Origin: a virus
Taxonomy: Duplodnaviria; Caudoviricetes
IMG/VR virus record: IMGVR_UViG_2731957960_000004
Location: 822-64,821 of that record
Length of the DNA stretch: 64,000 nt
Strand: one strand, 5' to 3'
The notes beneath the pieces were generated by a model. That model was not told the DNA's origin. It made no database searches and was given only the letters and a program-made list of their open reading frames with translations. The position numbers were made by a program, and so were the translations under genes. Of the stretch, positions 1 to 64,000 are shown piece by piece (within the stretch, counting starts at the first letter, position 1; every line of letters starts with the position of its first letter).

Positions 1-1
1 C

Positions 2-535
2 TTGAGTCCCGGCAAGCTGGCCGGGTTGAACGAAGAGGCCCGCGACATCGTCTTCATTTCGATTGAGACCGGCGCGCGGCCAATCGAGTTGCGCTATCTG
101 CGGGCCGACAAGATCAAGCTTCGGGACAAGGTTCCGCACATCATCGTCGAGCCGTCGTTTGATGCAGACGAGCCGTATGAGGTTAAGACCGTGTCATCGG
201 TGCGAAGGATTCCATTGGTAGGCGTGGCGCTCGCCGCGATGAAGAAGCATCCAGACGGATTCCCTCGCTACAGGGAAGACGGAAATTCGCTATCGGCGAC
301 CGTGAACAAATTCTTGCGCGAGAACAACCTGTCGCCGACCAAGAAGGAAACTCTCTATAGCTTCCGGCACACCTTCGAGGACCGCATGAAGGAGGGCAGG
401 ATCGACGACGAACTGCGCAAGATTCTGATGGGGCACGCGATTGATCGCGAGATGTACGGCTCGGGCGGATCGCTCAAGCTGTATCGGGACGAATTGCTGA
501 AGATCGTTTATCCGTTCGACAAGTCTATCGTCTGA
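2..535 (+). CDS. int: Tyrosine recombinase/integrase, C-terminal catalytic part (truncated by window edge)
   Basis: Motifs ETGARPIE (R), VKT (K), YSFRHTF, LMGH and MYG (catalytic Y). Confidence 0.9.
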   Translation: MSPGKLAGLNEEARDIVFISIETGARPIELRYLRADKIKLRDKVPHIIVEPSFDADEPYEVKTVSSVRRIPLVGVALAAMKKHPDGFPRYREDGNSLSATVNKFLRENNLSPTKKETLYSFRHTFEDRMKEGRIDDELRKILMGHAIDREMYGSGGSLKLYRDELLKIVYPFDKSIV

Positions 536-731
536 TGCGCTGGCGGGCGCGTTCGAGCGTGTTGTCGTTGGCGCGTATCAGTTTAAGCTCGGACTCGAGT
601 CGCTCATAGATCGGAAGATACGCTGCGCCCTTGTCCCCGGCGCGGTCGATTGCGAGCGCGACGCGGTCAAGGCACTTTTCAAGAAGGTCGGTGGTGATCT
701 TGACCGGCTTGTTGTCGTTCGCAGCCTTCAT
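525..731 (-). CDS. Hypothetical phage protein (possible excisionase position)
   Basis: Last gene of the coupled leftward operon, convergent with int; contains AANDN and ANDN motifs. Confidence 0.6.
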   Translation of the reverse strand: MKAANDNKPVKITTDLLEKCLDRVALAIDRAGDKGAAYLPIYERLESELKLIRANDNTLERARQRIRR

Positions 732-955
732 GGCTTCGACTCCGCGATCTTACTCATATCGAAGTCTCTGATCCGGTATTGATCGAGCGCCATGTCACGC
801 AGCGCATCGCACAGATCGGTGTCAGACCCGAATGCCTTCGCGCGCTCGATTAGTCCAACGACGCGAAGGCCGCGCTCGATCTCGACGGCGCGATGCAGAC
901 CGCATTCGAGTTTGTCACGTATGCGCTTGACGAGTTCCATTCGAGCTTCAGTCAT
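728..955 (-). CDS. Hypothetical phage protein
   Basis: 4-nt overlaps with both neighbours. Confidence 0.6.
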   Translation of the reverse strand: MTEARMELVKRIRDKLECGLHRAVEIERGLRVVGLIERAKAFGSDTDLCDALRDMALDQYRIRDFDMSKIAESKP

Positions 956-1464
956 GACACGGTGATCTCAAGATTGGTCGGCGCGCATCGGAACGCGGCC
1001 GGGCTCCGGGGCTGATCAATGATCGCCATGACTTCGGGACTTGTGTCGCCGGTCGAGACCGCAGCCAGGGCGACGAACTCATTCGACACGGCGCGACTGT
1101 CGCCGGGCTCATTCGCAGCGAGCATGTCAACGGCGAGCACCAACGCGCGCTTCAGAGCGTCGGCATCGTCGAGCAACTTGCCGATGTCGCGACCGTTCGC
1201 CATGTGGAAGAAGCCGCGCTCTTCAAGTGCGTCGCGGATCGCGTTGAGCACGTTGCGCTCTTCGAGTAGGTTGCGCAGCCGACCGCATGCATCGGTCTGA
1301 TGCTCGGCACCCAGCGCCTTCCAGAAGTGATCCAGCGCCACGCGCAGGATGTACTCCCCGGTGCCCATCGGCTTCTGCAACATCGTGACTAAGTCTTCGA
1401 GATACGCGATGCGCGCAAGCGCGGCCTGATGCTCGATCATCAGCTTGTCGTGCTTCTTACCCAT
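952..1464 (-). CDS. Hypothetical phage protein
   Basis: 170-aa ORF in a coupled operon, SD-like GAAGG upstream. Confidence 0.65.
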   Translation of the reverse strand: MGKKHDKLMIEHQAALARIAYLEDLVTMLQKPMGTGEYILRVALDHFWKALGAEHQTDACGRLRNLLEERNVLNAIRDALEERGFFHMANGRDIGKLLDDADALKRALVLAVDMLAANEPGDSRAVSNEFVALAAVSTGDTSPEVMAIIDQPRSPAAFRCAPTNLEITVS

Positions 1465-1516
1465 TGGTTGCTACCTTCTTGATGGTGCTAGTCTCAACGC
1501 CACTGCGGCGGTGATT

Positions 1517-2662
1517 TCATGCAGCGAGCATCAGCCGAACAAGCTGTGCTGCACTGGCGGATCGTCGGGAAAGTCGAGTTGCAAGAGTGCGGAACGCATA
1601 CGCTGCTTCCAACGGGACAACGCCGTTGCCGAGCATGCGGAGTCTCTCAATGCGAGCGGCGTGAGGGCCAGACAGGTCCACCCGTGCGGCCAACCCATCA
1701 GCCATTCGACAAACTGCGGGTTCAAGGTGCGGCGCAACTTCGAGGGCGTGTCGCCATCCTGCGAGGTCAGATGGTCCTGGAGCGAAGATGCCAAGTCCAT
1801 CGTGATATTGTAGCTGCGTGAGTTGCCCGGCTGGTGACTGTCGCTGAAGCTCAGCGAGGTCGGCGTCGGCCACTGCTGCGGTTGATTGTCGTTCACCGCG
1901 CTCGGGTTGCCCGACCAACGACGAACCTGATTCTCCAAACCGATCTGCCGCTTCGTGCCGTCCGCCTGCGTCCCGGTCAGGCTGGTGTTGTCGTTCAACG
2001 CTCGACCGCCGTTCGGAACGCTGGGCGTGTACCAAAGGTGCTCGACGAAGTTCGGAAGCTGATCCAGATGAAGCCGGCCCGTGCCGTTCTCCATGTGCGA
2101 TTCCCCATTCACGCCCTTCCAATCCCGCGCCGCCGGCGTCGGCCACACAGAGGACGAAGCATCGCTCGCGACGGTGACTCGCGCCAACTTCTGACGCCGT
2201 AAAAAGTCCGACCTCAATTGAGTAACCAAGGCGGCGAACATCTCGCCAGACTCGTGCCAACCCGCCGGACGTGACGAACCCGCCGACGTTCTCGATGAAG
2301 ACGAACGTCGGGCGCGATTGGACGATGATCCTGCGCGCTGGCGACCATAGGTCTCGTTCGTCGTCTTCGGCGAGACGGAGCCCTGCGACGGAATGAGGCT
2401 GGCACGGGATGCCGCCAATGAGTCCATCCACAAGGCCACGCCACGGCCTGCCGTTGAAGGTGGTGACATCGCTCCAAATAGGAGCCTCATGTAGTAGGCC
2501 CTGTTGCATCGCTGCGACCAAGTTCGCGACGGCGTGTGCTTCCCTCTCGACACACACGACGCTTCGAGCACTTGGCATTGCCAACTCGATTCCGAGATCG
2601 AGCCCGCCGCCGCCAGTGCAGAGGGAGATGACGTTGATTGGGGGACGTACAGCCACATTCAC
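1517..2662 (-). CDS. DNA (cytosine-5) methyltransferase, alpha chain (motifs I-VIII and X); likely start GTG 2662, ORF open to 2734
   Basis: SLCTGGGG (I), GGIPCQPHS (IV), FIENV (VI), SHRRERCF (VIII), RLRMLGNGVVP (X). Confidence 0.9.
   Translation of the reverse strand: MNVAVRPPINVISLCTGGGGLDLGIELAMPSARSVVCVEREAHAVANLVAAMQQGLLHEAPIWSDVTTFNGRPWRGLVDGLIGGIPCQPHSVAGLRLAEDDERDLWSPARRIIVQSRPTFVFIENVGGFVTSGGLARVWRDVRRLGYSIEVGLFTASEVGASHRRERCFVLCVADAGGAGLEGREWGIAHGERHGPASSGSASELRRAPLVHAQRSERRSSVERQHQPDRDAGGRHEAADRFGESGSSLVGQPERGERQSTAAVADADLAELQRQSPAGQLTQLQYHDGLGIFAPGPSDLAGWRHALEVAPHLEPAVCRMADGLAARVDLSGPHAARIERLRMLGNGVVPLEAAYAFRTLATRLSRRSASAAQLVRLMLAA
1531..2658 (-). CDS. Alternative-frame partner (beta chain) of the C5 methyltransferase, carrying TRD-like WPTP segments and motif IX
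   Basis: 375-aa ORF nested on the same strand; WPTPAARDWKG, WYTP, WPTPTS, LNPQFVEWLMGWPHGWT; ends QHSLFG. Confidence 0.75.
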   Translation of the reverse strand: MWLYVPQSTSSPSALAAAGSISESSWQCQVLEASCVSRGKHTPSRTWSQRCNRAYYMRLLFGAMSPPSTAGRGVALWMDSLAASRASLIPSQGSVSPKTTNETYGRQRAGSSSNRARRSSSSRTSAGSSRPAGWHESGEMFAALVTQLRSDFLRRQKLARVTVASDASSSVWPTPAARDWKGVNGESHMENGTGRLHLDQLPNFVEHLWYTPSVPNGGRALNDNTSLTGTQADGTKRQIGLENQVRRWSGNPSAVNDNQPQQWPTPTSLSFSDSHQPGNSRSYNITMDLASSLQDHLTSQDGDTPSKLRRTLNPQFVEWLMGWPHGWTCLALTPLALRDSACSATALSRWKQRMRSALLQLDFPDDPPVQHSLFG

Positions 2663-2723
2663 ACTGCCGCCTGCGTCGCCGCCAGGGCAGTTTGGTTCAT
2701 CCAGAACTCGACCCGGTTCGGCA

Positions 2724-2939
2724 TCAGTTGACATCCCGAACGGTCTCGAAGGTACGGCGGACGCCGCGAACGCCAGCGATCACGGCATCGAGCCGCATGC
2801 CGATCTCGAAGCAACGGAAGCGGGCATCGAGCAGCGCGAACGTGACCGAGTCGACTTCCGGCTTCGCATTGCGAGCTACCGCAGCGACGATCATCTGCTT
2901 AGTGGTTGCATCCTCAGTGCGCGACATTGGTTGGGACAT
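2724..2939 (-). CDS. Hypothetical phage protein
   Basis: ORF within coupled operon. Confidence 0.5.
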   Translation of the reverse strand: MSQPMSRTEDATTKQMIVAAVARNAKPEVDSVTFALLDARFRCFEIGMRLDAVIAGVRGVRRTFETVRDVN

Positions 2940-3408
2940 CCTGCAAAAGAGCGTGTTGGTCGGGATGGATTATCGGCCGCTGCTTGCGCTGGGCCTTGAA
3001 GCGAACCGGCCGCATGGCAGTCGGGTCGCGCAGGAACGGGAAGCGTTCGTGGATGCCGGTCACGATCTCGACCAACGCCAACGTGGCCTGCGGCATCGTG
3101 AGACCGAGCTTGGCCGCGATGGGCTCAAGCTCGGCCCGCACTTCGTCGGGCAATGTCTTGGCGCGCGGCACCGCGACGAAATCCCATCCAAGGAAGCCGA
3201 GCACGGCTTCGAGGGACTCGAGGCCCGGCCGGTTCTTGCGCCGCCACGCCTTGATGGAAGCGCGGCGAACGCCAGAACCTTCTTCGGTCTCGTCATAAGT
3301 GACGTGAAGTCTCGCCATCTCAGCGAAGACGAGCTTCACATGCGGGCCGACGCGCTCTGGCATCGTCACCGTGCGCCGAGCAACGCGATCTCGGCGGCGG
3401 CTATTCAT
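2914..3408 (-). CDS. Putative XRE-like HTH DNA-binding protein
   Basis: TEEGSGVRRASIKAWRRKNRPGLESLEAVLGFLG resembles an HTH. Confidence 0.55.
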   Translation of the reverse strand: MNSRRRDRVARRTVTMPERVGPHVKLVFAEMARLHVTYDETEEGSGVRRASIKAWRRKNRPGLESLEAVLGFLGWDFVAVPRAKTLPDEVRAELEPIAAKLGLTMPQATLALVEIVTGIHERFPFLRDPTAMRPVRFKAQRKQRPIIHPDQHALLQDVPTNVAH

Positions 3409-4567
3409 GCTTCGGACCTTCAGCGAGTTCGGTGGTGATGTTCATCATGCCGATGACGCCGATCAGATCGGGCTCGCCCTCGGCGAGGAACATGACGCGG
3501 CGATGATGCGCGTCGGGATGCATGACGATGATCTCGGTCTTGAACGAGTTGAGCATCGTCTTCATGAACTGGCCGTTGATGCCGAAGGCAGGGACTTCGC
3601 CCTCGATCTCGGCTGCGACCACGTCCACACCGCCGCCGGTCTGGCTACCAACCGCCACCACGAAGCCTTCGTCCGAACCGGCGCACTGCAAGCGGTGGCC
3701 CAATTCCTTCGAGGCGAACGGTTCGAGCGGCGAGACGGTGCTGATGCACGACACGCGGTCAACGAGCACGCTGTTCTCGGACGGATTGCTAACCAGCGGC
3801 CCGTAGTTCGGATAGGTGCCGACCAACATCGCCGAAGAGAATCGAATGTCGTCGGTGGTGAAGAGGATCGTGCTGCTATCAACCTCGATGTTGACCACGT
3901 CGGCAGCACGGAAGAGTCGCAGCACGGCGTTGACGGTCTCCGAAGAGAGGATGACACCGGCCGGCTGCCCTTCACGATGCGGCATGTTCTCGGCGCCCTC
4001 GGGCAAGCCAACCGTCGCCAAGATCAGGATCATGCCGGTGGTGCCAACGGCGGCGAGCACCGGACGACCATCATCTTCGCGCACATGCAGGAAGACGCCA
4101 GCCATCGGGGAGTTCGGCACGTTCGACAAGGCTTGCGACGTGTGACCGAAGAGCCGGACAAGATCAGCGCCGCTCAACTGGAACTGCGCGCCGCTGACTT
4201 TCGACTCGCGAGCAGGCCAGTCTTCGGCGGCGAGCGTCGGGAACGTCACGCGCGAGCGACCCGCCTTCACGATCAGGTCGCGCTTCGCGTCGTCATAGGT
4301 GAACGAGACCTCGACGCCCTTCGGCAGACGATCCACGGTCATCTTCAGCTTGGCAGCATCGACGGTGGTCGTGCCGCCGTGCTCCATCTCACATTCACCG
4401 GACGCCTCGACCATCATGTCGAAGTCGGTTGATGCGATGGACAGGACGCCGTCGCGCGCAATGATGCGGGCGTTGTTGGCGATCACTGACGGCGAGTTCT
4501 TCGGTGCGCTCGATACGCCGCGCGTTACGATATCAGCCAGACGGTCGCGATTGATCTTCAACTTCAC
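3401..4567 (-). CDS. dnaN: Phage-encoded DNA polymerase III beta sliding clamp homologue (start GTG 4567)
   Basis: ~388 aa; MKLKINRDRL, LSIASTDFD, FPTLAAEDWP, LVGTYPNY, FGINGQFM match DnaN patterns. Confidence 0.85.
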   Translation of the reverse strand: MKLKINRDRLADIVTRGVSSAPKNSPSVIANNARIIARDGVLSIASTDFDMMVEASGECEMEHGGTTTVDAAKLKMTVDRLPKGVEVSFTYDDAKRDLIVKAGRSRVTFPTLAAEDWPARESKVSGAQFQLSGADLVRLFGHTSQALSNVPNSPMAGVFLHVREDDGRPVLAAVGTTGMILILATVGLPEGAENMPHREGQPAGVILSSETVNAVLRLFRAADVVNIEVDSSTILFTTDDIRFSSAMLVGTYPNYGPLVSNPSENSVLVDRVSCISTVSPLEPFASKELGHRLQCAGSDEGFVVAVGSQTGGGVDVVAAEIEGEVPAFGINGQFMKTMLNSFKTEIIVMHPDAHHRRVMFLAEGEPDLIGVIGMMNITTELAEGPKHE

Positions 4568-4839
4568 AGAGGCACCCTTTTTGAGTCGAGATGATGAGAT
4601 GAACCGACATGCGCTTCGCATTCGGCGACGGTTGAGAACTTGGGATTGAGGTAGCGATGAAGGCGCTCGGTCGCGTCTTCGTACCGGCCCTGCCGGATCA
4701 GTGAGTCGATCTCTTCGGCGAACACGTTGCCGACCGATGCGAGCCAGCGACGCGCGACCATTGAATCGCCAGCGGACAACGCGGCATGCGCGCGAGCCAG
4801 GGCAGCGAGGTCTTGAGCTACGGCGTCCATCAGTTGCAC
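4564..4839 (-). CDS. Hypothetical phage protein
   Basis: GTGA overlap with clamp gene. Confidence 0.55.
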   Translation of the reverse strand: MQLMDAVAQDLAALARAHAALSAGDSMVARRWLASVGNVFAEEIDSLIRQGRYEDATERLHRYLNPKFSTVAECEAHVGSSHHLDSKRVPL

Positions 4840-5216
4840 TCGATGGATTCGTAGACGATCGTGGAAAGATACTTGGGGTTCGGCAGCGTCACCGGGCCGT
4901 CGATGGCGCGGAGCTTGAACGGACGCCCTTCGGCGACGGCACTATCGAGCGCCGCGTGCATGCCGTTCGACCATCCCCGATCCGTGTAGAAGACCGAGTA
5001 GTCGGCGACCTTGCGCCAAGCGAGACCGAGCGCGATGCCAAGCTCTCGCTCGTCCGGCTTCCCGTCGTTCAGTACCTGAGTGAGAAGAAGGTGCGATGCC
5101 TGCGCGCTCTCGCGGCGCAGGGCGCAGTCCTTAAGGGCGCGACGGGCATAAGCCACGTTCGCGATGATCTGCCCCGCGAAGGGCGATTCCAAAATAACGA
5201 GTTTGATGGGTTGCAT
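4830..5216 (-). CDS. Conserved phage protein, possible nucleoside 2-deoxyribosyltransferase-like fold
   Basis: VILESPFAG...YARRALKDC...ASHLL...GWSNGM pattern. Confidence 0.55.
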   Translation of the reverse strand: MQPIKLVILESPFAGQIIANVAYARRALKDCALRRESAQASHLLLTQVLNDGKPDERELGIALGLAWRKVADYSVFYTDRGWSNGMHAALDSAVAEGRPFKLRAIDGPVTLPNPKYLSTIVYESIECN

Positions 5217-5239
5217 GATCCGTTGCCTCTCCCGAGCAG

Positions 5240-5290
5240 CAACGGATCAATAACAGAACTATCCGTTATGTCAACGGATAGCAACGGATG
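5240..5290 (-). promoter_or_regulatory. Leftward early promoter with tandem ACGGAT operator repeats
   Basis: TTGACA on minus strand (5269-5274) overlapping CAACGGATAGCAACGGATG (5272-5290). Confidence 0.6.
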
Positions 5291-5296
5291 GAGCGG

Positions 5297-5980
5297 TCAA
5301 ACTAATTCACAGCTTCCCATGATGCGGTGCAAGGATTTCACGCTTGCGCGGGGCATCTCGACAACGACTTGATCGCTTAGGGATCGCACACTGATCTTGT
5401 CGGTCGAAATAGAGACCACTTCGCGTATAGCAACGCGGTTGTCGGATGCGCACACGATGGCGAAACCGCCGTGCCTCACTGGTACCCTTGGATTCACGAT
5501 CACCGCCTCGCCAGCCCGGTAGCGTGGGGACATCGTGTCATCGGGCACCGACACGAAATAAGCGTCGGGACCGCTCACGATAAAAGGACTCCGTTGAGTC
5601 TTGTTCGATTCGCTGAGCGAAAAGAAACCATCCGGGTCTGTAAGTCCTATTTGATACAGGGTGACGGTTTCCGGCACGGCCATGTTGTTATCGGCGCGTC
5701 CGCCAGAATCGCCAGAGCCTGCAACGCGCGGGGTTTCCTGCTCGCCGAAGAAGTAGCCAACGTCGGTATTTAAGACGGCCCCGAGCTTGGCGAGCGACTC
5801 GCGTGTCGGGTTCAACGATTTGTCGCCGAGCAGGTCGTTAACGTAGCTCAGTCCTAAACCTGCACGGCGCGACGCTTCATTGCGTGAGAGATTCGCGGCG
5901 GTGACGCGTTCTTCGACGCGCGTCTTTATGATCTCCAATTTCGGATGGGTCTTTTTGGCCTCCGCCTTCTTCGCAGCCAT
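5297..5980 (-). CDS. CI-like repressor (XRE HTH plus S24-like domain); start 5980 or 6013
   Basis: LSRNEASRRAGLGLSYVNDLL HTH; DDTMSPRYRAGEAVIVNP S24-like motif; divergent from early operon. Confidence 0.85.
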   Translation of the reverse strand: MAAKKAEAKKTHPKLEIIKTRVEERVTAANLSRNEASRRAGLGLSYVNDLLGDKSLNPTRESLAKLGAVLNTDVGYFFGEQETPRVAGSGDSGGRADNNMAVPETVTLYQIGLTDPDGFFSLSESNKTQRSPFIVSGPDAYFVSVPDDTMSPRYRAGEAVIVNPRVPVRHGGFAIVCASDNRVAIREVVSISTDKISVRSLSDQVVVEMPRASVKSLHRIMGSCELV

Positions 5981-6103
5981 AATCCTCTTTCCTGTCAATT
6001 CGCTCAACGCCATGTCCCCACCTTCATTAGTAGCGGACGCTCGCCGAACGGCAAATCCCTGTTTGGTTCCGGCTGACGGCATCTAGGTCTTGTGTCTTGA
6101 TTT

Positions 6104-6148
6104 CATCCGTCGCTATCCGTTGACAACCATGCAGCCGTCCGTTAGATA
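6104..6148 (+). promoter_or_regulatory. Rightward early sigma70 promoter with overlapping operator
   Basis: TTGACA (6120) N17 TAGATA (6143); CATCCGTCGCTATCCGTTG at 6104-6122. Confidence 0.7.
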
Positions 6149-6228
6149 AAGTTCAACGTGATCAACAATAGTTCTCATTGATTCGGCTTTAAACCGGAAC
6201 CCTGACGGATGTCAAGCGGTAGCGACGG

Positions 6229-6606
6229 ATGGATTTGTCGGGCGAAACGAACGAAGCACTGATCGGACGGATCGTCTCGCTCACGCAGACCATTAACGAT
6301 CTGCGGCAGTCTATGTCCCTTTCTGGGGCACTACCGCCGGATTGGCGGCTGACCCCGAAAGAGCGCGATCTGTTCCTTGCCCTGGTCCGCAACGAGATCG
6401 TCTCGAAGCAGATGGCCGTGGTCGTGCTGTACGGCACTCAGGATCGCGAGACGACGCATTCGGTGGACGTGTTCATGTCCCGCATCCGTCACAAGACCGA
6501 GAAGCACCGCATCAAGATCGAGACCATCAATCGAACCGGCTACCGGCTCGTTGATCGGCTCGTATGGGCAAAGACTTTGAAGCTCGACACGCCCGTCGAG
6601 CACTAA
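6229..6606 (+). CDS. OmpR/CtrA-type winged-helix DNA-binding protein without a receiver domain
   Basis: LTPKERDLFLAL...LYG...VDVFMSRIRHK...IETINRTGYRL. Confidence 0.8.
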   Translation: MDLSGETNEALIGRIVSLTQTINDLRQSMSLSGALPPDWRLTPKERDLFLALVRNEIVSKQMAVVVLYGTQDRETTHSVDVFMSRIRHKTEKHRIKIETINRTGYRLVDRLVWAKTLKLDTPVEH

Positions 6607-6618
6607 CCGGGGAGCCAC

Positions 6619-7398
6619 ATGGCAATCTCACTAAAGTCCATCAAGAAGAAGACTGCTGCCGAGTTGCAGCCGGTCTTCACCATTTACGGCGTGCCGAAGA
6701 TCGGCAAGTCGTCGCTGGCTGCGGAGTTCCCGCGTCCGGTGTTCATCCAGACCGCCGAAGGCGAAAGCGTTCCGGCCGGTGTTGAGGCCGAGACGCTGGA
6801 AGTTCGCAACTACGGCGAACTGTGCGAGGCCATCGGCGCGCTCGTCAACGAAGAGCATGACTTCGGCACGGCGGTTTTCGACTCGACGACGGGGCTCGAA
6901 AACCTGATCCGCGCGGAAGCCTGCGCACGCAACGGCTGGAAGACCCTCGAAGACCCCGGCTTCGGCAAGGGCTACAAGGTCGCCGCCTCGATCTTCCTCG
7001 AATACATCGACGGCATCATGACGCTGCGCCGTGAGAAGAACATGGCAATCGTGCAGCTTGGTCATTGCGACATCAACCGCTTCGACTCGCCGACGACCGA
7101 TCCGTACTCGCGCTATCGGATCAACCTGCACAAGGATGTTGCCGACATCATCGAAGCGAACAGCGACGTGATCGCCTTTCTCAACTTCAAGGCCACGATC
7201 AAGAAGGTTGAGGCTGGCTTCAACAAGGACATCCGCCACGCCGAAGGCGGTGGTTCGCGCTGGATGTATCTCGAAGAGCGTCCCGGCTTCATCGCTGGCA
7301 ACCGCTTCGGCATGCCTCATGAAATCCAATACCGGAAGGGCGAAGGCTACGCGGCGCTCGCCAAGTTTCTCCCGCCTGCGCCGGCTGTCGCCGCCTAA
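6619..7398 (+). CDS. Sak4-like AAA ATPase/recombinase
   Basis: Walker A YGVPKIGKS, VFDS, GFGKGY, AGNRFGMP. Confidence 0.85.
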   Translation: MAISLKSIKKKTAAELQPVFTIYGVPKIGKSSLAAEFPRPVFIQTAEGESVPAGVEAETLEVRNYGELCEAIGALVNEEHDFGTAVFDSTTGLENLIRAEACARNGWKTLEDPGFGKGYKVAASIFLEYIDGIMTLRREKNMAIVQLGHCDINRFDSPTTDPYSRYRINLHKDVADIIEANSDVIAFLNFKATIKKVEAGFNKDIRHAEGGGSRWMYLEERPGFIAGNRFGMPHEIQYRKGEGYAALAKFLPPAPAVAA

Positions 7399-7429
7399 TC
7401 ACCCGACCGAAACGCCATAGGAGAACATC

Positions 7430-8011
7430 GTGGCACAATTGAACGTAAACCTCGCCGACGTGAATGAGAACGATGCGGAAGGCGGTAATTTTACCGTCCT
7501 GCCGCGTGGTCGCTATATGCTTCAGATCATCGAAGGCGACGTGAAGGAAAACTCGAAGAAGACCGGCATGCTCTTCGACTACAAGGCCGAAGTCATCGAA
7601 GGCGACTGCCAGGGCGCCAAAATTTTCGGCAACATCAACGTCAGCCACTCGAACATGACCGCTCAGAAGATCGGTCAGGCTCAGTTGAAGGCGCTCGCTC
7701 TCGCGTGCGGCATGGACCCTTCCACGCTGAGCGACACCGAGCAGCTTAACTGGCAGCCGTTCCTCGCCGATGTCGATATCGAGCCCTACCAGAAGAACGG
7801 TCAGGACAAGGAACGGAACGTCATCAAGAAGTTCATCCACGCCGGCAACGCGGACTCGGTCCCGCCCGGCAAGGAAGCTGCGAACGACAACGTGACGAAG
7901 CCGACGACCACTGCGAACGACAACAAGCCGCAGACCACGACTGCGCGCCCGACGCAGAACAATGCCGCTACCGCTTCCGGCGGCGCTCGCTCGATGCCTT
8001 GGAAGAAGTAA
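7430..8011 (+). CDS. DUF669-like phage single-stranded DNA-binding protein
   Basis: FTVLPRGRY, ERNVIKKF, C-terminal PWKK; typical Sak4-SSB-nuclease synteny. Confidence 0.75.
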   Translation: MAQLNVNLADVNENDAEGGNFTVLPRGRYMLQIIEGDVKENSKKTGMLFDYKAEVIEGDCQGAKIFGNINVSHSNMTAQKIGQAQLKALALACGMDPSTLSDTEQLNWQPFLADVDIEPYQKNGQDKERNVIKKFIHAGNADSVPPGKEAANDNVTKPTTTANDNKPQTTTARPTQNNAATASGGARSMPWKK

Positions 8012-8028
8012 CGCCTTCGTCCTGATCT

Positions 8029-8057
8029 GACGCTGGGGCTTCGGCCCCGGCGTTTTG
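8029..8057 (+). terminator. Intrinsic terminator
   Basis: GACGCTGGGGC-TTCG-GCCCCGGCGTT hairpin followed by T run. Confidence 0.7.
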
Positions 8058-8119
8058 CCCCCTCCGAAATTTCAACCTGACCAACGTGCCCTTCGGCGCG
8101 AACGCTAGAGGCTTGCCTA

Positions 8120-9241
8120 ATGGCTCCGCTACCACGAACGATCAGTCAGACGACCGAAGCCATCTATGCCGCCTATGCGAAGTCTCGCGGCCAAGCTTGG
8201 GACTCGATGGGAATCTCCATCTCGATCCTCGGCGAAGAGTGCGAGCGCGCACTTTGGTACGAACTGCGCTGGGCATCTCAGCCGGAAGTCATCGACGGCC
8301 TGAAGGCGATCACGTTCGAGACCGGCAACATCGAAGAAACCCGTCTGCTTAACGCGCTGCGCATGATCGGCTGCGAAGTGGACGAGGTCGATCATCGCGG
8401 CAAGCAGTATCGCGCCAGCGCAGTCGCCGGACACGTTCGCGGCAAGATGGACGGCAAGGTGCTCGGCCTGCCGGAAGCCGTGAAGACGTGGCACGTCGTC
8501 GAATGCAAGTCGATGAAGGAAACCTATTGGAAGGCCGTCGTCAAAGATGGCGTTCGCAAGGGCTACTACGCTCATTGGGTGCAGTTGAACCTTTACTGCC
8601 ATCTCTTCGGCTTCGAGCGCGGCCTTTACATCTGCCGCAACAAGAATACCGGCGAGGTCCACAGCGAGCGCATCGAGACCGACCACGTCGAGGCGATCCG
8701 TCTGCTCGCTCGCGCTGAGCGTATCGTTAAGGCCGCTAATCCGCCGCCGAAGCTTCACGAAGACCCCGAAGCGAAGCTGGCCTTCAAGTGCAAGCATATG
8801 TGCAAGCACAAGGCGATCTGCCACGACAAGGCGTTCGCGCGCATTTCGTGCCGCACCTGCTTGCACGCGACCCCCGAGATGTTCGGCGACGCGGCGTGGT
8901 CGTGCGCTCGCTGGAACAAGCCGCTCTCGCTCGCTGAGCAGAAGGCCGGCTGCCCCGCACACCTGTTCGTTCCGACGCTCGTCCCCGGCGAAGTCGTCGA
9001 TGCCAACGATGAAGAAGAGTGGGTGCTTTACACGCTGCACGACGGCCGCGAATGGCGCGACGGCGTGAAGCCCGCCCGTCGCTATTGGCACCATCCCGAA
9101 AGCGGCTCCGTCTTCATGACGACCGCAGACGAGCCCGATCCGCGCGAAGGCGGCGGTGACGGCGCGCTTGTCGAAGAACTCACTGCCGCTGAGTTCGCAA
9201 CCCTCTCCGAACGCTACGCTCAAGACAACAACGAGGACTGA
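8120..9241 (+). CDS. Cas4-like PD-(D/E)xK exonuclease
   Basis: ECERALWY, GKMDG, VVECKS, QLNLY and C-terminal Cys cluster. Confidence 0.8.
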   Translation: MAPLPRTISQTTEAIYAAYAKSRGQAWDSMGISISILGEECERALWYELRWASQPEVIDGLKAITFETGNIEETRLLNALRMIGCEVDEVDHRGKQYRASAVAGHVRGKMDGKVLGLPEAVKTWHVVECKSMKETYWKAVVKDGVRKGYYAHWVQLNLYCHLFGFERGLYICRNKNTGEVHSERIETDHVEAIRLLARAERIVKAANPPPKLHEDPEAKLAFKCKHMCKHKAICHDKAFARISCRTCLHATPEMFGDAAWSCARWNKPLSLAEQKAGCPAHLFVPTLVPGEVVDANDEEEWVLYTLHDGREWRDGVKPARRYWHHPESGSVFMTTADEPDPREGGGDGALVEELTAAEFATLSERYAQDNNED

Positions 9242-9243
9242 TT

Positions 9244-9501
9244 GTGTCTGCATATCCCTTTGCCACTCGCTTCATGCTGACCAAGGGCTGTCAGTGCATG
9301 TACTTCTTGCCGGGCGAGTCTGGCATGGCCGGTCTCGTTTGCGGTGCGCCGACAAGGGCCGGCAAGTCGTTCTGCGACGCGCATCGCCGCGAGACGTATC
9401 AGCCGCTCAAAGCGGGCCGCATCTATTTCCGCGATGCGTCGGTGGTGACGTGCGACGACGATTCGGATCACGAACCCGATCTGACGGAGATCGTGTCGTG
9501 A
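9244..9501 (+). CDS. GcrA C-terminal-like Cys/His protein
   Basis: CMY...CGAPTRAGKSFCDAHRRETYQP resembles the GcrA CRWP..CG....YC..H...AYQP domain. Confidence 0.65.
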   Translation: MSAYPFATRFMLTKGCQCMYFLPGESGMAGLVCGAPTRAGKSFCDAHRRETYQPLKAGRIYFRDASVVTCDDDSDHEPDLTEIVS

Positions 9502-10145
9502 AGTTTCCGCTGATCTATGCCGATCCAGCGTGGACCTTCGAGACGTATTCGGAGGAAGGCAAGGATCGCTCGCCCGAGCAGCACTATGACTGCATGACGC
9601 TTGACGAGATCAAGGCGATGCCCGTCGCCGATCTCGCGGCCGACGACTCCGCATGCCTGCTTTGGGCGTGTGATCCGCTGCTCGACAAGGCGTTCGAGGT
9701 TCTGACCGCTTGGGGCTTCACCTTCAAGACGGTCGGCTTCTACTACATCAAGATCGCACGCGGCCTGCGTCCGGTTACAGGCATGGGATATTGGACGCGC
9801 GCCAATCCCGAGATTTGCCTGCTCGGCACGCGTGGCAAGCCGGAACGCCTCTCGAAGGGCGTTCAACGGCTGATCCTCGAACTGACATTTGAAGACAAGG
9901 TCATCCTCGCGCCACGCACCGAGCACTCGGAAAAGCCGCTCGAAGCATACGACCGCATCGAGAAGCTATTGCCCGGCCCGTACCTCGAACTGTTCGCGCG
10001 GCACGCCCGACCTGGCTGGCACCAATGGGGCAACGAAGTCGGCAAGACCGGCGGCACCCCGAACCTCATTCACATGCCCGGCTACCCGGCACGCGCCGTC
10101 GTCGCCAACGACAACTCACTCTTTGGGGGAACCAATGCAGCGTAA
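9498..10145 (+). CDS. MT-A70 family N6-adenine methyltransferase (start GTG 9498)
   Basis: IYADPAW, GMGYWTRANPE, EHSEKP, YLELFAR, GWHQWGNE. Confidence 0.9.
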   Translation: MKFPLIYADPAWTFETYSEEGKDRSPEQHYDCMTLDEIKAMPVADLAADDSACLLWACDPLLDKAFEVLTAWGFTFKTVGFYYIKIARGLRPVTGMGYWTRANPEICLLGTRGKPERLSKGVQRLILELTFEDKVILAPRTEHSEKPLEAYDRIEKLLPGPYLELFARHARPGWHQWGNEVGKTGGTPNLIHMPGYPARAVVANDNSLFGGTNAA

Positions 10146-10500
10146 GGACTCGCTTACTGTACTTCGTGACCATGTCATCGCGACTGACGGGCAGACCGCA
10201 TCGCCGGGGATGAAGGCCGTCGAGATCGAACGCGCCCTTGAGCGCGCTGGCCTGACGATCATCTCGAACGAAGCGATGGCCGCGTTCGCGTGCATCGTCT
10301 CTTATAGCGGATGCACTGCATTCCAGTTCGCCACGCTGATGCAGCGCCTTGGTCTCGCACAGGTCGTTCCGTTCGATCCTGCGAAGCATGATGCCGGCGG
10401 CGAAGAGATCGAGCCCGGTTCCGACTTCCTCGAATACAGCGATGCGCTGAAGAGCGTCCTGAAGCATGCGCAACCGCATCTGCGGGGTCGCCTGCAATGA
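10135..10500 (+). CDS. Hypothetical phage protein
   Basis: ATG 10135 with GGGGGA SD; overlaps both neighbours. Confidence 0.6.
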   Translation: MQRKDSLTVLRDHVIATDGQTASPGMKAVEIERALERAGLTIISNEAMAAFACIVSYSGCTAFQFATLMQRLGLAQVVPFDPAKHDAGGEEIEPGSDFLEYSDALKSVLKHAQPHLRGRLQ

Positions 10501-12422
10501 GCCTGACGCTTCGCCAATATCAGCGCGCCGCTGCGGACTCGCCGTATCCCTATTGGGAGAAGAAGCCGGAAGGCAATCCGCTGATCGTGCTCCCGACCGG
10601 CGGGGGCAAGTCGCTTGTGCTCGGCACAATCACACAAGAGTTCATCGAGATCGAGCCGACGACGCGCATCGTCATGGCGACGCATATCGCCGAACTGATC
10701 GAGCAGAACTATGCTGAGCTTCTAGGCTTCTGGCCTTGGGCACCGGCCGGTATCTATTCGGCATCGCTCGGCCGTCGTGAGGCTCACGCGCAGATCGTGT
10801 TCGGTGGCATCGCGTCGATGTTCCGCAACGCGGAGAAGATAGGCCACGTCGATGTGCTGATCATCGACGAAGCCCATCTCGTCCCGCCGGACGAAGCCGC
10901 GATGTACGGAAAGTTCATCAAGGCGCTGCGCGCGATCAATCCGAAGATGTTGATCCTTGGCCTGACCGCCACGCCGTACCGGATCGACTCCGGGCTGCTC
11001 ACGGAGGGCGACGACGCGCTCTTCACCGACATCATCTATGAGATCACGATCAAGGAACTGATCGACCTTGGCTTCCTTGTTCCGTTGACCTCGAAGGCCA
11101 CGGCGACGCAGTTGGATTTGAAGGGCGTCGGTCGATCCGGCGGCGACTTCAAACCGACTGCGCTTCAGAAGGCCGTCGATAAGCATCCGATCACCTGTGC
11201 GGCGGTTGATGAAATCGTGGCCTATGCGCAGAGCAACGAAACGCCGCGTCGTTCGTGGTTGGTGTTCTGCACTGGCGTCGATCACGCGGTCCATGTCCGC
11301 GATGAAATCCGCCTGCGCGGCTTCTCATGCGAGACGATCACAGGCGAGACGCCGAAGGGCGAGCGTTCGCGCATCGTCGAGGACTTCAAGGCTGGCAAGA
11401 TCACGGCGTTGACCAACGCCAACGTGCTGACCACGGGCTTCAATGCACCGCGCGTCGATCTGCTCGCGATGCTACGGCCGACCGAGTCCACGGCGCTCTA
11501 TGTGCAGATGGTCGGTCGCGGCACGCGCTGCATGGGGAAGGACATTCATGAGTCGATCCGCAACGGCAAGTCTGACTGCCTTGTGCTCGACTTCGCCGGC
11601 AACGTCCGCCGGCATGGCCCGGTGGATCGCGTCACCGTGCGGAAGCCGGGCAAGGGCCAGGGCGAAGCGCCGGTCAAGGAATGTCCGCAGTGCCACTCAC
11701 TGATTTTCGCCGGTCTGAGCGAGTGCCCTGACTGCGGCCACAAGTTCGAGCGCGATGTCGAGAAGAACATCAAGCAGACCGCCGACGCCGTGCCGATCCT
11801 GTCGTCGTCGAAGCCGAATTGGGTAACGGTCAAGCGCCGCACCTTCTATCGGCACGATAAGCCCGGTGGCACGCCGAGCATCCGCGTCGAGTACATCTGC
11901 GGCTTCGTCTCGCACAAGGAATGGATTTGCCCCGAGCATAAGGGCTACGCGCGCGTCCTGTTCGAGAAGTGGTGGAAGAAGCATGGCGGTGGTGACGACG
12001 CTCCGCTGTCAATCGACGCCACCTTCGGCCTTCTGAAGGATCTGAAGCAGTGCGCCGAGATCATGATCAAGGCCAACGGCAAGCATTGGGAGATTGTCGG
12101 GCACAAGCTGACTGATGCCGATCCGAGCATCGAGCCGCTTGGCTTCGTGCAGCCGTCCCGCGAGACCGTGTTGCGTCGTCATGACGAGATGGTCGCAGCA
12201 CGCAAGGCGACGATGCCCGGTGTGACGCCGGCTGCGCCTGTCGCTCGCGTTGTGCCGCCTTGGGAGAAGCCGACGACGATCACCGTCAGCGCTCCGAAGG
12301 CAACGATGCCCGGCTTCGTCGCGCCTCGCGCCAAGCTCGATACGTCGAAGCCTTGGAACGCGCAGATCACGCCGCCGATCAACAGCCGCAATCTCGATCT
12401 CGACGACGACATTCCGTTCTGA
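10497..12422 (+). CDS. SF2 DEAH helicase (RadD/YejH-like) with zinc finger
   Basis: LRQYQ, PTGGGKS, DEAH, GLTATP, QMVGRGTR, CPQC/CPDC; ends DDDIPF. Confidence 0.92.
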   Translation: MSLTLRQYQRAAADSPYPYWEKKPEGNPLIVLPTGGGKSLVLGTITQEFIEIEPTTRIVMATHIAELIEQNYAELLGFWPWAPAGIYSASLGRREAHAQIVFGGIASMFRNAEKIGHVDVLIIDEAHLVPPDEAAMYGKFIKALRAINPKMLILGLTATPYRIDSGLLTEGDDALFTDIIYEITIKELIDLGFLVPLTSKATATQLDLKGVGRSGGDFKPTALQKAVDKHPITCAAVDEIVAYAQSNETPRRSWLVFCTGVDHAVHVRDEIRLRGFSCETITGETPKGERSRIVEDFKAGKITALTNANVLTTGFNAPRVDLLAMLRPTESTALYVQMVGRGTRCMGKDIHESIRNGKSDCLVLDFAGNVRRHGPVDRVTVRKPGKGQGEAPVKECPQCHSLIFAGLSECPDCGHKFERDVEKNIKQTADAVPILSSSKPNWVTVKRRTFYRHDKPGGTPSIRVEYICGFVSHKEWICPEHKGYARVLFEKWWKKHGGGDDAPLSIDATFGLLKDLKQCAEIMIKANGKHWEIVGHKLTDADPSIEPLGFVQPSRETVLRRHDEMVAARKATMPGVTPAAPVARVVPPWEKPTTITVSAPKATMPGFVAPRAKLDTSKPWNAQITPPINSRNLDLDDDIPF

Positions 12423-12433
12423 GGGGGACGAAC

Positions 12434-12697
12434 GTGGGGGCCATTAGCAAGGCGATGCGACGCAACGAGTCGTATCAAAAGCTGTCTGCCTACCTGAGTG
12501 AGCAGGGATACCCCTTTGAGCCCGTGCATGGCTCGAAGCATCCCTATCTTTTGGTGGACCTGAAACAGGGATCGAAGGTGAAGTTCTTCTTCCCGGCCAG
12601 TGCAAGCGACCATCGCTCGGCTGACAACTGCGTCGCTCAGATCAAGCGGCTTATCCGTGAACGGCTGGGAGGCCAATTCCATCATGACGCGCCGTAA
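12434..12697 (+). CDS. Small protein, possible HicA-like fold
   Basis: GSKHP and ASASDHRS motifs; GTG start with GAGGGGG SD. Confidence 0.45.
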   Translation: MGAISKAMRRNESYQKLSAYLSEQGYPFEPVHGSKHPYLLVDLKQGSKVKFFFPASASDHRSADNCVAQIKRLIRERLGGQFHHDAP

Positions 12698-13040
12698 CTT
12701 CGACGCCGAACCTGTCTGCTGCGGCGTCTGCCAGCGGCAGGCAGTTGGCCTCGGCTACGCACCAAAGCAGGGTACGCCGGTTCTCTGGCTCTGCGATGAA
12801 CCTGAATGCATCCAACTTGGACGAGTCGTTTTTCACATGGCACCTAGCAAGCTCACTCACTTTGAACGTCTCTCTCTTGCCGACGCCGGCAGCGAAGGGG
12901 GCGCGTATCTCGAAAAGCTCGGCAAGTTCGACCTGTCCGAACTCAGCCAGGACGAATGGATGAATTTCCTAACCATCGTTCTCAAGGGCTACGGCACCAA
13001 GATGCGCGAACACGTCCTCTCCCACGCTGCACCGTTCTGA
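12684..13040 (+). CDS. DUF6511-like phage protein
   Basis: CGVC at N-terminus, GGAYLEKLGKFDLSELSQDEW, ends APF. Confidence 0.6.
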   Translation: MTRRNFDAEPVCCGVCQRQAVGLGYAPKQGTPVLWLCDEPECIQLGRVVFHMAPSKLTHFERLSLADAGSEGGAYLEKLGKFDLSELSQDEWMNFLTIVLKGYGTKMREHVLSHAAPF

Positions 13041-13048
13041 GGCTCGAT

Positions 13049-15592
13049 ATGACTGAAGCACCTTTCTCACAGGTTGGCCCTGATCTCTTTCGCATGGGGT
13101 ACAATCCGATCCCGATCATGCCCGGCGACAAGAAGCCCGGCATGATGGTCGGGGACGAATGGCGCCTATTCAAGGGCTGGAATGAGTTCTGCGTTTCGCG
13201 TCCCAGCCAGTTCCAGATCAATCAATGGGCGAAGTGGCCGCTGGCTGGTGTTGGCGTTGCGTGCGGCCAAGGCTTGATCTGCATCGACATCGACCTCGAA
13301 GAAGCCGTCGCTGCGCTGCTCGAAATCCTGCCGCTCTCAACGGTGCAGAAGAAGGGCCGCAAGGGCATCTCGCTCTTCTATCGTGGCAACACCGAGAAGA
13401 TCAGGTCGAAGAACTTCCGCACGCCCGAGCGCGTCGGCCTCGTTGACCTGCTCGCTGAAGGCAAGCAGACCGTGCTTCCGCCCTCGATCCATCCCGACAC
13501 GGGTGAGCCCTATTATTGGTGGACCGAAGGCACACTGCTCAATACCTACCCGGAAGACCTGACCGAGTTGGATGACGACATTGCCGATCAGATCGCGGAA
13601 GTGCTGAAGCAGTTCGGCTATGATCCTGAAGGCGACCGCATCGTTGAGCGCGTTGTGGCCGGCGACATCCCTGAGACCGCCCTGACGCATTCGAGCGACT
13701 TTTACCGGAAGCTCAACGAAGACGCGCTGGCGAACCTGCACGCCTGGGTGCCGAAGCTTGGCCTGCCGAAGTGCCAGTGCAAGTTCGGGAACGTCTATCG
13801 CGCCGTCGCCCCGTGGCGTGCGTCGGGATCGGGCAGGGCGGTCGCGCGCCGTAACCCGAACCTGTCGCTGTCGAGCAAGGGCATCGAAGACTTCGGCACT
13901 GGCGAGAAATTCACGGCGCTCAACGTCGTGATGAAGGTCATGGGCATTAACGATTCCGAGCGCGACGCGGCCGTGCAATGGCTGGGCGAGAATCTTGGCT
14001 ATAACTTCGGCATCGAGATCGACCTGCGCAATCGGAGGAAGGAAGCAGAAGCCCTTGGGAAGGCCGCACAGCACCTCACGCCGTTGCCCGAGAAGATCAT
14101 CCACGTTTCCACGCCGACGCATGCTGAGCCGCCGCTGGCATTGCGTGCGCCCGTTGAAGCGACCTATGTCAACAACGATGTGGCGGACGATGGGATCACC
14201 ATCCAGACTCCGACTTGGAAGCCGACGAAGCGCGGCAACCTTGTCGGTCTGTTGGCCCCCAGCGAGCCCCCTGTGCCGGCTGTCGTGGACGCTGACGCGA
14301 TCCCCGAAGAGATGGGCACCGAAGAAGTGCCTATCGTCCCGCCGACTATGGACGAGCTTGAAGCCCTCTGCCGCGACGTGCCGGGATTGATTGGCGAAAT
14401 GATGGACTGGATCGTCGGATGCTCTAATAGCCCGTCGCGTCCGCTCGCCCTGGGTCCGGCATTGACGTTCGTCGGGACGCTGGCCGGTCGCCACCATGAA
14501 GGCCCGACCGAACTGCGCACGAACCTCTATATCTGCGCTCTGGCGCCCTCGGGGTATGGCAAGGACCACGCTCGCAAGCGCGTCTTGGCGCTGGCTGAGA
14601 AGGCCGGTCTGCACACCAACTACATCGGCCCCGAAGACTTCCTGTCGGACTCGGCCCTGCGCAAAACCATCGAGCGCCGGCCGTCGCTTCTGTCGATGAT
14701 GGACGAGTTCGGTGGCTTCATTAACAAGATCATGGATCGCCGCGCCGGTTCGCATCAGTCGAACATGCGCACCATGCTTCTGAAGCTCTTCACCATGTCG
14801 GACTCGTCCTATCAGGGAACGGAGGGTGCGCAGGAAACCGCGACGCCGATTCACAACCCGAACTTCTCGATCTATGGAACGTCCACGCCGCACGACTTCT
14901 GGCCGTCAATGTCCGGCAAGGGCATCGGCGACGGCTTCCTGCCGCGTTGGTTGGTGCTCACGGTATCGGGCGAGCCGTTGCGTGGCGTCGCGAAGACCCA
15001 TGACCGGGAGCCGCCTGACCGGCTGGTTGAGTGGTGCCGCGCTATCGTGTCGCTGTCGCAGAAGGGCAACCTGCCGCCGTCGTCGTCGCGACCTGTACAG
15101 GCGCTTAAGGCCGGCTGGGGCAAGGACGCGGAAGCCTGCTATGAGTATCACCGCGAACTGTTCTCAAAGCGCGCCAACGCGATGAAGAACGAGATGTCGG
15201 TGCTTTGGTCCCGCACGATGGAGATCGCCCTGCGCATCGCTCACATCGTCGCCATCGGCGTCAATCCTGAGTACCCGGTCGTCACCGAAGACAACATGCT
15301 TTGGGCGATCAGGTTGGTCGAGCTTTCGGTTCGGTCCTGTCTCATTGAGGTTGGCGACCGGCTCGCATCAACCGAGAAGCAGGCCGAATACCTGAAGGTC
15401 CGCCGCATGATCAAGGAAGCCGGCGAGTTCGGCCTGACCGACACGAAGCTGAAGGCGCAGGTCAACGGCGAGTTCGACCTGGCACGCCTCAATGCGATCA
15501 CGACGCAGCTTCAGGAATCGAAGCAGATCGACCGCAAGTTCACGTCCGGCAAGACCGGCGGTCGCCCGACGTTCCGGTGGGTCGCATTGTAG
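13049..15592 (+). CDS. Bifunctional primase-polymerase fused to a DUF3987-like helicase domain
   Basis: PIPIMPGDKKP, IDID, QTVLPPSIHPDTG; APSGYGKD, MDEFG, GFLPRW. Confidence 0.88.
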   Translation: MTEAPFSQVGPDLFRMGYNPIPIMPGDKKPGMMVGDEWRLFKGWNEFCVSRPSQFQINQWAKWPLAGVGVACGQGLICIDIDLEEAVAALLEILPLSTVQKKGRKGISLFYRGNTEKIRSKNFRTPERVGLVDLLAEGKQTVLPPSIHPDTGEPYYWWTEGTLLNTYPEDLTELDDDIADQIAEVLKQFGYDPEGDRIVERVVAGDIPETALTHSSDFYRKLNEDALANLHAWVPKLGLPKCQCKFGNVYRAVAPWRASGSGRAVARRNPNLSLSSKGIEDFGTGEKFTALNVVMKVMGINDSERDAAVQWLGENLGYNFGIEIDLRNRRKEAEALGKAAQHLTPLPEKIIHVSTPTHAEPPLALRAPVEATYVNNDVADDGITIQTPTWKPTKRGNLVGLLAPSEPPVPAVVDADAIPEEMGTEEVPIVPPTMDELEALCRDVPGLIGEMMDWIVGCSNSPSRPLALGPALTFVGTLAGRHHEGPTELRTNLYICALAPSGYGKDHARKRVLALAEKAGLHTNYIGPEDFLSDSALRKTIERRPSLLSMMDEFGGFINKIMDRRAGSHQSNMRTMLLKLFTMSDSSYQGTEGAQETATPIHNPNFSIYGTSTPHDFWPSMSGKGIGDGFLPRWLVLTVSGEPLRGVAKTHDREPPDRLVEWCRAIVSLSQKGNLPPSSSRPVQALKAGWGKDAEACYEYHRELFSKRANAMKNEMSVLWSRTMEIALRIAHIVAIGVNPEYPVVTEDNMLWAIRLVELSVRSCLIEVGDRLASTEKQAEYLKVRRMIKEAGEFGLTDTKLKAQVNGEFDLARLNAITTQLQESKQIDRKFTSGKTGGRPTFRWVAL

Positions 15593-15599
15593 GGCAATG

Positions 15600-15630
15600 A
15601 AAAAGCCCGCCGATTTGGCGGGCTTTGTTT
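15600..15630. terminator. Bidirectional intrinsic terminator
   Basis: AAAAGCCCGCC-GATTT-GGCGGGCTTTG between convergent operons. Confidence 0.8.
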
Positions 15631-15713
15631 ATCGAGTTGCCGTGGCTGGCTGGCGTTGGGCTGGCTGGCTAGGCGCTCCAGCCTAGATTGCTGGAATCGG
15701 TGACGGCAACTAG

Positions 15714-16127
15714 CTATCCTTTGCGTTCCGCCGTTGCAAGGGAGCGCAGATCGACCGGCGGCGCGACGCCCTGACTCAGTTCGTCGAAGGTCTCGATGGC
15801 AACGCTCTTGGATGCACTCGCCGGTTGTTGCAGGGCGACTTGCGGCGGGAAATACTTCGCGGCAAAATTGTCCTTAAACCCATAGCCATAGTTCACGAAT
15901 GCCGCGATCAGGATCACGACCGCGCCGCAGATCGCGGGAATGCGAAGGCTCCGACTGCTTTCCATGCTCTGCGAAGCCGCGTAGCACCGTAGAGCTTCAG
16001 CGCAAAGCGCGCTGTCGCTTGGTCCTAAAGTAGTTTCTTCCCCACTGTTTAGCGCCACTGCGAGCGCCAAGGCGTTGCCCCTGTTATTCACGATGCTAGT
16101 CTCCCTTTTCCCCGTTCGGTGATGCAA
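15714..16127 (-). CDS. Hypothetical membrane protein
   Basis: One hydrophobic segment IPAICGAVVILIAAFV; start uncertain. Confidence 0.45.
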   Translation of the reverse strand: MHHRTGKRETSIVNNRGNALALAVALNSGEETTLGPSDSALCAEALRCYAASQSMESSRSLRIPAICGAVVILIAAFVNYGYGFKDNFAAKYFPPQVALQQPASASKSVAIETFDELSQGVAPPVDLRSLATAERKG

Positions 16128-16311
16128 CCGGGGTCCGTAATGTTCGCGGAATGCGTGTGTTTGGTTGTGTTCTAACGATTTCGCAATGCGAGGTTAGCGT
16201 CAAGATTTTTAAAGTTTCTCTCAAGGCGGCTTTTGGAATCTATCTAAAGAGAGTCGCTACTGCGAAAACAGCGGCGGCTTAAACCGAAGGGATAAGCCGC
16301 CGAGTTTTTTA

Positions 16312-16740
16312 CTACCGATTTGACTGATACGCAGATGCCGCAGCCATCACCTTCCGTCCGTACCCGGTGCATCCCGGCCTTGCATAAACGCCGCGCTGAT
16401 AAAGGCTGACCCCTGCGCACCCCGATCCACCTTTCTCGATGGCGATCCGCAGGTAACGCATCCCGGCACGAATACCAATGTTGCAATCGTACAGATTCCC
16501 CGTGACACCAACGCTGCGCGCAGTGGCGGGCTTAACCTGCATGATCCCACGCTCGCCAGCGCGGCCCGTCAGGTGGCAGTTGTAGCGGCTCTCGACCGTG
16601 ACAACGCCGTGAGCAATGTGTCGCGGGACGCCGTGTGAGTCGGCGGCGCTGTCGATCTGCGACCGCAGGTCAGAGGCGAACGCAGGCAAAGAGGTAGCGA
16701 TCACGGTCGCCAGTGCGACCGCGCTGAAGAGGCGCTTCAT
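16312..16740 (-). CDS. Secreted lytic transglycosylase (SLT domain)
   Basis: Signal peptide; VESRY, GIMQVKPATA, NIRAGMRYL, YQRG. Confidence 0.85.
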   Translation of the reverse strand: MKRLFSAVALATVIATSLPAFASDLRSQIDSAADSHGVPRHIAHGVVTVESRYNCHLTGRAGERGIMQVKPATARSVGVTGNLYDCNIGIRAGMRYLRIAIEKGGSGCAGVSLYQRGVYARPGCTGYGRKVMAAASAYQSNR

Positions 16741-16752
16741 GTACTTCCTCGT

Positions 16753-17097
16753 TTAGGCCGCTATGGCTTCACACTCGAAGCGACGGGCCTTGTCGCGGCG
16801 ACGCTGGTTCTCTTTGTGCGTCACCAGTTCCAGATGATCCGCGTTCACGCAGCGGCGAACACGGCAGCGATGATCGAGTTGCTTGCGAGGGGGAATGGGA
16901 CCGTGTTCGAGCACGAACATCACGATATGGACGGCCATCGTGCCGCCATCGAGACACATGCGCGGATAGTCCTTCCCCCTCCCGGTGCTTCCCGACGTGG
17001 GTCCGGTCCACAAGTGGCACGGTGTATCGAGCGGCCCTTCGACCACCTCGACGCGAGCCATTACCTTGGCTCGGATGCGCTCTTTGCGAGGGCTCAT
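16753..17097 (-). CDS. HNH endonuclease
   Basis: CHLWTG, LDHRCRVRRCVNADHLELVTHKEN. Confidence 0.88.
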   Translation of the reverse strand: MSPRKERIRAKVMARVEVVEGPLDTPCHLWTGPTSGSTGRGKDYPRMCLDGGTMAVHIVMFVLEHGPIPPRKQLDHRCRVRRCVNADHLELVTHKENQRRRDKARRFECEAIAA

Positions 17098-17108
17098 TCG
17101 AGCCCCCT

Positions 17109-17330
17109 TTAGTGAGTGCGCTTCTGGCGCTGAAGGAACGCCTGAAGGTGGTAAGCGCGATTGTGCGGAGTGTCGGCGATCTCGGCCGAGACGCGGGACA
17201 GTGCCTTGCGGCGCTCTCCGTTCTCGATCCAGTGGTGGTGCAGTTCGGTGAAGCGATAGCCGCCTGCGGATACGCGCGGCGCGATGCGAATGGATACGTC
17301 GGTCAGGATGCGCGCGGATTGGATGTTCAT
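17109..17330 (-). CDS. Hypothetical phage protein
   Basis: Coupled leftward operon. Confidence 0.55.
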   Translation of the reverse strand: MNIQSARILTDVSIRIAPRVSAGGYRFTELHHHWIENGERRKALSRVSAEIADTPHNRAYHLQAFLQRQKRTH

Positions 17331-17569
17331 TTTACGAAGACACCCAGGGCGGCGAGTGCTTCGTCCACGATGGCGATCTGCTGCTCGATGACGAGCTTCA
17401 TGTCCGGCACCATGCGCTTGACGAGTTCGGGGCGAACATCGTGATCGCGCTCGGCCGTGTTGCCGATATGCAGGCGGGCGGTAGCAGAGCCGAGCATGCC
17501 GAGCAGCTTGGCGTAGTATTCGCGCTCCTTGATCAGGTCGCGGACCTTGTCGAAGTTCTCAAGCTTCAT
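17327..17569 (-). CDS. Hypothetical phage protein
   Basis: Start MKLENF with GGGGA SD; C-terminus resembles that of 28303-28536. Confidence 0.6.
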   Translation of the reverse strand: MKLENFDKVRDLIKEREYYAKLLGMLGSATARLHIGNTAERDHDVRPELVKRMVPDMKLVIEQQIAIVDEALAALGVFVK

Positions 17570-17813
17570 TGTCGGTATTCCCCGTGGTCCCAAGTGAGTA
17601 GAGTTCGCGGAAGGCGTCGCGACTGATGTTCCTCGCATCAACCTCGACGATGCCGGGCGGAAAGGCCCGGTCAGGATCGGGCAGGACGGCGATGCCGCTC
17701 ATGTCGATCCCTCCGTCACTGAGGAAGCAGTGATGGTATTCGTGTTCGCGCAGATGGCCGGCGATCTCGTTGTAAGCGGCTTGGCTGATCTTCAGCCCGA
17801 CGACGGTTCTCAT
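17559..17813 (-). CDS. Hypothetical phage protein
   Basis: Coupled operon. Confidence 0.6.
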   Translation of the reverse strand: MRTVVGLKISQAAYNEIAGHLREHEYHHCFLSDGGIDMSGIAVLPDPDRAFPPGIVEVDARNISRDAFRELYSLGTTGNTDNEA

Positions 17814-18061
17814 GATCCGTCGCCGACGCGGTATGCGGCGCGCAGCAACGCGATCCTCTTGTCGGCGTGCGCAAGCTCCGCTTCGAGTTCTGTCACCCTC
17901 TCGGCGTGAACAGTTTCTGCGAAGCGGACGATCTCGCGAGCCAAGTCCTGCCGCTCTGCGGTGACGTATGCGAGACCCATCGCCTTCTGCCGCGCGTCGG
18001 CGCGAGCGACATACTTGCGATCAACGAAGGCTTGCGCCTGAATGAGCAGGGCGGGGTTCAT
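17810..18061 (-). CDS. Hypothetical phage protein
   Basis: Start MNPALL directly after upstream stop. Confidence 0.55.
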   Translation of the reverse strand: MNPALLIQAQAFVDRKYVARADARQKAMGLAYVTAERQDLAREIVRFAETVHAERVTELEAELAHADKRIALLRAAYRVGDGS

Positions 18062-18062
18062 C

Positions 18063-18785
18063 TCAGTACGCCTTGCCGTGGGTGCCGAGACGAGCGGCGT
18101 TGGTGTGATCGGCGCGAGTGGCGTTGTAGGCGAGCTTCGCGGACGCGGCGTCGCCGAGACCGCAACGCTGAGAGCCAGCCAGATCGAAGATACGGAACAG
18201 CGCATCGACCATCTCGACGGTGAAGCCGTCGAACTGCGGCAGCTTGTCGTCGGCCAGACTCTTGCGGTGGGCTTCCATTGCTTCAGACAATTCGCTGACC
18301 GTGAGCATCAGCTTGGTCGGTACGACGAAGCGAGCGTTGCGAAGGTTCTCGCCGGTCGCCGGGTCGATCCACCAATGAGCGTTGGCGTTGTGGATGATCG
18401 CGGTCATCCAGTTGAAGCAGAAGCGGATGGCGGTGGCCGTGTCCTGCATCTCGGCGAGCGCGTCGCTGGCGATGTAAAGTGCCTCCTTGTTGTTGTCGCC
18501 TTCGGAGAGCGTGTCGCGGATCGACACCAACGCGGTGGCGTAGCTGGCCGCGTCGCGTGCGTGCTCGGCGGCGAGCTTCATCGCGTGCATGGCCTGATCA
18601 TCGGCCGCAGCAAGGCCGAGTTCTGCCTTGAACAGCTTGCGCAGGTCGCCCCAGCCGGGGATCAGGACGATGGCGGTCAAGGCCGTGAAGAGCACGGCGA
18701 TCCAGAAGTGGCCGCGAACGAGCGAGTCGAGGACGGTGGAAATTCCGATACCGCCGATGACGAGTGATGCAAAGAGACGAAACAT
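18063..18785 (-). CDS. MazG-like nucleotide pyrophosphohydrolase with N-terminal membrane segments
   Basis: LMLTVSELSEAMEAHRK, EMVDALFRIFDL, KLAYNATR. Confidence 0.7.
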   Translation of the reverse strand: MFRLFASLVIGGIGISTVLDSLVRGHFWIAVLFTALTAIVLIPGWGDLRKLFKAELGLAAADDQAMHAMKLAAEHARDAASYATALVSIRDTLSEGDNNKEALYIASDALAEMQDTATAIRFCFNWMTAIIHNANAHWWIDPATGENLRNARFVVPTKLMLTVSELSEAMEAHRKSLADDKLPQFDGFTVEMVDALFRIFDLAGSQRCGLGDAASAKLAYNATRADHTNAARLGTHGKAY

Positions 18786-18813
18786 TCTTGTGACTTTCAG
18801 GGTTCGGTGGTGA

Positions 18814-19083
18814 TCAGTTGAGCGGCTGGATGGTCAGGGCCGGCGGCAGCTTCTTCGAGACTGCGCGGGCACCTTCGGGCGTGACGCGGAAGACCCGCAT
18901 CGAGCCGTAGTCTTCGCGGGGATCGCGGAACATCGCGCCCTTGTCGGCGAGACATTCCGCGAGCCGGATGTCCTCTCCGTTGGCGTGGACGGCGACCCGG
19001 TTGCGGCAGATCGAACGCGAGCGTTCAAGTCCGAGCGCGCGGCGAACCAACATCCCTTCGCCGTGGGAGAGGACGGCCGCCAT
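18814..19083 (-). CDS. Hypothetical phage protein
   Basis: ALGL...RN...FRVTPEG pattern of small phage winged-helix-like proteins. Confidence 0.55.
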   Translation of the reverse strand: MAAVLSHGEGMLVRRALGLERSRSICRNRVAVHANGEDIRLAECLADKGAMFRDPREDYGSMRVFRVTPEGARAVSKKLPPALTIQPLN

Positions 19084-19394
19084 TAGCGCACCGCCTTCGC
19101 GCGGCAGTTTTCAAACCGCTCGATCAGCGCCCAATTGCGGGTCGGCGGGATGTGACCACGGAATTGCGAGCAGTCGCTTGCCGAGACCTGCATCAGGCGG
19201 ATGGCTTCGGCGCTCTCGGTGTTGGCGAAGTATTCGCCGCTCGAAAGCGGTGCGACGTTGCGGTTGCGATCCCAGCACTTGCCGCCGAGCGCGCCCTGCT
19301 TGCACACCACGTTCGGCGCGATCAGGTCGTCGGAGGCGAATGCTGGCGATGCCAGAACGGCAACGGCAGCGGCGAGGAACATCATCTTCTTCAT
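19083..19394 (-). CDS. Small secreted Cys-containing protein
   Basis: MKKMMFLAAAVAVLASPAFA signal peptide, GGGAG SD. Confidence 0.6.
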   Translation of the reverse strand: MKKMMFLAAAVAVLASPAFASDDLIAPNVVCKQGALGGKCWDRNRNVAPLSSGEYFANTESAEAIRLMQVSASDCSQFRGHIPPTRNWALIERFENCRAKAVR

Positions 19395-19471
19395 CGAGTA
19401 GTTCTCCCAAACTGATGCACAAGCGCATCGTGCAGGGCACCGCTTGGATGCCCTGTGGCGATGCGCTCGCA

Positions 19472-19858
19472 TCAGCCGAACAAGGCGTTCTGATCGCTGT
19501 GCATGGCCGGCGCAGCGGAGCGGCGCGGCTTTGCGGGAGTGGGGGCGGGAAGCTCGACGGCCTCGGTGCGCATGTGATGCCGCAGGACGTGAGCGGTCAT
19601 GCCGCTGACGTTCTTCCGGCGCTGCTCGGTCTTGATCAGCACCTTCCGCTTGACGAGTTCTGAGACGCGAGGACGGATAGCCAGGACAGTCTCGCCGAGT
19701 TGCTTGGCGATCTCGTCAGCGGTCAGTTGGTAGCCGCGCAGCATGAGTTCGGTGACGGCATCGCGGAGCATCGAGGCGCGGCCCCCGATGCGTTCGGCAG
19801 CATCCTTGGATGCGCCGCCGCCCTTCGATCCCGGCGTGTTCGGATACTTCTCGTCCAT
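19472..19858 (-). CDS. Winged-helix DNA-binding protein
   Basis: LTADEIAKQLGETVLAIRPRVSEL; ends QNALFG. Confidence 0.7.
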   Translation of the reverse strand: MDEKYPNTPGSKGGGASKDAAERIGGRASMLRDAVTELMLRGYQLTADEIAKQLGETVLAIRPRVSELVKRKVLIKTEQRRKNVSGMTAHVLRHHMRTEAVELPAPTPAKPRRSAAPAMHSDQNALFG

Positions 19859-19956
19859 AGGCAAAGCTCTCCCGTTCGCCCGCAAGGGCGTTTTCCGATT
19901 GGCGATGTCGGTGGTCTCCCGACCGTGGCCTGCCGACTCGGCAAGCTCCCGTGCCT

Positions 19957-20047
19957 CAACGGATAGCGACGGACGAAAAGGAAAGCAAGAACTTTGTGAG
20001 GGATGTTGACGGATGACGGGCCGGTTTTGGTCAACGATCCGTTGACG
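19957..20047. promoter_or_regulatory. Operator cluster upstream of second leftward operon
   Basis: CAACGGATAGCGACGGACG (19957-19975) plus further TGACGGAT-like copies. Confidence 0.6.
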
Positions 20048-20084
20048 GCCAGACGGAATTTCGGCATCGTAATTCGGCGTTCTA

Positions 20085-20290
20085 ACGGTTATAGTTTTGA
20101 CGAAAACCGATGGGGGTTAGTTTCGGGGGTTTTGCCTGAAACTGAAGGCTCAAAACGGGTTCTAGGGGTTTCGGTTATATATATAGAGGTAATATATAGA
20201 TCATATTTATTGGATGTAATTTAGTGTGATTTGCACCTTACCCCTATATAGGGAACTGAAACCCTCAAAACCCTCATAACCCCCTTTTTG
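20085..20290. other. Putative phage replication origin
   Basis: Very AT-rich core flanked by converging GGGTTT/AAACCC repeats in an intergenic gap. Confidence 0.5.
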
Positions 20291-20340
20291 ACGGTTCGGG
20301 CGACGGATGGGAGATAATATGCAGAACGGACGGCTGACGG

Positions 20341-21210
20341 ATGACTAGGAAGACGATGCAGGGCTGGGAGCGCGCGTCTGAGGACGTTGAGATTCCGGGC
20401 GAGGGGATGACGCTCGATGCCTACGTGGCGGCGATCAGGGTCTCCCCACTTTTTGCGGACGAGGTCGTTCGGCATCTGCATCGCAAGAAGCTGATCTGGA
20501 TGTCGGTGCGCAGAGGACATGCCCGCATCTTCCCGGCGAGCCATCGACCGGCTCGCGGTCGTCCCCCGGCGGTGGACGTGAAGCTTCCGGTGCTGATCGA
20601 CCCGAGACTGTTCGGCCTGTTCACCGACGTTGGACCTGCGGCCGTTAACATCGCCGTGCTGAAGTCCAACACGCCGAGCGGTGGCTGGATGGATCAGCCC
20701 CAGCTTCAGGCTGAGATCAGGCGCTCGATCGCGGTCGAGGCCGGCAACGTGATGGCGGTCTTCCGCCGGTTCATGGACGCCAACGCGATCCAGGTCGGCT
20801 TGGTGCGCAAGTTCCTGTGGCTCGTCTTCCCGGCGGTGATGCCGATTGTCATCGAGACGCAGCCGGAACTTGAGCAGGGAGACGCCCCCCTCGCGAAGAA
20901 GCTGATCCCGGTGCCGAAGCGTGTCGCCGCGAACCTGCCGGATGAAGAGCGGGTCTTCAGCTACATCCAGAAGGCGGGACCGGCCGGCATTGCCGCCTAT
21001 GAGATCGTCAGGACTACGGCTGGCGTCCTGAAGCGCGAGCGGGTCGAAGAGGTCGGCACCATGTTGGAGCAGGGCGGGTTGATCTTCTCGGCTATGGCCC
21101 GCACGTCCGACCGTGGCCGGAAGGGGCTTCGGTACTTCGCCGCCGAGTTCGGCGAGCCGCAAGTCGGGTCCGATGGTCGGGTCTTGCCGAAGCTGGGCGT
21201 CGTTACCTGA
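20341..21210 (+). CDS. Hypothetical protein, possible C-terminal winged helix
   Basis: 289-aa ORF with phage-like codon use. Confidence 0.6.
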   Translation: MTRKTMQGWERASEDVEIPGEGMTLDAYVAAIRVSPLFADEVVRHLHRKKLIWMSVRRGHARIFPASHRPARGRPPAVDVKLPVLIDPRLFGLFTDVGPAAVNIAVLKSNTPSGGWMDQPQLQAEIRRSIAVEAGNVMAVFRRFMDANAIQVGLVRKFLWLVFPAVMPIVIETQPELEQGDAPLAKKLIPVPKRVAANLPDEERVFSYIQKAGPAGIAAYEIVRTTAGVLKRERVEEVGTMLEQGGLIFSAMARTSDRGRKGLRYFAAEFGEPQVGSDGRVLPKLGVVT

Positions 21211-21640
21211 CGGAGACCGGATCGGTCTCTTCAAGGCTGTCGATCCACGCGACCTTCGTCGCATGGAAACTCGGATCGTCAACAACATCCCCGAATGGCG
21301 CTATCAGGCTGCGGTGATCGCACGCCTGCACGCAATGGAAGACGAAGGTCTGCCAATCGCCTGCGCTGGCGACATGAACCGCGCGAAGCGCAGTCGCCGT
21401 GAGCGGATGGAAGCAAAGGTCACGGGTCTTACCGCAGGCGAGCCCGATGTTCGTGTCTACATGACGCGGGCTCGCCTGCTTAGCTTTGAACTGAAGACGC
21501 CAAAGGGATCGCGCTCGAAGGCGCAACGCGACCGTCACAAGCTGCTCGCCGCTCTCGGCTTCGAGATCATCACCATCAAGGCCACGACGCCGGAAGAACT
21601 GGCCGACCTGGTTGAAGCTGAAGTGCGAGCCCGGCTGTAA
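21113..21640 (+). CDS. VRR-NUC domain nuclease (true start probably downstream of 21113)
   Basis: GLTAGEPD...FELKTPKGSRSKAQ. Confidence 0.8.
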   Translation: MAGRGFGTSPPSSASRKSGPMVGSCRSWASLPDGDRIGLFKAVDPRDLRRMETRIVNNIPEWRYQAAVIARLHAMEDEGLPIACAGDMNRAKRSRRERMEAKVTGLTAGEPDVRVYMTRARLLSFELKTPKGSRSKAQRDRHKLLAALGFEIITIKATTPEELADLVEAEVRARL

Positions 21641-22281
21641 TGCAGATCACGCTCACGCTCACGAAGGGGATGCTCGAACGCCTCGACGCATTGCGCGAGA
21701 GTAGCATCAACACCGCGACCGCGAAGGCGCTGACCTTCACCGCCAAGGACGCGCAGATGGCATTGCGGACGCAAGTCCCAGCCATGTTCGTCATTCGTCG
21801 TCCGTGGATCGTCGGCGGCATTCGCATCAAGCCGGCGAATGGCGGAAACCTGAAGGCGCAGGTCGGCTCAATCGACAAGTACATGGAGCGCCATGTCATC
21901 GGCGCCGGACGTGAGAAGCAAGCAGCCAACAGCCTGTCGATCCGCTCGAAGCGTGGCAGCAACGGCCGTCTGGCAACGGGCGGCATCCTGATCAAACCCT
22001 ACGGCTCGATTGCCAGTGCCCCCGTGCATACGGTGGTGCGTCGTCGTTTGAACCGGATGGAAAACCAGAAGAAGAAGCCGTTTCAGATCGTCTCTGGCGG
22101 TCGGGTCTTCATCGTGCGCCGCAAGGGCAAGGCACGGAAGCCGCTCCAATCCCTCGCCATGCTTCAGAACAGCGCGGACATCTCCGAGAATTGGGACTTC
22201 TTCGGCACCGTTAGCGGTGTCGTTCAATCGCGCTTCCCCCATCACTTCTATCGAGCGGTCGTGAACGCGAGCACTCGATGA
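21640..22281 (+). CDS. Basic phage protein, possible gpZ-like tail completion protein
   Basis: ATAKALTFTAKDAQ...FVIRRPW; Lys/Arg-rich. Confidence 0.5.
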   Translation: MQITLTLTKGMLERLDALRESSINTATAKALTFTAKDAQMALRTQVPAMFVIRRPWIVGGIRIKPANGGNLKAQVGSIDKYMERHVIGAGREKQAANSLSIRSKRGSNGRLATGGILIKPYGSIASAPVHTVVRRRLNRMENQKKKPFQIVSGGRVFIVRRKGKARKPLQSLAMLQNSADISENWDFFGTVSGVVQSRFPHHFYRAVVNASTR

Positions 22282-22360
22282 CGAAAACGACTCCCCCCTC
22301 GTTTGGCGAAGATGACTCGGCCCCCATGAATCGAAATGTGACGAAAACGACTCCCCCCTC
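22279..22360 (+). repeat. 22-bp exact direct repeat with 60-bp period and a degenerate middle copy
   Basis: TGACGAAAACGACTCCCCCCTC at 22279 and 22339; TGGCGAAGATGACTCGGCCCCC at 22304. Confidence 0.9.
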
Positions 22361-22460
22361 CCACGATCGAGGCGCAACCCACGGCTGGCCCTGATCGCAG
22401 TCGTCGCAATCGCCGCCTCAATCGGCCCCGCACTGGCCCGAGCGTGCCAGGACGAATGCG

Positions 22461-22739
22461 GTGGTGAAGATCCCCGACACATCGACTTCTTTGCAGAAAA
22501 TGCAAATTACCCATCGGACGCAGATGTCAGCCCCTACGAGCGAAACCGGCCTGCTTCGCATCAGCGCGCCGCACTTCTGCGCTGGGGCGGATGTCGTTGG
22601 TGGCGTCGTGTGCGGCACTATCGCGCCGATCTTACGCTACATGCGTGGCTGGCCCATCGAGCGCGTCCGCTCGTACTGTCGCTCAATGCGATGGGAGCTT
22701 CTGACTCAAGGCGTGGACCGCGAGGGCCACCACGTTTAA
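22461..22739 (+). CDS. Hypothetical phage protein
   Basis: RISAPHFCAG...APILRYMRGW...SYC motif; start uncertain. Confidence 0.55.
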   Translation: MVKIPDTSTSLQKMQITHRTQMSAPTSETGLLRISAPHFCAGADVVGGVVCGTIAPILRYMRGWPIERVRSYCRSMRWELLTQGVDREGHHV

Positions 22740-23216
22740 ACCTCGCGGGGAAAAAAATTTTTAGGCTACGTTTTTTCCTTACAGCGACGGGCCACTCAGC
22801 CGATCTCGGCGATCTTCCGGCGAAGCTCGTCACCAATCTCGAAAATCGCTGCGCAAAATCTTCTCTCGCCTAGAACGTGCAGGCGATCACGGCAGAGTCC
22901 GACGTTTTTTGCGCGTAGCGCCAGCGGCCAGCGCGCGCGGCCCATAAGCTTTCGGCAATGCCCCGCTACCACGGCCCCGCTTTTCCATACGACATTGCAC
23001 GGGCTTCTAATCGCGTCTGGCAATCGGTCGCCATTCGCGCGCGTCGTTACACTTCGGCCCCCTCGCGGTTGCAGAATGCGACAACGCGTCACAGCCTTGT
23101 GAAGACGCGCGCGGCCGTTATCGCCGCACAAATCACGCGGCGAACTATCCGACTCGCGCCAGTAGCGGCGCATTGCTCCGAATCCTTTCGCTCGACTCGC
23201 CTAGCGGCGCATAGTG

Positions 23217-23250
23217 AAACGGCCCCGCAATTGCCTGCGGAGCCGTTTTC
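23217..23250 (-). terminator. Terminator closing the leftward small-gene block
   Basis: GAAACGGCCCCGCA...TGCGGAGCCGTTTTC hairpin. Confidence 0.65.
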
Positions 23251-23266
23251 TATGCGTCGTGGTTCG

Positions 23267-23590
23267 TCACGCGTTACGGATGGTGATTAGGCGAGCCGAA
23301 TACGTCACCACGGCATGCGAGCCGCTAAAGGTCTCCGCGACCTGCGCGCCAGTCACGTCAATAATTGGCTTGTCACCTTTGCCGCTAACCGTGCCGCGCT
23401 CCGCGCGCGTTAGCTCATTGAATTGCGACTCAGTGCAGACGGACAGGGTTAGAGTCTTGTCGCTCCATTCGCGCTTGAATCGCTTGCCGACCGTAAAGCC
23501 TACGGCCGCGAGCCTAGCGCCTTCAATCCAAATGCGAGTCCGCTCGCCTGCTTTTGTGGTTCCGAGTTTAGTCTTGAAAGTGTCGGACAT
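23267..23590 (-). CDS. Hypothetical protein, possibly AbrB-like
   Basis: AGGA SD; RIWIEGARLAAVGF. Confidence 0.65.
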   Translation of the reverse strand: MSDTFKTKLGTTKAGERTRIWIEGARLAAVGFTVGKRFKREWSDKTLTLSVCTESQFNELTRAERGTVSGKGDKPIIDVTGAQVAETFSGSHAVVTYSARLITIRNA

Positions 23591-23630
23591 TGTGATTCCT
23601 ATTGTGTCGATTGATTGCGAGGGGGGATGA

Positions 23631-24140
23631 TTAGGCTTTGCGGTGCTTTTGCACGTTCAAGACAAGATAACGGCCGTTACGGTGGAGTCCTTCGTACCAT
23701 CCACGACTCGCTATTCCGTGCCGCAGGTCTGACTCGTTGTGTCCGAATTGGAATCCGCCGGTTGCGTGAAAATTGCGGATCAACTCGCCTAGCGCCATAT
23801 CGGCCCCGGCTTCGTTGTCGCTTGCGTAATCGACGCGCGTTGCATCGGACGACATGCGAGACTCAACAAAGCCAACGATGGCTTGCCAGTCATCCGCCCA
23901 AAACAAATCGCGCAGATTGTTGTCTGCCGACTCGTCAATCGCGCAAACGTGGAATCGTAGCCACTCTGGAAATTCGCGCTCTTCCGGCTTCGGATAGTCG
24001 CACCAAATGACAAGCTTTGCGGCTTCGTTCGTAAACGACGGGCAAACGTCATTGCCCCATGATGAATCGACAAAGCCCGCCGGCATGGCGGGCATTTGGT
24101 CCGGCGGATAGTCTTTAAACTCAATCCTAAAATCAGCCAT
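23631..24140 (-). CDS. Hypothetical early protein
   Basis: Start MADFRIE with AGGA SD; FVDSSWGNDVCPSF motif. Confidence 0.65.
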   Translation of the reverse strand: MADFRIEFKDYPPDQMPAMPAGFVDSSWGNDVCPSFTNEAAKLVIWCDYPKPEEREFPEWLRFHVCAIDESADNNLRDLFWADDWQAIVGFVESRMSSDATRVDYASDNEAGADMALGELIRNFHATGGFQFGHNESDLRHGIASRGWYEGLHRNGRYLVLNVQKHRKA

Positions 24141-24212
24141 TGGCTTGCATCCTGTTAGAAGCGAGTCCCCTTGGAATGTCCGATGGAAGGGACAGGGGAC
24201 TCGCAAATGGGT

Positions 24213-24443
24213 TTAGCGGTTGTGATCGCGGTTCAAGCGGCTTCGATCCGCGAGCGTCTTAGGCTTGCGCAATGCCTCTTCAAGCAATTGCGTTGTGTAA
24301 ACGTCTTCAATGCGGACAACGGAAAAATGCCGCTGGCGATCATTCGCGGCGCAAAGCCTTTCGGCTTCCGTCTTCGCTGGATCAAACGCCGCAAAGTTTC
24401 CAGTTAGTTCGCCCGTGGCGATATCGCGGATTCGGAATTGCAT
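24213..24443 (-). CDS. Hypothetical early protein
   Basis: AGGAG SD. Confidence 0.6.
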   Translation of the reverse strand: MQFRIRDIATGELTGNFAAFDPAKTEAERLCAANDRQRHFSVVRIEDVYTTQLLEEALRKPKTLADRSRLNRDHNR

Positions 24444-24525
24444 TTAGTGACTCCTATGTTCTGAAGGCGTTGGGCTCTTCAGTGACGGCACAACCGCCAG
24501 ACGACGCGCACCGCGTCGTTTCGCC

Positions 24526-24804
24526 CTATGCCATCCAACCGGGAATCCGCTTGTAGACTTTGAAGCGATAGCCGAAGGGGGCCGACTCTAGCTCGCGCTT
24601 TAGGCTTTCGTATTCTGCGGGAGTCGCGGGCCGCGTTGTCGCGTACCACTCGCGCGAGCAACTGCCATGCTGCCCGATATGCGCATAGCAACCCATAAGA
24701 TTGCCGTTGTCGATTTCGCGAGGGAATACGGCAGTAACTTCGCCTTTGTGTGGGCCGCGCTTGTCCGCGCGGAATAGGACGGCCGTCAATGGTTCGTCAG
24801 ACAT
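24526..24804 (-). CDS. Hypothetical early protein
   Basis: VTAVFP...CYAHIGQHG...ATPAEYESLKRELE. Confidence 0.65.
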   Translation of the reverse strand: MSDEPLTAVLFRADKRGPHKGEVTAVFPREIDNGNLMGCYAHIGQHGSCSREWYATTRPATPAEYESLKRELESAPFGYRFKVYKRIPGWMA

Positions 24805-24820
24805 GGGAATCGATCCTGAT

Positions 24821-24922
24821 TTAGAGCGGAGTGCAGGCAATGCCCGCAACTGTGACAACGAAGGCGATGCAAAGTGCGACAAAAACAGCGCGCGCTAGTT
24901 CGACGGCATAAACCTGAATCAT
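24821..24922 (-). CDS. Small membrane peptide
   Basis: MIQVYAVELARAVFVALCIAFVVTVAGIACTPL; ATGA overlap with upstream gene. Confidence 0.45.
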   Translation of the reverse strand: MIQVYAVELARAVFVALCIAFVVTVAGIACTPL

Positions 24923-25206
24923 TGCGCGTCGTCCTCCGCATATGCGGACGCGATCCGCTTGCCCGTATGATCGCAGAACAGACTCGAGTCTTCGTAATTG
25001 ATGGCAACCGCCACGACTCGCCATCCGTCGTTAGACTTGTCGCGGATGGATTCCAGAATGTTGCGGCGTTCCTGCTTCGCTGCTTCAAACGAAAGCGCGG
25101 CCCCGTCACTTGTGACGAAATAGAGCGGATAACCGCCGGGCCATGCATAGGGGCCATTGCGAACGGCCGCGCGAAAGTCTGCGATTGAGTTGATTTGCAT
25201 CGACAT
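24919..25206 (-). CDS. Hypothetical early protein
   Basis: YAWPGGYPLYF...INYED..LFCD...IASAY. Confidence 0.7.
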   Translation of the reverse strand: MSMQINSIADFRAAVRNGPYAWPGGYPLYFVTSDGAALSFEAAKQERRNILESIRDKSNDGWRVVAVAINYEDSSLFCDHTGKRIASAYAEDDAQ

Positions 25207-25215
25207 TGCCGGGCC

Positions 25216-25845
25216 TCAATAAATCGTCTGCACAAACATGACGGTTGCGGAGCGATACGGATAAAAGGCGAAGCCATCGCCATGCGACTCCAAACGGCCG
25301 CGTACGGCGTTGAGTCCCATTGCAAGCTTTGCGGCTCGCATGATTTGCCGGTCTGTCGCGCCAACCGGGAGAGTCAGAGTCTCGCGCTTAACCCAGCAAT
25401 AATTGGCTTCGCCTCCGAAAGTGTCCGTATACTCAACGGACATTTGAAAGGACTCCGCGCGCTTCACTTTTTGGACGCGGGCATAATCGCCAGAGCTAAC
25501 AAAATATGTGCCGTGGTATTCGTCGCCACTAATCGCGGCAATCCGCACCGCAATGCGTTTGCCTCCGAAATTGTCGCGATATTCGCGGCCAAAGGTAACG
25601 CGGCCCAAAACTTCGCCCGTCCAAGTCGTCGCGACTCCCTTTTCCCGGTTGATATAAAGGAAGTAGCGCGCGGGCTTGTCGCGCAGAAACTCAAAAACTT
25701 CTAGCGCGCTCCGCTCTTCATTCGTTGGCGGGATGATATCCGCCGGCAATTCTGACGGATGGTAGCTAGTGCGATTGCCTAACCAATTGCGGAGCGCGGT
25801 TTCGCGGTTGCGGATGGCGACGGCGGATTCTGCGGAGAGTGTCAT
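25216..25845 (-). CDS. Hypothetical early protein, possibly two fused domains
   Basis: Start MTLSAES with AGGA SD; TTWTGEVLG and EYTDTFGGEANYCWVKR blocks. Confidence 0.65.
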   Translation of the reverse strand: MTLSAESAVAIRNRETALRNWLGNRTSYHPSELPADIIPPTNEERSALEVFEFLRDKPARYFLYINREKGVATTWTGEVLGRVTFGREYRDNFGGKRIAVRIAAISGDEYHGTYFVSSGDYARVQKVKRAESFQMSVEYTDTFGGEANYCWVKRETLTLPVGATDRQIMRAAKLAMGLNAVRGRLESHGDGFAFYPYRSATVMFVQTIY

Positions 25846-25891
25846 TTGCGGGAGTCCTGATATCTGAAGAGGGATTGAGATTTGCGCGGGC

Positions 25892-26344
25892 TTAGCGGTG
25901 GTAAATCCAACCGCGCCACGTTTCGCAGTAGGCTTCGCCGAAAGCGCGAGCCGCGTTCTGCAATGCTTCAAGGCATGCCGCGTGCCCGTCGTCTGTGAAG
26001 CCAACGCCATGACCCTGACGGGCAAACCAAAAGAGATTGCCGAGTCTTTCGTCGTTTAGTTCGTTGCGGCCATAGCGAAAGCCTTCGGAGCCCGGCTCTA
26101 ATTCCATCGCGGCCGTTAAGTGTGCTTCGTTGGCTTGCCAGAACGCGGCGCAATCCTTTGCGAGGTCTGCGATTGCCGCGCGCGTAAGACGCGCAACGCC
26201 TAAGCGGTTGAGTCTGTGTTCGTCGTTTTCTTCGCCAATGTCGCCATTGGTGAAAAACATCGCTTCTACATAACCCTTTGCGAAATCGCTCAACGCGTCA
26301 TAGCTGCGCGGGGCTGGAACGTCGTTTAGAACAAACTGCGGCAT
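25892..26344 (-). CDS. Hypothetical early protein
   Basis: FAKGYVEAMFFT...LFWFARQGHGVGF. Confidence 0.7.
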   Translation of the reverse strand: MPQFVLNDVPAPRSYDALSDFAKGYVEAMFFTNGDIGEENDEHRLNRLGVARLTRAAIADLAKDCAAFWQANEAHLTAAMELEPGSEGFRYGRNELNDERLGNLFWFARQGHGVGFTDDGHAACLEALQNAARAFGEAYCETWRGWIYHR

Positions 26345-26347
26345 GGC

Positions 26348-26587
26348 TTAGGCTTCCATCCAAGGGGCTTGCACGTTGTCGAAAAGGTAGGCTTTGCAGT
26401 CTTCAGCCATCGCAGACGCGGCGGGGCCGTCATCCTGTTCGGGGCAATCGGTATCGACCAGATCGCCGTTGCTATCGAAATCGAACCAATAAGCGCGCGT
26501 GCTGCGAAGCGTGCTGCATGGCCACGCTGCATTGAATGCAGCGACTTCATTGCGTGAGGCGATAACCTTGCGGCCAATGATTTGCAT
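26348..26587 (-). CDS. Hypothetical acidic early protein
   Basis: Start MQIIGRK with AGGAG SD. Confidence 0.6.
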   Translation of the reverse strand: MQIIGRKVIASRNEVAAFNAAWPCSTLRSTRAYWFDFDSNGDLVDTDCPEQDDGPAASAMAEDCKAYLFDNVQAPWMEA

Positions 26588-26598
26588 TGCGCGCGCTC

Positions 26599-27006
26599 CT
26601 ATTCGCCGAAATAGAAAACGGCGGAATAGGCGAGCAAGATTGACTCGACGTTCTGCGAATTGCCGGGAGTCCAACGAGTCCAGCCCGTGAACCAATCCTG
26701 ATATTCGATGAAAGCGGACTCGGGCTCGCAATAGTCGCTTAGTTCGCCGCGAATGCGCACCGCAGGCCCGCCAGTGCAAAGCAAGATTGTGTATTCTGCC
26801 GGGCTCGAGTCTTCCTTATTGCCGGGGCTGTACCAGCCGGACCGCACTTCGACGCTTAAAGCGTCTTCGTTGATCCGCTCGCGGGCCTCATTCTCCGCGC
26901 GATCATTGCCGGCCTTTTCGGCGAAGCGGAGCGCGGAGACCATTTCCACGATTGAATGGAATTGAGCGATTGCCTGCGATAGTCCGCCATCGTTGCGCGT
27001 TGTCAT
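26599..27006 (-). CDS. Hypothetical early protein, first gene of the block
   Basis: LSVEVRSGW...ILLCTGGPAVRIRGEL...EYQDW. Confidence 0.7.
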   Translation of the reverse strand: MTTRNDGGLSQAIAQFHSIVEMVSALRFAEKAGNDRAENEARERINEDALSVEVRSGWYSPGNKEDSSPAEYTILLCTGGPAVRIRGELSDYCEPESAFIEYQDWFTGWTRWTPGNSQNVESILLAYSAVFYFGE

Positions 27007-27014
27007 GTCCGTTT

Positions 27015-27115
27015 GCCTTTCGTCCGTTGCTAGCGACGGGCCATCCGTCGTTAGACAGTCCATAACGGACTAAGACCGGAATCGTCAAATGATTTCGGAG
27101 GATGGCGACGGACGA
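27015..27115 (-). promoter_or_regulatory. Promoter/operator for the leftward block
   Basis: TTGACG on minus strand (27083-27088) amid several ACGGA(C/T) repeats. Confidence 0.55.
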
Positions 27116-27445
27116 AACCGGCAAGGCGCCGGATAATGCGGACCAGGTTGCACCTAAACCGGCTTACGAGCGCAGAGCCAAGCAATATCAATAGCTTAGA
27201 TCATTTCGCGCAAAGCGATCGAGCCGCGCAGACGCAAGCGAAAGCGAACGAAACGCGCAAAGCGAACCGCATTCAACACATTGATATCATTGGGGAAAGC
27301 GGTCTGCGCTGGGCTCCGCGGCGCGGGCCATACAACCGCAGGTTATATCGCATGCGATCAAACGATAAGCGCGAAGCACAAGATTATTCTATGAGACTGA
27401 GCAAAGCGTGAAAAATGTTCTGTCAAAGCGGCGTTTGAGGGAAAA

Positions 27446-27490
27446 AGGTACTTTCGAGGGGGTGTGGGGTGCGGGTGACGCGCGACCGTC
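27446..27490 (+). other. Putative cos region (cosQ/cosN-like)
   Basis: AGGTACT-TTC...GCGGGTGACGCGCGACC resembles lambda GGGTCCT-TTCC...GGGCGGCGACC in layout; lies upstream of Nu1/gpA-type terminase. Confidence 0.55.
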
Positions 27491-27703
27491 CACCTTTTCT
27501 AGATACGAGAGAAAAAAGGGTACTTTCTGTTCTCAGCGCAGGGTTGCAACCTTGAGGCCCGAGAAGGGCCAGAAGCGCCGAAAGGGCCTATTTTCCGGTC
27601 TATGACCGGATTTTCATCCGTTGGGATCAAGGGATATTCAAACGCACTCGAAAGAAACAATACCGATTGAGACCGTATAGCTCTCAACGGGAGCTTTCGT
27701 TTC

Positions 27704-28306
27704 ATGATCGTCGTCGGCCTCAAGGGGCTTATTGGGTCTGGCAAGACCACTGTCGCTCGTCACCTCATCGAAAAGCACGGTTTCGTCCGTGGGCGCTTCG
27801 CTGGCGCTCTGAAGGACATGCTGCGCGCCTTCTTGCGCTATCGCGGCTGCGATGAAGCCACCATCGAGCGCATGATCGACGGCGATCTGAAGGAAGAGCC
27901 GTCCGATTGGCTCAACGGCAAGACGCCGCGTCACGCGATGGAGGGCCTTGGCAAGCCTTGGGGCCGCGACTGGATGTCTCCCGACCTCTGGATCGCGACC
28001 GAGACCGACAAGCTCTGGATCGAGCAGCCCGAGCGCGTCCTGTTCGAGGATTGCAGGCACGCGAACGAAGGCGTCGCCATCGAGCGCATGAACGGTCGCG
28101 TTTGGGAGGTCTGGCAACCCGGTTTGGTGCCGAAGGATCAGCCGACCGAGCGGTATCAGGTCGAAGTCAGCGCGTCGGCGGTGATCGTGAACAAACTCGG
28201 CCGGCTCGATGAAACGATGAAGCAGGTCGATGACCTCGTTGCTCGCCTCGTTGCGAGGGCCACCATTGGCCTGCCGCCGATGCAAACCCAGCCGGTGCGG
28301 CCGTGA
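27704..28306 (+). CDS. Deoxynucleoside monophosphate kinase-like protein
   Basis: GLKGLIGSGKTT, FAGALKDML, TPRHAME.LG..WGR, DCRHANE. Confidence 0.85.
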   Translation: MIVVGLKGLIGSGKTTVARHLIEKHGFVRGRFAGALKDMLRAFLRYRGCDEATIERMIDGDLKEEPSDWLNGKTPRHAMEGLGKPWGRDWMSPDLWIATETDKLWIEQPERVLFEDCRHANEGVAIERMNGRVWEVWQPGLVPKDQPTERYQVEVSASAVIVNKLGRLDETMKQVDDLVARLVARATIGLPPMQTQPVRP

Positions 28307-28536
28307 AGATTTCGCAGGCATATGACTTCGAGCGCCTTCTGAAGGCCCGAGACGAACTGAAGGCGGCGCATCGCGTCGCGTCGCACGGCGAAGGTCTCGG
28401 CATCACGATCAGGGGCTCCTACCAGGACAAGGAGATGATCGAGGCGGTCAAGGCCGCCGTCGTCGCCGAGTTCGACCGTCGCATCGCCGCCGTTGATGCG
28501 AAGCTGATCGCGCTGGGCGTCGAGATCGACGAATAG
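28303..28536 (+). CDS. Hypothetical phage protein
   Basis: Coupled to both neighbours. Confidence 0.6.
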   Translation: MKISQAYDFERLLKARDELKAAHRVASHGEGLGITIRGSYQDKEMIEAVKAAVVAEFDRRIAAVDAKLIALGVEIDE

Positions 28537-28537
28537 C

Positions 28538-29074
28538 ATGGGCAAGATCGTCAACCGGCAAGAGCTTGCCGACCTGTTCGGCTACTCGCTGCCGACCATC
28601 TCCGCATGGATCGAAGACGGCCTGCCGGTGGAAACGCACGGCGGGCGCGGCAAGCAGTTCGAGTTCGATACCGAGAAGTGCCTGAAGTGGCTTCTCGCGC
28701 GCGAGCGTGCGCTTAGGAAGGCGGAAACGGCCGCGACGATGAATGACGGCAGCGAGCCGATCACCATCGAAAAGGCGCGGCTCCGTCACGAAGTAGCAAA
28801 GGCGAAGACGGCCGAAATCGAACTCGCGCAGAAGATGGAGCTTGTTCGCCCGGTCGCAATGATCGCGCGCGTGCTCTCGAACGAGATCGCCAACGCGCGT
28901 GCTCGCCTTCTCGCGATCCCCTCGAAGTTTCGCCCGACGATTCATCTCGCGGTCGGCACGCAAGAGAAGACCCAAAAGCTCGTCAACGAGTTGGATCGCC
29001 TGATCCGCGAGGCGCTGACCGAGATCAAGTCGTTCGCCGACGAACCTTCGAAGCCAGAAGAAGAAAATGTCTAG
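28538..29074 (+). CDS. Terminase small subunit (Nu1-like)
   Basis: VNRQELADLFGYSLPTISAWIEDGLP, FDT, KARL. Confidence 0.9.
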   Translation: MGKIVNRQELADLFGYSLPTISAWIEDGLPVETHGGRGKQFEFDTEKCLKWLLARERALRKAETAATMNDGSEPITIEKARLRHEVAKAKTAEIELAQKMELVRPVAMIARVLSNEIANARARLLAIPSKFRPTIHLAVGTQEKTQKLVNELDRLIREALTEIKSFADEPSKPEEENV

Positions 29075-29258
29075 TGAAGAAGTACCCATGAAGCCGTCGT
29101 GGCTTCGATGGCCCCCGAATTGCTGTGAGTCCTGCACCGCATGGCACAAGCAAGGTGACTTTGACGGTCGCTGCGGCCGTGCGGAGTCCAAGCACCACGG
29201 CGATATGACCGAGTCCCGTCAGCGATGTCCTGAGTTTCGACGGAGGTCGGACATCTGA
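29067..29258 (+). CDS. Small Cys-rich protein between the terminase subunits
   Basis: CCESCTAW...GRC...CPEF. Confidence 0.5.
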   Translation: MSSEEVPMKPSWLRWPPNCCESCTAWHKQGDFDGRCGRAESKHHGDMTESRQRCPEFRRRSDI

Positions 29259-29260
29259 CG

Positions 29261-31207
29261 ATGGATATCATCGCCGTCCTCGACGAATATGATCTCGACC
29301 CGGCGCATGAAGAGAAGCTTCGCGCGACGGTGCGGGAGATCATTGCCCAAAGCTTCAGCCCGCCGCCGAAGCTGACGGTCTCCGAATGGGCGGACGAATA
29401 CCGTATCCTCTCGCCCGAAGCGTCCTCCGAACCCGGCAAGTGGTCTACGTCGCGCGTAGAGCCGTCGCGCGGCATCATGGACGCGTTCGCCGATCCTGAC
29501 ATCGAGATCATCACCTGTATGGTCGCGGCGCAGACGGTGAAGACCGAAGTCATCAACAACGTGGCTGGCTTCCACGTCCATCTCGATCCTTGCCCGATGC
29601 TCATTCTGCAACCGACGTTGCAGATGGCCGAAGCATACTCGAAGGATCGTCTCGCGCCGATGATCCGCGATACGCCGCAGCTTGCGGCGAAGCTCGGCAA
29701 CCACGCGCGCGACTCCGAAGACACGATCCTTCACAAGAAGTATCCCGGCGGTCATATCACGATGGCCGGCGCGAACTCTCCTGCATCGCTGGCGTCGCGT
29801 CCGATCCGCATCCTGCTCTGCGACGAAGTTGATCGCTATGAGGCGAGCGCCGGCAAGGAAGGCGACCCGGTTTCGCTCGCTATCGAGCGAACGACGACGT
29901 TCTGGAACCGCAAGATCGCGCTCGTCTCGACGCCAACCATCAAGGGCGCGTCGCGTATCGAGTCCTCATATGAGGAAAGTGATCAGCGGCGCTTCTTCGT
30001 CAACTGCCCGAAGTGCGGACATCTGCAACACCTTCGCTGGAAGCAAGTCCGCTGGCCCGAAGGCGCTCCGCTCGAAGCGAAGTATCATTGCGAGTACAAC
30101 GACCCGACGACCGGCGAACTCTGCGATCACGGATGGGATGAAGCCGAGCGACTTCAGGCCATCGCTGGGGGCGTGTGGCTCGCAACGCGGCCCGAGATCA
30201 AGGGCCACGCCGGCTTCCATCTCAACCGCATCGCTTCGCCCTGGCGCGCGCTTGGCGAGATGGCGCGCGACTTCGTGCTCGTCAAGAAGCATCCCGAGCG
30301 TCTGAAGACGTGGGTCAACACGCGCCTCGCTGAGACGTGGGAGGATCGCGGCGAGCGCGCCAACCCGGATTCGATCTATGGCAGGCGCGAAGAGTATGAC
30401 GCCACCGAAATCCTTCCGAGCGGCGTCGGCGCCATCACGGCGTCGGTCGATATTCAGGATGACCGCTTCGAGATCGAGTGGCAGGGCTGGGGTCAGGACG
30501 ACGAAAGTTGGTCGCTCGACTACAAGGTCTACTATGGCGACCCGAACTCTCCCGGTTTTTGGGAAGTGCTCGACCATGCCTTGATGCGCACATTCCGGCA
30601 TCCGGCCGGTGTTGACATGCGCGTCGAGGCGACGTGCATCGACTCCGGTGGTCACTTCACGCAACAGGTCTACAACTTCGTTCGGCCGCGCCAGATCAGG
30701 AAGGTCTACGCCATTAAGGGCATCGGTGGTCCCGGCCGTCCGATCTGGCCTGCGAAGGGCACGGTCAACAAGGCGAAGAACGTGACGGTGTTCGTGCTGG
30801 GCGTTGATCAGGCCAAGGATGTCCACTACAAACGCCTTGGCGTGAAGGAGCCCGGTCCCGGCTACTGTCACTTTCCGAAGATCGAGCCGCCTTATGACAA
30901 GAAGCACTTCGAGGGTTTGACCGCCGAAAAGGCGATCCTGAAGACCGACAAGAAGGGCTTCACGGTCAAGGAGTGGCACAAGGTCCATCAGCGCAACGAA
31001 CCGCTCGACGTGCGTGTCTACGGAATCGCGGCGCGGCTCTCGCTCGGCATCAACATGGAACGGCGTCTCGGCGCGTTGCGTGCTGCCGCGTCTGCGACTC
31101 TCAATCAGGCCCCGCGAGCGGCCATGTCCGGCCCGGCGGAAGAGCCGACCCCGGCACCGGCCGGCACCGGCCGGCGTCGTCTTCGCTCACGCGGCGTTGA
31201 AAGATAG
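29261..31207 (+). CDS. Terminase large subunit (lambda gpA family)
   Basis: TVSEWADEYR, AQTVKTE, LCDEVDRY, STPTIKG, IDSGG, RNEPLD. Confidence 0.95.
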   Translation: MDIIAVLDEYDLDPAHEEKLRATVREIIAQSFSPPPKLTVSEWADEYRILSPEASSEPGKWSTSRVEPSRGIMDAFADPDIEIITCMVAAQTVKTEVINNVAGFHVHLDPCPMLILQPTLQMAEAYSKDRLAPMIRDTPQLAAKLGNHARDSEDTILHKKYPGGHITMAGANSPASLASRPIRILLCDEVDRYEASAGKEGDPVSLAIERTTTFWNRKIALVSTPTIKGASRIESSYEESDQRRFFVNCPKCGHLQHLRWKQVRWPEGAPLEAKYHCEYNDPTTGELCDHGWDEAERLQAIAGGVWLATRPEIKGHAGFHLNRIASPWRALGEMARDFVLVKKHPERLKTWVNTRLAETWEDRGERANPDSIYGRREEYDATEILPSGVGAITASVDIQDDRFEIEWQGWGQDDESWSLDYKVYYGDPNSPGFWEVLDHALMRTFRHPAGVDMRVEATCIDSGGHFTQQVYNFVRPRQIRKVYAIKGIGGPGRPIWPAKGTVNKAKNVTVFVLGVDQAKDVHYKRLGVKEPGPGYCHFPKIEPPYDKKHFEGLTAEKAILKTDKKGFTVKEWHKVHQRNEPLDVRVYGIAARLSLGINMERRLGALRAAASATLNQAPRAAMSGPAEEPTPAPAGTGRRRLRSRGVER

Positions 31208-31222
31208 GCGGTTGCAGGCTAC

Positions 31223-31501
31223 ATGCGAAGCATGATGACCAAGGAAGACATTCGGGAAGCCCGAGCGGTGCTCGGCAAGATGTGGAAGCCCGGCGGCGCT
31301 CCGCTGACTGCCCAAGAGCTTGTCCGCGCCCTCGGCCTGTCCGAGAAGCACGGCACCGACCATGTCTACAACATGGAAAGCGGCAAGTCGGCGGTCTCTG
31401 GCACTATCGAGATGCTGTTGCGCATCTATATGGCGGGCGGCGTTCCGCCTGACGACGTTGTGATCTTCGCCCCAACTGAGCCTCGCAAGAAGGCGCGCTA
31501 A
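31223..31501 (+). CDS. XRE-like HTH protein inside the head operon
   Basis: LTAQELVRALGL...VYNMESGKSAVSG. Confidence 0.6.
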   Translation: MRSMMTKEDIREARAVLGKMWKPGGAPLTAQELVRALGLSEKHGTDHVYNMESGKSAVSGTIEMLLRIYMAGGVPPDDVVIFAPTEPRKKAR

Positions 31502-31502
31502 A

Positions 31503-31547
31503 GGCGACGGAAGTAGTCTCTTTGGATCGCGCCATGTCTCGTAGCTT
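31503..31547 (+). promoter_or_regulatory. Putative late promoter, copy 1
   Basis: GGCGAC-N6-AGTC, N23, TAGCTT. Confidence 0.55.
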
Positions 31548-31553
31548 CGAGAC

Positions 31554-31760
31554 ATGGCACAGAGCGTCGAAGAACAACTCGAACAAACCCTCGAATCGAT
31601 CCGTCAGGTCGAGAAGAGCGGCCAGCGTTACACGATCAAGGATCGTGAGCTTTGGCGTGGCGATCTGAAGGTTCTCGACAAGCGCGCCGAGCGCCTTGAG
31701 CGAGCGAGTGCGCGTGCCAAGAATGGCGGCGTCAAGATTCAGCGGATCATTCCGCTGTGA
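31554..31760 (+). CDS. Head completion protein (gpW-like)
   Basis: GQRYTIKDRELWRGDL; directly before portal. Confidence 0.75.
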   Translation: MAQSVEEQLEQTLESIRQVEKSGQRYTIKDRELWRGDLKVLDKRAERLERASARAKNGGVKIQRIIPL

Positions 31761-33373
31761 TGAAGCCCCTCGCGCCCACGTTTACGGATCGCCTTCTGGC
31801 GAGCGTCGCGCCAACCTTCGCGCAGCGCCGCTACCATGCGCGCCTGTCGCTCAACCTTATGGGCCAGTATGCCGGCGCGAAGTCGAACCGCGCTGCGCTG
31901 AAGACTTGGCGCACCAATCCCGGTTCGGCCGACGCTGACACGCTTGGCGATCTGCCGACGTTGCGCGCTCGATCGCGCGACCTCGGCCGCAACAATCCTA
32001 TCGCTACCGGCGCTCGCTCGACCTCGAAGAGCAACATCGTCGGCACCGGCCTGCGCGTTCGCTCGAAGCTGAATGCCAAGCTGCTCGGTCTCTCCGAAGA
32101 AGCCGCCGAAGTTTGGGAGCGCAACGCGGAGACGCTGTTCGATCTTTGGGCGCAATCCAAAACCGCCGACATCACGCTCACGCAGAACTTCTATGAGCTT
32201 CAGGGGCTCGTCTTCAACACGGTGTTCGAGTCCGGCGACACGTTCGTCCTGCGGCGCACGCCGAAGCGCAAGACCATCGTCCCGCTCGCGCTCAATGTGA
32301 TCGAGGCCGACCGCGTTGCCACGCCGCAAGAGAAGATGGGTGACTACTACATCCGCGACGGCGTCAGGATCGACGAAGATGGTGCGCCGGTTGGCTACTA
32401 CATCCTCAACGACCATCCCGGCGACTCGCCGACCTATGCGCAGTACGGCTACAAGGAAGTTGCGGCGTTCGGTGCGAAGTCCGGCGAGCAGATGGTGCTC
32501 CATGTGTTCGAGCGCCTTCGGCCTGGCTTGAACCGTGGCATCCCGCAGCTTGCGCCTGTCATCGAAATCCTGAAGCAACTCGACCGCTACAGCGAAGCCG
32601 AGTTGATGAAGGCCGTTGTGTCGTCGTTCTTCACGGTCTTCCTGAAGACCGAAGGTGACGACGGACTCGCCAGCGCCACGCAGGGCGCATTCCCCGGCAT
32701 GGGTGCCAACGAGATCACGATGGGGCCGGGCACCATCGTTGACATCGGGACCGGCGAAGACATCCAGACCGCGCAACCGGCGAACACGTCCAACTTCGAT
32801 CCGTTCTTCACGTCCGTCGTGCGCCAGATCGGCGTTGCGCTGCAAATCCCGTTTGAACTGCTCATGCTGCACTTCACGGCGAGCTACAGCGCCTCGCGTG
32901 CGGCCTTGGAGATGGCGGCGCAGTTCTTCCGCGACCGGCGCACTTGGCTTGTCCGCGCCTTCTGTGCGCCCGTGTACGAATGGTTCATGGCCGATGCGAT
33001 CAACGCTGGCCTGATCGTCGCGCCCGGCTTCTTCAATGATCCCATTCGTCGCGCCGCTTGGCTCGGCTCGCAATGGATCGGCCCGGCTCGCATCATTCTC
33101 GACCCGCTGAAGGAATGGAAGGCTGAAGCCGAAGCCGTGAGCCTTGGCGCTCGCACCATCGAAGCCGTGATCATCGAGCGCGGTGGCGATGACTTCGAGC
33201 AGACCACGAAGCAGCGCATCCGCGAGCACAAGGCGCGTGCCGCCGGCAAGCTCGAACCCGAAATCCTCGCCCCGGAAGGCACGGCACCCCCGCCGCCGAC
33301 TGACGAGAACGGCGGCGAAAAGGGCGGCAGTGGCAACAAGCCGAAGCCGGCACACAACGAGGACGACGAATGA
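31757..33373 (+). CDS. Portal protein (lambda family)
   Basis: LRARSRDLGRNNP, RGIPQLAPV, SYSASRAA, IDP-like ILDPLKE. Confidence 0.95.
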   Translation: MMKPLAPTFTDRLLASVAPTFAQRRYHARLSLNLMGQYAGAKSNRAALKTWRTNPGSADADTLGDLPTLRARSRDLGRNNPIATGARSTSKSNIVGTGLRVRSKLNAKLLGLSEEAAEVWERNAETLFDLWAQSKTADITLTQNFYELQGLVFNTVFESGDTFVLRRTPKRKTIVPLALNVIEADRVATPQEKMGDYYIRDGVRIDEDGAPVGYYILNDHPGDSPTYAQYGYKEVAAFGAKSGEQMVLHVFERLRPGLNRGIPQLAPVIEILKQLDRYSEAELMKAVVSSFFTVFLKTEGDDGLASATQGAFPGMGANEITMGPGTIVDIGTGEDIQTAQPANTSNFDPFFTSVVRQIGVALQIPFELLMLHFTASYSASRAALEMAAQFFRDRRTWLVRAFCAPVYEWFMADAINAGLIVAPGFFNDPIRRAAWLGSQWIGPARIILDPLKEWKAEAEAVSLGARTIEAVIIERGGDDFEQTTKQRIREHKARAAGKLEPEILAPEGTAPPPPTDENGGEKGGSGNKPKPAHNEDDE

Positions 33374-34668
33374 CCATCCGCAGCATCCGCAACCCGATGA
33401 TCTTCGACGCCGCGATCACCGCCAATTGGGCGATGGACGAAGCTGCGCTTCAGACCGTCCTCGAAATCGCATCGCGCGAGCATCAGATCGAACCGACGAT
33501 GCTCGAAGCCTATCGCGCGCAAGAGCTTGATCGTGCCGAGCGCGCGACCGTGCGTGATGGCGTGGCGATCCTCAACGTCGATGGCCCGCTGTTCAAGCGC
33601 GCCAACCTGATGACCATGTTTTGCGGTGCGACCTCCTATGATGTGCTGCGGCGCGACCTTCAGGCCGCGCTCGACAACGCGTCCGTGCGCGCAATCATGC
33701 TCAACATCCATTCGCCCGGCGGCGAGGCGGCAGGCACTTCCGAGCTTGCGCAGGCCGTCTATGACGCTCGCAGCGTGAAGCCGATCCACGCCTATGCAGG
33801 CGATCAGGCGGCGTCGGCCGCTTACTGGATCGGATCGGCCGCTGACAAGTTTTGGATCGGGCCTGCCGCCGCGCTCGGCTCCATCGGTGTTCGTGCTGGC
33901 ATCCAGGACACGTCAGGTCGCGACGAATCGCGCGGCGTCAAGAACTATGAGTTCGTGTCGTCGCAGTCGCCGTTCAAGAAGGTGGACCTCAACAGCAAGC
34001 AGGGTCGTGACCGCGTGCAAGCGCGCGTCGATGCGATGGCTGCGGTGTTCGTCGAGACCGTCGCCAAGAACCGAAACGTGTCGGTGGCGCATGTCCTCGA
34101 AGCATTCGGAAAGGGCGATGTCCTGATCGGCAAGGCCGCGATTGACGCTGGCATGGCCGATGGCTTCGGCACCTTTGAATCCGTTCTCGCGAGCCTGTCT
34201 CGCGGTGAAGAGCCCAAGTCCTTTGCAGGATTCAACCCGGCCGCATCCGGCCAAACCCAAGAGAGTGAGACTATGGAAAAGACCCCGGAAGAACTGGCTG
34301 CGGAAGCCGCCGCCGCTGCAACGGCCCCGGTCGTTGCCCCCGAAGCCGCTGCCGTCGAGACCGTCGATGCGTCTGCCGCTGCAACCGCAGCCGAACGGAA
34401 GCGCGTCACCGACATCATGGCGCTGACCCTGCCGGGTTACGAAGAGGCCGCTTCAAAGGCTATCGAAACGGGCTCTTCGGCGCATGAGTTCTCGGCAATG
34501 ATCGTCAGCACTGAAAAGGCTAAGCGCACCGAGCGCGCCGATGCCGTGAAGACGGACACCGAAGCGAACGCTGAAGTGGCTCCGTCGAGCGGCAAGGAGC
34601 GGGCAACGGGCGACGACGCCGCAGCCAACGCAATTCTCGGCGCGTTCAAGCTCGCGACCGGCAACTAA
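33370..34668 (+). CDS. S49 head maturation protease with C-terminal scaffold
   Basis: IHSPGGEA, ASAAYWIGS, GSIGV; Ala/Glu-rich tail starting near MEKTPEE. Confidence 0.92.
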   Translation: MTIRSIRNPMIFDAAITANWAMDEAALQTVLEIASREHQIEPTMLEAYRAQELDRAERATVRDGVAILNVDGPLFKRANLMTMFCGATSYDVLRRDLQAALDNASVRAIMLNIHSPGGEAAGTSELAQAVYDARSVKPIHAYAGDQAASAAYWIGSAADKFWIGPAAALGSIGVRAGIQDTSGRDESRGVKNYEFVSSQSPFKKVDLNSKQGRDRVQARVDAMAAVFVETVAKNRNVSVAHVLEAFGKGDVLIGKAAIDAGMADGFGTFESVLASLSRGEEPKSFAGFNPAASGQTQESETMEKTPEELAAEAAAAATAPVVAPEAAAVETVDASAAATAAERKRVTDIMALTLPGYEEAASKAIETGSSAHEFSAMIVSTEKAKRTERADAVKTDTEANAEVAPSSGKERATGDDAAANAILGAFKLATGN

Positions 34669-34679
34669 GGAGCCCGCTA

Positions 34680-35042
34680 GTGGCACAGTTCAAGGAAGAG
34701 GGTTCGTTCGTTCCGAACCAGTTCGCGCTCGGTCACACGCGGGCGCGCAAGGCCGTGATCAAGTCCGGTGCCGGCGTTCTCGCCGCCGCGACCGTGCTCG
34801 GTCAGGTAACGGCCGACAAGAAGTACCTGAAGTCGCTGGCCGCAGCGAGCGATGGTTCGCAGGTCGTAGACGCCATTCTGGCCGAAGCCGTCGATGCCAC
34901 CAGCGCCGACGTGGAAGCGATCATCTACATCGCCGGTGAGTTCGATCAGGACAAGCTGATCCTCGGCACTGGACACACCCTCGGGTCGATTGACGCGACG
35001 TTCCGCGACAAGTCGATCTGGCTCGTCAAGCCGCAGGGCTAA
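34680..35042 (+). CDS. Head decoration protein (gpD-like)
   Basis: TVLGQVT, DGSQ...AILA, YIAGEF. Confidence 0.85.
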   Translation: MAQFKEEGSFVPNQFALGHTRARKAVIKSGAGVLAAATVLGQVTADKKYLKSLAAASDGSQVVDAILAEAVDATSADVEAIIYIAGEFDQDKLILGTGHTLGSIDATFRDKSIWLVKPQG

Positions 35043-35078
35043 CCGAGACAACCACGAAAGCAAACGGGAAGCCCTACG

Positions 35079-36137
35079 ATGGACCTCTTTTCCACTACCG
35101 CCCTCAACCGCGTTGTTGAAGAACTGCCGCTCAACCCGGCGTTCTTCCTCAACACCTTTTTCACGACCGTCGAGACCTCGACGACCGAAGACGTGAAGTT
35201 CGACCAGGTCAAGGGTCGTCGCCTGATTTCGCCCCTCGTCAGCCCCATCGTGGCCGGCAAGGTCATCCGCGAAGCCGGCTACAAGACCTCGTCCCTGAGC
35301 CCGGCCTACGTCAAGGACAAGCGCGTGTTCGATCCGAACAAGCAGTTCAAGCGTCGCGCTGGCGAGAAGATCGGCGGGTCTCTGACCCCGGATCAGCGCC
35401 TCGCCGCGTCCATCGCCTTTGCTCTCAACGAGCAGTTGGAGATGTGGACCCGCCGCCTCGAAGTGATGTCCGCCGAAGTGCTGCGCACCGGCAAGGTCAT
35501 CCTTGAAGGTGACGAGTATCCGAAGCAGGAAGTGGACTTCGGCCGCGATGCCGAACTGACCATCGTCCTGACCGGCACCGACAAGTGGTCTACCGCCGCC
35601 GTCAACCCGCTCAATGATATCGAGGAATGGGGTCAGGCCGTGTTCGACCATTCGAGCTTGGTCGTGCGCGACGTGTTCATGGCGAGCGACGTGTGGAAGG
35701 CCATCCGCGCAAAGATGGCCGGTCCCGACACCGATGCGGTCGCCAAGTCGATGCGTCTTCAGATCGACACGACCACGGCTGGCCTGTCGGCGGCTCGCGC
35801 TGAGCTTGGTCCGATCCTGATCACTCCCGGCGTGAAGCTGGTTGCGGTCTTCGGTGACTATCGCCTGTGGGTTCACGCTGACAAGTACACCGACCCGTTG
35901 ACCGGACTCGAGAAGGATGTGCTTCCGGCTGGCGAGATCGTCATGGCCTCCCGAGAGATCGAGGGCGTCCGTCACTTCGGCGCGATCCGCGACCTCAAGG
36001 CCGGCATTCAGGCCCGCGACTTCTTCGTGAAGTCTTGGGAAGAGGAAGACCCGAGCGTTCGCTACATCCTCGGTCAGTCGGCTCCGCTGATTGCGCCGTA
36101 CCGTGCGAACGGCACGCTGGGCGCGAAGGTGCTCTAA
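35079..36137 (+). CDS. Major capsid protein (lambda gpE family)
   Basis: FLNTFF, PAYVKDK, RRLEVM, VDFGR, QSAPL. Confidence 0.92.
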   Translation: MDLFSTTALNRVVEELPLNPAFFLNTFFTTVETSTTEDVKFDQVKGRRLISPLVSPIVAGKVIREAGYKTSSLSPAYVKDKRVFDPNKQFKRRAGEKIGGSLTPDQRLAASIAFALNEQLEMWTRRLEVMSAEVLRTGKVILEGDEYPKQEVDFGRDAELTIVLTGTDKWSTAAVNPLNDIEEWGQAVFDHSSLVVRDVFMASDVWKAIRAKMAGPDTDAVAKSMRLQIDTTTAGLSAARAELGPILITPGVKLVAVFGDYRLWVHADKYTDPLTGLEKDVLPAGEIVMASREIEGVRHFGAIRDLKAGIQARDFFVKSWEEEDPSVRYILGQSAPLIAPYRANGTLGAKVL

Positions 36138-36550
36138 TGCCCATCTATCGAGGTCTTGTAACGATCAAGCGCGCTGGGCGGTATCACCCGCCCGGCAGCT
36201 TGCACGACTTCGACGAAGACACGGCGAAGGCCCTTGGCCCGTCGCGCGTTGTCTTGGCCGAAGATCAGACTGCGACCGTTGTCGCGGTCACGGGGTCCGC
36301 TGGGGATGCCACCAGCGACGCGCCGCCCGCTGTCGTGGTTCCTCCCGCCTCAGAACAGTCGGGCGGCGCGAGTGTTCGCGTCTCCGAGATCAGTGCTGCT
36401 ATCGACCTGCTCGACGAGAAGAAGGACTACTTCAAGTCCGGCCCTCGCGTGGGCAAGCCGAAGCAGAAGGCGATTGAAGAGATCGTGGGTTTCGACATCA
36501 ATGATGCCGAGATCGACGCAGCCCTGGCTCTGCGCGAAACGGGCCTCTGA
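36137..36550 (+). CDS. Hypothetical virion assembly protein (gpFI position)
   Basis: TAATG overlap with capsid gene; GKPKQKAIE motif. Confidence 0.6.
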   Translation: MPIYRGLVTIKRAGRYHPPGSLHDFDEDTAKALGPSRVVLAEDQTATVVAVTGSAGDATSDAPPAVVVPPASEQSGGASVRVSEISAAIDLLDEKKDYFKSGPRVGKPKQKAIEEIVGFDINDAEIDAALALRETGL

Positions 36551-36903
36551 TGCCCGTTGAGACCGAAGACGATCTGTTGATCTTCCTCAACCCCGACGAG
36601 TTCGGGGTTGAGGCGTCTTATGTCTCGCGTGAAGACGGCGCTGAGCCGAAGACTGTCCCCGGCATGTTCGATGACGAAGGGAGCAACTGGAATCCGAACC
36701 GTTGGACCGGCACGGAGTTTCAGATGCAGATGGGCGCTCACGTCGAGTCAACTGGCCCGACGTTTCAGTGCCGGACGGCCGACCTGCACAAGGGCGGTCG
36801 CAAGGGCGAGAAGCTGACCATCAAGGGCACCGAATACAGGATCGAGGGCAAGCGACCGGACGGCACCGGCATGACGCTGCTCCTTTTGATGGCGAATGAT
36901 TGA
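36550..36903 (+). CDS. Head-tail joining protein
   Basis: FLNPDEFG, PDGTGMTLL. Confidence 0.75.
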   Translation: MPVETEDDLLIFLNPDEFGVEASYVSREDGAEPKTVPGMFDDEGSNWNPNRWTGTEFQMQMGAHVESTGPTFQCRTADLHKGGRKGEKLTIKGTEYRIEGKRPDGTGMTLLLLMAND

Positions 36904-37427
36904 TGGCCCATCCTCGCAAGCTGATCCGCCTCGCATTCAAAAACCGACTGGCCCTTCCGCTGCCGGACGGTAGCTTTCGCACGGCCGCAGGGTCGCGCGT
37001 CTATGCAAGCCGGCTTGCGCCGGTCTCCGAAGAGGAACTGAAGGAAGATGGCCCGGCCATCCTCGTTTACGCGCGGATGGAGAAGTACAACGCCGACAAG
37101 GACTATGGCGTCGAGGGCATCGCTACGAACGTCGAGCGCGAACTGACGCTTGTCACCGAAGCGATGACGCTCGGCGGCGAGACCGTTGACGACAAGCTCG
37201 ACGACATGGCCGAAGAGATGGAGGCTGCGCTTAGCGACTTCGAGATTCCCGGCTTTGAGACCGCGCGCATCCGCCTGATCGAGTCCGACATCGACGTTAT
37301 CACCGAGCAGGTCAAGCGGCCCGTTGGCGCTATCGGCCTCGTTTGGCAGATCAATTACCGCACCGCATGGCGCGCTCGCTCCAACGTGGATGCGCCCGAC
37401 TATGACTTCTTGAACAACCCGACGTGA
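36903..37427 (+). CDS. Tail terminator-like protein
   Basis: HPRKLIR, RVYASR, DDKLDDMAEEME. Confidence 0.65.
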   Translation: MAHPRKLIRLAFKNRLALPLPDGSFRTAAGSRVYASRLAPVSEEELKEDGPAILVYARMEKYNADKDYGVEGIATNVERELTLVTEAMTLGGETVDDKLDDMAEEMEAALSDFEIPGFETARIRLIESDIDVITEQVKRPVGAIGLVWQINYRTAWRARSNVDAPDYDFLNNPT

Positions 37428-37434
37428 GGCTCGC

Positions 37435-38250
37435 ATGAAGTTTCTGCGCGATCCCGCGAGCACTGGCGGCGTTAGTGATCCCGAAGCGACGGACATTGAC
37501 CGGCGCGCGCAGGACATCGTCAAGTTCGGTCGCGTCAAGGAAGTCGATTACAAGCGCAGCCCGCCGTCCTATCGCATCGAGATCGGTGACGAGAACGACG
37601 AAGACAACTACATCCTGACCGATTGGCTCCCGGCGACCGGCGGTCGCGCCAAGGGCGACCGCGAGACGCACTATCTGGAGAAGGGTGAGAAGGTCGCGCT
37701 GCTTGCCGAAGGTGGCGAGCTTTCGACGGCCTATGTCATGCCCGCCGGGCAGTACACCGAAGAGGAAGACGAGAAGGAAACGACCGATAAGGCGGGTGTT
37801 TGGCGCAAAGTCTTCCAGAAGCCGAAGAGCAAGGACGGCGAAGGTGGCGAGGGCGATGAGGGCGGCGAAGGCGGCGAGGAAGGTGGAGAAGGCGAGGAAG
37901 ACGAAATCCTTGGCGAGATCAGCTACGACCGCAATACGGGCGACTGGCTGATCAAGGGCATTGAAGGCAAGGGCTCGATCACGCTCGAAGGCTCGGGCTG
38001 CAAGATCGTCATGAAGGACGGCACGATCACGCTGAAGGCGAAGAACTTCGTCGTCGAGATGGAAGAGAATGTCCAGATCGAAGCGGGCGATAAGTTCGAG
38101 TCGAAGGCCAGCGAGTCGCACCATACCGCCGAAGAGACCTTCAAGACCATCGGCAAGACGATGCTCGGTCTCGACGACGAAGGCGACGAGGCCAAGGACA
38201 AGGTCGTGACCGAAGCCGGGCCGGCGAAGCAGACGTTTGCGAAGATGTAA
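37435..38250 (+). CDS. Baseplate spike protein (P2 gpV-like), very acidic
   Basis: IVKFGRVKEVDY, TDWLP, GEKVALL..GGEL, ISYD. Confidence 0.8.
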   Translation: MKFLRDPASTGGVSDPEATDIDRRAQDIVKFGRVKEVDYKRSPPSYRIEIGDENDEDNYILTDWLPATGGRAKGDRETHYLEKGEKVALLAEGGELSTAYVMPAGQYTEEEDEKETTDKAGVWRKVFQKPKSKDGEGGEGDEGGEGGEEGGEGEEDEILGEISYDRNTGDWLIKGIEGKGSITLEGSGCKIVMKDGTITLKAKNFVVEMEENVQIEAGDKFESKASESHHTAEETFKTIGKTMLGLDDEGDEAKDKVVTEAGPAKQTFAKM

Positions 38251-38252
38251 TA

Positions 38253-38297
38253 GGCGACCAAACCAGTCTGTCGGCGATCCCTACGTCGCGGCACGGT
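38253..38297 (+). promoter_or_regulatory. Putative late promoter, copy 2
   Basis: GGCGAC-N6-AGTC, N23, CACGGT. Confidence 0.5.
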
Positions 38298-38304
38298 ACG
38301 CCTT

Positions 38305-38718
38305 ATGGCAACTATTGACCGTTTCACTGGCAGGCCGCTCGAAGGCATCGACGATGTCTGGCAGTCGATTGCGACCATTCTGAGCACCCCCCTCGCGGGG
38401 CTCGTTATGGCACGCGATTTCGGCTCCAAGATGCCGCGCCTCGTTGACCGCGCCGTGAGCCAGGTCACGCTGATCGAGTTCTATGCGGCCGTGCCGGACG
38501 CGATCAATCGCATCAATCCAGAGGCGTTGATGGCGGAAGAGCCGCGCTTCCGCATCATTCAGATGACGCTCGCCGACATGACCGATGCCGGCCATGCGAC
38601 GTTCGACATCGACGGCATCTATTACCCGCGTGGTCATCTTGGCGACTACTCCGAAGCGCGCGATGCGCAAGGTCGCGTCATCGTCGCGAACAATCTCGTG
38701 ATCGGGAGCTATGTATAA
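38305..38718 (+). CDS. Baseplate wedge protein (P2 gpW / T4 gp25 family)
   Basis: QSIATILSTP...RDFGS...EPRF. Confidence 0.88.
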   Translation: MATIDRFTGRPLEGIDDVWQSIATILSTPLAGLVMARDFGSKMPRLVDRAVSQVTLIEFYAAVPDAINRINPEALMAEEPRFRIIQMTLADMTDAGHATFDIDGIYYPRGHLGDYSEARDAQGRVIVANNLVIGSYV

Positions 38719-39575
38719 TGGACGCGCCGCTTCCGAACCTGCCGCTCCCGGTTATCGAACGCGAGCCTGAGTTTCAGATCCTTTTTGATGCGCGCCTGAC
38801 GCAGATGCGTGGCCTCTTGGAGACCGCAGGTCTCGATTGGGACACTTGGATGCTGCGGTCGGACCCCATCAACAACGTCTGCCGTCACGCCGCGTATGGC
38901 GATCTGCTGTATGTCACGTCGCTCAACGATACGTTCCGCGCCACGCTGATCGACTTCGGCCAGGGCGCCGATCTTATTGCGCAGGCGTCGGATTGGAATT
39001 TGGAGCGTGCCGAAGGCGAGACCATCGACGATCTGCGACGCCGTTTGCGCGAGCGCAAGAAGGGGCAGGGCGGTTTCACCGACAATTGGTACAAGCGGTT
39101 CGCCTTCGAGGCCGCGCCGCTGCTCGTTGCCGACGTTGGCGTTGCTGGCGACTCCAAGGGCGGCGTAAAGGTCTCGATCCTGTCGGCCGAAGCCAACGGC
39201 GTCGCGAGCCCCGAGCTTCTGGCGACCGTGAATGCCGCGCTCAATCAGCCGACCGTGCTGGGCGACAACGATCATATTGAGGTTGTGCCTGCGGTGATCC
39301 GCGTCGTCAACGTCGAGGCTGACGTGTGGCTTCTGCCCGAAGCGCCGGCCAACGAACTGACGAGCGCCGAAGCGCGCCTCAAGACTGAGTTCGCCGCCGC
39401 GCGGCGGCTCGGCTGGGACTTCACCGCCGACTTCGTGATCGCGGCCCTGCGCACGTCTGGCGTCCGCCGGATCGTCATGCTCACGCCGGCCGCCGACTCG
39501 TATGTGCGCGCCGAACCGAATGAGGCCGTGGCGCTCGGCACCGTGAAGCTCAACTTCAAGGGTCGGTCCTACTAA
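38718..39575 (+). CDS. Baseplate J-like protein
   Basis: LRSDP, GETIDDLRRR, GVASPELL. Confidence 0.85.
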   Translation: MDAPLPNLPLPVIEREPEFQILFDARLTQMRGLLETAGLDWDTWMLRSDPINNVCRHAAYGDLLYVTSLNDTFRATLIDFGQGADLIAQASDWNLERAEGETIDDLRRRLRERKKGQGGFTDNWYKRFAFEAAPLLVADVGVAGDSKGGVKVSILSAEANGVASPELLATVNAALNQPTVLGDNDHIEVVPAVIRVVNVEADVWLLPEAPANELTSAEARLKTEFAAARRLGWDFTADFVIAALRTSGVRRIVMLTPAADSYVRAEPNEAVALGTVKLNFKGRSY

Positions 39576-40426
39576 TGACTAACCTGATCGACATCGTACC
39601 TCGCTCAGCTTCGCCGCTCGAACGTGCCAGCGTGCAGGTCGTTGACTCGCGCGAGCGTTACAAGTCGCTTGTGCAGTCGATCATCGACGTGCGCTATCTC
39701 GATACGATCCCCGCAGACATCCTGCCGTGGTTGCTGCGCCATTGGGGCCTTGAGGACGCGGCTGCGTTCACGCCCGACCATCAGCGCCTCTATAAGGAAG
39801 GGAAGCACTGGCAGACGGTGCGCGGCCGTGTAGAGGCATACGAGATCATCTTCGACTGGCTTGCCCTCGAAGGTGAGTATGAGCGTGGCACGCGCGGCGA
39901 CGTGCGCTGGGGCCTGTTCCAGCTTGGTCTCGAAGCCGAGCCGGCGATGACCACGCTGATCAATCTGATCGGTCTCGCCAATCTCTCGAAGCGTGCATCG
40001 AGCGTGCTGGGGCGCGTCTACGGCGGATATGACATCCGGCCGGTGCGCCTCGACATGATGCGCCTCGATGGTGCGTTGCTCGACGATTGGTCCGGCGTCT
40101 ATCTGTCGGGGATCAAGCCGAAGCTCTCCTTCGGTCGCCAGCACGGCGGTCCCATCGACTTGATGCCGGTTCTGTCCGGCGGCGCTTATGCGGCGCATGA
40201 GGGTGTTGCGCGCTTCGAGGAAGGCTTCGTGTTCGACCGTTCGGTCCTCGATCAGGAAGTCGTCGAGCCGTCCGTTGTCGCCATTCAGGCCGCATTCTCT
40301 GCCGAGCAAATCGACCTCGCCGATGACGTGTCGATGCCTTGGCCCAATTCGCCCTGGCCGCAACTCGGCTGGTCCTACTTTGAACCTTTCACCATTTATG
40401 GAGGCCCTGATGGCTCTTCTGGTTAA
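39575..40426 (+). CDS. Tail protein I-like
   Basis: PRSASPLERA, ILPWLLRHWG, RG. Confidence 0.8.
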   Translation: MTNLIDIVPRSASPLERASVQVVDSRERYKSLVQSIIDVRYLDTIPADILPWLLRHWGLEDAAAFTPDHQRLYKEGKHWQTVRGRVEAYEIIFDWLALEGEYERGTRGDVRWGLFQLGLEAEPAMTTLINLIGLANLSKRASSVLGRVYGGYDIRPVRLDMMRLDGALLDDWSGVYLSGIKPKLSFGRQHGGPIDLMPVLSGGAYAAHEGVARFEEGFVFDRSVLDQEVVEPSVVAIQAAFSAEQIDLADDVSMPWPNSPWPQLGWSYFEPFTIYGGPDGSSG

Positions 40427-41108
40427 TAGCGGCCGAGCGGGCTTGGCCGGCGCCTTGCGCGCGCGCCCGATGTTCTTCGCGTGGGGCCGTGGTGCCTCTT
40501 GGTGGGGCGCGACGGATGTCGTGAACAAGACCTTCGCCGGGTCGCCCGAGCGCATCACGCTCGATCACGCCCCGGTGGCGTCACTGACCCTGCGCAACGG
40601 CGAAAGCGCGCAGGTCTATCAGTCGCCCGCCGACTACACCTATGACAACAACACGGGCGTCGTCACGCGCGTCAACGGCGGCGCTATCTCTGCGGGCTCG
40701 ACGGTGCAAGCGCAGGTCGTCTACGGCACTACGCCGCTCTCCGCATCCGACACCGGCTTGGTCAGCGAAGTCGGCCGTCGTCAGGCCGCGTCCGTCGAGT
40801 TCGTCAATCCCGATCCGAACGGCACCATCAGCACGCCGGGCGGTAATCGGTGGACGGTCTCGGTCACGCCGACCCGCTACCTCTATGTGCAGGTCTTGTT
40901 CGACTACCTCGAAGCGCAGACCGAAACGATCCGCGAAGTCGGCATCTTCGTCGATGGCACGCGCAAGGCGGGAGTGCCTGAAGGGCAACTGTACTTGACT
41001 CCCGAAGAAGTCGATCAGCCGGGATACTTGCTTCTGCTCGACCGCTTCGCCGGCATCGCTCGCTCTCCGAGTTCGCGGCAAGGCTTCTCATACGTTTTGG
41101 TGATCTAA
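40410..41108 (+). CDS. Baseplate/tail-associated protein
   Basis: MALLVNSGRAGLA, FAWGRG, EVGRR, TIREVGIF. Confidence 0.7.
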   Translation: MALLVNSGRAGLAGALRARPMFFAWGRGASWWGATDVVNKTFAGSPERITLDHAPVASLTLRNGESAQVYQSPADYTYDNNTGVVTRVNGGAISAGSTVQAQVVYGTTPLSASDTGLVSEVGRRQAASVEFVNPDPNGTISTPGGNRWTVSVTPTRYLYVQVLFDYLEAQTETIREVGIFVDGTRKAGVPEGQLYLTPEEVDQPGYLLLLDRFAGIARSPSSRQGFSYVLVI

Positions 41109-44100
41109 TGGCTGACGCCCGCGACAACCTTCCGGCATACATCAACACCTTTAACCGCGCTAAGGGCTTCCAGCGCCTCGCGGCTCACTATGACCGCTTC
41201 CTGACGAGCAATGAGATCAATGTCATTCAGGACATTGACGCCGACCGCGTGAAGCAGATCGCCGACGCCTTCTGGCGCGACGGTTCGCTCGTCAGCGGCG
41301 GCGCAATCGTTCTCGGCCCCATCGTTAACGCGACGGTTGAAGCGCGGTTGGCAGCGGCCAAGGTTTACATTCGCGGCGCCGTGCATGACATCGAAGCGCG
41401 CAATCTCGTTGTGTCCGCAGTTGGCACCATCGTCATCGGCATTCGCCTGCGCACGTACACTTTGACGTTTGAAGACGACGTGACCCTGAAGGGTATGGCC
41501 CCCGGCACGCGCGCGCAGGGCGAGCCCGGCGCTTCGGCGCTCGTTATGAAGGGGCGCTGGGGCTTTGAGGGTGACGGCGAGGAAGGCGACTTCTTCCCGA
41601 TCCACACCATCACTGACGGCACCATTGATACGCCCGGCGAGCCCGGTATCGACGACGCTTGGGCGAACCTGCTCGCGCGCTATGACCGGGAAGCTCACGG
41701 CGGCTACGTTGTGGACGGCTTCAAGGTGCAAGCCCTTGGCATGGACGCTGGCAAGCAGGTCTTCACCGTCTCAGAAGGCACCATCAACGTCTACGGCTAC
41801 AAGCGAACCCGGCCTGCCTCGTATCGCCTGCGCGTAACCGAGAACCCGGAAATCATCCTGATCGATGACGAGCCGCATGCCGTCAATTCCGGCGCGCAGA
41901 CCATCGTCGTTCGCTTCGCTCCCATCGCCGAAATCGTCGAATGCACGATCATCGCCGAGAAAACCGTCACGCTGACGCACGGCGCTTATACCGGCGTGTC
42001 CGACGCGCTGCCCGATCCGACCGTGCTCTCGATCAGCGATGTCCGGCAGGGCGGCACCGTCTACACTCAGACCACGGACTATAAGCTGGCCGGCGCTGCG
42101 ATTGATTGGTCGCCGACCGGCGCTGAAATGGCACCGGGCTCGACCTATCAGATCACTTACCGCTACCTGACCAATGCGGTCCCGACGAACATCCAGCGTG
42201 ATCGCTTCAACATCACGGGCGCTGCGGACGGCACTGTCGCCTACGTCAAGTATCGCACGAAGCTGCCGCGCTATGACGCCGTCGTGGTCGATCAAGCCGG
42301 TGTGATCTCCTACCTCGAAGGCATCTCTTCGCTGTACGCACCGCAGGTCGTGCAGGTCGCGCCGACGCTCGTCAAACTGGCCGATGTCTTCAACAATTGG
42401 GGCCTTGTCCCGACCGTGCGCCAGGTCGGAACCGTCCGCATGCCGTACTCCGACCTGCGCAGCCTCGAAGGCATGGTCGGCGATCTCTACGCGCTCGTTG
42501 CGGAAGAGCGGCTTCAGCGCGACGTGGACCGCAAGGAAGTGACGGCCAAGCGCGGCGTCTTCGTCGATCCGCTGCTCGACGACGATATGCGCGATCAGGG
42601 CATCACGCAAACCGGCGCAATCTTCAGCGGTAAGCTGTGGCTCCCGATCACTCCGACCGTCACGACGCTCCCGGTGGCGCCCACGACGCTGTCCTACACG
42701 TCCGAGAACGTGTTCGAGCAGCGCCAGATCACGGGCGAGACCAAGATCAACCCCTACTCTTCGTTCGGCCCGCCGCCGACCGATGTCACGCTGAATCCCT
42801 CCGTTGATCTTTGGACGGAGACGCGGGACGTGTGGACCTCGATCCAGACGGCCCGGCAGGTCGGTTGGGGCGGCGTCCTGTGGGCTCAGACGCAAGAGTT
42901 TCAGGATCGTGTCGTGAGCAACATCACGACCGAGATCGAGACCATCCGTCAGCGTTCGGTCGGCTTCACGATCAACAAGTGGGGCTTCAACGAAGTCCTG
43001 ACGAAGGTCACGTTCGACGACATCGACGTGACGCCGGCCGGTGTGATCCGCGCCGACGCCAATGGCACGCTCGTCAGTTCATTCCAGATTCCGGCGGGCG
43101 TCCCGGTCGGTGTGAAGCATGTCGGCTTCGAGGGCTTCGGCGGCTCGAAGTGCAATGCGCTCTACACCGCCTACGGCTGGCTGACGACCGTCACCAACGA
43201 GCGCAACGTCATTACCACGAACTACTGGTACAACCCCGATCCGGTTGCGCAGACCTTCCGCTTGCAGGAACCGCGTCAGGTTCTCGGCGTGGACGTAAAG
43301 TTCACCAAGATCGGCGACCGCAACAAGCCGGTGCGTATCCAGATTCGCGAAGTCGAACTCGGCATCCCGACCGAGCGCGTCGTGGCCGAAAGCGTGCTCG
43401 ACATGCATGGGGTCACGGCCATCGACCCGCTTTCGACCGCCCCGCGCCTTGAATCCCATTGGACGTTCGCTGCGTTCGACCGCCCGACCACGCTGCGCGA
43501 AGATCGCAACTATGCGATCACCGTCCTGACCGAAGATGCGATCCACTCGGTTGCCATCGCTGATCTCGGCGGCTTCGATCAGATCAACGGCTGGGTGACG
43601 AGCAACGCGTTCCCGCTCGGCACCTTCCTCGACGGTTCGGACGCGCGCACTTGGCTTCCGAAGCCGGGTCGCTCGCTGACCTTCCGTCTGCGCGTCGCCA
43701 AGTATGCGCCGGCCACGCGCACGATTGAGGTTGGCGAAGTCACCGTCACGAACTGCTCTGACCTCATGCCGCTGCTTGTTGCCGAGCGTCCCGAGAACAC
43801 GGCTATCGAAGTCGAGTTTGAAGCGCCGAACGGCGCGAAGTACGTCACGGGTCCGGCGGTGAACATCCAGCTTCCGTCCGCGATCACCGGCACGCTGAAG
43901 GTCCGCCTGCGCATGATCGGCACTGCGGCCCTGTCGCCGCTCATGGTGCCGTACATTCAGGTCGTGGCCGGCTCGATCCAGTCCGAAGGCGACTATGTGA
44001 GCCGTGCGTTCGAGGCTGGCACCGACTCGAAGATTCGCGTGATCCTCGACGTGTATCTGCCCTCGACCTCGACCTTGACTGCGCAGGTCCAGACCTCCGA

Positions 44101-44302
44101 GGCCGCTGGCCTCCCGGTGTGGTCGGCAGTGACGCTTGAGAAGGCCACGCCGCTCGGCGACGGCTGGGAAGAGCGGCAGTACATGATCGACCACGTCAAC
44201 AGCAACATCTCGCGCGCGAAGGTCGTGATCACGGGCGGTCCCGCTGCTCGGTCCAACGTTCGCAACATCCGCTGCGTCGCAGTCCAGTCCACCACGGGTT
44301 AA
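41108..44302 (+). CDS. Large baseplate/virion protein (DUF4815-like)
   Basis: 1064 aa; ARYDRE..GGYVV.G, GVFVDP, DPVAQTF. Confidence 0.75.
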   Translation: MADARDNLPAYINTFNRAKGFQRLAAHYDRFLTSNEINVIQDIDADRVKQIADAFWRDGSLVSGGAIVLGPIVNATVEARLAAAKVYIRGAVHDIEARNLVVSAVGTIVIGIRLRTYTLTFEDDVTLKGMAPGTRAQGEPGASALVMKGRWGFEGDGEEGDFFPIHTITDGTIDTPGEPGIDDAWANLLARYDREAHGGYVVDGFKVQALGMDAGKQVFTVSEGTINVYGYKRTRPASYRLRVTENPEIILIDDEPHAVNSGAQTIVVRFAPIAEIVECTIIAEKTVTLTHGAYTGVSDALPDPTVLSISDVRQGGTVYTQTTDYKLAGAAIDWSPTGAEMAPGSTYQITYRYLTNAVPTNIQRDRFNITGAADGTVAYVKYRTKLPRYDAVVVDQAGVISYLEGISSLYAPQVVQVAPTLVKLADVFNNWGLVPTVRQVGTVRMPYSDLRSLEGMVGDLYALVAEERLQRDVDRKEVTAKRGVFVDPLLDDDMRDQGITQTGAIFSGKLWLPITPTVTTLPVAPTTLSYTSENVFEQRQITGETKINPYSSFGPPPTDVTLNPSVDLWTETRDVWTSIQTARQVGWGGVLWAQTQEFQDRVVSNITTEIETIRQRSVGFTINKWGFNEVLTKVTFDDIDVTPAGVIRADANGTLVSSFQIPAGVPVGVKHVGFEGFGGSKCNALYTAYGWLTTVTNERNVITTNYWYNPDPVAQTFRLQEPRQVLGVDVKFTKIGDRNKPVRIQIREVELGIPTERVVAESVLDMHGVTAIDPLSTAPRLESHWTFAAFDRPTTLREDRNYAITVLTEDAIHSVAIADLGGFDQINGWVTSNAFPLGTFLDGSDARTWLPKPGRSLTFRLRVAKYAPATRTIEVGEVTVTNCSDLMPLLVAERPENTAIEVEFEAPNGAKYVTGPAVNIQLPSAITGTLKVRLRMIGTAALSPLMVPYIQVVAGSIQSEGDYVSRAFEAGTDSKIRVILDVYLPSTSTLTAQVQTSEAAGLPVWSAVTLEKATPLGDGWEERQYMIDHVNSNISRAKVVITGGPAARSNVRNIRCVAVQSTTG

Positions 44303-44307
44303 TGTAA

Positions 44308-45244
44308 ATGGCTGAAGAGACCACTTCGCGCGGTTATCCGCTCCCGAATCCCGACAACATCGCGCGTGAGGATGCTACCCGCATCCGCAACGCGATCGAG
44401 GCGATCAGCGGTGACATCGACGCGCTTGAAGGTGATACCGCGACGGCATCCGAGACCGTGACGGGCGGCGTCCGCCTCGCCACGGAAGCGGAAGCGACCG
44501 GCGGCACCGCGACCAACGCTGTGCCTGTCGTGAAGCGCGTCAAGGACATGATCACGGCCGCTCTCAACAGCACGTTGCCGCCTGCAATCGCGAACGCGGT
44601 CGCCAACCTTGTCAGCACCGCGCCCGCTACCTTTGGATACGCTCGGCGAGATCGCCAACGCCATCGAAGATGACCGCGAAGTTCTTGATGTTCTCGATGC
44701 GGCTATCGGGACCAAGGTCTCGAAGGCAAGCAATCTTTCGGACCTGGACAACGTCGCAACTGCGCGCACCAATCTCGGTCTCGGCGCGCTCGCCGTGAAA
44801 GGCGTCGTCGATGCCACCACGTTGATCGCAGACGGTATTGTCACGTATGCGAAGCTCGCGGCGGGCGCTGTTGCGACCGCAGCCGAGTTGTGCGCGAACA
44901 CCGCGAGCAAGCTTCTCAGCGTGAGTTCGTTGTGGAGCGCGGCAAGCGTCGTCGATCTAGGCAATGTCAGCGGCACCGTCACTATCGACTTCGCTACCGG
45001 ACTGAATTTCAAGATGACGACGACGGGCAGCATCACGCTTGCTAACCCGACGAATTTGAAGAGCGGACAAGCGTTCGGCCTCAAGATCGCGATGGGTGGC
45101 GCGCACACGATTGCCGTGGGATCGGAATGGCGAGTCATTGGCGGCACCGCGCCGACCTATAACAACACCAACGGCACGAACAACTACATCTCAGGTCAGC
45201 GGTGCGACGCGGGCATCATCGCCTATGCCGGGGGCAAGCTGTGA
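44308..45244 (+). pseudogene. Tail fibre gene interrupted by a +1 frameshift at 44632-44634
   Basis: Frame 1 ...LVSTAPAT joins frame 2 LDTLGEIANAI, restoring the common APATLDTL.EIA tail-fibre motif; NLSDL...ARTNLGL follows. Confidence 0.7.
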
Positions 45245-45954
45245 GCAATCGCCTCTTGGTTCCTAAGAAGGATCGCGCTCTCTTCGCGCCCGCTATCATC
45301 CGGCCCAGGGCAATCCTTCCCGGCATCATGCTCCCCGTTCGGGGCATCACCGGCCTGCCTCCGGTAACTCCCGGCAGTGCTACCTACAACGCGTCTGGCT
45401 CGCTGGTGGTCCCGGCCTTCAACACCATCACGTTCACCCTCTGGGGTCCGGGCGGCGGCGGCTGCGGGTTCAGCAACTCAGGAACGGGCGGCTCGGCATC
45501 GTCCATTCCCTCTCTGGGCCTCACGGCTAACGGAGGCGGTGGAGGTCGGGCATGGAACGGTGCCGACATTGCGGCTGGCGTCGGTGGCACTGCCTCGGGC
45601 GGTACGTCCAACTACACGGGCGGTGCGGGAGTATCCTCGTGGTACGTATTGAGCACCGCACATGGAGGCAATGGCGCTAACGGTGGTGGTACGGGCGGCA
45701 GGTTAGGCGGCGGCGAGTTTTTTGTAGCCGCGCAGCCGCCCGGCGGTGGCGGTTATGGGGGCTGGGACGACATGGAGAGCGGCGGCGCTGGCGGTGGCGG
45801 CGGCGGCTGTTGCGTGAGGGCATACACCCTCGGTCAGCTTACCGTTGGGAGCACCATCGCGTTCACCATCGGCACGGGCGGCGCTGCTGGCTATGCAGAA
45901 TATCTCGCCGCGGAGGCTGGACAAGCTGGCCGCCTCTACGTCGTCTGGAGTTAG
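45241..45954 (+). CDS. Glycine-rich tail fibre/receptor-binding-associated protein
   Basis: LWGPGGGG, ANGGGGG, IGTGGAAG, GQAGRLYVVW; GTGA overlap. Confidence 0.7.
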   Translation: MSNRLLVPKKDRALFAPAIIRPRAILPGIMLPVRGITGLPPVTPGSATYNASGSLVVPAFNTITFTLWGPGGGGCGFSNSGTGGSASSIPSLGLTANGGGGGRAWNGADIAAGVGGTASGGTSNYTGGAGVSSWYVLSTAHGGNGANGGGTGGRLGGGEFFVAAQPPGGGGYGGWDDMESGGAGGGGGGCCVRAYTLGQLTVGSTIAFTIGTGGAAGYAEYLAAEAGQAGRLYVVWS

Positions 45955-45982
45955 AATGGCAGACGAAATCTGTCTCGCTAAG

Positions 45983-46027
45983 GGCTACTCAAACGGTCCC
46001 GACGCCGTGAACGACCATCGTTAGGGT
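45983..46027 (+). promoter_or_regulatory. Putative late promoter, copy 3
   Basis: GGCTACTCAAACGGTC, N23, TAGGGT. Confidence 0.6.
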
Positions 46028-46062
46028 TCGATCAATCCCAAGACTGAGGATTGAGAGAAACC

Positions 46063-47472
46063 ATGTCCCTTACCGACTTTCTGCACGGCGTCGAGACTGT
46101 CGTCGTTGACCGTGGCCCTCGGCCCATCCAGACCGTCCGCTCGTCCGTCATCGGACTGATCGGCACGGCCCCCGGCGCGCTCGCAGCGTCGTTTCCGCTC
46201 GATACCCCTGTGCTCGTCAATCGGCGTCAGGCCGCAGCCGCAATCGGCTCGACCGGCACGCTGCCGCAGGCGATCGACGCCATCTTCGACCAGGGCGGTG
46301 CGCTCATTGTGCTCGTCCGCGTCGAGCATGTCGCGACCGAGAACGAGCAGATGACCAAGATCATCGGCGGCGTTGACGCGGTCACTGGCGACTTCACCGG
46401 CATCCATGTGTTCCGCGCGGCCGAAGCCGAGTGCGGCGTTTCGCCGATGATCCTGATCGCTCCCGGCTTCACGCATCAGCGTCCGATTGGCGTCAGCGGC
46501 CACACCATCACCGCGCAGGGCGACGGCTACACCACGGCGAGCGTCGCCTTCTCGGGCGGTGGTGTCGGCGCAGTGTTGCCGACCGCGACGCCGATCATCA
46601 CCAACGGCAAGATCACCGGCCTTGAGTTCCAGTCGCTCGGCTACGGGATCGTGTCGCCTGTGACCGCGACCATCACCGGCACCGGCACCGGCGCGACCGT
46701 GACCATCACGACCGGACCCGCCGCTAATCCGGTGGTCGGCGAAATGAAGCAGCTTGCCGATGGCATGAAGGCCCATATCATCGCCGATGGTCCCTCGACC
46801 ACGGACGCCGCCGCGTTCGCCTATCGCAATGACCACGGCACCCGCCGCGTGTTCGTTGTCGATCCGAAGGTGTCGGGTTGGTCGGTCAAGACCTCGACCT
46901 ACGCCATCGAGCCGTCCTCGCCCCGCGTGGCGGGCCTGATCTCGCGCGTCGATAACCAGCTTGGCTTCTGGGAGTCGCCGTCGAACAAGGAAGTCTACGG
47001 CATCGGCGGTCTCGCTCGACCCATCGACTACGCCTACGGCGACAAGAACAGTCGTGCGAACATCCTCAACGAAAACCAGATCGCGACGTTCATTCGCGAC
47101 GACGGCTGGTATCTGTGGGGCAACCGCACCTGCTCGGCAGACGAGAAGTTCGCGTTCCTGTGCGTGTCGCGCACGGCGGACATGATCGACATCTCCATCG
47201 CCAAGGCTCACCGCTGGGCCGTGGATCGCTCGATCACGAAGAACTACTTGGAAGACGTGACCGCCTCCGTGAAGGCGTACCTGCGCCAGTTGAAGACGCG
47301 CGGTGCGATCCTCGGTGGCGACTGCTGGGTTGATCCCGAGTTCAACACCGAAGCCGACATCACGCAGGGTCACGTCACCTTCTCGTATGACTTCACCCCG
47401 CCGTATCCGGCCGAGCGCGTGACCTTCCGGTCGCATCTCGTCTCCGACTACATCCGCAACCTCTTCGCATAA
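46063..47472 (+). CDS. Tail sheath protein (P2 FI-like)
   Basis: FLHGVE, SVIGLIGTAP, ILIAPGF, ESPSN, LWGNRT, PAERVTF. Confidence 0.95.
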   Translation: MSLTDFLHGVETVVVDRGPRPIQTVRSSVIGLIGTAPGALAASFPLDTPVLVNRRQAAAAIGSTGTLPQAIDAIFDQGGALIVLVRVEHVATENEQMTKIIGGVDAVTGDFTGIHVFRAAEAECGVSPMILIAPGFTHQRPIGVSGHTITAQGDGYTTASVAFSGGGVGAVLPTATPIITNGKITGLEFQSLGYGIVSPVTATITGTGTGATVTITTGPAANPVVGEMKQLADGMKAHIIADGPSTTDAAAFAYRNDHGTRRVFVVDPKVSGWSVKTSTYAIEPSSPRVAGLISRVDNQLGFWESPSNKEVYGIGGLARPIDYAYGDKNSRANILNENQIATFIRDDGWYLWGNRTCSADEKFAFLCVSRTADMIDISIAKAHRWAVDRSITKNYLEDVTASVKAYLRQLKTRGAILGGDCWVDPEFNTEADITQGHVTFSYDFTPPYPAERVTFRSHLVSDYIRNLFA

Positions 47473-47484
47473 CGGGGAAGACAG

Positions 47485-47988
47485 ATGATCCCGCGCGTAC
47501 TTCGCAACTTCAATACCTTCGTGAACGGGACCGGCTATGCCGGTCGCGTCACCGAAGTCGAACTGCCCGAACTCACGGTGAAGACCGAAGAGCATCGCGG
47601 CGGTGGCATGGACGGCGTCGCAGAACTCGACATGGGCTTGGAGGCGCTGACCGCCAAGTTCACCTTCGCCGAGTATGCGAACCAGATCATCGGCCTTTGG
47701 GGCAACATGGACGGCAACGCCGCCCGCATCCAGCTTCGCGGCGCTCTTCAGCGTGACGGCGAAACTGCGGTCCCGATGGTCGTTGACCTGCACGGCGGCT
47801 TCAAGACGAACACGCTCGGCACTTGGAAGGCTGGCGATCTGTCTCAGAACGAAGCAGAGATGTCGATCCGCTACCTGAAGATTCAGATCGCCGATACCAA
47901 GGTGATCGAGATCGACATCGACAACATGATCCGCATCGTCAACGGCGTCGATCAGTTGGCGTCCATCCGCGCAGCGATGGGCATGTAA
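47485..47988 (+). CDS. Tail tube protein (P2 FII-like)
   Basis: PRVLRNFN, EEHRGGGMDG, EIDIDNM..VNGVD. Confidence 0.93.
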   Translation: MIPRVLRNFNTFVNGTGYAGRVTEVELPELTVKTEEHRGGGMDGVAELDMGLEALTAKFTFAEYANQIIGLWGNMDGNAARIQLRGALQRDGETAVPMVVDLHGGFKTNTLGTWKAGDLSQNEAEMSIRYLKIQIADTKVIEIDIDNMIRIVNGVDQLASIRAAMGM

Positions 47989-48048
47989 TCCAAACCGACC
48001 GGCTTGCTTCGGCAGGCCGGTCACAATCCGAAGATGGGAGAACTACCT

Positions 48049-48339
48049 GTGACGACCGAAGTAAAGAAGAAGCCTGACATGCGGCTGTCGGCGAGCATCA
48101 CGCTTGACTTCCCGCCGACTGTCGATGGCACCCAATACAAGACGTTGATCATGCGTCGGCCGAAGACCAAGGACTCGATCAAGGCCGCGAAGTTCAAGGG
48201 CCATGACGCCGACAAGGGCATTTTGCTCCTGGCTGATCTCTGCAACGTCTCGCCCGATGTGATCGAAGAGCTTGACGAGATCGACGCGATGAAGCTCAGC
48301 GATCAGCTTGAGGCTTTTCGTGGGGGTCAGTCGAGCTAA
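48049..48339 (+). CDS. Tail assembly chaperone (gpE-like)
   Basis: MRRPKTKD, LLADLC, IEELD..D. Confidence 0.85.
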   Translation: MTTEVKKKPDMRLSASITLDFPPTVDGTQYKTLIMRRPKTKDSIKAAKFKGHDADKGILLLADLCNVSPDVIEELDEIDAMKLSDQLEAFRGGQSS

Positions 48340-48503
48340 GCGATCTTCGCAAGGCTGTACTGACCCTGATCAGACTGTCGAAGGGCGGCTTCACGCTCTT
48401 CGAGGTCGAGGAAATGTACCTCGACGATTTCTACGGTTGGCTCGAAGACGCCACTTCCCTTCAGGCCGACATCAACAAGGCGATGAAGGGCAAAGGCAAG
48501 TAG
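48312..48503 (+). CDS. -1 frameshift extension of the tail chaperone (gpE'-like)
   Basis: -1 frame reads ...LSDLRKAVLTLIRLSKGGFTLFEVEEMYLDDFYGWLEDA..., stops just before tape measure; GCTTTTC and TGGGGGT slippery candidates. Confidence 0.7.
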   Translation, partial: GFSWGSVELSDLRKAVLTLIRLSKGGFTLFEVEEMYLDDFYGWLEDATSLQADINKAMKGKGK

Positions 48504-48504
48504 T

Positions 48505-51042
48505 ATGGCGACCGGCTTCTCCGTATTTGTGAACATCGGAGGCAAGGTTAGCCCGAGCCTCAACGCCGCCGTCAGCGCAGCGAAGTCTCAGGTCAATGGC
48601 CTCGGGGCTTCGCTCGCCGGCATGGCCGCAAGAATCAACGCACCGTTCGCGGCCGTCAACAATCATCTGACCGATACCTCGAAGCGTATGGCGGCGATGC
48701 AGCGCGCGGGCCGCAACGCGACGTTTGGCGTTACGGCACCGGCCGCTTGGTTCGGCGCTAACTTGATAAAGGATGCTTCCGAGTTCGCCAAGGCCGGCAA
48801 CATGGTCGAGGCGCTGGGCGAAGCGACCAAGCAACAGCGCGAAGAACTCTCGAAGTTGTCGCAGGACTTGGCCGGGCGATTCGATGCCGGCGGTGCGACG
48901 GGCATCATGAAGTCCGCGACCGAGCTTCTGAAGGCGGGCTTCACGTTCGAGCAGACCCGTGGGGCGCTGGAACAGGTTCTCGCTGCATCGGCGCTCGCTG
49001 GCGATATGACGCCGGCCGACGTTGGCGCGTCGCTCAGCAAGACGCTGACGCAGTTCGCGATGCCTATGAAGACGTATGAGCAGGCGATGAAGTCTTCGAC
49101 CATCGTCACCGACCGCATGGTCTACGCCGCCGTGTCCACGGTCGCGTCCATGAAGGATATTGCGGAGACGTTCAAGTATGCCGGCGGCGTCGCTTCGACG
49201 ACCGGCAACTCGCTCGACTCGGTCACGGCGATGACTATGGCGTTCGCCAAGGCTGGCGTGCTCGGCTCGGAAGCCGGCGTTGCGCTGCGCTCGGCTATCG
49301 TCCGTCTCGTCAAGATGCCGAAGGGCGGCATGAAGGCGTTGAGCCGCATTGGGATGAACCTTGCCGACTACACGCAAGCGCGCCCGGTCACGGCCGATAG
49401 CGTTCTCACGGGCCTGAAGACGGACGGCATTGATGCGTCATCTGCCAAGGGCCAGATCGCGGACATCCTCAAGAACCGGGGCACCAAGGATCAGGCCACC
49501 ATCTCGGCTGAGATCACCAAGGCGGTGCAGGGGACCATTGGCAGTTCGTCGGCGGTTGACGCCAACCAGATCGCGGAGTCGGTGAACGACGCTGTTGCGG
49601 CCGCTGGCTCGAAGGTCGATATCACGAAGTTCATGACCGACCTCAAGGCAAAGATGGACGCGGGTATCGCGACGACCGGCGACATCGCACAGATTCTCGA
49701 AGCGCGCCACATCTCGCGATACATGGCTCTGCTGAAGACCGACCTGCCGGCTCTGATCAAGGAAGTCACGGAGAAGTCGGACGGCTATTCTAAGAAGCAG
49801 TACGAGATCGCCAACCAGGGCTTGCCCGCCGTTCTGCTCAAGCTCAGTGCGGCTTGGGCAAAGCTGCGCAACACGGTAGTCGAGTCGGTCGGCGCGGACA
49901 TCGCCAACGCCTTCACTCGCCTCGCCGACGCGATGCAAAACCTCGCGAAGACGAATCCCGCACTGTTGAAGCTGGCTGTCGGCTTTGCCGTTGCCGCAGC
50001 CGCAGCGGGTCCGCTGATGTTCGTTCTCGGCGCGCTCGGGCGCGTCGGGCTGCTCGCCATGCGCGGCCTCAACCTCGCAGTGATGGCATTGCTTGTGCCG
50101 TTTCGGCTTTTGGCCGTAGCCATCGTGGCGGCGACGGGGCGCTTCGCCGCGATGATGCTCGGCTTCCGCATGCTGACCGCGCTCGGTGCCGGCGCTACCC
50201 TTGCGGCGCTCGGTGGCAGCTTGCTCGCGCTCGGTCGAGCGATCCTGCTCTTCCCGATCACGGCTCTGCGCGCCATCACCGTTGCGATGTGGGCGCTCGT
50301 TGCCAACCCGGTCGGCCTGATTATCACCGCGCTCGTTGCCGCGCTCACTGCGCTTGGCGTGTGGGTCTACAACAATTGGGCGGGCATCAAGGAGTTCTTC
50401 AGCGCGTTCGGCAAGAGCTTTGTCGAGGGCGTCGGCGGGGCGAACGGGCCGCTGGGCACGATGGTCGGTCATCTTCAGAGCGCGTATAACTGGCTGTCGC
50501 AGTTGCTTGGCCCGCTCGATGCGACCGGCGCGAAGTGGCGTGAGTGGGGCGCGGCTGTCGGCGGCGCGGCGGCGACCGGCGTCAACACCGTGATCTCCGC
50601 GATCCAGCGATTGATCGGCTTCATCGGCACCGCCATCGGCGCGGCCGGAAGGCTCGGCAGTGCGATCAGCAATCTATGGTCATCGAAGGCGACCCCCAAC
50701 GCACCGAATGCCTCGCCTATCGCTGGCGCTCGCGCGCTCGGTGGCCCCGTGACCTATGGCAAGCCGTACCTTGTCGGCGAGCGCGGCCCCGAGCTTTTCG
50801 TGCCCGGTCAGACCGGACGCATCGAGACGAACGACACGCTGCGCAGGTTGACCTCTGACGGGGCTGCGGCGGTCGCTGGCGCGTCTTCGTCGAGCAGCAC
50901 GTCCAATACCAACAGCGCGACGATCAGCATTCAGGTCGCCGGAAACGGCAATGCAAACGACATCGCGCGTGAAGCTGAAGCCGCAGTCTACCGCGCGTTC
51001 GCTCGGCTCGAGTCCGAGCAGCGCGGCCTCTTGAGTGATTGA
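48505..51042 (+). CDS. Tail tape measure protein
   Basis: Ala-rich; FKYAG, GSEAGVALR, ANPVGL, YLVGERGPELFVP. Confidence 0.93.
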   Translation: MATGFSVFVNIGGKVSPSLNAAVSAAKSQVNGLGASLAGMAARINAPFAAVNNHLTDTSKRMAAMQRAGRNATFGVTAPAAWFGANLIKDASEFAKAGNMVEALGEATKQQREELSKLSQDLAGRFDAGGATGIMKSATELLKAGFTFEQTRGALEQVLAASALAGDMTPADVGASLSKTLTQFAMPMKTYEQAMKSSTIVTDRMVYAAVSTVASMKDIAETFKYAGGVASTTGNSLDSVTAMTMAFAKAGVLGSEAGVALRSAIVRLVKMPKGGMKALSRIGMNLADYTQARPVTADSVLTGLKTDGIDASSAKGQIADILKNRGTKDQATISAEITKAVQGTIGSSSAVDANQIAESVNDAVAAAGSKVDITKFMTDLKAKMDAGIATTGDIAQILEARHISRYMALLKTDLPALIKEVTEKSDGYSKKQYEIANQGLPAVLLKLSAAWAKLRNTVVESVGADIANAFTRLADAMQNLAKTNPALLKLAVGFAVAAAAAGPLMFVLGALGRVGLLAMRGLNLAVMALLVPFRLLAVAIVAATGRFAAMMLGFRMLTALGAGATLAALGGSLLALGRAILLFPITALRAITVAMWALVANPVGLIITALVAALTALGVWVYNNWAGIKEFFSAFGKSFVEGVGGANGPLGTMVGHLQSAYNWLSQLLGPLDATGAKWREWGAAVGGAAATGVNTVISAIQRLIGFIGTAIGAAGRLGSAISNLWSSKATPNAPNASPIAGARALGGPVTYGKPYLVGERGPELFVPGQTGRIETNDTLRRLTSDGAAAVAGASSSSSTSNTNSATISIQVAGNGNANDIAREAEAAVYRAFARLESEQRGLLSD

Positions 51043-51044
51043 TC

Positions 51045-51431
51045 ATGCAAAGCACCGTCCTTCTCGCGCTTGGCGCATATCGGTTCGCAGTCTCCAACGG
51101 CGCGTATCAGAAGTTCGACCGCACGTCGTCGTGGCGGTGGCCGTCTACTGAGCGCATCGGCATGGCCCCGGCACCGCAGTATGTCGGTCCCGGCGATGAC
51201 ACGATCACGATCGATGGCGTGATCTTCCCGCACTTCAGGGGCGGGTTGCGCCAGATCGACCAAATGCGCGCGCAGGCCGGTCTCGGCATGCCGCTGCCGC
51301 TTGTCTCGGGCTACGGCCGGTATCTCGGCGTCTACGTCATCGAGAAGATCAGGGAGACTCAAGATGTCCTGATGTCGGACGGCGCTCCCCGCAAGATCGA
51401 GTTCCAGATCGAATTGAAGGCTTACGCGTGA
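51045..51431 (+). CDS. Tail protein (P2 gpU-like)
   Basis: LALGAYRF, QYVGPGDDTITIDG, PRKIEF. Confidence 0.9.
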   Translation: MQSTVLLALGAYRFAVSNGAYQKFDRTSSWRWPSTERIGMAPAPQYVGPGDDTITIDGVIFPHFRGGLRQIDQMRAQAGLGMPLPLVSGYGRYLGVYVIEKIRETQDVLMSDGAPRKIEFQIELKAYA

Positions 51432-51637
51432 TGGAACAGTACACGACGATGGAGGGCGACACTGCCGACCTGATCGCCTACCGGCGGTACGGCGTGACGC
51501 ATGGCGCGACCGAAGCGATCCTGCGCGCCAATCCCGGTCTCGCTGCGGCGGGCACCAAGCTCCCCGAAGGCATGACGATCAACCTGCCGGCGTGGTCGGT
51601 GAAGAAGGAACTGAAGACCGTGAGGATTTGGTCATGA
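51431..51637 (+). CDS. Tail protein X
   Basis: GDTADLIAYRRYG...ANPGLA...LPEG. Confidence 0.9.
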   Translation: MEQYTTMEGDTADLIAYRRYGVTHGATEAILRANPGLAAAGTKLPEGMTINLPAWSVKKELKTVRIWS

Positions 51638-52701
51638 GGCCCGCTGCACGCATCATGCTCGACGGGATCGACATCACCGCGAACCTGCTCCCGGCGCCCT
51701 TCGGCATGCCGCTGGAAAGCGGTGGTCACGTCATTCCCGGCGGCGTTCTCGGCTTCGGCAAGGGCGCGCTGCTGTCGATCACCGTCACGGACAACGAAGG
51801 CAAGAAGTCGGACTCATGCGACCTTGAATTGGATGCCCGCGAGTACATCCCGTCGCCGGGCAAGGGATCGAAGCTGCGGGTCTGGCTCGGCTTTGCCGAG
51901 ACCGGCGTCAACTACATGGGCACCTTTCTGATCGACTCGTGGACGAAGAAGGGCCGTCCCAAGATCATGACTGTGTCGGCGAAGGCGGCTGGCCTGACGA
52001 CGGATATCAAGGCTCCGAAGTCGCGCTCGTATCATGAGAAGAGCGTCAGCGACATCGTCAATCAGATCGCCGGCAAGCACGGCCTGTCCGCTGTCGTGGC
52101 CGGCGAAATCGGGAGCATCAAGCCGGGGCATCTCGATCAGTCCAACGAGTCCGACCTCAACTTCCTGACCCGATTGGCTGGCCGCGTCGGTGCGAACTTC
52201 AAGCTGGCTGACGAGAAGATCATCTTTAACAAGGCGGGTTCCGGTCAGCTTCCCGGTGGCGGTGCCGCGCCTACGTTCGTCCTGGCTGAGACCGGCTGCA
52301 CCGATTGGGATTGCACCGGCTCGACGCGCGGCGACTATCGGTCGGTCGAGGCGGCGTGGCACAACGTCAAGAAGGGCGAGCGCGAGTGGGTGAAGGAGGG
52401 CGGCGGCTCGCCGACGTTTCGCAGCCGGAAGCTCTTCAAGACGGAGGAAGAGGCGAAAGCGCAGGCCAAGGCCACGAAGGGCGCGCTCGCTCGCGGCAGC
52501 AAGGTCTTCGGTGCCAACTTTCTCGGCCGCACGGAGATGTTCGCGGGCGCCGGGTTGACCGCGATTGGGTTCGATCCTGACGTGGACGACTCCTACACGA
52601 TCAAGTCTGCGATCCATCGCCTGAATGATCAGGGCCTCTCGACGCGCATCTCATGCGAGCAGGGCGGCGAAGGCGATGACAATTCATGGGGCGGTGGCTA
52701 A
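51634..52701 (+). CDS. Baseplate hub (P2 gpD-like)
   Basis: TDNEG..SD, QSNESDLNFLTRLA. Confidence 0.9.
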   Translation: MRPAARIMLDGIDITANLLPAPFGMPLESGGHVIPGGVLGFGKGALLSITVTDNEGKKSDSCDLELDAREYIPSPGKGSKLRVWLGFAETGVNYMGTFLIDSWTKKGRPKIMTVSAKAAGLTTDIKAPKSRSYHEKSVSDIVNQIAGKHGLSAVVAGEIGSIKPGHLDQSNESDLNFLTRLAGRVGANFKLADEKIIFNKAGSGQLPGGGAAPTFVLAETGCTDWDCTGSTRGDYRSVEAAWHNVKKGEREWVKEGGGSPTFRSRKLFKTEEEAKAQAKATKGALARGSKVFGANFLGRTEMFAGAGLTAIGFDPDVDDSYTIKSAIHRLNDQGLSTRISCEQGGEGDDNSWGGG

Positions 52702-52746
52702 GGCTACTCAAACGGTCCCGCCAACTGCGGAACGATTGGCAATGAT
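52702..52746 (+). promoter_or_regulatory. Putative late promoter, copy 4
   Basis: GGCTACTCAAACGGTC identical to 45983, N23, AATGAT. Confidence 0.6.
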
Positions 52747-52772
52747 ACTCCCGAACATTTTCGGAGAGTGTC

Positions 52773-53687
52773 ATGCAGTCGATCACCATCAACAAGGGTT
52801 TGGGTTTCCAGAACGGGCGTCAGCTTCCGTTCGTGAAGAGCCCGAACATCGGTGGCAAGCTCAACCCCGTTTACATCGTGATCCACGATACCGCGTCGGG
52901 CCTCAAGGAGGACGGCGACGTGTCGTGGCTGACTAACCGCGCCAGCAAGGTCTCGGCGCATGTCGTGGTCAGCCGCGAAGGCAAGATCACGCAGCTTGTG
53001 CCGTTCAACGTCGTCGCGTGGCACGCCGGTCAGTCTTCGTGGAAGGGCAAGAAGTTTCTCAACGCCTTCGCTGTCGGCATCGAGATCGACAACCCCGGCA
53101 AGATGGAGAAGGTCGCGGAGGGCGTCTATCGCAACTCCATCGTCACCATCGACACCAACAAGAACCCGAAGCTGAAGGTCGAGTACGCCAAGACCAAGGC
53201 GCACGGTGCCGGCTACTGGCTGGCCTACAGTGACGAGCAGATCGCCGCCGTCGAGGAACTCTGTCGGGCGCTCGTTGACGCGTTCAACATCGAAGACATC
53301 GTGACTCACTGGATGATCTCGCCGGGTCGGAAGATTGACACCAACCCGCTGTATCCGCTCGAAGCCCTGCGCAAGGCGGTGCTCAATTACAAGCCGGTGG
53401 GGCTCATGTCGCAGTCGGACGAAGGCGAGCGCACCGACACCGACGAAAGCGGCGTGCCGGACGAAGTCGAGATCGAGCCGCACAACGCGATCCAGGACGA
53501 AAGTGCCGGCGGCGTTAGCAAGCTCAAGCAGTTCATCAAGAGCAAGTTCACGACGGTATCGGGTCTCTTCGGTGGCCTGTCCCTGTCGTCGTTCACGGGT
53601 TTGCTCACTGACTGGAAGGTCATCACCGCGCTCGGCGTCTTCATCCTGATCGGCCTCGCTCTCTGGATTTGGAGTGAGAAGAAGTGA
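52773..53687 (+). CDS. Endolysin, N-acetylmuramoyl-L-alanine amidase with C-terminal hydrophobic segments
   Basis: IVIHDTA, SAH, AWHAG, GIEIDN, THWMISPGRKID. Confidence 0.9.
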   Translation: MQSITINKGLGFQNGRQLPFVKSPNIGGKLNPVYIVIHDTASGLKEDGDVSWLTNRASKVSAHVVVSREGKITQLVPFNVVAWHAGQSSWKGKKFLNAFAVGIEIDNPGKMEKVAEGVYRNSIVTIDTNKNPKLKVEYAKTKAHGAGYWLAYSDEQIAAVEELCRALVDAFNIEDIVTHWMISPGRKIDTNPLYPLEALRKAVLNYKPVGLMSQSDEGERTDTDESGVPDEVEIEPHNAIQDESAGGVSKLKQFIKSKFTTVSGLFGGLSLSSFTGLLTDWKVITALGVFILIGLALWIWSEKK

Positions 53688-54199
53688 TCGAGACCGTCAG
53701 GGGCTTCTTCACGGGGCTCGTCAAGGGCACGTTCATCTCCGACTTCCTGTGGGACATCGCGATCTCGGACGTGGTCTTGACCTCCATCGGCATGTTCGCG
53801 CTCTGCGCGGCCGTCGTTGGCTACATCCCCTTCGGTAGCTTGATCCCGGTCGTCGGCGGTTATGTGCGGGCGGCGAGGGCGCTCTTCATTCTGTCGCTGA
53901 CCATCCTCGTCTTCTTGCTCGGCTTCCGCACGGCGGATCGGCGCGCTGAAGCCGCTGAGCTTCGAGCGAAGATGGAGATCAAGGACAACGTCATCGCCAC
54001 GCAGAAGATCGACTTGGCCTTCTCCGCACAAGCAGCGGAGGAAGCCGCAGACGAGCGAAAGGCCGCAGCCGAGCGAGCCAAAGCCGACCAGGACAGGATT
54101 GCCAACTATGCGAAACAACTCGAAGCGCGCGGCGGTAATGCTGCTTGCCTGCTCACTGATGACGACTTTCCTCGCCGGCTGCGTGACGACCGGAAGTAA
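53684..54199 (+). CDS. Membrane protein, i-spanin-like
   Basis: N-terminal TM segments, coiled coil, C-terminal CLLTDDD. Confidence 0.6.
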   Translation: MIETVRGFFTGLVKGTFISDFLWDIAISDVVLTSIGMFALCAAVVGYIPFGSLIPVVGGYVRAARALFILSLTILVFLLGFRTADRRAEAAELRAKMEIKDNVIATQKIDLAFSAQAAEEAADERKAAAERAKADQDRIANYAKQLEARGGNAACLLTDDDFPRRLRDDRK

Positions 54200-54395
54200 T
54201 CCGCCTCCGATCAACCGCACCATTCCCCATGAGTCGACTCTTGTGCCTGACGAAGTTCCCGCTCCCAATGTGCGCCCCGGTGTGGACGCGCGAGTGGCTT
54301 GGAAGCTCGAAGAGGCTGCACGGATCGAAGCAAACCATCGGCTTCGCGTGGGCCGCAGCAACGTGCGTAAGGCACGCATCAAGGCATCCCAATGA
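54099..54395 (+). CDS. o-spanin-like lipoprotein overlapping the i-spanin
   Basis: Lipobox LAGC followed by Pro-rich segment. Confidence 0.65.
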   Translation: MPTMRNNSKRAAVMLLACSLMTTFLAGCVTTGSNPPPINRTIPHESTLVPDEVPAPNVRPGVDARVAWKLEEAARIEANHRLRVGRSNVRKARIKASQ

Positions 54396-54733
54396 TCTCG
54401 ATTGAAGAAGGCGTTGTCGCCGGCCTCGCAACACTGGCCGGTGGCGGCATCGGCATACTGATCCGCAACGCCGTTCTGCACACGCGCAACCAAGCGTCGG
54501 CCAAGGCTGCGCAGGCCATTGCCCATGAGGCGAAGCAAGCCGCTGCCGATGCCTTCCGTCTGGCTGCTGCCGCAGAGCGTGAGCTTGCGCAGTTCCGAGA
54601 AAAGGTCGCGCAGGAATACGCGACGATCCATCTGATCGACCGGCTCGAAGAGCGGCTGGTTCGGTCCCTCGATCGCGTCGCCGAACGCTTCGACAAATTT
54701 CTGACGAGTACCGCAAACAACGGAAAATCATGA
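54392..54733 (+). CDS. Holin-like membrane protein
   Basis: N-terminal TM, ELAQFREKVAQEY coiled coil. Confidence 0.5.
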   Translation: MISIEEGVVAGLATLAGGGIGILIRNAVLHTRNQASAKAAQAIAHEAKQAAADAFRLAAAAERELAQFREKVAQEYATIHLIDRLEERLVRSLDRVAERFDKFLTSTANNGKS

Positions 54734-54757
54734 CCGCAGCGACGAACAGGAAGCATC

Positions 54758-54844
54758 ATGAGCGAACGAGTTTACATCGGCGTCATCGCCGTTGCCTTTG
54801 GCATTGTGTTCGCGCTGATCGCCTACGGCATCAGCCAAGTGTAA
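54758..54844 (+). CDS. 28-aa membrane peptide
   Basis: MSERVYIGVIAVAFGIVFALIAYGISQV with AGGA SD; below ORF-track cutoff. Confidence 0.45.
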   Translation: MSERVYIGVIAVAFGIVFALIAYGISQV

Positions 54845-54939
54845 CGACGGCAAGGGCTACTGGATCGGGCCTGTCAGGGCCAGCCGGTTCGTTATTCTTT
54901 GGTCATTCGCTTCGAACGGTTTTGCACCAACGGAGGCCA

Positions 54940-55160
54940 CGACCATGAAGCTGTAACCGCCTGACTGATTGGAAACCTTGGAACCGAACGCCTGAGAATT
55001 GATGGAGTAAATAGAGGCGGCTTTCGTACCCGCCGGGCTCAGTAAAAAGAGCGGGTTCAACGCGGACCCGGAGCACACGCAGCCTAAAGACGACATCAAG
55101 ATCGACCGTGGGCGACACGGTCAAGAGGCCCGCCGGGGAAGCCCGAGCGGGCTTCTTTGT
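54940..55160 (+). ncRNA. Candidate structured non-coding RNA ending in a terminator
   Basis: Stems GGCGG/CCGCC, CTGAG/CTCAG, GGGTTC/GGACCC, GACCGTG/CACGGTC, then GCCCGC/GCGGGC plus T run. Confidence 0.4.
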
Positions 55161-55296
55161 TATCCTATCACGCGGCTAAAGGCCGGATGCTGCTTGGCGG
55201 TTCTACCACTCTCTTGGGCATGTCCCATTGTGCTTGAAATAAGCGCCCAAAGGAGGACGATCACCATACCGACAAGTGTGATGCGCGTCGGGCGGT

Positions 55297-55443
55297 TCAC
55301 GAGATCACCGGGTATTCGAAGGCAACGCCTTCCGGATCGTTCTCCTCAAACCACTTTTCTGCGGCATCTGCATTGGCGAACACTTTGATGTGCTCGGCAT
55401 CGCCGACCTGTTTGCTTGTGTTAACGTAGACAAAAACGGTCAT
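55297..55443 (-). CDS. Small hypothetical protein
   Basis: MTVFVYVNTSKQVGDAEHIKVFANADAAEKWFEENDPEGVAFEYPVIS; ATGA overlap. Confidence 0.6.
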   Translation of the reverse strand: MTVFVYVNTSKQVGDAEHIKVFANADAAEKWFEENDPEGVAFEYPVIS

Positions 55444-55730
55444 TGGTCTCTCTTCAGCTTGCGCTTGCCCCAGTGATGACCCTTGCGATCGGGATTAAAG
55501 ACCCGTTCGACATGACGATTCAACGCGCGCATGACGCCGATCCGGGCCAACATCGTCGGGCCGCCGGTCTCTGCAACCAGGATCAGCGCCTCCATGGCGG
55601 CCTGCCATTCCGGCGCGGAGTGCTCAGCCTTCGGCAGCTTCGTGATGTAGCTGGCGGCATCCCTCAAGGTGAGGAGCCACCGGCCATTCGGAAGCAGTAT
55701 TGGGTCCTCAAACGAGGTGGACCAGGGCAA
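55440..55730 (-). CDS. Hypothetical protein
   Basis: FEDPILLPNG..L.TLRDAA.YI..LP motif; start uncertain. Confidence 0.6.
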   Translation of the reverse strand: MPWSTSFEDPILLPNGRWLLTLRDAASYITKLPKAEHSAPEWQAAMEALILVAETGGPTMLARIGVMRALNRHVERVFNPDRKGHHWGKRKLKRDQ

Positions 55731-55801
55731 TAAAATCTACTCGGGGCAATGATCTTGGGTGTTCCGCCCCAGCACACCCTATTCCTAGCGGCTTGTCACT
55801 A

Positions 55802-55816
55802 GTTCACGTTTTGTTC
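55802..55816. promoter_or_regulatory. LexA (SOS) box, alphaproteobacterial type
   Basis: GTTC-ACGTTTT-GTTC just after TTGTCA, in a divergent intergenic gap. Confidence 0.75.
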
Positions 55817-55945
55817 TATTATCCGCTATCGTGAAAAATGACCGCGAAATCGAGATCCTGTTCAGGCGGCTTCGGCTGTACGACCGGCTTGAGCGCCGCG
55901 CAGAAGGCCTTATCCGAACAATCCAGCGAGAATTGAAGGAGCGCT

Positions 55946-56176
55946 ATGGGCCTAGATCACGTTCGTTCCGAAATCGAGCACATGCGCGTCCAAGTCGGCC
56001 GGCAGCGTAAGGAAATCTTGCAGCTTCAGCGCGCCGGCATCTCGACTGCGGCGGCTGAGCTTATGCTGCAGAGGATGCTGGCTAAGATAGAGGGCCTTTG
56101 TGATGAGCGGGACCGGCTCAAGAAAGAGCAGGGCGGTCCGACGAAAGGGCGTGTGCTTGGCGGCCGGAGTTGGTGA
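55946..56176 (+). CDS. Hypothetical protein downstream of LexA box
   Basis: AAGGAG SD; helical 76 aa. Confidence 0.6.
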   Translation: MGLDHVRSEIEHMRVQVGRQRKEILQLQRAGISTAAAELMLQRMLAKIEGLCDERDRLKKEQGGPTKGRVLGGRSW

Positions 56177-56418
56177 TGGCAGAGCCGTTGAAGTGGTTCG
56201 ACGAGAAGGCGGCGGACAATTCGCCTTGGATTAAGGCGCTAGCCGAAGTGCGCCAGCGGGCCCCTCGTGAGGGCTACTGCTACCAGCACGTCCAAGCCAT
56301 CATTGTTGCGATTGATCAGTATGCGGAGAAGGCGCTGGGCAATCGGAGCTATTTCCTGAACAAGCCTTACAGCATCGGCGGATCGACAAAAGGTAACGAC
56401 GTCCCGCGAATCGAATGA
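56170..56418 (+). CDS. Hypothetical protein
   Basis: Overlaps upstream gene. Confidence 0.55.
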   Translation: MVMAEPLKWFDEKAADNSPWIKALAEVRQRAPREGYCYQHVQAIIVAIDQYAEKALGNRSYFLNKPYSIGGSTKGNDVPRIE

Positions 56419-56587
56419 AGACGCTAGGCCTTGTCGTACGGAGACAGCCTCAATTTATTGTTGGGTGGTTACACCATTCCATGCGAGGCAGCCGAGCGAT
56501 GTGAGGGCTAGGCTAGACATACCAGAGAAGGGCGAGGCGCTGGCCGTCGGACGCTTTCACAAAGCAGAAATACCGGTAGACAGGTCG

Positions 56588-59500
56588 TCAGGCTGACTTT
56601 GCTTTGCGCCGCTTTGGTTTGGGGTCGCGGTCCAAGCGCTCGCGTGCGATGTCTGCGCGCTTGTTATCGATGAGTCGCGTCGTTGTTCGCATCATCTCAA
56701 CAATACTTACCGTTTTCACGCTGACAGTTACCACGCGCTTTAGCAAGTCAATGACCTCTTCCTTGTAGTCGGCGAATCGGTAGGTGTTGAACTTTTCGCG
56801 GACAACCTCGTTGTCGGGCATCGTTTCTTTACGCTGGCCAAGCACCCAGTCGATGGCGGGACGGTTGGCCAATGTGTATTCCCATGCCGCCGCCGGTACG
56901 CCGGAAAGCTTTGTCTCCGCATCCAATACGATAGTCCCGCTATCTCGGTCCGACTTCAGGATCACGCGCGGATTCTGGCCACTGGCGCTGACTTTCTCGT
57001 CTGGTGTGTCGGTGCGCACCACCGGGAATGGCTCGGCAGCCTCATAATCAAGATGAAGCTTGAGTAGATCCTTGCCCCAATCGCGCCAACGCTTGAAGTC
57101 AGGATAAAAGGGGATACGAGGGAACTCGCGCTTGAGGTTCAGCGCATAGGTCTCGCGATAGATCGGGTCGTGCAGCACGCCGTAGACGTAGGCGAAGATA
57201 TCGTCCTTGGTGATAGCTGCTTTGTCGCCGTAATGAGCGGTGAACTGTTCCAGCGCCCAATCGGTGATGTTGTCGACGCGTCCTCCTTCCTTTGACAAGC
57301 GCCATCGTGAAATGCCTTGGGTGCTGCCGTTACCCTTCTTCAATAGGCAGGTATCAAATTGCCCCTTGGTGGCCAATGCAGCAAGAGGATTCGATGACGC
57401 GATAGATAAGAATGTGATTGTCGGGTTCTCAGTGGTGTAGTCATACATTTCATGCAGGCGGAAACTTTGGCTATTCAAGTCGCGGTCAAAATAGACGAAT
57501 TTCCCCGTAAATGGGCGATATGTTGAGGCGACGATCTTCCGCTTGTCGAACGCTATCTTGACTTTCCTCTTGAGACGCCCGGTTATCTCACGGTCCCACT
57601 TGATTTCGTTGAGGTGTACAGCCTCCGGATCTGAGCGGGCCTTCTCGTAGCCTGCAACAAGCGCCTTGATTTTCTTGATGAGCGCATCGAAGTCGAAGTC
57701 GTAGACCCAGTCATCGCGTTTGGTTTGAAGCCCATTTGACACCAAGCGGACTATCGCTCGATCTTGCGACGCGCTCTTGGCGGACTTGTTCGCTGCATCA
57801 ACCAGCGGAATGAACTCATCCCAATTGTTCTCAGCCTGGTCGAGCCAGTCGTTCTTTCGATCTGGAACGATCGTCTGGAATGTCAGAGTTTTTATGGAGT
57901 GGCTGGAAAGGAAGGAAAGCTTCTCTTCAGCGGTCTCCATTTCTGGGCGGCGTACGTAGCGAATGACGGCACCGGCCTTGTTTTTCTTCTTCACCAGAAA
58001 CGTGATTGCGACGCCCGTCTGGATGCCGAAGACATTATGCTTAGTGCCGGAAAGCCGAGGATTTTCGCGAACATCACCACCAAGATCGACAACCCAAACT
58101 TCCGCGAAGTCGCGCGCCACGACTTTACGAAAGCCATCGTATGCCGCCTTAGTAAACGGCTTCCGGCCAGTGATAAAAGTGATCACGCCGTCATCCGCCA
58201 CCCTGTCTGAGGCCCACCGGATGAATCGAGTATACATGTCATAGACACTGCTCTGGTTCTGAGCCGTTCCTTCTTTGACGTAGGTTGCAGCGATCCGCTC
58301 ATCGATGCGCGCGTAAAGCCGGTTAGCGTTGCGCTGATTGAAGTTCTCCTGCCACGCGTTGTATGGCGGATTACCGATGACAACGCTTATTTTGCGACCA
58401 TTCTGGCGCTTGATGCGTTGAACATTCTCGGTGCTGATACCGCCAAGCAGGTCGCCGTAATGCTGGCCCATAAGGACCCTAAGCGCTTCGGTGTTGTCTA
58501 ATGTGTCGACGAAGCAAAGGTTAGGGAAGTCCGCATATTGCCCAGTGATCGCCGCGTAGGTCGCCTCGATGTTTAGGTTCGCGACGTAGTAAGGCAGGAT
58601 GGCTACTTCGTTGGCATGCAGTTCGTTCTGGTATTTGTATTTCAGCGCGTCGGTCCGCCCGCGGAAATGCTCCAACAATTCTACTATGAACGTTCCCGTC
58701 CCCGTGGCTGGGTCAAGGATTTCAACGTCCTTATCGATTAGGTTCTTTCCGAAGTGCTTCTCGCAGAGCCAGTCTGCGCTATCTACCATGAAGCGCACGA
58801 TTTCGTTGGGCGTGTAGACTACACCCAACCGGTCAGCGGCCTTTGCATTATATACTTTGTAGAAATTCTCGTAGATCGCCTTGAGGAATCCCTGCTTCTC
58901 CGAATGGCTCTGGATCAATGCAGCAGTGGAGCGAATAGCGGCGTAATAGGGCTCCAGCGCGTGCAGCGTCTGTTGTTTGATTTCGCCACGAAAAAATAGT
59001 TGTTCCAGGGTATAGAGCGCCTTGGCGACGTTGTTCTCCCGGTGGAAGTCGCTCTCGCCGAAGACGCGGGCAAAAATGTCCTCGGTCAGGATGTGCTGAA
59101 TTAGCATCTCGCGCACGTCGGCGTCAGTGACGGCGGGATTGATTGTCGCCTGGGCTTGCTTAAGGAAAGCTCGCGCAGCCGTGGCGAAGGCTTTGTTTCC
59201 GGCGTAGGCTTCGTCGATGCGCTCGCGCAGTGCCTTCAGCACAGCGGGCAGGTCGAACTTGAACTGCTCGATGGCTTTGCGGAAGTCGGCGATCTCTGGC
59301 CGCTGGTAGCCAAAGAACAGCTCGAGCAGTTTGTTTAGGTTTTCAACATCGTCGACGCCGCAGCGCATCACTTCCTGACCGTGCTGGATCAGGATCGCAC
59401 GGGTGGAATCCTCGAAGATGATGTTGGTCTGCGGATAGCCCCGCCGGAATTTTTTGGCGATTTCCTCGTCGAGATCGTCATTCGTATCTTTCGCTTCCCA

Positions 59501-59731
59501 GTAGCCGAACGGCACGCGCAGGCCGTGCAGCAAAGCGCCATCGATGTAACGGCGCTCCTTGGTGGGCGTGATGTACTCATGTTCGGGGATGAACTGCAGT
59601 TCGCGGGAGCGGCCCCAAGCTTTGAGCAGGTCCTTAAAAGCCTCGCGCACCACTGATTCGCGATTCACGCCAGATACCCGCCGAAGGCGATCGAGATCGC
59701 CGAGATACTGGTTAATCAAGTGTTGACTCAT
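56588..59731 (-). CDS. Single-chain restriction-modification enzyme (Type IIG/IIL-like, ISP-type specificity domain, no helicase)
   Basis: N-terminal IDG...WEAKD nuclease motif; VVYTP, LDPATGTG, GNPPY; YRPF and FPRIP in C-terminal part. Confidence 0.85.
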   Translation of the reverse strand: MSQHLINQYLGDLDRLRRVSGVNRESVVREAFKDLLKAWGRSRELQFIPEHEYITPTKERRYIDGALLHGLRVPFGYWEAKDTNDDLDEEIAKKFRRGYPQTNIIFEDSTRAILIQHGQEVMRCGVDDVENLNKLLELFFGYQRPEIADFRKAIEQFKFDLPAVLKALRERIDEAYAGNKAFATAARAFLKQAQATINPAVTDADVREMLIQHILTEDIFARVFGESDFHRENNVAKALYTLEQLFFRGEIKQQTLHALEPYYAAIRSTAALIQSHSEKQGFLKAIYENFYKVYNAKAADRLGVVYTPNEIVRFMVDSADWLCEKHFGKNLIDKDVEILDPATGTGTFIVELLEHFRGRTDALKYKYQNELHANEVAILPYYVANLNIEATYAAITGQYADFPNLCFVDTLDNTEALRVLMGQHYGDLLGGISTENVQRIKRQNGRKISVVIGNPPYNAWQENFNQRNANRLYARIDERIAATYVKEGTAQNQSSVYDMYTRFIRWASDRVADDGVITFITGRKPFTKAAYDGFRKVVARDFAEVWVVDLGGDVRENPRLSGTKHNVFGIQTGVAITFLVKKKNKAGAVIRYVRRPEMETAEEKLSFLSSHSIKTLTFQTIVPDRKNDWLDQAENNWDEFIPLVDAANKSAKSASQDRAIVRLVSNGLQTKRDDWVYDFDFDALIKKIKALVAGYEKARSDPEAVHLNEIKWDREITGRLKRKVKIAFDKRKIVASTYRPFTGKFVYFDRDLNSQSFRLHEMYDYTTENPTITFLSIASSNPLAALATKGQFDTCLLKKGNGSTQGISRWRLSKEGGRVDNITDWALEQFTAHYGDKAAITKDDIFAYVYGVLHDPIYRETYALNLKREFPRIPFYPDFKRWRDWGKDLLKLHLDYEAAEPFPVVRTDTPDEKVSASGQNPRVILKSDRDSGTIVLDAETKLSGVPAAAWEYTLANRPAIDWVLGQRKETMPDNEVVREKFNTYRFADYKEEVIDLLKRVVTVSVKTVSIVEMMRTTTRLIDNKRADIARERLDRDPKPKRRKAKSA

Positions 59732-59946
59732 CCGCCCCCCGGAGGCTGCATACGGGCCCGCCCGCGCGCCCTGCGCGGCTCACAATAGAGCCCGTACAGA
59801 CTAAGCGCTAGTCAGGCGAAATGGTCGTCCACTGGCCACCTTCCTCAAACCGGGCTTCTCAGCTCGCTGGCTCTCTCGCTAGTAGCTCCGGACCTCTTTG
59901 CTAAATGCGGCGCTCGATCTGACGCGGATACTGCTCGTAGTCCTTG

Positions 59947-60699
59947 TCAAGCTGCATTGGCTATCCTTTCGATCACCTCGCTAGCGCGAGAGAAGGGGAC
60001 GGCAACCGCTCCCACTTGAAGAAGGTTCAAATCCGCAGCCGACCAATCGTCCTCATCGTCATACACGATGCGTTGAATCAGGTTGGGGTTTCCGATTGCC
60101 TTTACGTCAAGGTTGGCAACAACACGCGCGTTAATAGACGAGGAGTCATTCGAAACAGGATCAATTATTAGTTTCCGTTCGCCTTGCAAGCTGACAACAT
60201 TTGCAAACTTGTGGCGCTTATTGCTGTTCCCGATAACAAACTCGCCATGAGCTACGCGATCGTCAAAGCGCTTCGAGAGAAAATCAGCCAAAAGCATTCG
60301 AAAATCACGCGACCGCTTGACCTTCCCGTGGTCGAACATCCAGCGAGCGACCTCTTGAGAGGCGTTGGCTACATGCAACACCGCAAGCGGGGCTGCTTCA
60401 ATTGGCATTCTCGGCGTGTAGATCACGCTATCCCGAATCAGAAGACCTTGTTCTCGGACGAGGTGGCCAAGGGTCCGATCATAATTCCTGACTTCAATGC
60501 CGGCTGCCAATGCCTCACCCAATGCGCCCCCCTCATCGGAGGCAACAATCGTTTCGGCACCGCCGCGCACTGTAACGCGGACCAGTCCGTTCGACGGGTA
60601 CATGCAGTGGGTTGTCACGACGATCCCATCTTCCGTAGGCTCGCAGTGAGCGAGTTGCGAAAGCCCCGTGCATGTCAAAGTCATAAGGTTCGGAGTCAT
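59947..60699 (-). CDS. DUF1828-like protein
   Basis: VVTTHCMYPSNGLVRVTV...SDEG, then C-terminal GNSNKRHKF nuclease-like part. Confidence 0.55.
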   Translation of the reverse strand: MTPNLMTLTCTGLSQLAHCEPTEDGIVVTTHCMYPSNGLVRVTVRGGAETIVASDEGGALGEALAAGIEVRNYDRTLGHLVREQGLLIRDSVIYTPRMPIEAAPLAVLHVANASQEVARWMFDHGKVKRSRDFRMLLADFLSKRFDDRVAHGEFVIGNSNKRHKFANVVSLQGERKLIIDPVSNDSSSINARVVANLDVKAIGNPNLIQRIVYDDEDDWSAADLNLLQVGAVAVPFSRASEVIERIANAA

Positions 60700-61214
60700 A
60701 GCAGCAACCCTGGTCCGGGCAGTCCGATCAAATGGCTCCCGGGGAGAGAATCTATATTCGTATCAGTACAAAACCAACGGAGAACTGCATCAAACGTTCG
60801 GCCCGGCTCCATGTATGGCAAGGCATCGTGAAGCTTTGGTGGTTTGGTGGCCCCACGAAAAAATCGTTGGTTAATGGGCCATGAATGATAATGGGGGCCG
60901 ACGACGATCATCGGAACGAACCCATTGGTATAGCCGTCAATCGAATTTGGATGGGTCTCGTCGGTATAGTCGAGACGACAAATCGGCCCGTCCAGCACGA
61001 TTTGAAGGCGAAATTTGATGTCCTTGGCGTGTGGGAACCCAACAATCCACAGTTGCCCCATGAGTTCGCCGCCAACCTCTAGAGGGTATTTCATGACGAC
61101 TTCGCGGGGATTGAAGCCCAGCGCCCAAGTCGGAGCCGAGTCATAACCCAGAATGCGCTTGCGAGCGGCCGCATAGGCCGTGATCGCAGCGACCATGTCC
61201 CCCCGTGTCGCCAT
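60696..61214 (-). CDS. Hypothetical protein coupled to the DUF1828-like gene
   Basis: ICRLD...HPN...GPHYHSW...FC...NI His motif pattern. Confidence 0.55.
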   Translation of the reverse strand: MATRGDMVAAITAYAAARKRILGYDSAPTWALGFNPREVVMKYPLEVGGELMGQLWIVGFPHAKDIKFRLQIVLDGPICRLDYTDETHPNSIDGYTNGFVPMIVVGPHYHSWPINQRFFRGATKPPKLHDALPYMEPGRTFDAVLRWFCTDTNIDSLPGSHLIGLPGPGLLL

Positions 61215-61450
61215 GCCGCTGGAGGTTGTTCTATCCGGAACGAGTCCGCAATGCCCCTTTCAAGAAATAGGGCGATATTCTGGCGGCGGGGGGCCAGTCA
61301 GCGTTGGAACAAGCGTGGTGGCGGCTTTGTTCCTTCATTCTATCTGAAGCTGCGGTTGGCTGGCTGGCTATCGGCTGGCGGGCTAGGCGATTTTGAACTA
61401 ACGGAATCGCCTTAGCAGCAACGACAAAACGACGAACGCAGTGCACAAAC

Positions 61451-61483
61451 TGTGATACAAAATGGGATACAAATTGTGATACA
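61451..61483. repeat. Integrase arm-type direct repeats
   Basis: TG(T/G)GATACA at 61451, 61463 and 61475 (12-bp period). Confidence 0.7.
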
Positions 61484-61542
61484 CGGCGCGGTCAAAAAGC
61501 GTAAAAACACAATGAAATCAACGGTGTGATGTGTAAATTGGT

Positions 61543-61559
61543 TCTCTCCGAGCGCACCA
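61543..61559 (+). other. attR core, duplicated 3' end of a tRNA (probably tRNA-Arg)
   Basis: TCTCTCCGAGCGCACCA = T-stem 3' half, acceptor strand complementary to GCGCTCG, and CCA; no 5' tRNA half here. Confidence 0.7.
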
Positions 61560-61636
61560 CCTTAAAAATCAGCCTTGTTTTGTTGGGTTTCGGCTCCGCG
61601 GCCCGCGTCCTGTCACGGGGGCAAGGGGCAAACCCG

Positions 61637-62500
61637 TCACGGCTCGGCCGGGCTCGATCGAGGTTTGAGCGGGATTTGGAACGTCTTGTATCGCGCGATC
61701 TCAGGAAAGCCATCCGCGGCTCTGGTGGAGACTAACCCGACGACCGCGGCCGGAACTTCTTTGCCGACCAGCCGGCTGATCGCCGTGGTTTGACCTTTGC
61801 TCAGTTGGACGTCGGGCGCACCCGCTGCCGCCATCGCGGTCCTGACGCGGCTGATCGACGACTCGGAGTATCTATCGTCGATCGCAATCGTCTTACCAGT
61901 CAGGTCGGAGACCGACTTGACGTTGGGACCTGCCACGAGGACGGCCACGAGCGCGTCCAGCGATGCATCCAATGTCGGGACCGACATTCGCTCCGCGACG
62001 GCAGATGCGGCCGCCACCTGCTCCTCTGTCGTTCGGGTCGGCGGAACGTCAGTCGTTGGATGGGTATCGGTGGCGCTTGCTGGAGGCGCTTGGGAAGCAA
62101 CGGCATTGCCCGTCGTCTGCTGGTTCGCTTGCGGAGAAGGAACCGGAACGGGAATGGCAGCTTTCGCCGCTACCTTGATTGGCTTGCGTGTTCGACGGAC
62201 CGCGTGGTCCGCGTGAGATCGGGGCGGCCTGTCACCGCACAAGGCGACGGCGGACACGGGTTTCGTTGCGGCAGAATCGCTCTCATACGACTCAGGTTCG
62301 ATCGGCACATGAACCGCGGTCAGACAGGCTAACGGGTTCAGGCCAACGCAGGATGGCTGTGTTGGTGGTTGGCTGCTGCAACCGACCAAGGCGACAGCCA
62401 GCGCGCAAATAAGGAGCGTCCTCAATCGATCCTCCTGAAGAGGTTGAGTGCTGCCCGCAATTCTTGCGGCTTGAAGGAGTTTGCGCTGATCCTCAATCAA
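61637..62500 (-). CDS. Host putative lipoprotein with periplasmic-binding-like C-terminus
   Basis: LICALAVALVGC lipobox; VKSVSDLTGKTIAID; true start probably near 62420. Confidence 0.6.
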   Translation of the reverse strand: MIEDQRKLLQAARIAGSTQPLQEDRLRTLLICALAVALVGCSSQPPTQPSCVGLNPLACLTAVHVPIEPESYESDSAATKPVSAVALCGDRPPRSHADHAVRRTRKPIKVAAKAAIPVPVPSPQANQQTTGNAVASQAPPASATDTHPTTDVPPTRTTEEQVAAASAVAERMSVPTLDASLDALVAVLVAGPNVKSVSDLTGKTIAIDDRYSESSISRVRTAMAAAGAPDVQLSKGQTTAISRLVGKEVPAAVVGLVSTRAADGFPEIARYKTFQIPLKPRSSPAEP

Positions 62501-62513
62501 TGATGCAAAACGG

Positions 62514-62528
62514 TTAAATGCGCATTAA
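62514..62528. promoter_or_regulatory. CtrA binding site (host)
   Basis: TTAA-ATGCGCA-TTAA, a perfect TTAA-N7-TTAA in a divergent intergenic region. Confidence 0.65.
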
Positions 62529-62736
62529 GCGTAGGCCACGCGCAGCTTGATGCGCCGGCATGGTTAATGCCTGAGCCAGTGCCGCTTCGGATGAACAGAA
62601 GCGACCCGGCACTTTCCCACGGTGCTTGCATTCACACGTCTGCCTTTTCGTTGCTTTCTTCCATACGGGATTTCGCCACGAATCGGTCGCCATGCTCATG
62701 CGCTGGGGTTTTTCATCGAATGATGGAGAATGACCG

Positions 62737-63162
62737 ATGGCGAGTATCGAACGACTTCACAAAACTGCGCCGCTGGATTTAGCCAAGCTTGAGGAAGATG
62801 TCGTAGGGAGCCTTCCTGCAATCAGGGCGGCTCCATCGGGGCCGATGCCGGACTACGTCGAGCATGAAGAGGGCGTCACCCGCGTCGGTGCGCTCACAGC
62901 CGAAGCTGTAGTGCGTGACTATGAAGCCGCCGCCAAGGAAATCGAAGCCATGGGAGCAGAGCTGATCAGCGCAGCGAACAAATGCGAGGCAATGACCGCC
63001 GAAGTGCATAATGCCATTGCCTTCATGCGCGACACCGCAGCGTCCTATCGTGAAGAAGCCAAGAAGATTTTCAAGCGCATCGAGGAATGCTCGATCTTTA
63101 CCGAGCACGTGCGGAAGACCTGCGAGACCGTCAAACTGAAGATGATTGAAGGCAAAGTGTAG
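62737..63162 (+). CDS. Host hypothetical coiled-coil protein
   Basis: GGAG SD, 141 aa. Confidence 0.65.
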   Translation: MASIERLHKTAPLDLAKLEEDVVGSLPAIRAAPSGPMPDYVEHEEGVTRVGALTAEAVVRDYEAAAKEIEAMGAELISAANKCEAMTAEVHNAIAFMRDTAASYREEAKKIFKRIEECSIFTEHVRKTCETVKLKMIEGKV

Positions 63163-63691
63163 CATTGTAAGGGACATCGATCAGGTTTGCCGTCCCGACG
63201 GGAGGCAATGCTTTTCTAGTAGTGTGTGTGAATTGCGGCACACGCTGGTGCCGTGAATCAGCTTATTTTGTACTCCTCCCTAGACTCGAACCCGTCGCGA
63301 ATGACGGGTTCTCTTTGTACTAGCCGACGTGCCAGCAGCGGCACTGCGGTTGCCGCACGCAGTTGCTCGGAGAGGTCTTAATGCCTTCCAGCCGGCAGCT
63401 CCATTCTGGCTAGGACGTATTCACTTAACTAGCCCACGTGCCGTCTCACGCATTCCGTCCAGCGTGCACGAGCGACACCGAGCACGTTCGATCGGCAGCC
63501 ACTCTGGCGGAACCAGAGTGCCGGCCCATCTGCGTTGCGCCACGCGATCATTGCTGTCGCGCAGGCTCCGCGCGAGGAAAGGTTCCTATCGCGCGCCATA
63601 GAGCCGCTCGCGCATTTGGCCGCAGTAAAAATTGGAACGAAAGCAGCGTCTGCAAATTTCCGGGGCTTCGACAGCTACCAAGGAGACGATC

Positions 63692-64000
63692 ATGAAGGTA
63701 TTAGCGATCACAGTAGCATTGTTCTTTGCGCTCGGCTCAACGTTGGCTCTCGCTCAAGGTGGCGGAGGCGGGGGAGCCGGAGGAGCCGGCGGCGCTGGTG
63801 CAGGCGCAGGTGCGGGCACCGGTGGCGCCGCGGGTGCCGGCGGTGCGGCAGGGACTGGGGGAGCGGCAGGCGCGGGCACGGGCGGAGCCGACGCGGGTGG
63901 AGCGGGCACAAGCGGAGCGGCTGGTGGCACTTCCGGTAGCGCCGCCGGCGGCGGCCCTAATACGCCGGACGAAGAAACGAAGCGAAAGACGAAGAGGTAA
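63692..64000 (+). CDS. Host secreted Gly/Ala-rich protein
   Basis: AAGGAG SD, signal peptide MKVLAITVALFFALGSTLALA, Gly-rich body. Confidence 0.7.
   Translation: MKVLAITVALFFALGSTLALAQGGGGGGAGGAGGAGAGAGAGTGGAAGAGGAAGTGGAAGAGTGGADAGGAGTSGAAGGTSGSAAGGGPNTPDEETKRKTKR

Follow-up and report, generated by a model that had tools for sequence, protein, structure and literature searches.

An island of GAGTC and GACTC sites in a cos-adjacent accessory operon of a Bradyrhizobium prophage

Discussions of short methylation motifs in the genomes of bacteria and phages nearly always treat them as things to be avoided. We report that one family of such words, avoided about threefold genome-wide, is accumulated about fivefold in a single 4-5 kb operon of a prophage. 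The accumulated words are those with a central G or C, GAGTC and GACTC (together GASTC); the A/T-centred remainder of GANTC is called GAWTC. The pattern, which related phages and one unrelated phage with mapped genome ends share, points to an undescribed DNA-level signal. In our estimate the chances are about even that this is a cos-proximal mosaic accessory operon whose DNA is selected for a GASTC array read by a symmetric factor, in the likeliest case as an epigenetic tag.

The window analysed, 64,000 nt in all, is a prophage region within an 8.47-Mb Bradyrhizobium host genome. Late-region genes flank the operon (the block, genes g1 to g10) on one side. On the other is a conserved cos core, beyond which are lambda-type Nu1, GpA and portal genes (Table 1). 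The first-pass annotation of this DNA described ten leftward ORFs with word usage differing from that of the other phage DNA. Nine of the ORFs are well supported and the tenth is probably shorter, and the foreign word usage is real: CTAG occurs 9 times inside the block versus 32 times in the other 59.6 kb, GC is 0.56-0.58 versus 0.60-0.64 for the surrounding phage genes, GC3 is low and k-mer usage is distinct. No Pfam or NCBIfam match above noise was found for g1-g10, PHROG matches were to unnamed families only, and no anti-defence gene was recognisable with these three sets of profiles. The AF2 models of g3 (pLDDT 91.7) and g4 (pLDDT 89.6) gave no PDB match and no significant PDB match, respectively, and the resemblance of a block protein to AcrIE2 (Z 5.6) was below the noise level of the comparison tool. 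The "DNA ligase" label of the g5 family was rejected as implausible for 95 aa. Elsewhere the phage encodes an MT-A70 adenine methyltransferase of about 216 aa with a DPAW motif (9495..10145, + strand), a core gene of the lineage, and also Sak4-like, Cas4-like exonuclease and VRR-NUC-like genes.

Table 1 Features of the block and the adjoining packaging region (positions in the window)
Feature	Position	Strand	Remarks
phrog_1924 protein	21640..22281	+	Delimits the variable block on the left in relatives
22-nt repeat, three copies	22279..22360	+	GACTC in each copy; directly past the stop of the 21640-22281 gene
GASTC island, accessory operon of small genes	22740..27130	-	33 GASTC and 13 GAWTC sites
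g10, doubtful long ORF	22796..23173	-	C-terminal ~60 aa alone conserved in L061, L062 and L067
g9, 107 aa	23267..23590	-
g8, 169 aa	23631..24140	-	8 GANTC sites
g7, 76 aa	24213..24443	-	Shine-Dalgarno AGGAGTC includes a site
g6, 92 aa	24526..24804	-
g5, 95 aa	24919..25206	-	phrog_18452, widespread viral family; NGPYAWPGGYP motif
g4, 209 aa	25216..25845	-	phrog_22729; 7 GANTC sites
g3, 150 aa	25892..26344	-	phrog_1915; homologue of RcD phage gp85
g2, 79 aa	26348..26587	-	Zero GANTC, likewise in its two homologues
g1, 135 aa	26599..27006	-	5 GASTC sites; 71-83% homologues in L061, L062 and L067
Three 19-nt GAGGGAAAAAGGTACTTTC-like repeats around the cos core	27406..27527	+	Candidate terminase-binding sites
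Conserved cos core GCGGGTGACGCGCGACC	27471..27487		Candidate cosN
P-loop (AAA_18-like) protein	27704..28306	+	Opens the rightward packaging operon; delimits the variable block on the right in all relatives
Terminase small subunit, Phage_Nu1	28538..29074	+	PF07471, E 1.6e-13, 51.1 bits vs cut-off 30
Terminase large subunit, GpA ATPase and nuclease	29261..31207	+	PF05876 E 1.4e-82; PF20454 E 8.4e-84
Portal protein, lambda family	31757..33373	+	PF05136, E 6.1e-95

The reported GANTC tally was reproduced, with exactly 46 sites starting between 22895 and 27079 and six in the 3.2-kb gene at 41108-44302. Over the whole window GANTC is depleted (197 seen versus 366 expected from dinucleotide shuffles), and the 46 sites of the block compare with 19.2 +/- 4.0 and a maximum of 34 in 1000 such shuffles. 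Per 4-kb window the host genome averages 7.9 sites (sd 3.5), the next independent region has 22 and the block has 42, the highest density anywhere in that genome. The excess is confined to GASTC, with 37 sites versus 7.5 expected in 22282-27703, GAWTC there being at expectation. A first-order Markov model puts the observed/expected ratio (O/E) of GASTC at 4.74 for the block, against 0.40-0.54 for the remaining phage DNA and 0.29 for the host; scanned in 4-kb windows, the block reaches 5.57 and every other genome window is at most 1.30. Hence saturation with GANTC, as first described, is real and stronger than stated, but belongs to the GASTC subset only. The sites are not repeats and share no longer motif, their flanking bases showing a weak G/C preference, and their spacing has no periodicity of the kind suggesting cooperative binding. 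A Chi-like recombination hot spot was rejected: GAGTC and GACTC stand at 16:17 on the + strand of the block, so the sites lack strand orientation, and in the host the word is under-represented.

The codon-preserving shuffle proposed with the original observation supported it. In the nine ORFs with refined starts, 34 GANTC were found versus 16.8 expected, with a maximum of 24 in 400 shuffles. GASTC accounts for this (26 versus 8.7, z 7.5) and ranks first among the 512 reverse-complement-collapsed 5-mers (runner-up z 4.1), with GAWTC at 8 versus about 8.1. The coding GASTC sites fall 11, 6 and 9 in frames 1, 2 and 3, and GAGTC and GACTC are 13:13 on the coding strand. Codon choice depends on context: 9 of 12 Glu-Ser pairs are written GAG-TCN although GAG makes up 35% of Glu codons, 7 of 17 ACT codons stand in a G_ACT_C context and 6 of 21 NGA codons have CTC or GTC next. 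The use of all three frames, the strand balance and the context-specific codon choice together indicate that selection acts on duplex DNA; these data show that the block has been positively selected for GASTC independently of the encoded proteins. It is extremely improbable that the sites are by-products of common Glu-Ser, Asp-Ser and similar pairs. Although some lie on conserved ES or DS dipeptides common to homologues, the excess survives shuffles that keep amino-acid order, frames 2 and 3 hold 15 of the 26 coding GASTC sites and homologues elsewhere have the same dipeptides without GANTC. The shuffle, frame and codon-context results thus already largely refute a protein-level cause. Some sites also lie in translation-initiation regions: 23594, 24449 and 25852 are in AGGA-type Shine-Dalgarno contexts, as had been noticed, and 23180 and 24807 immediately precede start codons.

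Extension of the analysis to related phages gave a graded picture. Among 16 syntenic relatives, five carry a strong GASTC island in the corresponding position (z at least 3.9), seven a weak one (z 1.4-2.5) and four are depleted. GAWTC is under expectation in the blocks of all 16 (z -1.3 to -3.7). In three complete relatives enrichment is limited to cos-adjacent bins. Between conserved flanks the gene content of the block is hypervariable and mosaic, with varying sets of g1-g10 homologues plus unrelated genes. Homologues of g5, g8 and g9 were found in contigs with zero GANTC (L036), L015, which carries the closest relatives of g1 and g3 outside the lineage, lacks enrichment (peak GASTC O/E 0.86), and GASTC O/E stays at or below 1.6 in all 25 contigs outside the lineage that carry g5. 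Judged from these sequences, the enrichment is tied to the place, not to a gene family. The Rhodobacter phage RcMcDreamy, the ends of which were mapped as 12-nt 5' overhangs (PMC8601537), is an independent lineage with the signature repeated at one of these mapped cos ends, its right 8 kb giving GASTC O/E of 2.35 and 6.34. A GASTC island is missing from four of the six further alphaproteobacterial phages analysed, and no published precedent for such an island was found in the literature.

These comparisons bear on the view that the cassettes were drawn from a pool of other word usage, such as hosts with GAWTC-only CcrM, in which GASTC is merely not avoided. GAWTC-specific CcrM homologues are described, and the genomes bearing them deplete GAWTC, not GASTC (PMC8919816); insofar as that account goes, this polarity matches the blocks of the relatives exactly, and the reduced GC, low GC3 and numerous unusual words of the block fit as well. 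However, a neutral O/E would be near 1 rather than 4.7-5.6, the excess persists under synonymous shuffling and is made of context-specific codon choices, and the g5-bearing contigs and L015 show no comparable enrichment. We consider this origin highly unlikely.

The packaging genes are of lambda type, and the candidate lambda-like cos that had been placed beside the block includes a 17-bp core that 14 of 17 relatives have in identical form within otherwise variable sequence, with the three 19-nt repeats around it. The block adjoins the core opposite the terminase genes and its transcription leads away from the core, as had also been reported. We take the phage to be a lambda-like temperate Bradyrhizobium phage; by analogy with lambda, the block end would be the last packaged and first ejected. 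The operon had further been credited with its own promoter and terminator. A sigma-70-like consensus match at 27414-27386, in the feature placed at 27383..27414 (- strand), is a weak candidate for its driver, as promoter-consensus matches number 2 versus 2.4 expected in shuffles, and the hairpin at the left end of the block folds no better than shuffled sequence (z 0.15).

From this position and the GANTC sites, the first-pass annotation concluded that the block is a leading region arriving pre-methylated by CcrM, either to mask restriction sites or to recruit GcrA-RNA polymerase to early genes. The location beside cos and the reading direction agree with this, and the host encodes a CcrM-type methyltransferase plus four GcrA paralogues. 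A prophage operon of Brevundimonas is recorded as GcrA-dependent (PMC7987155), and early-injected DNA is described as mattering in restriction escape (PMC12455610), although the escape on record there involves absence of a motif, not excess. The sequence of the block speaks against it. GAWTC is not enriched in the block or in those of the relatives, the 570-bp promoter/cos spacer (27130-27700) has zero GANTC, with none between 27084 and 28938, and the nearest site is about 300 bp downstream of the promoter-like match, the sites being intragenic and in all frames. As for masking, TCGA overlaps only 3 of the 46 GANTC sites, and no shared overlapping word emerged. We regard this generic GANTC leading region, whether through masking or through GcrA, as unlikely. 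In B. diazoefficiens 99.8% of GANTC sites are methylated by CcrM (PMC4840208). Because GAWTC would be methylated equally well but is not enriched, methylation alone cannot be the selected property. The available GcrA data give no preference for central G or C (PMC7987155), and the CcrM account reports no central-base discrimination (PMC3287173); restriction of the enrichment to central G/C implies a discriminating alphaproteobacterial factor beyond CcrM and GcrA as known.

One such factor could be a nuclease or nickase specific for GAGTC, either of the PleI/MlyI/N.BstNBI kind or a phage enzyme, that cuts the sites and makes the block a recombination and mosaic hot spot. A GAGTC word read on either strand fits the central G/C restriction, and the highly mosaic gene content and the Sak4-like, Cas4-like and VRR-NUC-like genes of the phage are in keeping with such a role. 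The host, phiLM21 and RHph_TM3_3_3 also deplete GASTC more than GAWTC, a difference suggesting pressure on the central-G/C words in particular and in line with the discriminating factor implied above. However, no such enzyme was identified in the phage, and a search of the host for the RE_AlwI family was empty, albeit equally silent in all control genomes, which makes it uninformative. We deem a nuclease distinctly unlikely.

The reading we prefer, a GASTC array under selection as a DNA-level signal, would have the dense sites recognised on duplex DNA by a symmetric sequence-specific factor that separates central G/C from A/T. We know of no GASTC-specific reader. As CcrM substrates in Bradyrhizobium, the sites of the block would ordinarily be N6-methylated at adenine on both strands, and replication would bring a stepwise loss of this mark from the array. 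The likeliest use would be a tag on one operon that tells replicating DNA apart from incoming or prophage DNA that has not been replicated. A broader form of this idea, which we find possible but doubtful, is that some alphaproteobacterial cos phages have an "epigenetic leading region" in which G/C-centred CcrM sites, set within coding sequence at the first-entering end, form a methylated array read by a host or phage factor, perhaps a GcrA paralogue with central-base preference. Such a factor might turn the accessory (possibly anti-defence) operon on after injection and off after replication, or it might shield the DNA; on this view the Bradyrhizobium lineage would be one instance and the Rhodobacter RcD phages an independent second one. 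If methylation is the basis, this would be a viral use of a coding-region methylation island and would give a handle on how rhizobial temperate phages protect the genes that enter first or control their timing.

Clusters of Dam (GATC) sites are known as cis-acting epigenetic devices in P1 pac, oriC/SeqA sequestration, IS10 and control of Mu mom. The block resembles them in that a short methylatable palindrome is locally far above expectation and its methylation state (full, hemi- or none) could reveal the past replication of the DNA. Unlike the block, with about 37 sites distributed through some 5 kb of coding DNA, Dam clusters span tens to a few hundred bp, are non-coding and have known readers; the block also uses only the central-G/C subset of its methyltransferase motif. 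Lambdoid morons sit between the late genes and cos, and the block shares with them cos adjacency, foreign composition, orientation opposite to its neighbours and mosaic content, although we know of no selected oligonucleotide signature in morons. As a variable small-gene block at the expected first-entering end, read in the direction of entry, it is also like the plasmid and phage leading regions described as carrying anti-defence genes (PMC11541004, PMC12455610), but the leading region of the phage case is described as lacking a restriction motif (PMC12455610), whereas the block accumulates a motif. In common with CcrM/GcrA regulation (PMC3667746, PMC7987155), the GASTC word lies within the CcrM site and the host has both CcrM and GcrA paralogues; those accounts concern promoter sites and report no central-base preference, whereas the block has a site-free promoter region and no enrichment of A/T-centred sites. 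Finally, the avoidance of GANTC described for Alphaproteobacteria and their phages (PMC8919816) places the same word family under strong selection, and the block reverses the sign of that selection, for the G/C-centred subset only and in one block.

The 46 GANTC sites counted in the block of small leftward ORFs by the first-pass annotation are exact (starts span 22895-27079), as are its counts of six in the 3.2-kb gene taken for comparison and of nine CTAG in the block. The window as a whole is GANTC-poor (197 sites versus 366 expected), and 1000 dinucleotide-preserving shuffles of the block gave 19.2 +/- 4.0 sites with a maximum of 34. The excess persisted under a codon-preserving shuffle. 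Following refinement of the ORF start codons from their Shine-Dalgarno contexts, nine ORFs held 34 sites versus 16.8 (maximum 24) in 400 synonymous-codon shuffles. The window sits within a 290-kb contig of the 8.47-Mb host genome, where 4-kb windows average 7.9 GANTC (sd 3.5); the block has 42, and no other independent region more than 22.

The claim of GANTC saturation stood for sites having a central G or C (GAGTC/GACTC, here GASTC) and failed for those having a central A or T (GAWTC), which sit at expectation. Of the 46 sites, 33 are GASTC. Upon synonymous shuffling GACTC/GAGTC was the most deviant of the 512 reverse-complement-collapsed 5-mers (26 versus 8.7, z 7.5; the runner-up had z 4.1), whereas GAATC/GATTC numbered 8 versus about 8.1 expected. 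The GASTC observed/expected ratio (O/E) peaks at 5.57 in the block and is at most 1.30 in all other 4-kb genome windows, a very strong signal. Hitch-hiking of the motif on base composition is very unlikely, as it is unable to yield an O/E near 5.

Coordinates of the features in the window and O/E values (first-order Markov) of the two motif classes
Feature	Coordinates	Strand	GASTC O/E	GAWTC O/E
Block of small genes	22740-27130	-		
Block plus spacers	22282-27703		4.74	0.85
Phage structural genes			0.40	0.26
Phage early genes			0.54	0.28
Host genome			0.29	0.47
Nine ORFs, missing 5-mers	23267-27006			
Gene preceding the 22-nt repeats	21640-22281			
Three 22-nt direct repeats	22279-22360			
Promoter/cos spacer	27130-27700			
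17-bp core	27471-27487			
Conserved leader	27640-27700			
3.2-kb gene for comparison	41108-44302			
Type ISP gene	56588-59731	-		
DUF7768 / nucleoside 2-deoxyribosyltransferase-like gene	4830-5216	-		
Pyrophosphatase-like gene	18063-18785	-		
Second methyltransferase-like gene (phrog_1008)	1531-2658	-		

Within the ORFs, GASTC falls in frames 1/2/3 11, 6, and 9 times. GAG-TCN spells 9 of the 12 Glu-Ser pairs, with GAG making up only 35% of Glu codons, and 14 of the 16 Ser codons that follow Asp or Glu are TCN, versus 30 of 51 elsewhere. Seven of the 17 rare ACT codons lie in a G_ACT_C context, and CTC or GTC follows NGA codons in 6 of 21 cases versus about 3% expected. A mere dipeptide effect of the encoded proteins is scarcely credible. 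The coding-strand ratio of GAGTC to GACTC is 13:13, and this balanced orientation favors a symmetric reader of duplex DNA and disfavors RNA-level or Chi-like signals. Chi-like sites were ruled out by the lack of strand bias and by depletion of the word in the host. A longer motif was also ruled out, a weak G/C preference at -1 and +1 being all that 223 pooled sites gave, and no helical or other periodic spacing was seen among 140 inter-site distances. TCGA-type restriction sites overlap just 3 of the 46 GANTC.

Unique contexts rule out repeats as the origin of the sites, the exception being three 22-nt direct repeats (two identical and one 73% identical), each containing a GACTC. These lie immediately 3' of the stop of the preceding gene, outside the coordinates of the first-pass annotation, and at the start of their blocks relatives, too, have GASTC in tight groups of two or three. 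Separately, some 5-mers are missing from the nine ORFs (3.4 kb coding) despite several copies expected from synonymous shuffling (AGGGC/GCCCT, 0 versus 7.9; CCAGG/CCTGG, 0 versus 5.5; ACCCG/CGGGT, 0 versus 5.3), which may be restriction-site avoidance within the block.

Large terminase (TerL) searches retrieved Bradyrhizobium prophages and IMG/VR contigs having 81-91% TerL identity. The variable leftward block has flanks syntenic on both sides and contains differing sets of homologues of its ten ORFs (g1-g10, numbered from the right) plus unrelated genes. Of 42 starting loci, 16 distinct relatives were counted for GASTC in the block. We dropped loci treated as duplicates because their profiles were identical (L064, L065, L066, and L069, paired with L056, L051, L050, and L053), distant loci of TerL identity below 80% (L057 and L080-L089), and those with upstream sequence missing (L058, L060, L070-L073, L076, L077, L079, and L090). 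L075, which is without the left boundary gene and is outside the 16, has GASTC densities of 5, 8, and 3 per kb on the upstream side of cos. Extended to these relatives, the GASTC excess was strong in five (z 3.9-6.9) and mild in seven (z 1.4-2.5), whereas the remaining four showed depletion (z -1.7 to -2.8). In none of the 16 did GAWTC reach expectation (z -1.3 to -3.7). Enrichment in three complete relatives was confined to the cos-adjacent bins (2.5, 3.9, and 1.8/1.3, versus 0.1-1.2 elsewhere). Some GASTC positions are conserved among homologues and others are unique to this phage.

The GASTC excess is not a trait of the gene families. Homologues of g5, g8, and g9 were found on contigs of up to 20 kb without any GANTC, and the nearest relatives of g1 and g3 outside the lineage lack enrichment. 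Five IMG/VR contigs bearing g5 homologues (L017, L018, L022, L024, and L036) are devoid of GANTC over 5-20 kb, against roughly 15-75 sites expected, and GANTC is almost absent from five other g5-bearing phage contigs (L023, L025, L026, L032, and L040). Such complete avoidance lies at the other extreme from the island.

None of the ten ORFs has a Pfam match, and NCBIfam gave nothing above noise (the lone match, to g5, scored 13.5 bits versus a cut-off of 290). Comparison of g5 with PDB sequences gave nothing meaningful, and in the protein atlas g5 and g3 fall only in unnamed viral clusters. AlphaFold2 modeled both g4 and g3 confidently, and Foldseek against the PDB gave no match at E <= 0.001 for either. 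A VIA wide structure search with g4 returned a best Z of 6.6, with AcrIE2 at 5.6, under the stated noise level of the tool. To call the block genes anti-defense candidates is guesswork, with which only their position and their variability agree (compare PMC12455610).

The rightward neighbors of the block comprise a P-loop gene, a small ORF, genes for the small (Phage_Nu1) and large (GpA) terminase, a portal gene of the lambda family, and one for an S49 protease. The intervening 570-bp spacer contains zero GANTC. The cos site called there by the first-pass annotation is supported by a 17-bp core that stays unchanged in 14 of 17 relatives while its surroundings vary, and that is flanked by three 19-nt repeats; four further genomes of the family also have short stretches matching the core. 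The remaining three relatives (L053, L056, and L061) have extra sequence resembling an additional ORF, possibly HNH-like, that separates the accessory block from the packaging operon; since this intervenes, their cos core would lie upstream of the 323 bp sampled. With the packaging and ejection polarity of lambda as model, the block would be the end packaged last and ejected first. Matches to a promoter and terminator of its own exist, but these are weak. Just 5' of the P-loop gene, all 17 aligned relatives share a highly conserved leader (GGGATA..CTCGAAAGAAAC..GAGACCGTAT...), which could act as an RNA or as an element regulating the late operon.

A similar island was found in Rhodobacter phage RcMcDreamy. 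Over the 8 kb at its right terminus GASTC O/E reaches 2.35 and 6.34 (GAWTC 0.85-1.02), versus 0.18-0.99 in the rest of the genome. These 8 kb contain small diverse genes, a g3 homologue among them, and the sites have unique contexts like those of the block. The ends of RcMcDreamy have been mapped, with 12-nt 5' overhangs, and the right end is described as the variable one (PMC8601537). No island was seen in CcrBL9 (first 50 kb), RHph_TM3_3_3 (50 of 53.6 kb), phiLM21 (50 of 50.8 kb), or RcKemmy, and in Lacusarx (right 50 of 130 kb) the right end is only relaxed (GASTC O/E 1.0-2.2). The phenomenon is therefore recurrent, not universal. GASTC is scarcer than GAWTC in phiLM21 (about 0.1 versus 0.26), in RHph_TM3_3_3 (about 0.07 versus 0.25), and in the host, which hints at negative pressure on the central G/C beyond generic GANTC avoidance.

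The phage genes include replication and recombination functions and two methyltransferases. The MT-A70 methyltransferase (9495-10145, ~216 aa) was ruled out as the cause of the island by its presence, island or not, in 8 of 8 relatives with a CheckV completeness of 90% or more (neither of the two incomplete records gave a match), and it has no homology to phiLM21_p027, experimentally GANTC-specific (E 2.4). No phage-borne GcrA or CcrM-family methyltransferase was found within the window. Outside it, the host has a CcrM-type gene and four GcrA paralogues above the Pfam cut-off (host genome G000, C1:288565, C170:285341, C158:3905, and C113:97271), and thus several candidate readers of methylated GANTC. 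Just past the lysis genes, where GC is lower, lies the Type ISP gene; its 1047-aa restriction-modification product has Type_ISP_C, ISP_coupler, N6_Mtase, and Eco57I domains, and the gene may be prophage cargo or at the prophage border. The DUF7768, pyrophosphatase-like, and phrog_1008 genes could jointly hint at nucleotide or DNA modification.

As 99.8% of GANTC is reported methylated in B. diazoefficiens (PMC4840208), the sites of the block are very probably CcrM substrates. In Alphaproteobacteria methylation and motif depletion are described as going together, and some CcrM homologues are specific for GAWTC (PMC8919816). The generic CcrM/GcrA model of the first-pass annotation is nevertheless unlikely. 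It expects A/T-centered sites to be equally useful, whereas these are at expectation here and depleted in relatives, and GcrA-type control is described as acting through sites in promoters (PMC7987155), whereas the promoter/cos spacer is site-free. We consider recombination hot spots, or a nuclease or nickase specific for GAGTC, rather improbable. The RE_AlwI profile (PleI/MlyI/BstNBI family) had no match in the host, but it matched no control genome either, so its absence from the host carries no weight. The same two observations, unenriched A/T-centered sites and a site-free spacer, favor a factor that tells the central base apart. The block would then offer that factor many closely packed recognition sites on duplex DNA, probably read in the methylated state and tagging this operon, a reading we hold to be evenly poised. 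Selection at the DNA level, restriction to a central G/C, position, and recurrence are what the data establish, and nothing further.

The signal lends itself to direct testing. In the literature we found no phage described as having an island of GANTC or GASTC. Nearest in concept are clusters of Dam sites, which have known readers, and the leading regions of plasmids and phages.
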